From contig JAHRHZ010000018.1 of assembly GCA_024137785.1 (NCBI GenBank), positions 14,661,607 through 14,725,606 on the forward strand: a DNA stretch of 64,000 nt, in the 5' to 3' direction. This DNA comes from Ginglymostoma cirratum (taxonomy: Eukaryota). Every line of letters starts with the position of its first letter. Positions within the stretch are counted from its first letter, which is position 1. The notes under the pieces were generated by a model. The model did no database searches and was not told the origin of the DNA. It saw only the letters and a program-made list of their open reading frames with translations. The position numbers and the translations under genes are program-made. Shown one piece after another: positions 1-64,000 of this stretch.

Positions 1-478
1 AGAGGGTTCAGAAGAGATTTACCAGCATGTTGCTGGGTACGGAGGGTTCAAGTTAAAAAGAAAGGCTGGGAATTTTCCACTGGAGTGTAGGAGGGTGAGA
101 GGTGACCTTGTAGAGGTTTATAAAATTATGAGGGGTAGATAGGGTAAATGATAGATGTCTTTTCCCTCGTATGGGTGATTTCAAGACTAGGGTGCAGATT
201 TTTGAGGTGAGGGGAAAGAAGTTTAAAAAAAAGACATAAGGGGCAAATTATTTTTCCCACAGAGGGTGATTTGCATGTGGAATGAACTTCCTGAGGAAGT
301 GGTGAACGTGGGCACAGTTACAACGTTCAAAAGACATTTAGATAAGTACATGAATAGGAAAGGTTTGGAGGGATATGGGCCAGAAGCAGGTAGTTGGGAC
401 TAGTTTAGTTTGGGATTTTGTTCAGCATAGTCTGGCTGGATTGAAGGGTCTGTTTCTGTGCTGTATGACTCTGTCTCT
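1..478 (+). mobile_element. CR1-clade LINE, 3' end
   Basis: Degenerate ORF2 C-terminus (RVQKRFT...RGDL.EVYKIMRG) and 3' tail gaagggtctgtttctgtgctgtatgactct shared with other CR1 copies in the window. Confidence 0.85.
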
Positions 479-624
479 GAACGGTTACTGGGCTAATCAC
501 GTGCTTGATTTCTTTACCTCAACTGCTGCTTGGACTGTGTTAACAAACTCATCAGCTTTTATTTATAATTTCTAGCAGCAGTACCATTGAATTAAGAAAA
601 GGAATGGCATTTAAGGTGGAAACT

Positions 625-1000
625 TGGAGAGAAAGAGCGGCTGCAAGGACGAGACAATGAGCGAGTGAGCAATGGATGTGATGAGGGCAAGAGAGAGCGC
701 GTGAACAGTGGAGGTGGTTGTCGGTGGGGGGGGGGGGGGAGAAAAGAGTGAGAGAGAGCGCGAGAGAGAGAGAGAGAGAGCGCGGGGGGGGGGGGGCGGC
801 CACAAACAGCATGGAGGTGAGAGACCACGATGGAGGCAGAACAAGCAATGGAGCAGGTGTAGGCAAGATAGAGACAGCAAGTAATAGAGGACGCAAGAAC
901 ACGCACAACAGGAAACAGGAGAGAAAGACGGAAAAATTGCAAGGGATTGGGAGAAAGAAAGTTGGAGCAAGCATGGGGGCGGGGGTGGTACCGCCTAGCA
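625..1000. repeat. Purine-rich low-complexity tract with (GA)n and two poly-G runs
   Basis: Poly-G at about 726-739 and 784-796, (GA)n at about 750-780. Confidence 0.8.
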
Positions 1001-1325
1001 AAAGAAGTTCTAGAGAAGATGCAAGATAAAGTATTTAAAATGTGAATGTTGAGGGAGGAAAAAAAAAGGCATTAAATGATGGTTAAAAGGCCTCCATGGA
1101 GCAGGAATGTTGAGAGTTGGCATTTTTAAATCATGACATGCCAAAAACCAGTGACCTTGAGCAGGAGAAGGCGTGTGATATGGGTGCATCTATACACATC
1201 TCCATACAATCGCCGCATCAGAACTAGTTTTTATTGCAACATTTCAAACACTCTCATACAAATGCTTAGTACAGAAGAACATAGGATTACAGTTTGAGTA
1301 AACATTTCAGTTTCTTGCTTCCTAC

Positions 1326-1509
1326 CTGCCAAGATATCCTGAATCATGCAGGTCAAAGAATATTGGGCCCATGCTCCACCCCAGGAGATGTCTCCCCTAT
1401 TGAAGTCTGTTCCCACCAGTAGAAGGAGAAGTCTTTCAAGCTGCTGCTCATTAACAATTTCACAAAGATGAATTGTTGGCCTTGTAGCATTTGCTATACG
1501 TGCCAAAAC
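1326..1509 (-). CDS. BIRC6: BIRC6 exon (184 nt)
   Basis: [21 protein letters not shown]...[20 protein letters not shown], donor G|gtagga. Confidence 0.94.
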
Positions 1510-4500
1510 CTGCCAAGAAAGTCAAGAAGTTTACTTGTTGCCACCGCTCCAGCCCACAACAAAGTCCATCCACACATGACAAGTACATTACTTCAGATTT
1601 TTTTTCTTAACAAGTTGAGTCTTGAATCAAAGAAGTGAAATCACTTAAACTAGTAAAGTGCTTACGAAGAACAACTTATTTGAAAGCAGTGACTGGCTCT
1701 GCTGCTCTTCAGTTCTTTGCCCCAGCCCTTAGAGAGAGATTTTGCCAGATAAAGAGAAAATAAATCATACTAGACTTATAAACAACTTACTGATTTTTAA
1801 AATTTGATGATTCGGCCTTCCCTCTGTTGATCTACTAAAGCCAGCTTAACTTAATAGAACTCAAAGTACTGCTGTTTCTTTTTCTAAAAGATCATATACA
1901 CCACATGTCAGACAGAGGGGAAAAAGAAGATATGGGAGAGGCAGGGCTGATAAGACTGCGAGGAGAGGCCAGAGGATGGGGCAAATATAGTCCACAAATA
2001 GGAAAAAAAGAGCAACAAAAGAACATGGAGATGAGCAAGAGCCTGCAGAGGGATGGGAAGTAAACAATTTTAAATCTTTCAATAAACAAGTAGTGTACTG
2101 AACGATACGACTATCGCAACGAACACTGTCAATTTGATAATTTAAGACAGTAAAGGTAAAATCGCCATAGTCCCAGATGCCCATAGGGTTGTTCTCTCAT
2201 TAGAGAGAGACGACTGATGGTGGTTTAACCTGAGGGTCACCACACCTCAGGCAAGAAAAGAGATCAAGATGTAGAGTCCTTCATGGTAGCCTCAGCTGAT
2301 GTGCAAAGTGAACCCACACTGCTGGTATCACTCTACGTGAAAACCAGCCGTCCAGCCAACTGAGCTAACTGACTCCCTTTTAAGGCTTAGTGTTTGTTTA
2401 TATTTTAACTGTTAGAGACAAACATGCAACCAATTGCTAAGCAGCATCATTTATCTACAAATCTATTTATAAATTATACATTATAATATAATTTCTGAAG
2501 AAGGGTCCTGACCCGAAACGTCAACTTTCCTGCTGTGTTCATCCAGCTCCACAACGTTTTATCTCTATCTATAATGGCTGTCTGCATTCAGATGTGTATC
2601 AGATATTTATTTTTAGAAGTATTTGGTGTGAATATACGCTTGTTATCTTGTGCCACTTTAAATACTGAGAGATCTGAAATGAATGTTTTCCCTTTGTATT
2701 TAAATTTAATGAAGCAATGATGATTATTGGGTGCAAGTCTAACACATTAGCATAAATACAGAATGTAATTTTACTTTGAGCCGGTGGTGGGAGACAAGAG
2801 AAGACAGAGGGAATTTGACCATTGCCACAAAATAAAGATCACTGAGCAGAAACTCGTCATTTTTTCCTTCTTAGCAGATTAAAAGTGAAAATAGAGAATG
2901 TCGCCCACACAGTCATAGAAGTTCACATTTAAATGTGAATTTTCAAATATCAAGTACATCGATCTCAGATGTGCTTTTTACACAGATGTTTTTCATTATG
3001 CCAAATACGTATATTAGCATAACTTGAACATCACACAAATACTTAGGCAAATGTTTCCTATACCAACTCAATGTTGTCTCAGTTCTTGTACTACTTTGGG
3101 TTGCAGGAATGAATAAAAAGATTGTCGATTAAAGAAAACAAATTATAGTCTGTGGATTGCCTTCTTTGCAGTTGGAGCTTAAAGCCTTAAAATTGCTTAA
3201 CTGAAAGAGGTTTTTGGCAAAACCGTTATTAGCATTTTTTAAAAATCATTCAAAAATTTAAAATTGCGAAGAAACTGAGCAACAGGAATGGTGAAACCAT
3301 GTTTAAAAGGGGGAATGGACAAAGCCAGAGGCAGGTAACAGCTAGCGTCAAGACAATTTAGGAAAATGGCTCAGATAATAAACAGAGCCAGAAGAAACTG
3401 TGGGAGGGTTGTTTGAAGAATGGGTACATGTGGCAATTTGAGTTAAACTGTTTGGGGGAAGAAACAGAATTGAAAAAAAAAATTCAAACTTTTAAATTCC
3501 CTGGGGATTGGCAAATAGATGTTATCCAAAACATTAGAAAAGGTACGAAGAAAGAACAGGTAAATGGTAAGAAAAAAAGCCTCTGACAGAGCAAACAGTT
3601 AGAAGTAGGGCACAATGGGCCAAAGGGGACTCCTTCTATGTAGGTATTTCTAAGATGCTATCGCAATTTACCGAGAATATTTCCCACATTCAAATGTGCA
3701 AAATATTATCATTTGCCTAGAATTCCTCAAACATAAAAGGCTCCAACCAAAACAATGATTCTCATCACCAAAGGGGCAGCACCTAAATTGGGTCTACAAA
3801 TATAGTGACTACATCTTTTTCTAGGCAAAAATAACCTCCCTTCTAAAGTCTATTTTACTCTCGAGTTTTCCCCAATACAGTAGAGAGAAATCACCTCTTC
3901 CAATCAAATTCCACAATGAAACTTCAATTTCAGAAGTGTCTATTTTGAAATTCCACAACCTTTCAACAGAATCCTAATATAGTTGAAACGTTATTGTCTT
4001 TCATAAATCTCAGTGACTGACCAACGCCTGTGACTTCTCCTCGATTCCAGAAACTGTTTAAAGAGATTGTTTTAAACGCTTGACAACTGCGGGGACACAC
4101 ACTCAAATTCTCTCTCACTTCCATGAAAAGCCTTCTCTGGACAAAGTTGTTATAACGCCACCAGTAGAATCTTGTTTCCCTGGAGTCTATTTAACTAATC
4201 ATCCAACTAGGCCTCAGGGGGCCCCAACTCACTCAGGATGTTGCATAAGCTTTCTGAAATCCAAGTTTTCAGTATTACTCGAGACCACACCACCTAGCCC
4301 AAGCTGATATATTAACATCAAATGATAGCATCAGCACTGGGAAAACAATACCCTTATATTTTAAAATGCCACATTATATCTACCATTTTATTTAAGTTAG
4401 GCCAATATTCACCATTTCTATGAAACACTTGGATTTTTATAGAACAGTTATTAGATTTCCTCTTATATTTAGCGTCTGCTACATTTTAGCTTTTTTCATC

Positions 4501-7500
4501 AGATTGTTTGGTTTCAAGTCAGCAAAACTTGAGAAAGTTTAAGTTCCAAACAAAGCTAATGGAAACAGGAGTTTATTTCATCAGAAAAGAAAGGTGGAGA
4601 GATGTTTAAGATTAGTTTTTGTTTTCGATCAAGGTAAAACTTACTCCACTAGGCAGTAAATTGATAACTCGAGGGCACAGGGCAAAGAACCAAGGAAGAG
4701 TTCAGGAGAATGTTTTAAATGTAGAGGAGAACAAGAAGGAAAATGATAAACATCTGAAAAAAGAAAAATCGAGAAAAATGGGACTAAATGATCAACTCTT
4801 TTGAGACAATTAATCAAATGGACTCCTGTGTGTAAAGTATCATAATCTGTTTTATTCTGATTACTTTTAAGTGCTACTATTAGCTTTTATAGCAAAGTGC
4901 AGGTTTTAAACTTACCTTTGAGGGAGGTGCGGTAAACTGTAGGTTTGAGAGAGTTCATGAAGCATAAATTAATGGAATACCAGTTCTTAGCTATACTCCA
5001 GACGCATTTCTTTAGTAATCCTCATTGTTTACTCACCTTGCAGACAAAGAGCAGTAAATCTGCGTGACAGGTAAAATCCATGGAAAGGAGGAAAAGTGCA
5101 AGCTTCTGAACCACAGCAATGCAGCGATCATGGGACAAAGTAAATGGAAGGGGTTCCACTTCTGGGGAGTCTTTTGTTGAAGACGATTCTGAATCTAAAG
5201 TAGTGCGAGGCCACTCTGCAGTCCGGCGCAAACGAATTAGGTCTTTGAAATGCTAGTAAGGGGTTGAAATTAAGATGAAATTTAATAAACTTTTCAATTA
5301 AATCCATGTTACTGAATTTACATGCAACTGAGGTTATAGAAATACAAGACAAAAAATCTGAACTTTTCTGCATTGAGAAAGATGAAGAGGAAGGGGTACA
5401 ATTTCCACAATAAATTAGCAATTAAAAGAGCCTGAGCAACATCTTAGTTAGTAGAAGACCCATTGGTAAAGCAAAGTTCTAGCTGTATAAATAATAAAAT
5501 GAAAAGTTCAATTTTCTCTCATCCTTTTTCTTCTCTCCTAATCCCATATCCATAGTCCCATTCCCATTAAATTGCTCTTAATCCAAATTTTCTTACTGGC
5601 GCACAGAAAAAAAACAATACCTTAACTGGTTTCCTCACCTCAGATATTCCCCTACTCCAATCTCACACTTCAAGAACTCATTCTTGAACCTTCTGCCCTT
5701 GTACGTCAGTTCCCTATCCTCTTCAAGAGCCCTGAACACTTACTGTACACACTTTCCTTCTTAAAGCATTCAGTGCTCATCCTTCCTTGAATTCCACGTT
5801 TGAACTTCTTCAGTCAGATTTCCGCTTGTGATAGCACTGAAATAGCCCTAACCAAAGTTACACCCAAAATGACTACTGCACTATCCATCCTTGTCCTTAC
5901 TGTAGACTTCCCACACAGTCAAACACATCATTCTCTCCACTGTCTCGTCGCTGTCCAATTCAGGTGAACTGCCTAGTTATTCGAAATCACCCTCACTTTT
6001 TTGAATTTTAGCCAGATTAGAATTACCTTCAGAGCTTCCGAATGATCGAACCTGATCCCTTCACCTCTTGCTCACTGCACGCCAATTCTTGGCAATGCCG
6101 CTCACACCCATGGGCTAGCAGCGACTTGGACTCTCCTGTCACCCAGTTTTTTTCTGTCTACTATCACTCTTGAACTACTGAAATATTTGTCAGATATCCA
6201 GACTTGAATGAGTTAGAATTAAAACATTGTGAAGACTAAAGCCATCACCTTCAGCCCATGCCACAAATTCCACGCTCTTGCTGACTCCATGTATTTCCTT
6301 TACCAAGTCAAGCTAAAACAGAATTTTAGCAACCTCGGGGTCCAATTCAATCCCATTACTCTCTCTATCACTTCACCATTCCACCCCTACCATTGCCATG
6401 AGTCAATCTCCTAAGGTCACCCCCAAGCTCGACAACAATCACCTCCAAACTCAATAACAGCCTGCTTCCCAACCTCATCCCACCATTCACATTCCTTCAC
6501 ATCAAATCCCACTCAAGTGATCATCCCTTGTTGAGCTACATTAGCCAACATCCTCCCGGCATCTAAAATGCAAAATTCTCTTCCTTGTGTGAGATTCCCT
6601 TTCTTGGGCTCAGACCTCCAAACTACTAGCTCTCAAATCACACAACAATCCTCTTCTTGAGTTCTCTACTCCTCTAACTCAGACATCTTGTGCATCCTCT
6701 ACCCCACAATTGGCTGTTGCGCCATTAGCAGACTGGACCTTGGACTCTGGAATACTATCGCTAAAAATTAACCTCACCCCAACTCTCTGCTACTTAAAAC
6801 AGAACTCTCTGACAAGGCTTTGATTCACTTTACCTAACACGGCTTTCCTTTGGCTCATCTTCCTTCTTTTTGGATTACACTTCTATAAACCACATGTGCA
6901 CGGTTTTTGTGCTATATAAAATGCAACCTGTTGCAAAAATAAATTGTCCTGTGCTGGACCAACAATACAGCAACCATTTTAAACACTTAAGCTATAGAAC
7001 AAAACAGACGTCATACCTTTGACGTAGCTTGCTTTAGCTTTGCCTGTTCTACCAAAAGTTTATATGAAGATCCTTTGCTGCTCTGGATCTTCTCTTTTTC
7101 TATTTGCTCAACTAATGCCTTTTGTTTTGCTTTTAACAAATTGAGTTGCTGCAAAAAAGGTTAAGTCAAAAGTCAGTTTGATGTGCACACACACCCCAAG
7201 ACACACAAACCACTGATCAGTTTTTAATTTAAAGCTTAAATGTATTCTAAACTTTCTCCCATCTCTTCCCCTCCGAGGTTGCTCCTCTGACATTTATTTT
7301 ATCCCATTAACACACACTAAAACTTGGCAAGTACTTACAGGCAATCTTCTCAAAGATTTCTGCAAATGCATCTCTTGATGCAGCCATAAGCATGCCTGTA
7401 ATGACTATTCTACTGACTGTCCCTCCCTGGGAATGAGTATCTGATTACCAGCCAGTGAAAATCAGGGACTCACATGGGCAGAAACAGGTGAAAAACCATA

Positions 7501-10500
7501 TCCAAACACTTGGCACAACACATCAGAGGTACCCATTTGAAATAAGTCTGATTACATTTTTATTTCACAGCCCAACCTGAAAAAGACCAACCTTCTTAAG
7601 CAAACATTTTCCTAAATCACACTAACTGGCAGAAAAATACTTTCTTTCTCCCAAGTACAGCAAATTTAAAGTGACCCCATATATCATCTACGTATGCTGC
7701 AATTGGTGCCTCAGCAATTTTGATTTTGAGAACCAAAAAATACTATGACAGCTTTAACACTTGCCAAAGTACTAGATTACTAAGCAGAGCACAAAATTTA
7801 AACAAAGTTCACATACAGACAACTGATTAAGTAATACCTGCTTATGGTGTATGAGTTGCTTTCGAATTTTTCTTGAATATAATCGGTCAAGACTGCTGCT
7901 GCCTTTGGTAGTTTTGCCTGAACCCTGTGACTGAAGATTGTTATTGATGAAGCTCCACTGGTTTCCTAGAACGGATAAGAAACTCCAGAACTTTAATACA
8001 CTCTAAAGCCAAGCAAAGTTTACCTCAGAATTCAAAACATTCAAGATTGGGCTAAATTGCATTATTCCATCTGATCTACTGGCACAATGCATTTATACAC
8101 TGCTTCTGCACTGCACCGCACCACAGAAGGACACAAAAATACTGCTTTGTCCTAACAATAACTACCATAAGCTTTTTATTACAGCTGCACAGAGGCAAAC
8201 CAATCTGCAGTGTGTAATTAACTGACTATTCAAAATACCAGTAAATGCAATGCAGATCATTTGGCTGTAAGTTTTCAGCAGACAGGAGAATCTCAGAAAG
8301 CAGGATAAACTGAGCAAACTGAATGGGGAAATTAAATTTACTGCAATTTTGTTACGACATATACCTGTCAGCATCCGTTCTCTGTCTTTACCGTTTAATG
8401 GCTTTTTGGCCGCAGCCACTTCATCTTCAACGCTTGCAACGTAGTCCAACAGCCGAGATACAAGCATTACAACCCAACTGACCATTGGGATGTCCAGCAC
8501 ACCTAGAAAGTTGAAAATAAAAGGAAATAAATGAGGCGTAGTAAGACACTAAATTTTCCTACACTTGAAAAGGCCTGAAAGCAAAATAATTGTCAAATGT
8601 TCTAATCTGAAGAGTACATATTAGGTTTCAGTCCAAGGTTTGACTAGAATCAGATTTTTAACCAAAAGGAATGCTTATGCAGAATATTACATGACTAACT
8701 AAACTGCAACAGGATTCATGATATTCACTGGGTCAAAATTCTGGAATTTCCTCTGATTACCATCAAGACAATGACTGGAGTGTTTTAAGGAGGCAGTTAA
8801 CCAGCATGGTTTTCCCAAGGAACTTGGGGATAGGCAACTATACAAGTGGCCAATAAGTACATTTTAAAACAAATTTTAAAATCCTTGTTAAGCAGTGGTT
8901 TTATGTAGACAAACAATTAAAAACTGACCCAAAAAAGAAACTTCACTACAAGATATTCTTGCAAATGACACATTCTGTTCAAAAATGAAATATTTCAAGG
9001 CTTATGAAAATATAACTATATGCCTACCCTCTGTACGTCTGTATGTTGCGATTTGTGGTTGCAGAGATGATAATAAGTTATCCAAAAGGTTCAGCAGGCC
9101 TTCTAAGACCCCACTGTTACTCAGCGATCGCTGACCAAAGCAGGAAAGTAACATGAAAACCCTAGAACAAAAAGGTAGGAATGAAAAGCATCAATTATAA
9201 GCTCACAGAAGTAGCAAATATGAGCTAAATAATTTCTTGGTTTGGCATATATCAAAAGGACTGTTTTGAAGAAGCATAAATTATTTAAGTAGCTAGGATT
9301 TTCAACAAGTCTTTACACGGTTCAAATATTAGGACTGAAGAAAAATGCTTTTTTTAATGAGCATGGAATGCTTTAAAGAAATTAAGTTTATGTAAGGTTT
9401 TATGTAATTGTAATTATTTCATTCAAATTTACATTTATGTGCTATACAGTAGACATGGTGATGTTTGAACCGTGTACCCACCTGTCCTGTGGGAAGATGA
9501 GATGTTGTTCAGAGTTGTAAAGTTCTTGTAAAACATTGGACAGGAATTGCCCCCACCACCTCTCACCACCACAAAGCTGCACAAGCAACAGTCCAGCATG
9601 CAATCGGATTTTTGGGGTACCACTGATACACAAATGTTTGAATAGTTCTTCACAGGCCTGTGCATGGAATGTGCTTTGAAGAACTGCTGGCACAGCATGA
9701 CCTGCAAGTATTTTAAAAATGCATAAATATACCATTAACGAAAAGATAATGAATATTGGCACAACCAACTTCATACAATACATCTAAGTTTATTTCCATC
9801 ACTACAGGCATTTTATAGAGCAATATTATCTGGATTTTTTTTAAAAAAGATGGATGAAGGGCAGTAAGTAACAGGTTACTTAAAATTACTCATGAAATGT
9901 CAAAAATTATTTGTTTCTACTGTCACATTCATACAGTCACAGAGTCATACAACATGGAAATAGACCCTTTGGTCCAACTAGTCCACGCCGATCAAATGCC
10001 AATTAAACTAGTCCCACCTGCTTCCACTTGAGCCATATCTGTCCAAACCTTTTCCACCCATGGGTTTATCCAAATGTCTTTGAAACAATGCAACTGTACC
10101 TGCATCCACCACTTCCTCTGGCAGTTCACTCCACAGACCAATCACTGTTAAAAAAAAGTCCCTCATTTCCGTTAAAAGTCTTTCTCCTCTCAACTTAAAA
10201 ATACACCCCCTAGTTTTGAACTGCCCCACCTTAGGGAAAAGGCCTTTGCTGTTCACCTTATCTATGGTTTTATAAACCTCTATAATGTCACCTCTCAACC
10301 TCCTACGCTCCAGGGAGAAAGGTCCCAGCCTACCCAGTCTATTTTTGTAACTTAAACCCTCCATTCCCGGTAACATCCTGATAAATCTTATCTGAATGCT
10401 CTCCAGTTTAATAATATCTTTCCTATAACAGAGCAACAGACCGCACACAGTACTCCAGAAGAGGCCTCACCAACATTCTGTACAACCTCAACACGGCATC

Positions 10501-13500
10501 CCAACTCCAATACTCAAAAAGGTATAGGCAATGAAGGCAGGCTTTCTAAACGCCTTCTTAACCACCTTATCTACCTGTGACCTAAACCCTTTGGTCTCTC
10601 TGTTCTCTAATACTATCCTGGGTCCAGCTATTAATCATACAAGTCTGGCCCTTGTTTGTTTTACCAAAATGGAATATCTCACATTTACCCAAATTTAACT
10701 CAGCCATTCCTCAGTCCATTGGCCCAAGTGATCAAGATTTCTTTGTAACCCTAGATAACTCAAAGTGGGAACTCATTAGAATTTGCAGCCTGCTTTGGAA
10801 TAAATTGAATCAAAAAATGAATCAGCACTTGGCTCAAATATCCAAACTGGCCATTAACTTATTAAAATCTTTTAACAGCCATTTCAAAATACATATCAAA
10901 CAAACACTATCACAACACTGTTCTCCAATGGTCACTTCTTTGGCAAAGCAATAATTAACTTAATAAGGAATTCCCCAAAACAGCCAGGAAGATACCAATT
11001 CTATTGTTCTCACTTTGATTTTCTTTGAAATTTACTGCACTATTTTTCAGACAGACAAACCACTAAGAATATTACTGGATGCCTTGGGAGCTGATAATAA
11101 TTTGCATTTCTACAGAAAATCTCTTAACATGCAATACATTCAATCTCTCACATTGGTTGGAATCTTTCATTGCCATCAGATGCATCCCTTACTTATTCAA
11201 AGATGGAAACACACTTGACCTAACTCTTCAGAGCAAGGCCCAATGAATTGCCCTACAATCAGGCAGCTTGGAGGGCAGTGATGGGCCCTTCTCTGAAAAT
11301 AAGTTCCCAGGTGTGATTTCGTTTGGAGGGCTGGGGTTGCAGAGAGAGGGGAGCAGGGGAGTCAGGAGCAAAGGCGAGGAACTGATTCTCAGCAGTCACC
11401 TCTTCTGCCTTACATTTAGTCCTTTGATTGTGGAAAAGTGCTGCAGATCAAGGGACGCTCCAAACCCTGCAACTAAGCCTGCCTGCGCTGGTAGGCTGAG
11501 TTTTCTCTGCCCCACCAGCAGGTGATTTAGCAGCATTACCAATTTATGTCTCTGCCGAGTTCTCCAATGTTCACTCATTTCAGTTTTCTCCCACGCTGCT
11601 AAATCTTAGTAAAGTATGGTCTTTTTTAAATAGTGAAATTTAGAGTGTAATGCAGCACCCACAGAAAATCTGTAAATCTGTTTCAACTTGAACATTTTTC
11701 CAATCCTAACATGGGATGTAGACATTGGTGATGAGGACAGCATTTGTTATCCATCCCTAATTCCCAGAGGACAGTTAAAAATTAATCTGCATGGTGGATT
11801 CAGACTCGAGTCCCCAGAATGAGAGCCTGGGATCCTGTATTACTAGTTCAGCAATGCTACCAGTATATCATTGCTTCCTCAAAGGAAGGGATGAGAGTTA
11901 AAAGTTTGTCAGGATCCAACATCATGTATATTGTTCTGCTGCCCAGTTTTGCAATACAGCACTCCCATGAGAGATCATTCACTGCACATTAAGTTGGAGG
12001 ACAACCAGATTTGTGTCAGGCACACTACTTCCATGATTACCACCTACCCTCAACTAGGTTCTGCACACACTCATCATAAAGATACAGTGGCATCTTTAGT
12101 GAATTAACATTTTGGTAAAATCACATGATTTCTTGAATTTATCAATGCACTAGAGTTCTCCGAAACACCCAATATGGTTGGCTTTTCCTGAACAAACTCT
12201 CTGGTGTGAACTTTGGAATTACCGTATCATCTCCAACCTTTCCGTCATCCAGATTCAGTCATAGTCAAACATTTCTCAACAGTTTTTAATCTGGAAAAGG
12301 ATAAATGGCCACAATTGTTTCTAAAAATCATTCATGGGATGAGGGCATCACGAGCAAAGCCAGAATATGTTGCCTGTCCTAACTGCCCTTGCGAAGACTG
12401 AAGGTAAATGATATTTCTGGGATCTGGAGGCACATGGTATACCTGACCAGGCAAGGACAACAGATTTTGTTTCCTAAAGAACATCAGTACTCTAGATGGG
12501 TTTTTATAACAATCATGTTTTGTGGTTACCATTGCTGAGACTAGATTTCAACTCCAGACCTTTTTAGAAATGAATGTAAATCCACCAACTACCATGGTGT
12601 AATTTGAACTTGCGTCTCCACAGCAGTCAGTTGTGTCCTGGATTAACAGTAACATTACAAACTATTTGGAGGCACACACATTTTGCGCGCTGATGGAGAC
12701 AAAATTATAAAATGGCTATGATTATAAACAGGGGTTGTATTCTCTATGCACTCCATTTTAATGCCACAAAAATTTGGCAAACACTAAATTACATTGTGGT
12801 GTGCCACCTTTCTGAAGCATCAACAATTTACAAAAGGCTAATCTCACCATGGCTACACACATCTATGTCATCCTACAAAATGTCTTAAGGGTGCCAACAT
12901 TTCAAAGTTCAAAGTTCAGACAACATTACAAAGCAGCTTTTAACAAGCTCATAACAAAACTGAAACCAATACTTGCAGGTGAAAGTGGAATAGTGCAAAG
13001 GGTTCTTTCAATGCAAAGGGTTTTAAGTGATGACGACATTTGCTTTGCCGGACCATCTGAATAGGCAAACAATTTACATTTGATGAGAATCACATGATCA
13101 ATGTCATCTAAGATTTGTGTACATTATATCTTTCCAACATTCCAAACGCCTCACTACTTCTGCCTTCCTAGTATCCAAGTATTGAATGGCACTTAACCCA
13201 CTGATATAGTCACGGAAAACAACGGTTGCACACTCCCCGATAGTCGTTTAGTTCAACACAATATATTTTACAGGAGCACTTCCAAAAGTGAAAGGAAAAG
13301 AGACACCAACCACTGGACGAATGTAAAAGGCTCAGCAATGTGTCCAGAAGGTATCGGATGATTGTGCGCAGTTGCTCTGTAGAAGAATTCTGTATCAATT
13401 CTGTTGAGTCGTATGTTTCTGGCAGGGTTTTCCTGCTGGATCCAAGAGCCACCCTAAGGCGTTGCACAGCGTGATGGGCCAAGTTGAGCTGAAGCTGCAA

Positions 13501-16500
13501 CTGAATGCAGTCTTGATATGCCGAAAATACTTTACTATCCTCTTCGACTGCTTTGTCAGGCTTCCGTAGGAAGTACTGAGCATTGTTAGCACTATTCAGT
13601 GGAGGAAGATCAATATTCTGCAGCAAAGTTTCCAGCCTATGGCAAGCGAGGTTATATCTGTTAAAGCAAATTAAAATTGGTTATAAGTATAGTAGACTCA
13701 TCAATCAAAACCATACTAGCTATAAAATCTCACACCAAATAGACAAGTGATTTAATTTGTGATCACATTTTTTCCTTCATTGATGAGGGAAATAATTCCT
13801 TCTAGGGCACAAGAGCTTACTATTATCATTACTGAGAATGATTAACAAAGAAAACCATAATGAAATGTACAGTAATAAACAATTAAAACTAAAATTAAAT
13901 GTCTTAAAAAGCTGACTTTCTCCTCTCGACCTTCCTCTCTGAGGTAGGGATTCAGAAAGGCTAGCAACTTTCCAGTGCTTTGGCTAACTGACTACCTTTC
14001 AGGTGCGGTCATAAATGGCACACTAGTGTGAACAACAGAAATCAAGCCTACCCTCAGTGAACAACTTATTTCCAAGCAGAAAACTCCAGACAGTCAAAGA
14101 CATAGATCTGCTTTGCATAGTCCAATTACTGAAGCATCTGTCTCTTTGCTGCTGTCAGCACACACAACGGACCTGACGTCTTATGACTGAAGTCAGGGCA
14201 CGCAATCTAAAACTTTCACAACTTTGAATGTACATGACAGACATATAATTGTTCACTGAATTCTTATGCTGCATTTTTCCCATAAGGAGTTGCAAATCAT
14301 CTTTTCACAGCTCTAATTCTGTTCAAACTATGTTAGTGGTTGAGCCTCACTTTCAATCAGAAAGCATTAACAAAATTAATTTTACAATTTTTCAAATGCT
14401 GTTTACAGTTTGTTTCTATTGTAATAAGGTTTGCTAGTTGTAGCTAGGATCAAGAGGAGATATTCTGTAAGCTAAGAAATGGTGAAGCAATTAGGTTTTC
14501 TGCTCCAGATCATTATAATGCAATTGATGCTGATCAAATCACCTTGTGAAAACAATTTACAAAGACAGCAAACACGGGTGGGATACTCCATATCTCATGA
14601 TTAAACCCAAATGGGGTACATTAAGAGTGGTCCTTCAATGGGGAACTATAGGGTCACCAGCAAGAACAGATGTATGCCCCAGCACAAATAATTTGCAAAA
14701 GATAGATGAGGAAACAAAATGCCAGACTTTACTTGCACCTATTAAAATGAATAAACTAACCTGCACTGTATATCTTCTTGAAGAGCTACCATCATTGTTA
14801 ATTGCTGTTCCATTTCTGGCTGGCTTGCAGAATCACTTTCACCTTTTAGAGGGTCATGAATCAACTTGATTTCACTTTCCCATGGTAAGATGTAAGTGTG
14901 CCCATAATACAGACCCAGTGGTATTTTAGCTCTTGCATTTGTGCTTCCATAACGCCCGATCACAGTAATCTGCAAAACAAATGGGAAGATTTGGTTTAAA
15001 AAAGTAATAAAGAATTTAAGTAAAAGCAAAATTCTTTAGATGCTGGAAAAACTCAGGAGGTCTGGCAGCACCTATGGAGAGAGAAACAGTTAACATTAGG
15101 TCCGATACGACTCTTCAGAACTGATCTCAAAACGTTAACTGTTTTTCTCTCTACAGACCAGCTGTGTTTCTCCAACACTTTCTTTTTATTTTATATATAA
15201 AAATACCTTAACTCACATAGATTGTATGTGAAAGGAAGTATTCAAAACTCCAAACAATTGCTCTGTCATCAATTTATCTTAAATCGAAAGTTCTCATCAT
15301 CTTTAGTCCTGTAACACTCATGGTATACTGAGCACTATTCACACCGTATTCCCCAAGTTAAAACAAGATTTTTCTGGACACTGGTACCCCATTTTACTCT
15401 AAAGAGATTCAGACCTCATATAATCTTCTCAAAAGCCGTCTACATTCATACACAACCTATCCCTTTCCACCCCTAATACAACCCATTTGCTGCTGAAACC
15501 CTCACCTAGGCCTCTAACCTCTGGATTCAACCACTGCAATGCTCTCATTACAGGTTACCACTCACAGCATGAAACTAGAAGATTGGGAAAACTTTAAAGG
15601 TCAACAGAAAGCCACAAAAGGAAAACTAGCACAGAATATAAAGACAGATAGCAAAAGTTTCTATAAATATACAAAATGAAAAAGAGTGGCTAAAGTAAAC
15701 GTTGACCCTACAGAGGAAGAGAAGGGGAATCTAGTTATGGAATATGATGAAATGGCCAAGGCACTGAACAGGTATTTTGTATCAGTCTTCACAGTGGAGG
15801 ACACTAATAACACGCCAGTAATTGACAAAGAGACGAAGGGAGGTGAGGACCTGGAAACAATCATTATTATGGAAGAGGTAGTGTTGGGCAAGCTAATAGA
15901 GCTAAGGATTGATAAGTCTCCTGGCCCTGATGGAATGCATCCCAGGGTACTAAAAGAGATGGCAGGAGAAATAGCAGGTGCACTGGTGGTAATTTTCCAA
16001 AATTCGCTGGACTCTGGGGCAGTCCCAGCAGATCGGAAAACAGCAAATGTGACGCCACTGTTTAAAAAAGGAGGTAGACAAAAGACGGGGAATTATAGAC
16101 CGGTTAGCTTAACCTCTGTAGGTGGGGAAGATGCTTGAGTCTATTATCAAGGAAGAAATAGCAAGGCATCTCGATAGAAATTGTCCCGTTGGGCAGACGC
16201 AGCATGGGTTCATGAAGGGCAGGTCATGCTTGACAAATCTTTTGGAATTCTATGAAGACATTACGAGCAAGGTGGACAATGGGGACCCAGTGGGTGTGGT
16301 GTACCTGGATTCACAAAAGGCCTTCGACAAGGTGCCGCACAAGATAAGGATGCATGGCATTAGGGGTAAAGTATTAGCATGGATAGAGGATTGGTTGACT
16401 AACAGGAAGCAAAGAGTGGGGGATAAATGAGTGTTATCCTGGATGGCAGTGACTAGTGGTGTGTCTCAGGGATCGGTGTCGGGACCGCAATTATTTACAA

Positions 16501-19500
16501 TTTATATAGATGATTTGGAGTTGGGGACCACGTGTAGGGTGTCAAAGTTTGCAGATGACACTAAGATGAGTGGCAGAGCAAAGTTGCAGAGGACTGTGAA
16601 ACCTTACAGGGGAACATAGATACATTGAGTGAGTGGGCAAAGGTCTGGCTGATGGAATACAATGTAAATAAATGTGAAGTCATACATTTTGGTAGGAGTA
16701 ATAGTAAAAAGGGCTATTACTTGAATGGTAAAAAGTTGCAGCATGCTGCTATGCAGAGGGACCTGGGTGTCCTTGTGCATGAATCACAGAAGGTTGGTCT
16801 GCAGGTACAACAAGTATTTAGGAAGGCAAATGGAATTTTGTCCTTCATTGCTAAAGGGATTGAGTTTAAAAGCAGAGAGGTTATGTTGCAACTGTACAAG
16901 ATGCTGGTGAGGCCACACCTGGAGTACTGTGTGCAATTTTGGTCTCCTTACTTGAAAAGGGATATACTGGCACTGGAGTGGGTGCAGAGGAGGTTCACTA
17001 GGTTGATTCCAGAGTTGAGAGGGTTGGCTTATGAGGACAGACTGAGTAGATTGGGATTACATTCATTGGAATTCATTAGATCGAGGGGGCATCTTATAGA
17101 AACATATAAAATTATGAAGGGAATAGGTAAGATAGAAGTAGAGAGGATGTTTCCACTGGCAGGTGAAGCTAGGACAAGAGGGCATAGCCTCAAGATTAGA
17201 GAGAGCAGATTTAGGACTGAATTGAGAAGGAACTTCTTCACCCAGAGGGTTGTTAATCTATGGAATTCCTTGCCCAGTGAAGTAGTTGACACTACTTCAG
17301 TAAACATTTTTAAAGCTAAGATAGATACTTTTTTGAACAATAAAGGAATTAAGAGATACGGTGAGAGCATGGGTAAGTGGATCTGAGTCCACAAAAAGAT
17401 CAGCCATGATCTTATTGAATGGCGGAGCAGGCTCGAAGGGCCAGACGGCCTACTCCTGCTTCTAGTTCTTAAGTTCTTATGTTAATCAACTTCAATTTGC
17501 CAAACTCTCCTACCCCACATCAACTTCTATTCAGCCATCACTTCTATGTTCTTTAAGCATTATTAAAATCTGGTTTTGCCAGACATTAAATTTAATATTC
17601 TCACAAGTGTTCAAAAATCCTTTCACGGCCTCATCCCATCTCATTTCCATAACTTTCAACAGTCTTTCCCAGGAACTTGGATCACTCACATGCTGAAATT
17701 ACTTTGATCCTCCATGTCGTCTTCAGCTTTCTGAGCTCAGAAATTTCCCTTCTTAAACTGTTGCATATATTTTTTCTTCTTTAAAGATTCCACCCAAAAC
17801 CAATCTCCTCTAGAGTTTTTAATTATTGTAATGCTTCCTTTTGAGGAGTATCAGTTTGTCAGAGCACGTTTTTGGGAGGTACCTTGAGATATTTATTTCA
17901 CTTAAAAAGGCACATAATAACAACAAGGTGTAGAGCTGGATGAACACAGCAGGACAAGCAGCATCATAGGAGCAGGAAAGCTGACGTTTCGGGCCTTGAC
18001 CCTTCTTCAGAAATGGGGTTCTGTAATAAATAGGGAGAGAGGGGGAGGCAGATAGAAGATGGATAGAGGAGAAGATAGGTGGAGAGGAGACAGACAGGTC
18101 AAAGAGGCAGGGAGTTAGGGAGGAGATAGGTCAGTCCAGGGAGGACGGACAGGTCAAGGAGGCGGGATGAGGTTAGTAGGTAGGAGGGGATAGGTGGGAG
18201 GAAGGACAGGTTAGGGAGGTGGGACAAGCTGGGCTGGTTTTGGGATGCGGTAGGGGGAGGGGAGATTTTGAAGCTTGTCAAGTCCACATTGCCTTCCTGC
18301 TCCTCTGATGCTGCTTGGCCTGCTGTGTTCATCCAGCTCTACACCTTGTTATCTCAGATTCTCCAGCATCTGCAATTCCTACTATCTCCATAGTTCTTTG
18401 GATTTGTTTTTGTTTTTGTTAAGTGTATATTGTTTTTGTTATTCATGTAGTTTAACAGGGTACATACCTTCATGAACCTGCAAACAGGTGGAGGCAGTAA
18501 ATCATGAAGAATCAGTGAGTGTGTACTAATATCTGTGGCCACCACTAAACGTCTTCCATCCACTTCTTCTCCCAGAGTCCAAATGTCAATTGATAAAGAT
18601 GCCAAATCGCCACAGGTTGGAATTAATATATCGGTCAAGAGTATTGGTCTTCCAAAGTCCAGCGTCACAAACCGTCGAGCCCCTAAATTAGAAAAATAAA
18701 ATTTAAGTTGAATTATCAAACAAAGCAGACATTTTAGTTACAAGATGACAAACATTCAGAGGATATGCAGGACAAAAAGGTTTAACTATTAGTATGGGTG
18801 CAATTAATAAATTAATACTTTGTTGAATGGGTGACAAGTATCAGATTTGAGCATCTTGGAAATGTGCAGAACAGCCAATCTATTAAAGTTGCATTGTCAT
18901 TAAAATTACTCCACTTGCTTTCATATCTTTTGCTCAATGCTCTCTCTCTTTCATCAAGATGCCCTAGAAACTGAAAAATGGACATGATTTAAAATCTCTA
19001 AGTAGGGCACAAATAATTCAACTGCTAAAGGTAGCAAATACTTCTGTTGCAAATAGCAGGAAAGGCCAGTAACAGATTTCAACCAAGGTAGCTAGCAAAG
19101 CATGACAGTCAATCTTGCTATCTCTGGCCAGAGAGGAAAAAAATAGGTCAGAATTCATATTTCTAACAATCAGTTTTTGAATTCCTGCTGGAAAAGAATG
19201 CTAATACACTTGAGGTAATGATGCTGTCGAGTTTAGCAGCGAGGCACTTCAGAATCAAACAGCCCGCCTACATTGTCTGTTTTATTCTGACGAAAAATGG
19301 CCATTTTCACAAAGCAACAAGATAACCGGCACTTGGAAAAAACGAGAGTAAATACACACAGGGTAGACAAAAATTGCTGATAAAAGTCAATGCTTTATAC
19401 AGCTCCAGACTACTGCAACACAACAATTATAACAAAAGGTTTATCTACCCGAATGCATGCGTTCAATGATAATAGATTGATGTGGTGGAGGCTGAAGTAG

Positions 19501-22500
19501 GTGAGAAGCATGAGAAATTGCTAGAGCGAGGCCAGTTCCCAGAGAACTCTGAAAGATAAAAAAAAATTATTGCATTAACATCCAAAAATTGATCAATTAA
19601 ATTAAATAAAGCAAAAAATCCAGCACACTCACTTGTGCTTCATTTACTAAGTCAACATGCTAACCCAAAAGTATTTCTGGCAGCAAAAAGGTCAATTGAG
19701 ACAAAAATTAATCATGCTTGCCCATTGAATAGTATCATTTCATGCATTACTCATACAAAATGTAGAAATAAAGAATTTTGCACAATTTGCACATTCAGTA
19801 CATTACAATTCACAAATTAACCTTTCGTTTATTCATTGCAAAGTGACATAAACATCGCAAGTGGCACTTCCACACTGCTCAAGAACTATCACATAAGAAA
19901 GTGCTTTTTCTACATTGGACAACTTAAAAATTATACACAGTACACTAACTGAGGCCTGATTGTGCATTGTTTAAATTCCTTGTTTACTCACTACTGTATA
20001 TTCCTACTTATAAAACCCAAAATGCTATTGGTCTTTTCAAATTGCACACGTCACTGAATCACAAATTGGAAGTCCAACAGGATTCAAAAAGGAGGTGATC
20101 AGCTCAGTTTTTTAGCATGTGGTTCAGGTCAATGCCAACAGCTTGGGTTCAATTCCCGTCCAACCGAGGTAAACGCAGGACCACAGTCCTTCACACTGCC
20201 CTTAAGGGGGCAGCAGCAAACTGCTACTGACAAAAACTGACAAGAAAAAACAGCTCAGGCTAAAGCATAGCAGCAAGGAACTAAAGACACACCTTTGAAC
20301 AAAAGAAGAAAACTTACAGCCCAGGAACAGGCCCTTCGGCCCTCCAAGCCTGTGCCGATCCAAATCCACTGTCTAAACCTATCGCCCAATTCCTAACGAT
20401 CTGTATCCCTCTGCTCCCCACCTACTCATGCATCTGTCCAGACGCACCTTAAATGAATCTACCGTGCCTGCCTCTACTACCTCTGCTGGCAACGCGTTCC
20501 AGGCACCTACCACCCTCTGTGTAAAGTACTTTCCGCGTGTATCCCCTTTAAACTTTTCTCCTCTCACCTTGAACACGTGACCCCTCGTTATTGAACCCCT
20601 TACCCTGGGAAAAAGCTTATCTCTATCAACCCTGTCTATACCCATCATGATTTTGAAGACCTCAATCGGGTCCCCCTCAATCTCCTTTTTTCTAATGAAA
20701 GCAATCCTAACCTACTCAACCTTTCTTCATAGCTAGCACCTTCCATACCAGGCAACATCCTCGTAAACCTTCTCTGTACCCTCTCCAAAGCTTCCACATC
20801 CTTTCGGTAATGTGGCGACCAGAACTGTACACAGTATTCTAAATGCGGCCGAACCAAAGTCTTGTACAATTTTAACATGACCTGCCAGCTCTTATACTCA
20901 ATACCCTGTCCGATGAAGGCAAGCATACCATATGCCTTCTTGACCACTCGATCCACCTGTGCAGCCACCTTCAGGGTACAATGGACCTAAACTCCCAGAT
21001 CTCTCTGCTCATCAACTTTTCCCAAGGCTCTTCCGTTTACAGTATAGTTTGCTCTAGAATTAGACCTCCCAAAATGCATCACCTCACACGTGCCCGGATT
21101 GAACTCCATCCGCCACTTCTCCGCCCAACTCTCCAGTCTATCTGTATTCTCCTGTATTCTTTGACAATCCCCTATGCTTTCTGCTACTCCCCCAATCTTC
21201 GTGTCATCTGCAAACTTACTGATCAGACCACTTATGCCCTCTTCCAGATCATTTATGTATATCACAAACAACAGTGGCCCCAGCACTGATCCCTGTGGAA
21301 CACCACTGGTCACCTTTCTCCATTTCGAGAAACTCCCTTCAACTACTACTCTCTGTCTCCTGTTGCTCAACCAGTTCTTTATCCACCTAGCTAGAACACC
21401 CTGCACACCATGTGACTTCACTTTCTCCATTAGTTTACGATGGGGAACCTTATCAAACGCCTTACTAAAGTCCATGTAGATGACATCTACAGCCCTTCCT
21501 TCATCTATCAACTTGGTCACTTCCTCAAAGAACTCTATTAAGTTAGTAAGGCATGATCTCCCCTGCACAAAACCACGTTGCCTATCACTGGACAGAGCAT
21601 ACATGAAAGGAAAAAAGTATTTAAACTCCTGAAGTGTCTCTGCTCATTTAAACCATTCACTGATAAATTTGTATTCCGAGGCAACAGCCGGATTTCTACC
21701 CACTGTATAATAGAGAATATGTGACTGCACTAGAAACATTACAAATAATTTTACGAGAATATTGTCTGGACTAGAAAATTTAATTTATGTGGAAAGATTC
21801 AATCAGCTAGGGGTATGGAACAGAAGGGGCTGAATGCTTGCCTAGTGGAAACATATAAAATCATAAGGATTTCCACCAAGTGGATAAGAAAGCCCTATTC
21901 CTCGTGGTTGAGGGAACGTGGAATTAAGCATAATGACTACTTCACAGCTGGCACAGACATGATGTAAAGTCACCTCCTTGCATAAATTTCTTTAGTTTCC
22001 AATTTTTCTTCTAAAATCCATTATATTAGATTAGTCAGCAAATCGTCATATTGTTCTGCCTAGATCCAAATTTAAATCATCAACATGAAGTAAGTGAGTC
22101 TAGCACCAGCTACAGAGATACACCATTTGTCATTATTCGCCATCTGAAGTTAACACTTGCAAACACTAATCATTTGTTTCTCACCCAACAAATTTCTATC
22201 TATGCTATATTTCCACGTAGCACTTATTATAAGATTCCCGCAAAACATCTTGAAATGCCTCGCAAAAATCCATGTTGAATCTAATCAGTGAATTAATTCA
22301 ACTAATTGCGAAAGGCAGTCAGTTTTTTAAAAAAGGTTAATTGGAATTGTGCGCAATTGATATTTAACAGATTTTAAAAACCAATATATTTAAATATGCA
22401 CAGGAATTCTAAAAATATATACATTAGTAGGATACTCCCAAACATACCGTTTTGGACTTGTTGGCATTTTTTGAATGAATGGCCACAGTGACAGGATGAG

Positions 22501-25500
22501 GATCAATAACTGAGCCAGGAAAGAGCTGGGCTAATTCTGCACTGATTGCTGCAGAAACTGCCTCATTGGGAGGTGTTAATGGCGGAGTCATGAACAATGG
22601 CGTTGTTTTTGGAGTGGGTGGAATGACATCAGCGGGGTGTATGAAAAAGCCAGGTGCTGTGGAGGCACTAGAAGGCACAGAGTTGTGAATAGGTCCGACT
22701 CCAGGTGCTGACGCTGCTACTGCTGCTGCCGTTGTCTGATGCAACTTGGCTTCCAGCTTGGCCTTCTGTTATATTTAAGAAAAAAAGTAGTCATTAAACT
22801 ATCTAATTGCAGCAGGTCGCCAATAAGTTAGAAAAAAAGCACAAAGAATGAGATTTGGTTTCTCAAATCTGAGTTTGTGAGAAGAAACTACCTCATCATC
22901 TATACTCACACTGGGTTTCCCCATGATCGACAGCAATATAAAAATACTCATTTCATTTCTGTATCAGGATGTCACTAAACCTATCACTGATTATAAAGAA
23001 TAAAACATGACTTACACAAATTTGTAAGGAAGATAGGGTAGAACTGGGGCCAAATTTTAATAACGGCTTCCATAATCAACAAATACAACTAAAATAGCAC
23101 CATTTACCTGTTGCTGAAGTTTTAGCAACTGCTGTTGTTTCTCCTGCAGAACCTGTAGCTGTTGCTCTGCTGAGGCCATTGCATGGGAGAGGGACTGAAG
23201 GGCTACTTGGGCTGCTGAACTCAGGGCCGTTGAGGCTTCTCCTACTGTGCCAGTTGTAAGCCCACCTACTGCTGTTGTAAGCCCAAAGCCAGTCACTAAA
23301 CAACAGGAAAACAGAAACACCTGCAGTTAATTTTTAATAATAATTTGTATTTTGACTTGTAAAAAAAGTAATGTTTCAAAAGATGAGTTATGACAGATTC
23401 AAAACACTAACTCTACGTCTCTCTAGGGGTGATGCCAGACCTGCTGAATTTCTCCAGCATTGTGTTTGATTTAGGTTCCTGCTTAAATGATCTGCTGACA
23501 AAAACTAGGATAATGCAGTCCACAAAACATTTTCTTATTCATTGAATATTAAAAAAGCAATTCAATTCTGTCAACTATATGGCCACTTAGCTCAACAGAG
23601 ACCATTTACATCCACATACATTTTGGTTAAATTTAACTAGTGAAGCTATGTGGGTGGAACTGTTAATAAGAAGGGGATGATCACCTTGATGGGGTTGTAC
23701 TATAGGCCCTACAGTCAAAGGGAAACAGAGAAGCAAATATGTAGGGAGATCTCATATCTGAGAATAACAGGGTTATACAGTAGGGGCTTTTAACTTTCCA
23801 AACACAGACTGGGACTATCATAGTGTCAAGGGCTTAGATGGTGAGGAATTTGTGAAATGCATTCAAGAAAATTTTCTTTATCAATATGTAAACGTACCTA
23901 TTTGAAAAGGAGCAAAACTCTATCTTCTCATGGGGAAAACAAGCAGGGCAAGTAAATGAGGTGTTTGCAGGGGAGCACTTTGGAACCAGTGACCACAATG
24001 CTCTTAGTTTCAAAACAGTTATGGATAAGGATAGGCCTTGTATAGAAGTTAAAGTTCTAAATTGGAACAAAGCCAATTTTGACAGTATTAGACATGAACT
24101 TTCAAAAGTTGATTGGGATAGGCTGTTTGCAGGTAAAGGGATGACTGGCAAGTGGGAGGTTTTCAAAAATGAGATAACGAATGTTGAGAGAGAGCATGTT
24201 CTTGTCAGAGTGAAGGGCAATGCTGTTGGCAGAGGTAACATTGGATGACAAAGAAATTGAGGTTCTGGTCAAAAAAAGGAGACAAGCCGCCAGAGAAATG
24301 GTGAAGGATTGTACAATTAAGTCATCTGGATGGGTACATAAATAGGAAGGGTTTAAGAGAGATATCGGCCAAATGCTGGCAAATGGGACCAGATTAATTT
24401 AGGATGCCTGATTAGTATGGATGAATTGGACCAAAGGGTCTGTTTCCATACTGTACATCTGTATGACTTTGTCGCTATATCTCAGGTATTGACAGCTGGG
24501 ACCAAGTCTTGAGGAGTACAGGGGCGTAGGGGCATACTTAACAGGGAAATCAGGAGAGCAAAAAGGAGCTACAAGATTGTTTAGCAGATAAGGTTAAAGA
24601 GAATCTATAGAGATTCTAAAAGTATATTAAGGGCAAGAGCAAGTAGGGAGAGAACAGGGCCCCTTAAAGATCAACGAGGCCATCTATGTGTGGAACCACA
24701 TGAGATAGGTGAGTTACTAAAATATTTTATATCAGTATTTACTATGGAGAAAGACATGGAAGTTAGGGAATTTGGGACAAATAAATATTAATGTCTTGAA
24801 AACAGTCCACATTACAGAAGAGGTGGCATTGGAGGTCTTAAAATGCATAAACGTAAATAAATCCCTGGACCTGATTATGTATGAGGACATTGTACGAAGT
24901 TAGGAAAGAAACTGTAGGGCCCCTAGCAGAGATATCTGCATCATTTACAGCCACGGGTGAGGTGCAGAGGACTGGTTTCTGCCTTTATTTAAGGAAGGCT
25001 GCAAGGAAAAGCCAGGGAACTACAGACCACTGAGTTTGATATCAGCAATGGCTAAGTTGTTGGAGAAGATTCTGACAGACAGGGTTTACTAATTAGGGAT
25101 GGTCAGCATGGCTTCGTGTGTGGAAAATCGTGTCTCACAAACTTGACTGAGTTTTTTTGAAGATGTAACCAAGAGGATAGATGAAGGCAAAGCAGCAGGC
25201 ATTGTCTACATGGACTTGAGCAAGGCCTTTGACAAGGTTCCACATGGTAGGTTGGTTAGTAAAATTGGATCACATGGGATCCAGACGGAGCTTGCTAATT
25301 GGATACAAAATTCACTTGACCATAGGAGACAGAGGATGGTGGTACAGAGTTGTTTTTTGGACTGGAGGTCTGTGACCAGTGGTGTTCCACAGTGCTGGGT
25401 CTACTGTTGCTTTCATTTATATAAATGATTTCAATAAGATTAAAGGAAGCATGGTTAATAAGTTTGCGGATGACACCAAAATTGGTGGCATGATGGACAG

Positions 25501-40500: not shown

Positions 40501-43500
40501 ATATTAAAAAACACAATAAATTCATGGCTTTATAAATTCTAGAATTCACAACTAATTAACCTTTAAAAGCAAGTGATGCAGAAGTTTTCTGGTCAAATAG
40601 ACAAGGAGTCAAAGAAAAAGGTATCACACTTGGATTCCCAAGCAATCTTATTGAGCTCCTTAAAAAGGAACTATTGTTGGTCATTGTCAGTTACAATTGT
40701 CCTTTTATTCTGGGCTAAATGGTATTTGGCAATTATCTGTTGCAAGTGTCATAGTAGGTATGATTCCAACCAGCACAGTTTTCCCCAATCCCACTGATCC
40801 AGTTGCTGCCAGCACAACTTTCTTCCAACCATATACCACTCTTCGTCATGTATTCAGCGAGTCTGCTCTGGCAGTGGGGCAGAACCTACCCAGTGACATT
40901 ACCATTACGCCAGCTAATCAAATGTTAAAGTCAAAACTGATTCAACAGGCTCCAAATAACTCCATTAACAATACAACAGAATACAAAATCAAATCTGGCA
41001 TTTAAACGAGGATAAATTTCATGGCAAATTATATGTAATTAACACTGTCATTACATCACCACAGAAGTTAATCTCAGGCTGATCAATACATTTAATATAA
41101 TGCCATTTAAAAGAAGATGCTTTTTACTGCAGTTGCAACTAATCCAGCTTGATCTTACCTTTAATTAGCTTAGGACTAGTTAGTGTCAGCATCCCAGCAT
41201 GTCCTGAAAGATCCAGGCCACTTGCCAACCATACAGGTCCACATAATATATCTTCCTTGTGTTCTTCCAGAAATTGACAAAGTCTGGGGCCTTCTTGGTA
41301 CATAGAATGGAAGGGAAAATGTGGTCATACACCTTTGTACTGTAATACTTTGACATAATTCTTGCACAATGTACAGTTTACACTAAGATGAAAACAAACA
41401 GAATGGAAACCCCATTAAATGCAAGTCTAATCAGTGGGATCATTTAACATCTAAGTGAACCCACAAATTATCCTAGAGAATTTGCACAACTGTATCGCAT
41501 AACCTTCATCAATTATTTTCCAAATTCCAGGCAATGAATTAGTTATAGCATTGCTATGAAAAGTGATTAGGTACTCAGAATCAATTAACACAACTTTATC
41601 ACCTGCAGAAACAGGATTGCCAGGACTTTGAAGCATGGGGAGCAAGAAGTCTGCTTTTAATTCAGTTCCACTTCTAAACAGTATTCACAAACAAAAGGAG
41701 CAAAATCAGTAGACTAAATCAACATGGACAGCTCTTGGAGGAACAGAACACAAGCCTATTTCCAGTTATGGGATAATGCACACTTTGGACATGGAAACAA
41801 GAGGAGTAAAAATGGTTATGATTTATTCTGGGGAAGTAAAATTCTTTAATCTCATTCTTGCGCCTGGATAACAATTTATTCAAGCAATCGCAAATAGTTT
41901 CTTCTTAAATTAATAAGAAGCCCTATTTCACTGCAAGACTTTTTCCTTAAATTGAACTGTGTGTTTGTCACTGAAATGTAACTGCTTATCGAATTAAAAA
42001 CATTAACAGTTACCAAATGGGCAGCACGGTGGCTCAGTGATTAGCACTGCTGCCTCACATCACCAGGGACCCAGGTTCAATTCTAGCCTCAGGCAACTGA
42101 CTGTGTGAAGTTTGCACGTTCTGACTTTAAATCTGGTGTTGCGTTGTTAAACCCACGCAAAACGTCAACATATATTTGATCACTTTCCCCAGTAGGCATT
42201 TATAAGGTTTGCCACTATTTGCTCATAACTAAAGCAATGATTGAAATTCAAACTAGTCTATTTTCTTGAATAATTAGCAGCATTGCCCTTTCAGAAACTT
42301 TAAAGCAAAAATATCATCTGCACATAGATTATCCGTAATATGATCAGTGGCAGGAGTTAAACTTCAAATCAGCTTCTATTTTTCTCCTCCTACAAATTAA
42401 AATGACAAATGCATGCAAAAAGGTGGTATAAAATGCACACATTCATGTACATGTTCTCCCCAAAGATCTATTTGATGTCAATGTTACACTCAAGAAATAC
42501 AGACTTGCACAAAACTTCACGTTAGTACCAGTTGCAAGCATCTAGACAATTGATCTTTCAAATCAAGTTTTATTTTGCTATTGATATCAGCACTATATAT
42601 GAAATTAAAGTGTGGGATTTCTCTAAAATGTCACATTTTAGCTAACCTTGAGATTCATCCACATCCATGTCTTCACTTAAATCAGCAAGATCAGATCGCC
42701 CATTTCTCTCTACCTCCACATGAGAAGCTGGAGATAAAGGGAACAAGATCTGCTTGTCCACTGCAGGCTCTGCAAGAAGAAGCAAGGAATAAAAGAAAAA
42801 CTTTCATTTATATCAAGCCTCCCAGAACATTAGGACATCCCAAAGTATTTTTCAGCCAATTTAGACAGGTGGTCACACCACAGATGAAGGGACCTGAAGG
42901 AGGAAGGGAATGGGTGACCACCAAGCAGTCCAAGAGAATCAGGCAGGTAAGTTCAGCAGTCCCCCGGGGTCTTGCTCACAAATTGGTATTCCATTTTGGA
43001 GGCTGGTTCTTCCAGGGAGTGCACACTGGCACACAAGCAGCCTGTCTGTACAGGATGGGGAGGACGAGAGTAATGGCAATAGTAATACTGGATTCTATAA
43101 TCAGGGGAACAGATAGGTGCTACTGTGGCTGTCAACATGACTCCAGGATGGTGTTTTATCTCCCTGGTGCTGATGTCACTGAATGGCTGCAGGGCATCCT
43201 GAAGGGGTGGATGATAAAGCAGAGGTCACGGTACATGGTGGTACCAAGATATAGATAGAAAGAGGGATGAGGTCTTGCATCAAGAATTCAGGGAGCTAGG
43301 CAGTAGACTAAAAAGTAGAGATAGTAGGAACTGCCGATGCTGGAGAATCTGAGATAATAAGGTGTAGAGCTGGATGAACACAGCAGGACAAGCAGCATCA
43401 GAGGAGCAGGAAAGCTGGCATTTCGGGTTGAGACCCTTCTTCAGAAATGAGGGAGGGGAAGGGGATTCTGAAATAAATAGGGAGAGAGGGGGAGGCGGAT

Positions 43501-46500
43501 AGAAGATGGATAAAGGAAAAGGTAGGTGGACAGGAGACATACAGGTCAAAGAGGTGGGGTTGGAGCCAGTAAAGGTGAATGTAGGTGGGGAGGTAGGGAG
43601 GGGATAGGTCGGTCCAGGCAGGACGGACAGGTCAAGGAGGCGGGATGAGGTTAGTGGGTAGGAGAAGGGGGTGGGGCTTGAGGTGGGAGGAATGGTTAGG
43701 GAGGCGGAGACGAGCTGGGCTGGTTTTGGGATGCGGTCAGGGGAGGGGAGATTTTGAAGCTTGTGAAGTCCACATGGGAACCCTGCAGGCCAAGGGTATC
43801 AAAGCGAAATATGAGATGCTGTTCCTGCAGCTTTCAGGTGGCATCATTGTGGCAATGCAGGAGACCCAGGACAGACATGTCGTCCAAGGAGTGGGAGGGG
43901 GAATTGAAATGGTTCACAACTGGGAGGTGTAGTTGTTTGTTGTGAACTGAGCATAGGTGTTCCACAAAGCGGTTGCCAAGCCTCCGCTTGGTTTCCCCGA
44001 TGTAGAGGAGGCCACAACGGGAAAAGCGGATACAGTATACCACATTAGCAGATATGCAGGTGAACATCTGTTTGATGTGGTAGGTCTTCTTAGGGCCTGG
44101 GACGGGGGTGAGAGGAGGGGCAGGTGTAGCACTTGCTGCGGTTGCAGGTAAAAGTGCTGGGGGTGATGGGGCTAGTGGGGACTATGGAGCGGACAAGGGA
44201 GTCACGGAGAGAGCGATCCCTCCGGAAAGCAGATAAGGGTGGGGAAGGAAAAATGTCTTTGGTAGTGGGTCAGATTGCCGACTAAAAAGCAGGATCTCTT
44301 GGGTCATGATCTCTTGGGTCATAATCTCTGGATTACTCCGATTGCCACATGCTAGCAAGCAAAGAAATAGGATAATAGTGCAGGTGAACATGTGGCTTAA
44401 GAATTGGTGCAGGAAGGAGGAATTTAGATTCCTGGATCACCTAGGCCGTTTCTGTGGAACAAACAGGACTGTCTACACTCTAACCAGAGCGGGACTAACA
44501 TTCTTGCGGGGTCGGTTTGCTAGTGCTGCTGGGAGGAGTTTCAATTAATTCAGCGGGAGAGGGAACACAGACTGTTCAAATAAGGGCACAGCATTGTACA
44601 GTAAAACAACCATGCCAGAGCAAGTACAGCTGTATTAATTCTCAGTGGAATAAGGCCAGGCTGCATGGCCTTTACTTTAATGCCAGGGTAACACAAGTGA
44701 AACGGATGAGCTAAGGGCAATGATTGACACATGGAAGTGAGATACAGTAGCCACAGAGACATGATTGAGGGAGGGGCAGGATTGCCAACTCAACATTCCG
44801 GCATATGGAACCTTCAGGTAAGACAGAGGAGGGTTGAGAGTGGAAGAGGCATTGCATTATTAGTTAGGTATCAGTTACTGCAGTAAGGAAAGGTGATATA
44901 ATTTGGAAGGGACATTGAATGAAGCTTTGTGGGTAGAGTTTAGGAATTAAAAAAAGGGCCAGCCATATTGCTAGTACTTATTATAGACACCCAGAGAGTC
45001 GACAGGAAACGAAGCAAATTGTGCAAATTCAAGGTGGTGAGTAAAATACAAAAGGGTTATTAAAGTAAGTGATGGATTTCAATAAAGCCTTTGACAAGGT
45101 CCCACACAGAAGACTTATGAAAAAGCAAACAAACGCAGGATACAGGGTAATTTGATGAATTGGGTTAAAAGTTGGTTCTGTTGTAGGAGACAGAGGGTGG
45201 TGACAAAAGGCTGCTTTAGTAACTGGAAGCCACTGTCCAGTAGCATACCACAGAGATCTGTGCTGGGTCCCCTTTTATTTACCATTTATACACATGACAT
45301 AGATGACTGTGCAGGGTTTGAATTAGCAGGTTTGCAGATGACACAAAAATTTGTCGGGTGGTTAACAGAGAGGCTGAATGTCTTGGACTGCAATAAGATA
45401 AAAACGGATGGTCAAATGGACAGATAAGTGGCAGATGAAATTTAACCCTTAAAAGTACAAAGGAGTAATTTGACAAGAAAGTAGAAAATGAACAATACGA
45501 CACTAGGAAGTTCTGTGGAACAAAGGGCCCTTGGCATGTTTGTCCATAAATGTCTGAAGGCAGAACGGCATATTAATAGGGTAGTGAAAAAGACATGTGG
45601 GACACTTGCTTTTACCAACTGAGGCACAGATTACAAAAGCAGGGAAGTCATGTTGGAGGTCTACAGAACTTTGGTGAGACCACACCTAGAGTACTGTGCA
45701 CAGTTCTGTTTGCCATATTACAGAAGGATGTGATTGAACTGGATGGGGTGCAGAGGAGGTTCACCAGGATGCTGCCTGTGATGGAAAACTGAAGTTATAA
45801 AGAAAAGTTGGATAGGCTTGGATTGTTTTTGCTGGAGCAGAGAAGACAGAGGCAATCTGATTGCGCTGTACAAGATTATGAGGAATATAGACAGAGTGGA
45901 CAAGGAGCAGCTGCTCCCCTTAGTGGAAGGGTCAATCATGGGGGAACATAGGTTCAAGGTGAAGGGGCAGGAGGTTTAGGGGATGTGGGGAAAATTTTTA
46001 TCCAGAAGGTGGTGATGCCCGAGAAGGTGGTAGCAGCATGTTGCCTCATATCCTTTATGGAGTACCTGGGTGCGCACTAGGCATGTCATAACATTCAAGG
46101 CTATGGGCCGAATGCTGGTAAATGGGATTAGGTTGAAGGTCAGGTGTTTCTCAAGCATCGGTGCAGATTTGATTGGCCAATGGGCCTCTTCTGTACTGTA
46201 TGATTCTATGATTCAATTAAGCACTTTTGAACCAACTTTTGTTTTGTAGGAAACAACGTCCAATTTTTACACAGCAAGCTCCCACAACCAGCAAAGTTGT
46301 AATAATAGGATAATTCACAAAGGGATAAATATTGACCACAACACCAGGAGAGCTCCCAAGGAGCTTCTTTAAAAGAATATTGTGGAATCCTCTAAATTAA
46401 CCTGACAAAACAGATGGGGCCTCAGTTGTCAACGTTCCATCAAAAAGACAGTACCGGTAATAGGACAGCATTCCCTCACCCCTGCAATGGAGCAGCAGTA

Positions 46501-49500
46501 GCAGTATAAACTTTTGTGCTCAAGTCTCTGGAGTGAGGATTCCTTCTACTGAATCTAGGCCAACAATTACTATTTAGTGACTACAGCAAAGGTTAAGGTA
46601 CTTCAAATACTTGCTACTCAATGTATTATCATCCCAACAACACCAACTTGTAGGTTAATAACAGGAGCAATAAAGGAATAATGCAAGTTAAAATTTTAAG
46701 CCTTTTCAATTCACTCCTCCAAGTAAGTAACTCATTAAGGGTGTTAAGTACACATGTATTCCAATAAAATAGAAATCATATTTCAAAAAAACACAAAAAT
46801 AGAAGAGAAAATCCTTACCATTGACTTTACCTAAACCAGGTGCCTTGTTTTTCAATAAAGTGACTTGAATCTGTGGAATGTTTGTGATGTTTGAATTCAA
46901 GACAAATTTGAAGTCCACATGTCCGACCATGCAGGCTTTGGGCAACACCAGCTCAAAGACATGTTCCTCCCAGCTGGTGCTATTAAGACAAAAGTTGTGC
47001 AGATGTGTGTGAATAGAGTTTTTGCGTAGAAAACTACATTTCCCAATACTGATATTCCAGAAGCTGAAACGAATTAAGTTATGCAAATATAAAACACTGC
47101 CAATTTTATGCTACATCTCAAAGCTCGAATTATCAGAAAACAAACTGGTGAGGCAGTTTAGAAAATAATGTTCCAGTGAATGTGAATAAAAACATATGAC
47201 TTTTATTTAGCTTTGACACAAATAGAATGGGAAGATGGGAATTCAACATTGAGTATGGGCTGAATGCCTTCTGAACTCCTTCCATATGAATATTCACTTT
47301 CTAATAAATCTCTGCTGCTCCAGTTTTGAATCCTTCAAAACCTGAAGGAAGCTAACATAGACCAGTATGTAAAGTAGAAACTTAAAATTTCTCCCTCAGA
47401 GCTTCCTATTCAATATGTCTAAAATCAAGGTTCACATAAAACAGCATTCATCTACATGCACTGTGAACAGCCCCACAGGGTGCCTACAATTGAATTAAGG
47501 GTTTGGTCTATTGATTGGCTTTAAACACTGAATGATCCAAGCCATGTCCTCATTTGAGGGAAATGATAACAATCAAATAGGTGGTGAGAACTTGCACGAA
47601 GATAATCAGTCAACATGGAATGAGGATTTTTTTGCAGCCAGCAGAAATAGTTTGCCAAAGATTAAACCAGTGTGTGCTGTGACCAAATGGTAAAAAATTA
47701 ACAATGAAGCCTTCAGTGCTTCAGTTCCGTCACAGCAACAACACCTGTATCAAAGTACTTTAGAAGCAAAACCAAAAATGTTGCCAAGGGAAGTGACAGA
47801 ATATTATGACATGGCCAAAAACTTGGATGATATGGGCTTCACGGAGGAGTGGGAGGGATTTCATGCAGGAATTCTAAAGCTTATACACAAGTATATATAC
47901 TGCAGGACACAGGATAGGTGGATGCAAACAGTGCTAACTGCCAGGGCCAGTGCCTTCAGGGAGGTCCTCTTGGACAGTACAGTTCCTCTCGCAAGTGGCG
48001 ACCAGAGCAAGGCTGCCCCTTATATGCAAGCAACAGACAGAATCTGTGAGGAGCTTCAACTTCAAATCCAGGCTCTCGTTCTTATTTTATTTGCTGGTAG
48101 GTTCATTAGCGTACTGGGTTTTGACCTTGGTTGGGTGTGGGGTGGAAGAGGTGCCCCAGTACGAGGCAAATCAGGATAACCTGGGGTTTACTGCCTGCTG
48201 TCACAGAGATGACAGTTGTACTGGAAGCTTTCAAAGGAGACAGAAGAATTTTCTTAAACCTGTCAATAAAGAAACGCTCAAATGACTTGGGGTAGAGTCA
48301 CATGGTATCACTCAGGTAATGCATTCCTTGAAAATTATGTGCAATCTCTAATTTAAGGCTGCCTGAATTGTTTAAGCTGAGGAACTACAACATGGGAAAA
48401 TGCACTGAATGTTATTGCAACAAACACAGCCATTTGCTAAATTTAAATCTTGGATTGGATTGAGATCCGACAAACAGTGAATAGTGTGTTATCTACCTGA
48501 TTAAAATATTCCAGCCTTATACAATGGAAACACATTAACTATGAACTCACGAGTCCGCAGTAGATATGTTGGAGAGATCGCATTTTTTTAAAATGCATAA
48601 GTGTCTGTCAGTTATTTTGACAACGGCTTTTGTTGCTGACTTATGCCTCATGTACCAAATTAAATATTGTGGTGTCTAGTAAATTAATATTTTTCTTGTG
48701 TTATCGCTTTACTTTTAATGGGGGCATTAATAATTGAGGATTTTGATGGTTTTTTTCTATTTGTGTTTCAAATATACCACTGGTCAATTCAAATACAGAA
48801 GCAACTGTACTAAGTGTGTGCATCATCTATCACAGTATTCTATAAAGCCCAAAGCACATAAAAAAGGCACTTGGTGGAAGCTGTTGAGAGGTAAAAATGG
48901 GGCGGGGGGGGGGGGGGGGGGGGGAGATGAGAAGGGGCCTGCAGGAGAAGCACCTGGGCCCATGATTTCTCGGGTCCTGTATGGTTATGAAAGGAAGGTC
49001 AAAAAAATTTCTGCAGTTAGATACATAAAAAGAAAATTTCAAAGAGTTTTACAGTGCTGAAGATTATAACGTTAAAAAAGCAAAAGGCCATGGAAGGGTC
49101 AGGATTTTAAATTTGAAACTCTGGGAAAGCAGAAACCAATATCAATCAGTAAGAGCAGAATCCAGGATGTAATCCTGTAGTACAAAATTTGGACAAGAGG
49201 AATGTTTTGGACGATGTTGAATAGGACAGCTGGCAGAACACTGGTTTACTTGAAGCTGCAGATAATAAAATAGGGATAAGGACTTCAGTACAGATGGGGT
49301 AGACAGAATGGAGATGGGCAATATTATCTAAGTGGAAGGGGATACGTCTTTGCGGTGGAAAGTAGTGAGTCAGTTAGTACAATGAAGTTGCAAAATCAGG
49401 TGTGCTCTGAGATGGTACTGGAGAATAGAAATTTGCAGAAAGGACACAGGGCTTGTGATTGTTGATGGCAGGGCCAAGATAATGGCTTCAATCTTTGACT

Positions 49501-52500
49501 GGAAGAAACTGCATTTCAGCAATGCTGCTGTCTGACAATAGTGGTATGCAATAATTCAAGATATTTAATCGTACTGAACTATATAACTTAAGCATTATCC
49601 AAGAGTGGGTTCAATTTATTTTCATTTTACAGGTTAGAAAGTCAAATAGATTTGCTCGAACTTGACTAATGTGCTTTGCTGTACCTGTCTGACTGTAGTT
49701 TCCATGTGCGAGTATGCTGAGCTGCATCCCCATGGTGCTGTTGGTGCAGGTGTTGTGGATGTCGCCTCTGCTGTTGCTCCTGCTGAACCTCCACCCAACA
49801 GGGAGGGACAGTGGCTGAAAATCGTGGGGTCAAAGTCTCAAATCGAGTGAGTTCCACCAGCGATGTCAATACTTCTGCAGTGAAAGGCTGGTCCACCAAC
49901 AAGTCAACCCCTGGAATCAAGAATGAATAGGTCAAATAAATTTAGCAGCATCTTTCCCCCACTCCCATCCGCAGACAGACAGACAGAGAGAGATAGACAG
50001 ACAGCTGGAGAGAGACTCTTTTTTTTGTTTCATGAGATGTGGATGTTGCTAGCTGTCACCCATCCCTAACTGCCATCAAAATAAGGTGCCTTTTTAAACC
50101 ACTAAGTTCTAACACAGTTTGGTATAATCGAATGGCTTGTTAGATCATTTGCAGGTTAAGAATCAACCTCATTGTTGAAAGTTGGAGTTACATGTAGACC
50201 AAAACAGGTAAGGATAGCACATTTCCTTCCCTAAACAAGAGATGAGTGAACCTGATAGGTTTTTAAACAGTCTCCAATAGTTTAGTGCCGCAATCACTGA
50301 TTAACTGAATCTACAGTTGACAACAGTAATGGGATTTGAACCCATGTCTGCACAGCATAAACCTAGGCCATGGTACTGCCAGAAGCTCAATGGATAAGGC
50401 ACCTGACTTTGGAATGGCTCATGATGTTACTAGAAGATTGCAAGCTCAATTCCTGCAATTGCATAATGGTATCTGTTGTGGCTTAGTTAGAAGGACTCTT
50501 CCCTCTGTCCCAGAAAGTTGTGGTTTAAAGTCCCATATCCGAGTCCAGAACAGTAAATCTATGATGCTGCTCAAGTAAAGAGGCTTGGTGCACTGACAAA
50601 GGCAGAGCTTTTCAGATGAAATGTCAATCATATTTCTTATAGGACTCTTATGGTACAGGGGTGGTGTCTCTACCCTTGACCCAGAAGGCTCAAGTTCAAG
50701 TCCCATCTTCTAGGTGTGTTGTTACATATCTGAACAAGTTTGACTAAAAATATTGGACTTCTGAATGGCATCACCATTATGCCACCATCTCTCCTGAATG
50801 GGTTGACTATGAGAACCTAAATAGCACTTTTGCCCAGAATTATTCTGAATTACAAGCAGTGCCATTAAAAAAAACACATCCTCCCAATCTTCAAGAAACA
50901 TAGATGATTTTTTTCCTCCCAAGAGAACCATTCCAATACACATTGAAAAACATCAAACAAGTCGGCTTCATGCAGTCACAATCTTGCTCAATCCTACTGA
51001 CTCAATGTCACATACTGTTCTCAATGTACCCTCATAACAGTACAACTGACTCCAAGGAATGAAATTAAATCTCAATGTATAATCCCAAGGTGAATATTTT
51101 CATTTCTGATACACTGCAAAATTGCCTCAATGGTCAGGGATTTCCAATTAGTAACTATATACAACTGGAAAATGTTCATTTTTTTTAATTAAGGCAATGA
51201 ATTTTTGAGTAAAATCTAATTAAGTTTGACTTATGAAAGTCCCAAGAGCACATGATTATGGATTCCAATTATCTCACTTTCAAAATAAATTTATAGCTTA
51301 ATGAATACTTCAAGATACTTTTTTTGGAGTTATGATGTTTTGTTATCGAAGGTAGAGTTTGTAGAAGTGCATTTTGATGAACATCACAACATGACTGTTT
51401 CAAAAATAGGATGCAGAAATGTCACCTTTGCAAGAATATGGCAAAAAAGTAAAGTTGCTGATACACCACCTCTGAAACTTCAGTACAAGCAAGAGTTTTA
51501 CTCTAATTTCATTTGGTTATTTTAAAAAATTGCGTATTTAGGAAGATTAAGTTTGCTTACTGTACAAGAATGTGACTATTACAAAGATAAACTAAATGAG
51601 TATACACAGACAAAGCATGGAATAATGCTGGCAGCACTTTCCCAAAATGACAGCATACAAATTATTGAGTAAGCACCTTGAACATTTTAAATGAACTGTC
51701 AGTCCTCAGTGAAAATAAGCTTCTGCCACCCAACTCAAAAAGATTTCAAATGGTCAAGCAGTAAATATTCAGCTGCTTCCAGCACCACCTTTCCAATAGT
51801 ATGCATGGGTACAGACAGAGACACATTCATCAGGATCTTTTCTCAGAACACCAATTCTACTGTCTTCAGCATAGCAATGTGTATCCACAATAATTCATCA
51901 AAAAGAAAACTCTACACTCTTGCTTCAAGAGCAGTGGAGACTGGGTAAATGAACATATTAAAGGCCAAGCTAGGCAAATTTTTGATCAACAAAGGAGTAA
52001 AAGGCGATTAAACACAGGAAGAAAAGTGGAGTTAAGGTCACATCAGAACAGCTACAATCTATTGAATGGCAGACCAAGCATGATAAGCCACACTCGCACT
52101 CCTATTTTTATGACCACCAGCATTCTCTGTGCAGATTGCTAACAGTAAATGGATGTTTCACTTGCTTTGAACTTGTGCTCTGTTATGAAAAGTTTGCAGT
52201 TTTGCCCCCTCCAAAATCAAGCCTCTTATTCTTCCATTCTTGCACCTTCCTAAAGCTGGGTCCATTCCACAAATTTCTCCACCTGTCACTTCTTACAAGA
52301 TCAGAAATTCACCAAATAAAGTGCTGTTGCCTGAAATCTTTACCACGTCCCTCAAACAGCTCAATGCAGTTTACATTTAAATCAGCTATGACAAGCACAG
52401 ATAATTCTGTAGGAAAATTGAGATTGCCATTTGAAACAGCAAACTCCAAAAAACAGTTCTGAGAAGAACAATTTATCTTTGATAATGCTGACTAAGCAGA

Positions 52501-55500
52501 AAACATTGGTCTAGACAGAGGAATTCTGCAGACCAGCTTTCTCCAATGCAACCTCATCTTACTTGGATAACTAAGCACCTTCTCAAAAAGAAGCAAAGGA
52601 ATATAATTATGAACAAAGGAGAAGCAAGGCAAATACCTATCGACTTTCCAGATATCGACATTCTCACCTGTAATTCCAGGACTGGATGGGTTAGATGTGT
52701 GTCTGCTTCCCTCAGACAACTGATCTACTCCTTTAGGAAGGTTGCCGTCCACAAATATATCTGTTTCATCTGCATCTTCACCAGTCCCTCCAATCTGGAG
52801 GAAATGAAGTTCTCCACCTTTTGTTTTAGAAAAAAAGAATTTTATCACGGCGCATTCCTCAGCTCCCATTCCCAAATGAGTGTCAAATTAGTTTGACCTG
52901 CAGACAACTTTTTATTGGAAACATTCACAGCCATTGCTCAATCAACCTATTTGAACGTATACACAAGTATTATATGGAAATCTGCTATTAAGGATTAATT
53001 TTAATCCCAATTAATTTTGTACCAAATGCCCATTCTATAAAGATTATGATCACTATGTACTTGATGACAATAATCATCAATTTTCAAAAATGCACTTTAA
53101 ATAACCCTTCCGGTGGTAAATAATTTTTTATTCCAGTCAACTGATTCGATTATATTTTAAGATTAATTATACTACAGCAAAACAAAGACGACTACAGATT
53201 AAGAGTCACGGTCATACAGCATGGAAACAGACCCTTCAGTCCAACAAGTCCATGCTAACCACAATCCCAAATGAAACAAGTCCCACCCGCCCGCTCCTGG
53301 CCCATGTTCCTCCAAACCTCTCCTATTCACATACTTATCCAAATATCTTTTAAGACATGGTAAATGTGCTCGCAACCACCACATCCTCTGCAAGTTCATT
53401 CCACATGCGAACCACGTTCTGTGTAAAAAATTTGCCCCTCACCTTTTTTTAAAATCTCTCTCCTCTCACCTTAAAGATATGCTCCCTAGCCTTAAAATCT
53501 CCCATCCTACAGAAAAGACAACTATCGTTAACACTATCTATATCCCTCATTATTTTATAAACTTCTATAAAAGGTCACCTCTCAACCTCCTATACTCTGG
53601 TGATAAAAGTTCCAGCCTTTCATTGTAACTCAAACCTTCCATACCTGGAAACATCCTGGTAAACCTCTTCTGAACCCTCTCCAGCTTAATAATATCCTTC
53701 TATTAACTGGGTGACCAAAACTGGACACAGTATTGCAGAAGAGGCCTCAGTTTTACTGTCTAGACTCAGGTTAAGAACTCAATCTGCATTCCATTTCATT
53801 ATAAGCATAAAACAAGCACAGATGGTACCTAACTTGTGTCTCTATAACTGCAATTTAACATGCAGGCAAAATTATATTCTTGTTGACTACACATTAGCAG
53901 TATATATTTCATGTTCACAGCATTTAACAATGCTGCTTCTTTGAACAGATTATCCAAACTGCCCTTTCTAAATGAGCCACAAAAGAAGGGCCAGACTACC
54001 ATTCTCTCAAATAACATCAAATCCAAACACACCATCATATTCTAATGTGTAACTCCCTTTAAGTGAAATGGATATGTTTTTCCAATAGTGTACTAAGTAG
54101 CAATGACAATTTTCAAAACAACAGGAATTAATTCCAGCCACTTGCTCATTTATCAAAGGAGTGAGTCATTGCAAGGACCAAGCTCTTTGGGTGGTTGCAA
54201 TAATGTCCAAGCTTTTAGACTTAACCACAGTTAACAGAAATGCTAGTCACAAGAATCTGAAGAGATTACTACTTTGATCAGTCTCAGTCTAGGCTGAAAT
54301 GGGTGGCACTGCACAAACTGCCCATAGTCCAATGTGAAAGAATTACTTCAATTTTTATTCTTAATGCAATCCTAAGCAGCTAATTTTCACAAGGGGAATT
54401 CTGAAGCAAAAACTGCTTCATTGGAATATTTTTGATAAATAAATCTATTATTTCATTCTTTTGGTACTTGAAATTGCATACCTGTCTTGGGTACCACGTA
54501 AAAATAAACTAAAGGACTCTTGACGAGCTACCAAATTCCATCACAATTTATTTTCAATGTATTGGAGCAAATGGATTTCGTTCTGATTCATTCACATACA
54601 GGATGTGGGCATTGCTGGCTCGGCCAACATTTATTGTCCATCTCTAACTGCCCTTGAAAAGATGATATAAGCTGCCTGCTTGAACTCATACAGTCCTCAA
54701 GGTGCGGGAACACCCATAAATGCTGTTAGGGAGCTTCAGAGTTTGAACCAGCAAAAGTAAACGGAGGTGATACAGTGCCAAGTCAGGAAGGCATGGGGCT
54801 TAGAGGGGAACACGCAGAGGTTGTGTTCTCATCCATCTGTTGCCCTTTTTCTTCTTGGTGGCAAGGGTGGATTTGAAAGAGCCTGTGCGAGTATCTGCAG
54901 TGCACCTTGTAGATGATACACACTGCCCCCACTGTGCATAAGTGGTGAAAGGAGTGAATACTGAGTGGTGGCTGGGGTGCCAAACGAGCAGGCTTCTTTG
55001 TCCTGGATAATATCAAGCATCTCAATTATTGTTGGATAGTCAGAGCAGGAAATCGTCTCGACTTGTTTATGCTCTATTCTCCAGCAGAGTCCATCTCCTT
55101 CTCCAATCATCATTTGCCCTGCTTTTTACAGCGAAACACATAGTTAAAGAAACTTAAAAATGTTTCCAAACACCAGTCTGAAAACAAAAATAACCTGCAG
55201 CAAATTATTTCACATCAAACCCCCTCTTTTACCAGAACATTCTGATTTCGCTTAAGCCAGGATTCCCCAAATTGTGGACTCCTGAACTGAGACAGAAATG
55301 GGTGCATTCAGCTGAGACCTATCTATATACTTTTGTAGGCTCTTTGTGCCCCCTTCCCAACTCACTTTCTTGCCTATCTTTACAAATTTAGCTACCATAC
55401 CTTTGGTCCCTCCATCCAAACCATTCATATAAACTGGAGGAGCTTAGGCCCCTGTACCAACCCCCTAAGGCACACCACACAGCAAAATATTTCAACATTC

Positions 55501-58500
55501 ATATATGGAGCAAATTGTACAATTAAGGACATAAACACCGGTGCAAAAGTCATTGGAACGTTTGCTCTATTTTCTACAGAACTAACAGAATAGTTGCAAG
55601 CTGCTGTGAAACTTTACTGAGCTCTGACATAAATCTGACAATTAAATCATTTATCAAGTTCCCTTCCTTGTCAGATCATGCACTTGATCATTGTCCCACC
55701 GTCCCATAAACAGATCAGGTTTGCACTCTTCCTTCTTTTCTTGAGACACATGCTGCCACTTTACATTCTTCTCCAGCACAACTAATAGAACAAGTTGCCC
55801 CTACTTTGTCCATTGCCATTCCTTATAGTGACATCCTTATCTTCTGCAATAAACAGCCAATGCATGCAGCACAATGAGGCAGGAATTTCTGATCTTGGAA
55901 AGTAAGATCAGAAATTCAAATCAAAAATGTGCATAAATATTTTATATTCTGGAACTACAGCAGCATAAGGTGGAAAGCAGGAAAGATAGTGAGACACAAG
56001 CCACGGCACGTTGCCATACAATTTCCTGAGGGCAAGTGATTTGTCATCATTCCACAATAGAAACAGCTGCAGTTTTACAGTGATTTGGGGAAAATAAGAA
56101 CCAGTCAGTATAGATCACTCAAGTAAAAATGATAACATTGCACAAATCAAATTTAATTCCTTGTAAAACCGACTTCATGGACATGGGCAATCTTATAAGA
56201 TTAAACAGAATATAGTTTATTAAGAGGATCGTTGATAACATCCTGTATAATGCTGAGAAAAATGATTAAGACTGATGAAATGAATTGAAAGTTAGCTAGA
56301 TTGATTTAAAGCAAGAGCAACAGCAGCTTGACAAGATAAATGTATAAAATCTGGTTTTGAAAAAACTGTCTCAGAAATTCCACTGTTATTCAAATTAAAG
56401 TACAAGAACGTATCCACAGCGAGGAAATGCCCTGATGCCACTAGGTAAATACCCAGCTCAAAAGCAAAACACAATTAAAAGGGATCTTGCCTTTTAGCAT
56501 TAATGGCTAAAACAATGTTTGACAGATTTTCATGTGGAAGAATGCAAATATATTGCACAAAAGGAGTAGGAAAATGGTCAAGGAACGAAGGAACATGTCG
56601 ACACAAAGATGGAATAGGATTGAAGAGAGTGGCTGATGACAAAAGCTTTCAGTCAAGACATATAAGAAATGGATGGGGTTACACATTAAGGGCTAAAGAA
56701 GAAATCTGGTTAATCATTGTGTCATGACCAGAATCAAAGTCAATACGTGTCAATCTATGCATCAGAAAGCTAGCTGTACATACTGCACATGTAAATTCAT
56801 CTGTAGAAAACCGTGTCACCTGTGTTCGAGCGGAAAAATTAAAAAAGTTCCATCTTGTATTATAGAAATTCCCTGATAATCTACAGATTGTGCCATTGTG
56901 CCCTGAAATGGCACAATGGCACAATCTGTGGAACACATGAGAAAACAACACAGAAAAGAATATACATAGGCCAAGAGAAGAAAATCACAAATGAACAAGA
57001 GCAGGCCATGAGGCTCTTCAAGGCTGCTCCACCATTCAATAAAATCATGAATGATCTGATTCTAACCTCACATTTTATTCCTGCACATCCTTGATCTTTC
57101 ATTCCCTTGGTAATCAATAATCTCTCTACTCTGCCTTGGAACTGTTTAAAGATCCTGCATCAACTGCCTTTTGAGGAAGGGAATTCCAGAGACTCTCAAA
57201 CCTCAAAGAATGTTTCCTCACCTGTCTTAAATAAGCAAATCTTATTTTTAAACTTTGACCTCAAGTTCTAGATTCTACAAGAGGAAACATCCTTTCCATT
57301 GTCAAGAAGCTCAGGATTGCCTTTCAATCAAATCACCTCTTACTCTTCATAATTCCACAAGATACAATCCTAGCCTCCAACTGCTGAAGTCCCCTCCAAA
57401 TCTTATATTTCAGCTAAATCACCTAACTCTAAATCTGAATCCCAGAAAAAAAAAGCCCGTCTAGTTTTTTTTCTCATAAGGCAATCCAGGTATAAAACCT
57501 CCTGACTGCTTCTAATGTATTACCATCCTTCTATAAGTACAATGACCTTTACTATATGCAGCAATCCAGACATGGTCTTCCTAATGCCCTGTATAACTGC
57601 AGCATAACCCTTCTCCTCTTTTATTCAATTCCCCTCACGATAACACGACATTCTATTAACTGTCCTAATTACATGCCGTACTTGCATGTTAATTTTCTGC
57701 AATTCATATATTAAGACACCCAGATCTCGCCACTGTGAAACCTGCCACCATTTACATAACATGCTTCTTTTTTATTCTTTCTGCTAAAATGGACAATTTC
57801 TCACTTTCCCACATTGTACTCCATTTGCCAGATCTTTGCCCATTCACTAATCCTACCTCTATACCTTTGTAGCTTCTTTATGCCCTCAACCCAACTCACT
57901 GTCCTACCTATCTTTACAAATTTAGCTGCCATACCTTGGTCCCTTCATCCAAATCATTTATATAAATTGAAGGAGCTTAAGCCCCAGCATCAACCCCTAA
58001 GGCATGCCACAGGTGACATTTTGCCAGCAGAAAAAGATCCACTTATTCCCACTCACAGCTTCCTGGTAGTCAGCTAATCTTCCATCCCTGTTACCCCAAC
58101 ACCATGAGCTTTTAATTTCCACACTAACCTTTGATATGGTACCTTATCAAATGCCTTCTGAAAATCTAAGTAGAATGCATGCATTGGTTTCCCTTTATCT
58201 ACAAATTACTTTTTCAAAGAGATCCAATAAATTAGTTAAACATGATTTCCTTTTGACAGAACCATGTTGCCTCTGCCTGATTACCTTTAAAAAAAGTTAT
58301 AACAGGGCACTTGGAAAGTTAAAGATAACTTCCAACATTTTCCCCATGACAGATGTTAAGCTAACTGGTCTGTTGTTTCCTGCTTTCTACCTCCATTCTT
58401 TTTTGAATAAAGGAGTTACATTAGTTATTTTCCAATCTAAAGGAACCTTTCCCGAATCTAACGCGCTTTTAAAAATTAAAATCAATGCGGCAACTATCTC

Positions 58501-61500
58501 ATTGGCTACTTCTTCTAAAACGCTAGGATGAAATCCATTAGGATCTGTGGACTTGTGAACTTGCAGCTCCAACACTTAGTATTACTTCCCCGGTAATTGT
58601 AATTTTGAGTTCCTCACTCCCTTTCAATTCCTGTCTTACAACTACTTTGGGGATGCTACTTGGATCTTCTTTGGTAAAGGCTGACAAAATTTCTGTTCAA
58701 TTTGTCTGCCATCTTCCGATCCTCAATTACTGATCTCCCAGACTCAGCTTCTATACAACCTGATAACTTGTTAACTGTTTTCTTGTTCTATATATTTTCG
58801 TCTAACTTTCTCCCAATTTTCCCTTCTTACTACTCTATTAATAATTCATTATTTGTTTTTTATACTCTGTCCAATCTTCTGAGCTGCCAGCTATCTTTGC
58901 ACAATTAAAAGCCTTTTCTTTGAGTTTGTTATATTTGACTTTTTCTATAAATTTAACTGCAGATGGCATGTCTGTCCCTCTGACTTTTTATTTGTTGGAA
59001 TGTATGTATTCTGCACTTTCTGGAGTATCGCGTTAAATACTTTCCACTACATCCTTAACCTTAGTTGCCAGTTCACTTATGTTAGCTGTGTTCAAGCCCT
59101 CATAATAGCCCTTGTTTAAATTAAAAAGTCATCTTGGACCCATTCTTCTCTTGCTTGGACCCAGGCAAATTGCACTTAAAATTCAATTATATTATGGTCA
59201 TTGCTACCCAGGACCCCTTTCAATAAGGGGTCAGTGATTAATCCAATTTCATTGGTCAAAATCTGATCTTGTATACAGTCTGCTCTCTATCTGAAGCAAT
59301 GATATGCTGGTCTGAGAAACTGCGCTGAAAACATTAAATGAATGTTATCTAGACACAACAAGCTACATTTAGAGTCCTTCTCACCAAGTGTTCAGAAATT
59401 TAAGATGGAGATAGAGTCGAGCAAAGGCCAAGAATGATTTTTAAGGTAAAACTTTAATTCTTGCCCAATCAACAGTATCTGAGAGGGGGAAACTGGCTTC
59501 AAAAACAACAGTATCTACAGAATCATTAATTGGCATGCCTCAAAGTAATAAGCCAACTAATTCCACTGCTAGGGAAATGAAGTGGAGATAGGGTATGTAA
59601 AGAAAGAGGACAACAGACTGACAAGAAAGGAAACAAATCAATCATATTCGTACTAATCCAGGAAGCCATCAATTCAAGCTACACAGGCTTAAGTATAAGC
59701 TTATGACCGTCAAGAGGAAAATAGAAATTTGGGGGCGTTGGGGTAAATGTGCCCTGTTTTTGTTCTAAAATTAGGAAGAACTTCAAACCAAATAAAGAGT
59801 CAAAAACCTCTATGTAAACATGCAAATTAAAACAGTAATTTGAATCAGAGGGCTTAGAAGATAGTTATGATTAAACTCTCAAATTTAAAGCAGAGCTGCG
59901 AAAATCTTTTGACAATAACTCCATTTGGAGTCAGCATTTCAACAAAAACTTCAAGCTCAAGGAACAGAGTGTGTCATGGCATTTAGCTTTATTTTTAAAG
60001 ACCTATTTTTTCACTGAATCGTGTGTTGAAAGAATGGACAGTGAAGCCATGTCCACCATTTAAAAATTAGAGGTGGGAATTCTCAGAAGACTGAGGGAGA
60101 GGAACTTCACTGGTTGCTGCCTGTCACATCTTTGCAAAAAAAAACAGTGATTTTAGTTGTTTTTTTCTGGAATGACTGCAGTTCTTCAGAAAGCATGCTA
60201 TTATGTACATATATATGAGCAGTGTGACATCAATTATATGAGGAAATCAATACTGGATATCCCTTCTGTAGTTCAGAGTATTAGTTGTCTTTATGCAGCA
60301 TTAAATCAATGATTTTTGTCTGTTACAGTAAAAGTCTTAAATCCCGAAATCTTATTGTGCGAGTCGTTTAAGTTGGTCATCGGGAATTTAAATATTTCTT
60401 TCGAAGTTAATGACTTCTGATATCTCTGTAGAGATCATAAAATAAATAAGCCAATATTTGCTGCTGTTGTAACAGGAAAAACATGGTTAGCTTCAAAAGA
60501 TATGTAAAATACCAATTCACTCACCTCAAACACCCTGCATCAATGATAGTATATCTTAACAGGATTGTATAACAAGCTTTCAACTGCAGTTTGACAACAC
60601 AGATCATACGTAACACAATGCCCAATTATGGAAAAGAGTGCTCTTACAAACATTATAAAAATTACACCAAATGGGTAAAAATTCACAAGGGAATCATTAG
60701 ATACAGAAAACATTTCAAATTAAAAGTTGAAAACTTCAGAGTCTTGCTTTTTAAACAATTACACATTTTTTAAGACAAAGGTTGAGTGAAGCTTTCTTAC
60801 CATCGGTGCAAGCACAAAGTCTGTCTGTTCCAGAGCAGTACACCACTGAGATAAAAGGATCTAGTTCATTACTGCTCTCTTTCCTAGGTGGCTCCACATT
60901 AGCCAGAGTTTCAAAGTTTGAGAGATCTAAAATTTTAATAAATCCTCCCTGAGTAGTGACCACTAAGTGCCCCAGATTAGATGCATTAGATTTCTTTTCC
61001 CTCACAATTCCGTTTTTTGAAGTCAAAGTTGCTTCATCTATTAACTCCTCACAATCCTCTTCTTTATTATCCAACACATCTGGTGGAAGTAATATTAGTG
61101 AGGTAACCGCATCTTGTGGATCTTTGATATGCTGTACTTTGACAGGTTGCTCTTCTAAAGTTACTATCCTTGTGCTGTAATTAATCTTATAAAGCAGAAG
61201 ATAACCACCACTCAGAGTTCTTTCCTCAGGCTGAATTATGAGTGGACTTTTTGTGTCAGTTGGTGACTCTTCCTGAAGAAAACCAATATCTGCATTAATC
61301 CCTATTGTAAGGTTTGATTCTAAATCTCCTTTACTTCTATTACACAGTGCAGAGTTCAACTTATTTAAATTATTCAAGGCCTCTACTTGACTTATTGCAC
61401 TCAAGGGTGTAACAGGACAAGTCCGTAGTCCTATCAAAAGATGAATTCCGTCAGCACAGGGTGTGATAGAATCAACATGGAGGTTCTCCTCTTCAGCAAA

Positions 61501-64000
61501 CTTTGGCAGCCGCAGGCAATGGACTAGGGCACCAGGTTTTGGAACCAATGAACTCCATTTTTCAGAGTCTACAGAGGCAAGGTTAGCTGCAGCATCAGCA
61601 AACTGCTGAATGTAAGTCATAGGAGGATCCTGCAGTAAGAGTTGTTCCTGACTATCTAATTCCATTTCTATTATCTGTGGAACGGTGAAACCTTCATCAT
61701 GTAAACTTTTATTCACAAGATTGTTCATTTGTGCAAAAACTTTATTTGCCTTTTCATCAGATTCTTTAATGCTATAAAGCAACAATAAAGGCAAGGTCCT
61801 TCTTACTGATGGTGAACTCAGTTCTGAGTTACTGCAGGATTCATTGTCCATTGTCACTTGTTCAGACACATTTTCACCTTGAGTCCTGCTTAAAGAGTCC
61901 AAAGATCTCCGTGACTGACTACTAATAGGAGAAGCAGCAGCAGATTTGTAAGATAGTAAAACTCCTGCTAATAAACATGGATAGGGAATGTTGTGCTGCT
62001 CAGCATGTTTTTCCTTAGTTTTTTCACTCTTATTGTTGACAATGGATGTGTTTCCACCCAATTCCTCCAGATCTTTAACTGTGTCCTCAATTACATTTGC
62101 CACTATTTCCCACTGACGCTTTTCAGGCTGCTGAAGAATACTCAATGTGGTTACATCTATGCTGACATCCATGTTGCACTCCTTCTGTGATGTATGCCCT
62201 AATAAAAATAAGATAAACATATTAGAATATTAAAATGAAAAGTTTGATGATTCAACACAACTGTGACTATTGCCCAGAGAACTATCACATTATTTCATTC
62301 TTCAAATCTGGTGTTAACATGATTTCTGAAGACTTCTGTTTCCCTATAGTAGAAATCGTGTAATTCCACTAATAGCAGCAGTTGACAACACATGTCCTAT
62401 TATTCCGTAAAATGTGCACCATGTCCCTTCACTGCCTCATCTTTCTGTGGCCAATAAAATTAATTCTGCATGTTCATAATGTAGGAAATGCAGCTGCAAA
62501 CTTTCACACAGCAAGTTCACACGAACAGCGACATGATAAATGATCAGATGATACGGATCAGAACATCCACGTCCTTCTTTGAACAGTGCTATGGAATCGG
62601 TTTTGTCCACCTGAGGGGGACCTTGAGCCCTGTACTGTCTCATCAAAAAGCTGGCACTGTCAGTACAGAGCATGCCTTCTTCAAGACTTCCCTTACTTAA
62701 AATAAAAGTGTCAGCCTGGAATTTGTGCCCAAGTCTGTGAAATAGGGCTCAAACACACACTCCAACTTTAGGATGAGTGCATTACTAATGGTCACTTCTG
62801 ACACCTTAGGTCATGGGATAAAGCTGGCTGTAGATTCTCAAATAACAAGGTGTAGAGCTGGATGAACACAGCAGGCNNNNNNNNNNNNNNNNNNNNNNNN
62901 NNNNNNNNNNNNNNNNNNNNNNNNNNNNNNNNNNNNNNNNNNNNNNNNNNNNNNNNNNNNNNNNNNNNNNNNNNNNNNNNNNNNNNNNNNNNNNNNNNNN
63001 NNNNNNNNNNNNNNNNNNNNNNNNNNNNNNNNNNNNNNNNNNNNNNNNNNNNNNNNNNNNNNNNNNNNNNNNNNNNNNNNNNNNNNNNNNNNNNNNNNNN
63101 NNNNNNNNNNNNNNNNNNNNNNNNNNNNNNNNNNNNNNNNNNNNNNNNNNNNNNNNNNNNNNNNNNNNNNNNNNNNNNNNNNNNNNNNNNNNNNNNNNNN
63201 NNNNNNNNNNNNNNNNNNNNNNNNNNNNNNNNNNNNNNNNNNNNNNNNNNNNNNNNNNNNNNNNNNNNNNNNNNNNGCCTGCTGTGTTCATCCAGCTCTA
63301 CACCTTGTTATCTCAGATTCTCCAGCATCTGCAGTTCCTACTATCTCTGTAGATTCTCAATGCGTGGAGTAAAACACATCAGCTTGGTCTCACTGATAAC
63401 CACAAAGTTTGATATGATCAAGAAAATTGTGACTGTTGCTTGGGTTTCTATTTTAGATCTGAGGTAATTAAAACTAACTTTATCATTACGAATGTTTATT
63501 TTCCTTCTACCCTAATTACATTCCCAGCTCCAGGCATCATAATTCTCGTGACATAGTACATAACATGGTTGCTTTCTAAACAATTAGCTCTGATGCTCTG
63601 AAATGAGCCAGCCAGCAAACAACATTGACATGTGCTTGACTATGCTGGATCAACATTAAGGAAGTACTAGTAAGGAGATGGCTGGAAAGTTCTCATTATG
63701 ATCATACCTGTTGCCGAATCTGTTCTGGAATGCTCTTCACTATCAGAATCTTCCAGTTGATCATCACTATATTAAAAAAAAAATTTTGATGAAGCATATG
63801 TAACATGACTTACAACATGAAATTTTCCAGCAGCTGGAAGATGTCAAACTGAAGCAATAATTTAGAAAACAAATTTAAATTTTCACTATAATTAGCTCAT
63901 TACCTGTCACCTTCTAATTTTGGTATATCAGAACAACTGGAAGAGTCTTCCAACCATGCCAGGGTTGGCCTCCGGGATTCACTACTTGGCCCATGTTCTA
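1326..64000 (-). CDS. BIRC6: BIRC6 (BRUCE/Apollon, giant IAP E2/E3 ubiquitin ligase): internal part of a multi-exon gene, 29 exons in window, partial at both ends
   Basis: Spliced translation gives recognisable BIRC6 peptides ([103 protein letters not shown]). All mapped junctions are GT-AG with matching phases; exon lengths sum to 6003 nt. Confidence 0.97.
2148..2377 (-). mobile_element. tRNA-derived SINE
   Basis: Minus strand begins gggagtcagttagctcagttggc (A-box-like) ... gtgggttcac (B-box-like) and ends ctatggcgattttaccttt; a related head lies on + at about 20092-20185. Confidence 0.7.
2491..2568 (+). mobile_element. Penelope-like element terminal fragment with minimal hammerhead ribozyme core
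   Basis: CTGAAGA-A-GGGTC-CT-GACCC-GAAAC-GTC at 2495-2522, then ctgctgtgttcatccagctc shared with the copies at 17.9, 43.3 and 62.8 kb. Confidence 0.75.
5037..5252 (-). CDS. BIRC6: BIRC6 exon (216 nt)
   Basis: [16 protein letters not shown]...[15 protein letters not shown], donor gtgagt. Confidence 0.93.
5600..6935 (+). mobile_element. Old L2-clade LINE fragment (RT region and 3' end)
   Basis: agcactgaaatagccctaaccaaagttac (STE.ALTKV motif), C-rich body, 3' tail gtgctatataaaatgcaacctgttg. Confidence 0.65.
7017..7148 (-). CDS. BIRC6: BIRC6 exon (132 nt)
   Basis: Not in ORF track. [44 protein letters not shown]. Confidence 0.92.
7838..7965 (-). CDS. BIRC6: BIRC6 exon (128 nt)
   Basis: Not in ORF track. 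[43 protein letters not shown]. Confidence 0.92.
8365..8502 (-). CDS. BIRC6: BIRC6 exon (138 nt)
   Basis: [28 protein letters not shown]...RERMLT. Confidence 0.93.
9028..9161 (-). CDS. BIRC6: BIRC6 exon (134 nt)
   Basis: Not in ORF track. [44 protein letters not shown]. Confidence 0.92.
9482..9701 (-). CDS. BIRC6: BIRC6 exon (220 nt)
   Basis: [37 protein letters not shown]...IFPQD(R). Confidence 0.94.
9930..10760 (-). mobile_element. CR1 LINE, 5'-truncated
   Basis: ORF 10008-10448 is the CR1 ORF2 C-terminus ([23 protein letters not shown]). Confidence 0.9.
11700..11880 (-). mobile_element. Degenerate SINE/LINE-tail repeat
   Basis: catgggatgtagacattgg...catttgttatccatccctaatt end shared with copies at about 12330, 31733, 50030 and 54600. 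Confidence 0.5.
12325..12670 (-). mobile_element. Degenerate SINE, same tail family as 11700-11880
   Basis: ttcatgggatgagggcatc...ctaactgccctt...ggcaaggacaacagatt; parallels 50025-50370. Confidence 0.55.
13311..13657 (-). CDS. BIRC6: BIRC6 exon (347 nt)
   Basis: [35 protein letters not shown]...LLSLLHSSS. Confidence 0.94.
14761..14969 (-). CDS. BIRC6: BIRC6 exon (209 nt)
   Basis: [31 protein letters not shown]...ALQEDIQC(R). Confidence 0.94.
15039..15190. mobile_element. Short fold-back Penelope-terminus-derived element
   Basis: Inverted arms gagagagaaacagttaac / gttaactgtttttctctc and gctggaaaaactcag / ctgtgtttctccaac; decayed CTGAAGA core on minus. Confidence 0.6.
15460..15566 (+). mobile_element. 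L2 fragment, left part, interrupted by CR1
   Basis: gctgaaaccctcacctaggcctctaacctctggattcaaccactgcaatgctctc, the L2 ORF2 C-terminal AETL.HA..SRLDY.N motif in degenerate form. Confidence 0.55.
15567..17483 (+). mobile_element. CR1 LINE, 5'-truncated, relatively young, frameshifted RT
   Basis: ORFs 15686-17386 contain [58 protein letters not shown]; tail gttcttaagttcttatgtt. Confidence 0.95.
17484..17916 (+). mobile_element. L2 fragment, right part and 3' end
   Basis: Continues the L2 C-terminus (ttaaatttaatattctc...cacggcctcatccc) to an L2-like tail. Confidence 0.5.
17917..18388 (-). mobile_element. 5'-truncated Penelope-like element with inverted termini and hammerhead core
   Basis: 57-bp inverted arms (17922-17978 and 18294-18350, 2 mismatches); interior closely matches about 43460-43770 of the GIY-YIG copy; possible 4-bp TSD cata. 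Confidence 0.85.
17983..18010 (-). ncRNA. Minimal type I hammerhead ribozyme motif (Penelope-associated)
   Basis: Minus strand reads CTGAAGA-A-GGGTC-AA-GGCCC-GAAAC-GTC: conserved core, stem II, palindromic ACGT stem III, GUC triplet; stem I is weak. Confidence 0.65.
18468..18682 (-). CDS. BIRC6: BIRC6 exon (215 nt)
   Basis: [35 protein letters not shown]...PPPVCRFMK. Confidence 0.94.
19449..19548 (-). CDS. BIRC6: BIRC6 exon (100 nt)
   Basis: Not in ORF track. [33 protein letters not shown]. Confidence 0.92.
20310..21590 (-). mobile_element. CR1 LINE, 5'-truncated, young
   Basis: ORFs 20379-21604: [45 protein letters not shown]; many CpGs retained. Confidence 0.95.
21740..21965 (+). mobile_element. 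Highly decayed CR1 3' fragment
   Basis: cagaaggggctgaatg...gaaacatataaaatcataagg resembles the RRLRGDL.ETYKI region. Confidence 0.45.
22448..22765 (-). CDS. BIRC6: BIRC6 exon (318 nt)
   Basis: [15 protein letters not shown]...[24 protein letters not shown]...NANKSKT. Confidence 0.93.
23108..23295 (-). CDS. BIRC6: BIRC6 exon (188 nt)
   Basis: [11 protein letters not shown]...[21 protein letters not shown]. Confidence 0.92.
23355..23475 (+). mobile_element. Decayed Penelope-terminus fragment
   Basis: gatgccagacctgctgaatttctccagcattgtgttt, shared with arms at 15.1, 27.6 and 37.9 kb. Confidence 0.5.
23640..26333 (+). mobile_element. CR1 LINE ORF2 (endonuclease remnant, RT, 3' tail), decayed, with a nested CR1 3' fragment at about 24285-24470
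   Basis: EHFGTSDHN (APE C-terminus), [29 protein letters not shown]; a second CR1 tail interrupts the ORF near 24290. Confidence 0.9.
26499..26633 (-). CDS. BIRC6: BIRC6 exon (135 nt)
   Basis: [45 protein letters not shown], donor A|gtaggt; different frame from the ORF track call. Confidence 0.9.
27572..27712. mobile_element. Short fold-back Penelope-terminus-derived element
   Basis: Arms 27572-27614 and 27652-27693 are imperfect reverse complements. Confidence 0.7.
27717..28294 (-). mobile_element. Putative solo LTR
   Basis: TGTA...TACA ends, minus-strand AATAAA near 27787, composition distinct from flanks; no TSD confirmed. Confidence 0.35.
28521..28846 (-). mobile_element. HE1-type V-SINE, near full length
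   Basis: Minus strand: gggcagcacggtggcacagtggttagcactgctgcctcacagcgccagg tRNA head, V-domain ccggtttcctcccacagtccaaaagatgtgcagg, CR1-like tail. Confidence 0.9.
29944..30077 (-). CDS. BIRC6: BIRC6 exon (134 nt)
   Basis: Not in ORF track. [44 protein letters not shown]. Confidence 0.92.
30170..30435. mobile_element. Decayed fold-back element of a second Penelope-like terminal family
   Basis: Minus-strand gtcctgattagtacaagatgaacagcttc and plus-strand gtcctcgttagtcaatgaggaaaagctt are inverted, decayed CTGAnGA...GAAA-like motifs. Confidence 0.4.
31720..32110 (-). mobile_element. LINE 3' end (L2/CR1 group)
   Basis: Same tail and body as 54585-55050. Confidence 0.55.
32128..32240 (-). mobile_element. 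Short tRNA-derived SINE
   Basis: Minus strand gggccctcttgtggcacggtggtagtg...gggttcaagtcccacc...tctgaacaagttgattt; related copies on + at 32935-33045 and 50640-50750. Confidence 0.7.
32540..32687 (-). CDS. BIRC6: BIRC6 exon (148 nt)
   Basis: [29 protein letters not shown]...EALLQT(R). Confidence 0.93.
32935..33045 (+). mobile_element. Short tRNA-derived SINE, decayed copy
   Basis: ttgtggcacaatg...ttcaagtcccacc...atctgaacaggttgatt. Confidence 0.6.
33530..34450 (-). mobile_element. Putative solo LTR / LTR-like repeat
   Basis: Starts TGTTAC (second start TGTGAC near 33594), minus-strand AATAAA near 33737, CCAAT-like gattgg boxes near 34256; right end not resolved. Confidence 0.35.
35274..35371 (-). 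CDS. BIRC6: BIRC6 exon (98 nt)
   Basis: [32 protein letters not shown]. Confidence 0.92.
35560..37120 (+). mobile_element. Old CR1 LINE (RT and 3' tail)
   Basis: [34 protein letters not shown]; tail gggctgaatgacctactcctgttcct. Confidence 0.85.
37233..37364 (-). CDS. BIRC6: BIRC6 exon (132 nt)
   Basis: Not in ORF track. [43 protein letters not shown], donor gtgaga. Confidence 0.9.
37905..37995 (+). mobile_element. Decayed Penelope-terminus fragment
   Basis: ttaactctgtttctgtctccacagatgctgccagacc. Confidence 0.5.
38683..38844 (-). CDS. BIRC6: BIRC6 exon (162 nt)
   Basis: [21 protein letters not shown]...[12 protein letters not shown]. Confidence 0.93.
39105..39282. mobile_element. Possible Tc1/mariner (Tigger-like) MITE remnant
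   Basis: Locally CpG-rich; right end gggggttctcaggaacggaaccctcgtggatatgg resembles Tigger-type terminal inverted repeats; atatccatg / cgtggatat are inverted. Confidence 0.35.
39829..39965 (-). CDS. BIRC6: BIRC6 exon (137 nt)
   Basis: EKPSTSK...[26 protein letters not shown](R); acceptor taccag|GAA, donor AG|gtagtt. Confidence 0.92.
40072..40253 (-). CDS. BIRC6: BIRC6 exon (182 nt)
   Basis: [14 protein letters not shown]...[13 protein letters not shown], donor gtacta; acceptor CAGCAG so the end could be 40256. Confidence 0.9.
41159..41290 (-). CDS. BIRC6: BIRC6 exon (132 nt)
   Basis: [44 protein letters not shown], donor gtaaga; acceptor is AAGAAG so the end could be 41293. Confidence 0.87.
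42018..42123 (+). mobile_element. HE1-type V-SINE 5' fragment
   Basis: gggcagcacggtggctcagtgattagcactgctgcctcac...ggttcaattc...gtttgcacgttct. Confidence 0.85.
42647..42769 (-). CDS. BIRC6: BIRC6 exon (123 nt; alternative internal acceptor gives 42647-42727)
   Basis: Not in ORF track. ttgcag|AG CCT..., [41 protein letters not shown], donor gttagc; phase 1-1 bridges the neighbouring exons. Confidence 0.85.
42790..42861 (-). mobile_element. Deu-domain SINE 3' tail, split from 46214-46560
   Basis: actttcatttatat...catcccaaagtatttttcagccaat L2-type tail that resumes at 46214. Confidence 0.6.
42862..46213 (+). mobile_element. CR1 LINE retaining ORF1 (SGNH esterase-like), internally deleted in ORF2, interrupted by a Penelope element
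   Basis: ORF1 motifs [23 protein letters not shown] and VIISGLL...[16 protein letters not shown]; the APE start jumps to [12 protein letters not shown] at about 45070; tail ctgtatgattctatgatt; caatt direct repeat at both ends. Confidence 0.88.
43316..44279 (-). mobile_element. Penelope-like retroelement, 5'-truncated, GIY-YIG endonuclease region plus terminal repeat
   Basis: ORF 43834-44067 [36 protein letters not shown]...[10 protein letters not shown]; 10-bp TSD gactaaaaag at 43306-43315 and 44280-44289; mutated hammerhead at 43417-43444. Confidence 0.92.
46214..46560 (-). mobile_element. Deu-domain SINE (SacSINE1-like), main body
   Basis: cacagcaagctcccac, gggataaatattg, cagatggggcctcagtt, cagcattccctca, gtgctcaagtctctggagtg; parallels 62430-62800. 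Confidence 0.65.
46819..46979 (-). CDS. BIRC6: BIRC6 exon (161 nt)
   Basis: [25 protein letters not shown]...APGLGKVN; acceptor aatag|C, donor G|gtaagg. Confidence 0.93.
48901..48924 (+). repeat. Poly-G run
   Basis: About 21 consecutive G. Confidence 0.9.
48960..49540 (-). mobile_element. Old L2 fragment
   Basis: Purine-rich + strand complementary in character to L2 ORF2 (ggccatggaagg...ttttaaatttga). Confidence 0.4.
49685..49910 (-). CDS. BIRC6: BIRC6 exon (226 nt)
   Basis: [10 protein letters not shown]...[10 protein letters not shown]; acceptor ttccag|GG, donor AG|gtacag. Confidence 0.93.
49972..50016 (+). repeat. (AGAC)/(AG) microsatellite
   Basis: cagacagacagacagagagagatagacagacag. 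Confidence 0.8.
50020..50370 (-). mobile_element. Degenerate SINE, same family as 12325-12670
   Basis: ttcatgagatgtggatgttg...catccctaactgcc...ggtaaggatagcacatttccttccct...gggatttgaaccc. Confidence 0.6.
50378..50460 (+). pseudogene. tRNA-Arg(TCG)-derived pseudogene or SINE head with a 16-nt anticodon-loop insertion
   Basis: aatggataaggcacctgactttgg...agaagattgcaagctcaattcctgc matches vertebrate tRNA-Arg-TCG arms with CpG decay; acceptor stem lost. Confidence 0.6.
50470..50632 (+). mobile_element. Deu-domain SINE 5' part
   Basis: gtggcttagtt...cagaaagttgtggtttaaagtccca...tgcactgacaaagg...ttttcagatgaaatgt. Confidence 0.55.
50640..50750 (+). mobile_element. Short tRNA-derived SINE
   Basis: Related to 32128-32240. 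Confidence 0.6.
51900..52112 (+). mobile_element. Decayed CR1 3' end
   Basis: tcttattgaatggc-like motif ...ctcctatttt tail as in the 17.4 and 37.1 kb copies. Confidence 0.6.
52668..52817 (-). CDS. BIRC6: BIRC6 exon (150 nt)
   Basis: [12 protein letters not shown]...SNPSSPGIT(G); acceptor caaaag|GT, donor G|gtgaga. Confidence 0.92.
53200..53748 (-). mobile_element. CR1 LINE 3' end
   Basis: gtcatacagcatggaaacagacccttc tail; body matches 9930-10470. Confidence 0.88.
54585..55050 (-). mobile_element. LINE 3' end (L2/CR1 group)
   Basis: ORF remnant [24 protein letters not shown]; tail ggatgtgggcattgctggc...catttattgtccatc. Confidence 0.65.
56883..56929. repeat. Perfect 20-bp inverted repeat with 7-nt spacer
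   Basis: acagattgtgccattgtgcc-ctgaaat-ggcacaatggcacaatctgt. Confidence 0.95.
56990..59350 (-). mobile_element. Old CR1 LINE ORF2, decayed
   Basis: [20 protein letters not shown]...[18 protein letters not shown]; tail gagcaggccatgaggctcttcaaggctgctccaccattcaata. Confidence 0.85.
59699..60441 (+). mobile_element. Putative decayed solo LTR
   Basis: Ends ttatgacc...gatcataa are inverted, like TGTTATGA...TCATAACA LTR termini with the terminal dinucleotides mutated; no TSD confirmed. Confidence 0.35.
60801..62198 (-). CDS. BIRC6: BIRC6 large exon (1398 nt), N-terminal beta-propeller region
   Basis: Inside the 489-aa ORF, GHTSQKE...[13 protein letters not shown]; acceptor ttattag|GG, donor G|gtaaga. 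Confidence 0.95.
62430..62800 (-). mobile_element. Deu-domain SINE, decayed
   Basis: aatgtaggaaatgcagc...cacagcaagttc...tccacctgag...gtgtcagcctggaatttgtgcccaagtc. Confidence 0.6.
62842..63346. mobile_element. Penelope-like element with inverted termini spanning an assembly gap
   Basis: ataacaaggtgtagagctggatgaacacagcaggc-N400-gcctgctgtgttcatccagctctacaccttgttat; 14-bp TSD ctgtagattctcaa at 62828-62841 and 63347-63360. Confidence 0.85.
62877..63276. other. Assembly gap (400 N)
   Basis: Run of n characters. Confidence 1.
63708..63766 (-). CDS. BIRC6: BIRC6 exon (59 nt)
   Basis: tatag|T GAT GAT CAA..., [19 protein letters not shown](G), donor gtatga. Confidence 0.92.
63904..64000 (-). CDS. 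BIRC6: BIRC6 exon, truncated by window edge
   Basis: [31 protein letters not shown](S); donor AG|GTA, phase 2. Confidence 0.92.

What the first reader, a model, noticed from the sequence alone, without database searches (positions are those of the whole stretch)
17917..18388. Fold-back Penelope element places an intact-core hammerhead ribozyme in the BIRC6 pre-mRNA, about 80 nt from a splice donor
Seen: on the transcribed minus strand, 17983-18010 reads CUGAAGA-A-GGGUC-AA-GGCCC-GAAAC-GUC. This is a full hammerhead catalytic core with stem II, a self-complementary ACGU stem III and a GUC cleavage triplet. It lies inside a loop closed by 57-bp inverted arms with 2 mismatches, and the element begins about 80 nt into the intron after exon 18468-18682. 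Known: Penelope-like elements carry minimal type I hammerheads in their terminal repeats, and those with palindromic stem III are thought to cleave as dimers. Inference: this could be a self-cleaving, dsRNA-clamped module in the intron of an essential gene, where the clamp would hold cleaved halves together. Caveat: stem I pairing (AUUU/AGCU) is marginal, so monomer activity may be nil.
Basis: partly seen in the sequence, partly recalled or inferred. Interest (0 to 1): 0.7.

Follow-up and report, generated by a model that had tools for sequence, protein, structure and literature searches.

The report
Locked ribozyme relic in BIRC6 intron
This 472-base hairpin in an intron of the BIRC6 gene is one of an estimated several hundred thousand leftover ends of a Penelope-type jumping gene, and the self-cutting RNA motif it carries is predicted to be inactive because the hairpin itself takes away a strand the motif needs in order to fold.

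Summary
17917-18388 is a head-to-head insertion of the 3' end of an RT + GIY-YIG Penelope-like element (PLE) in a BIRC6 intron. The hammerhead core is intact, but ordinary: 81 such motifs in 696 kb of readable sampled genome, 29 with full core plus ACGT; 41 of 102 arms are fold-backs, and 15 of 16 complete pairs show the same one-tail/one-short layout, as published for PLEs. As RNA the arms pair for 60 nt, up to the second base after the cleavage site, so the clamp is predicted to take the helix I strand (p>0.99) instead of supporting the ribozyme. Helix I is already broken in this subfamily (0 of 57 copies with 3 contiguous pairs), helix III needs a second copy, and the nearest same-strand intact copy found is 87 kb away. 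The same pre-mRNA carries 5 sense and 4 antisense motifs. Three runs of a related organism lack this arm at the orthologous flank. The scan has reported the same kind of element many times on other DNA.

The parts
17917..18388 (.). Whole head-to-head (fold-back) insertion of a Penelope-like element 3' end, 472 bp
17917..18290 (-). Sense piece (same strand as BIRC6): last codons of the GIY-YIG ORF, C-rich 3' region with internal deletions, hammerhead, short 3' end (about +65 after the cleavage site, no tail)
   Evidence: about 80% gapped identity over nt 1-369 to the 3' end of 19 of 19 long copies
17983..18010 (-). Minimal type I hammerhead core: CUGAAGA, bulged A, stem II 18002-17999/17994-17991, GAAA, palindromic ACGU, GUC; nominal cut after 17983
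18011..18014 (-). 5' strand of helix I (AUUU); against AGCU gives U-A, U-G, U x C, A-U
17979..17982 (-). 3' strand of helix I (AGCU); bases 17981-17979 are predicted paired to 18291-18293 in the long hairpin (p 0.997-0.999)
17922..17981 (-). Downstream arm of the 60-nt hairpin
   Evidence: duplex -114 kcal/mol
18291..18388 (+). Inverted, 5'-truncated copy, element positions +2 to +99, lacking the hammerhead; 18291-18350 is the upstream arm
   Evidence: 98% identical to reference copy L022
18356..18388 (+). One-sided PLE 'tail' (about 33 nt)
   Evidence: 3' ends of sampled copies fall in two groups near +66 and +100; loose ends pile at 18355 and 18388
17913..17916 (+). CATA, left copy of a 4-nt direct repeat (possible remnant of a target duplication; could be chance)
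18389..18392 (+). CATA, right copy of the 4-nt direct repeat
18021..18040 (-). Pyrimidine tract plus TTACAG, a 3' splice-site-like stretch carried by the element; use not shown
   Evidence: sequence
18468..18682 (-). BIRC6 coding exon (human aa 1789-1859); GT donor at 18467

Best explanation
This is a dead-on-arrival, head-to-head insertion of the 3' end of a high-copy RT + GIY-YIG Penelope-like retrotransposon in a BIRC6 intron, and its hammerhead is a passenger that is predicted not to cut the pre-mRNA. Shown: identity of the element, the layout (one 374-nt sense piece ending short, one 98-nt inverted piece carrying the tail), the abundance of the motif and of the layout. Predicted by folding: when the intron is transcribed the inverted arm is made first; as soon as the bases after the GUC emerge they zip into a 60-bp helix, which removes the 3' strand of helix I; before that, helix I has only two contiguous pairs and helix III cannot form without a second copy. 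Inferred from published PLE work: the layout arises because the PLE protein cuts both DNA strands and primes two cDNAs from two internal start sites (short end and tail end), whose truncated ends are joined; the intron is then simply spliced out with the hairpin in it. The likeliest residual effect is a generic intronic double-stranded RNA (possible A-to-I editing substrate), untested.
For: Element: 3' ends of 19 of 19 long copies match; those copies encode RVT_1 (E 4.2e-7) and a weak GIY-YIG (E 7e-4) with a CX4CX2C linker. Abundance: 81 motifs in 696,350 readable bases, about 5.1e5 per genome (bootstrap 3.8-6.4e5; 3.5e5 if unreadable stretches held none); 29 of 81 have core + ACGT + stem II. 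Layout: 41 of 102 uncensored arms are fold-backs, 15 of 16 complete pairs are one-tail/one-short; published as typical (PMC8557442, PMC3846280, passages; tail = two RT starts, PMC11167929 main text). Folding: helix I pair probabilities <=0.003 in every context, clamp pairs 0.995-0.999; forcing the fold costs 6.4 kcal/mol locally and 16.0 in the whole element. Subfamily: 0 of 57 untruncated AG-type copies have 3 contiguous helix I pairs, against 22 of 23 AA-type. Core columns are no better conserved than downstream columns (0.87 vs 0.91; 0.94 vs 0.96). BIRC6 span: 5 sense, 4 antisense motifs. Related organism A: 3 of 3 runs show other letters after 17913. Published: a single min-HHR showed no cleavage (PMC4209133); HHR mutants did not affect insertion in vitro (PMC11167929).
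Against: No cleavage assay or RNA-end data exist for this copy; no RNA run of this organism was listed. Nearest-neighbour folding does not model tertiary stabilisation, co-transcriptional timing or protein help, and the Anolis PLE hammerhead does cut when its protein is added (PMC11167929). The core is fully intact, as in 29 of 81 sampled copies. The 4-nt direct repeat is shorter than the 10-15 nt duplications of 9 of 16 sampled pairs, so the single-event origin is not certain. 5 versus 4 is too few to exclude a mild orientation bias. Column-conservation figures are biased by the anchor and by 5' truncation.
Confidence: 0.88

Rival explanations
1. One reading: an active self-cleaving module in the BIRC6 intron, cutting after 17983 (alone, with a second RNA, or with PLE protein help), with the hairpin holding the halves together so that splicing can finish.
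For: Core boxes, bulged A, G10.1-C11.1 pair and ACGU palindrome are all present. Geometry would tether the halves, since the arms flank the cut. A PLE hammerhead is protein-assisted in vitro (PMC11167929). Domesticated intronic hammerheads exist in amniotes (PMC6155905, passage).
Against: Clamp and helix I compete for the same bases. Helix I is two pairs then a mismatch, family-wide. Nearest same-strand motif is at 43444 with a broken core; nearest same-strand intact ones are 87 kb downstream. Not attached to the orthologous flank in organism A. Only 1 of 102 sampled arms starts within 3 nt of the cleavage site, so the family leaves no record of RNA ends there.
Confidence: 0.03
2. Two-step origin: an older solo copy on the + strand (hammerhead plus tail) was hit later by a second PLE insertion in opposite orientation that replaced its hammerhead end, so the hairpin is an accident of nested insertion. 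The functional verdict (inactive passenger) is unchanged.
For: In organism A the left flank runs into 58 other letters whose visible part ends in CTGAAGGAG, a core variant seen in 2 sampled copies, and one run's right-flank contig runs 27 nt into the tail. The direct repeat here is only 4 nt. The inverted piece starts at +2, a rare start. The arms differ at two polymorphic family positions.
Against: Only 30 of the 58 letters were displayed, so a hammerhead there is not shown. The one-tail/one-short layout is what single events give (15 of 16). Arms of other pairs also differ at those positions. A later deletion in organism A would fit too.
Confidence: 0.35
3. The element matters to BIRC6 not as a ribozyme but as a 60-bp double-stranded RNA and a cryptic 3' splice site close to a donor, altering editing or splicing of this intron.
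For: Duplex of -114 kcal/mol beginning 118 nt into the intron; TTACAG with pyrimidine tract at 18021-18040 on the transcribed strand.
Against: Such hairpins are very common in this genome; the only mRNA contig seen carries the exon with no piece laid in the element, but it is from organism B, whose site was not resolved. No editing or isoform data.
Confidence: 0.07

Closest known systems
Insertion units of endonuclease-bearing Penelope-like elements: pLTR, adjacent inverted 5'-truncated copy, one-sided 30-40 bp tail (PMC8557442, PMC3846280; passages read)
   Same: Head-to-head arms, tail on one side only, 5' truncation, RT + C-terminal GIY-YIG parent with CX2-5CxxC linker
   Different: Target duplication here is at most 4 nt; no tandem pLTR; no phylogeny run, so Neptune versus Nematis is not settled
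Minimal type I hammerheads of metazoan PLEs (Cervera and de la Pena 2014, PMC4209133; parts 1-2 of 4 read)
   Same: Core boxes, unpaired base between A9 and G10.1, G10.1-C11.1, no helix III loop, palindromic 15.2-16.2, mostly solo copies, dual copies on opposite strands
   Different: Helix I has 2 contiguous pairs, not 4-5; stem II is 4 bp; the helix I strand is predicted to be held by an antisense arm
Poseidon of Anolis carolinensis, PAc (PMC11167929; parts 1-2 of 4 read)
   Same: Two 3' ends (short and tail) downstream of a hammerhead
   Different: PAc's ribozyme cuts with protein help in vitro; nothing of the kind is tested here, and this family has the zinc-finger linker of another clade
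Conserved intronic hammerheads of amniotes, RECK and others (PMC6155905; passages read)
   Same: Type I hammerhead on the sense strand of a host intron
   Different: Those are conserved across classes and canonical; this one is a repeat copy that is not retained at the flank of a close relative and lacks a working helix I

Membership tests
EN+ Penelope-like element (3' fragment) | Parent encodes RT followed by C-terminal GIY-YIG endonuclease in one ORF | tested here: met
   Long copies continuous with the fragment (19 of 19); RVT_1 E 4.2e-7 above cut-off in L163; RVT_1 and GIY-YIG in one frame in L160, both below cut-off; none in L164
EN+ Penelope-like element (3' fragment) | Inverted 5'-truncated copy adjacent to the insertion | tested here: met
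   18291-18388 inverted against 18290-17917
EN+ Penelope-like element (3' fragment) | 30-40 bp tail at one end only | tested here: met
   Ends at +99 and about +65
EN+ Penelope-like element (3' fragment) | Target-site duplication | tested here: inconclusive
   4-nt CATA only; 9 of 16 sampled pairs have 10-15 nt
Neptune clade | CX2-5CxxC linker between RT and EN | tested here: met
   CNRRKCYTC / CNRSKCYTC in long copies; motif definition from PMC8557442 passage
Neptune clade | RT phylogeny within Neptune rather than Nematis | not tested
   No reference PLE proteins fetched
Minimal type I hammerhead (motif) | CUGANGA, GAAA, UH with stem II and G10.1-C11.1 | tested here: met
   (stem II p 0.75-0.84 in a 46-nt fragment)
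Minimal type I hammerhead (motif) | Helix I of about 4-5 bp flanking the core | tested here: not met
   2 contiguous pairs, then U x C; p<=0.003
Minimal type I hammerhead (active) | Second copy in cis to build helix III | tested here: not met
   No same-strand intact copy within 87 kb downstream or 100 kb upstream in readable sequence
Minimal type I hammerhead (active) | Self-cleavage | not testable with these tools
   Needs an assay
Rfam hammerhead families | Covariance-model hit | tested here: inconclusive
   No hit, but none for better copies in 4 control loci either
Domesticated intronic hammerheads (RECK type) | Positional conservation across species | tested here: not met
   3 of 3 runs of organism A diverge at 17913; contigs only, 30 of 58 letters seen
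Non-LTR retrozymes | Tandem repeat units each with a hammerhead | tested here: not met
   Single core, inverted not tandem

The most novel reading that the evidence does not exclude
Penelope hammerheads do cut BIRC6 pre-mRNA in vivo when the element's protein or a second copy supplies the missing helices: this copy in the short window before its hairpin zips, after which the hairpin tethers the halves, or more plausibly the tandem pair of intact sense copies 889 nt apart further down the same gene. Fold-back insertion would then be the off-switch that lets a vertebrate tolerate over 100,000 intact-core ribozymes in its genome.
Probability: 0.04. Interest if true: 0.65.

Novelty: new member of a known kind. 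Interest (0 to 1): 0.12.

Why it matters
As it stands it matters little: one of very many PLE stubs, in a layout already described. It is a useful warning that an intact hammerhead core on the sense strand of an essential gene is expected by chance in this genome (about 40 intact cores per Mb of readable sample). If any such intronic copy were shown to cut, it would be in vivo evidence for PLE minimal hammerheads, which the papers read here lack, and would give a large genome a hidden load of transcript breaks. The family-level side result, that the commoner subfamily has lost helix I yet spread most, bears on whether PLE hammerheads need to cut at all.

Tried and rejected
Rfam search of 16500-19500: no hammerhead; control showed the test is blind to this motif. 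Idea that the inverted arm's start at +2 records a ribozyme-cut RNA end: rejected, 1 of 102 uncensored arms starts at -3..+3 while 38 start at -35..-25; a finer boundary call gave 3 of 104 at -1..+1, but 5 rows of that run were mis-mapped by a faulty reference, so I rely. The 'intact' count was zero through a regex error and was redone. Arm differences as proof of two templates: not diagnostic. Selection on the core after insertion: not seen. Run search: no RNA holder listed for this organism; this is no evidence on expression. Run X13 gave no usable cover of the flank. Pfam on the BIRC6 exon: nothing significant. The 3' end of BIRC6 was not reached; it lies more than 100 kb below the window. 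Sequence look-up in earlier findings: nothing. 28 of the 100 sampled stretches were unreadable and 30 of 132 arms were set aside as censored. Three paper searches listed no study of this element family; supplements of PMC4209133 and of the bioRxiv preprint, which I did not see, may list it. The label 'shark' comes from earlier scan notes and my recollection of the repeat, not from a taxonomy call.

Full report
Observation. The minus strand at 18010-17983 reads CTGAAGA-A-GGGTCAAGGCCC-GAAA-CG-TC: both hammerhead boxes, an unpaired A before a 4-bp stem II, a self-complementary ACGU and GUC. Inverted arms lie at 17922-17981 and 18291-18350, 60 nt with 3 DNA mismatches. The exon 18468-18682 translates to BIRC6 aa 1789-1859, neighbouring BIRC6 exons lie on the same strand, and a contig of run X12 joins it to the upstream exon. 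The element begins at intron base 80; the core sits at intron bases 458-485. Rfam gave no hammerhead hit, but four control loci holding better copies gave none either.

What the element is. The 374-nt sense piece matches the 3' end of 19 of 19 long genomic copies. Those copies carry an RT (RVT_1 E 4.2e-7 in L163; weaker in L160; no hit in L164), a CX4CX2C linker and a weak GIY-YIG match. This is the architecture of C-terminal EN+ Penelope-like elements; the linker fits the CX2-5CxxC motif given for Neptune (PMC8557442, passages). No tree was built. The window holds a longer copy at 43317-44269 and fragments at 2491-2565 and 62827-63348.

How common. I fetched 100 stretches of 10 kb at round coordinates on many contigs; 696,350 bases were readable, 28 stretches wholly unreadable. 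They hold 81 motifs within 5 substitutions of the window's core; 44 keep both boxes and UH, 29 also keep ACGT and stem II. Scaled to 4.36 Gb this is about 5.1e5 motifs (bootstrap 3.8-6.4e5; 3.5e5 if the unreadable part held none) and 1.3-1.8e5 with an intact core. Of 132 arms, 30 were censored by N or stretch ends; 41 of the other 102 abut an inverted copy, and 15 of 16 complete pairs have one tailed end (about +100) and one short end (about +66). The finding has exactly this layout. An adjacent inverted 5'-truncated copy and a one-sided 30-40 bp tail are described as typical of PLE insertions (PMC8557442, PMC3846280, passages), and the tail was traced to two internal RT start sites of a protein that cuts and extends both strands (PMC11167929, parts 1-2 of 4).

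Can the ribozyme work here? Three things stand against it. (1) Helix I: AUUU against AGCU gives two pairs, then a U x C mismatch. This is a subfamily trait: among untruncated copies, 0 of 57 AG-type (10 random, 47 picked by similarity) have three contiguous pairs, against 22 of 23 AA-type. Forcing the hammerhead fold costs 6.4 kcal/mol in a 46-nt fragment and 16.0 in the whole element. The upstream arm is transcribed first, so any window for folding is brief (inference). (3) Helix III has no loop and needs a second copy; a single minimal hammerhead showed no cleavage, and dimers little (PMC4209133, parts 1-2 of 4). The nearest same-strand motif (43444) has a broken core and the nearest intact ones lie 87 kb downstream. 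Against my reading: these are secondary-structure predictions, and the Anolis PLE hammerhead cuts when its protein is added (PMC11167929).

Is this copy special to BIRC6? BIRC6 runs from about 103.5 kb to beyond -99.9 kb in window coordinates (exons located partly with short motifs recalled from memory). In that span there are 9 motifs, 5 sense and 4 antisense; three sense copies have core plus ACGT, and the other two of them have 3 and 4 contiguous helix I pairs, no inverted arm seen, and lie 889 nt apart. So the gene tolerates better candidates. Numbers are too small to exclude a mild bias; a preprint reports retrozymes under-represented in Xenopus introns (10.64898/2026.07.22.740005, part 1 of 5 and passages). 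Across sampled copies the core columns are no better kept than downstream columns (rough). In three runs of related organism A, whose intron differs at 14 letters and 8 gaps over 353 nt, the flank is followed after 17913 by 58 other letters, not by this arm, while one run's contig enters the tail from the right flank. The hammerhead-bearing arm is therefore not shared in this form; whether it was added later here or lost there is open (rival 2). No RNA run of the window's organism was listed.

Does the +2 start record a ribozyme cut? I tested this because it would have been new. Only 1 of 102 arms starts within 3 nt of the cleavage site; 38 start at -35 to -25, the front edge of the ribozyme. 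So the family's preferred 5' boundary is not the cut site. Earlier scan notes report the same front-edge boundary and the same 'locked hairpin' reading on other DNA; I had reached both from my own sample before looking.

Mechanism, with status. Shown: PLE origin, layout, abundance, broken helix I. Predicted: the hairpin locks the ribozyme. Inferred from the literature: twin priming from two RT start sites made the fold-back. Untested: cleavage, editing, splicing effects.

Verdict. Real, correctly named, and ordinary: a new copy of a known kind. Interest 0.12. The reading that it is an active, clamped ribozyme in BIRC6 has about 3% support; the tandem sense pair further down the gene is the better object for an assay.

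Noticed in passing
L094:389 and L094:1278, minus strand (about 69 kb below window position 1, between BIRC6 exons): Two intact-core, ACGU-bearing hammerhead copies 889 nt apart on the transcribed strand of BIRC6, with 3 and 4 contiguous helix I pairs (one has GUA instead of GUC). A better candidate for dimeric cleavage than the finding.
   Followed up: partly
sampled loci L031-L090, L111-L150: 38 of 102 arms start at -35 to -25, just in front of CTGA, usually within ATTT; many fold-back junctions are centred there. Possibly the RNA's 5' end or an endonuclease site (ATT is the preferred cut of the Anolis enzyme). Already noted by earlier scan reports.
   Followed up: partly
family-wide; window 17979-17982: The AG-type subfamily lacks one A after the cleavage site and has lost helix I (0 of 57 with 3 pairs), yet is the commoner type (59 of 86 sampled copies), which suggests cleavage was not needed for its spread.
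   Followed up: partly
window 43317-44269, minus: Longer PLE copy with the GIY-YIG end of the ORF, tail present, broken core (GAAATGC), and a 25-bp local inversion at 43776-43800 that ends at almost the same element position where the finding's sense piece begins.
   Followed up: no
window 2491-2565, plus: Short antisense copy with intact core and an internal deletion after +12.
   Followed up: no
window 62827-63348: Another head-to-head pair of the same family.
   Followed up: no
window 17300-17480 and 20380-21640: High-copy repeat edge at 17300-17480 and RT-like frames resembling a CR1/L2-type LINE at 20380-21640 (family name recalled, not tested).
   Followed up: no
window 18021-18040, minus: The element carries a 3' splice-site-like pyrimidine tract plus CAG shortly before the hammerhead, recalling the intron end next to helix I in Drosophila Penelope (PMC4209133).
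   Followed up: no
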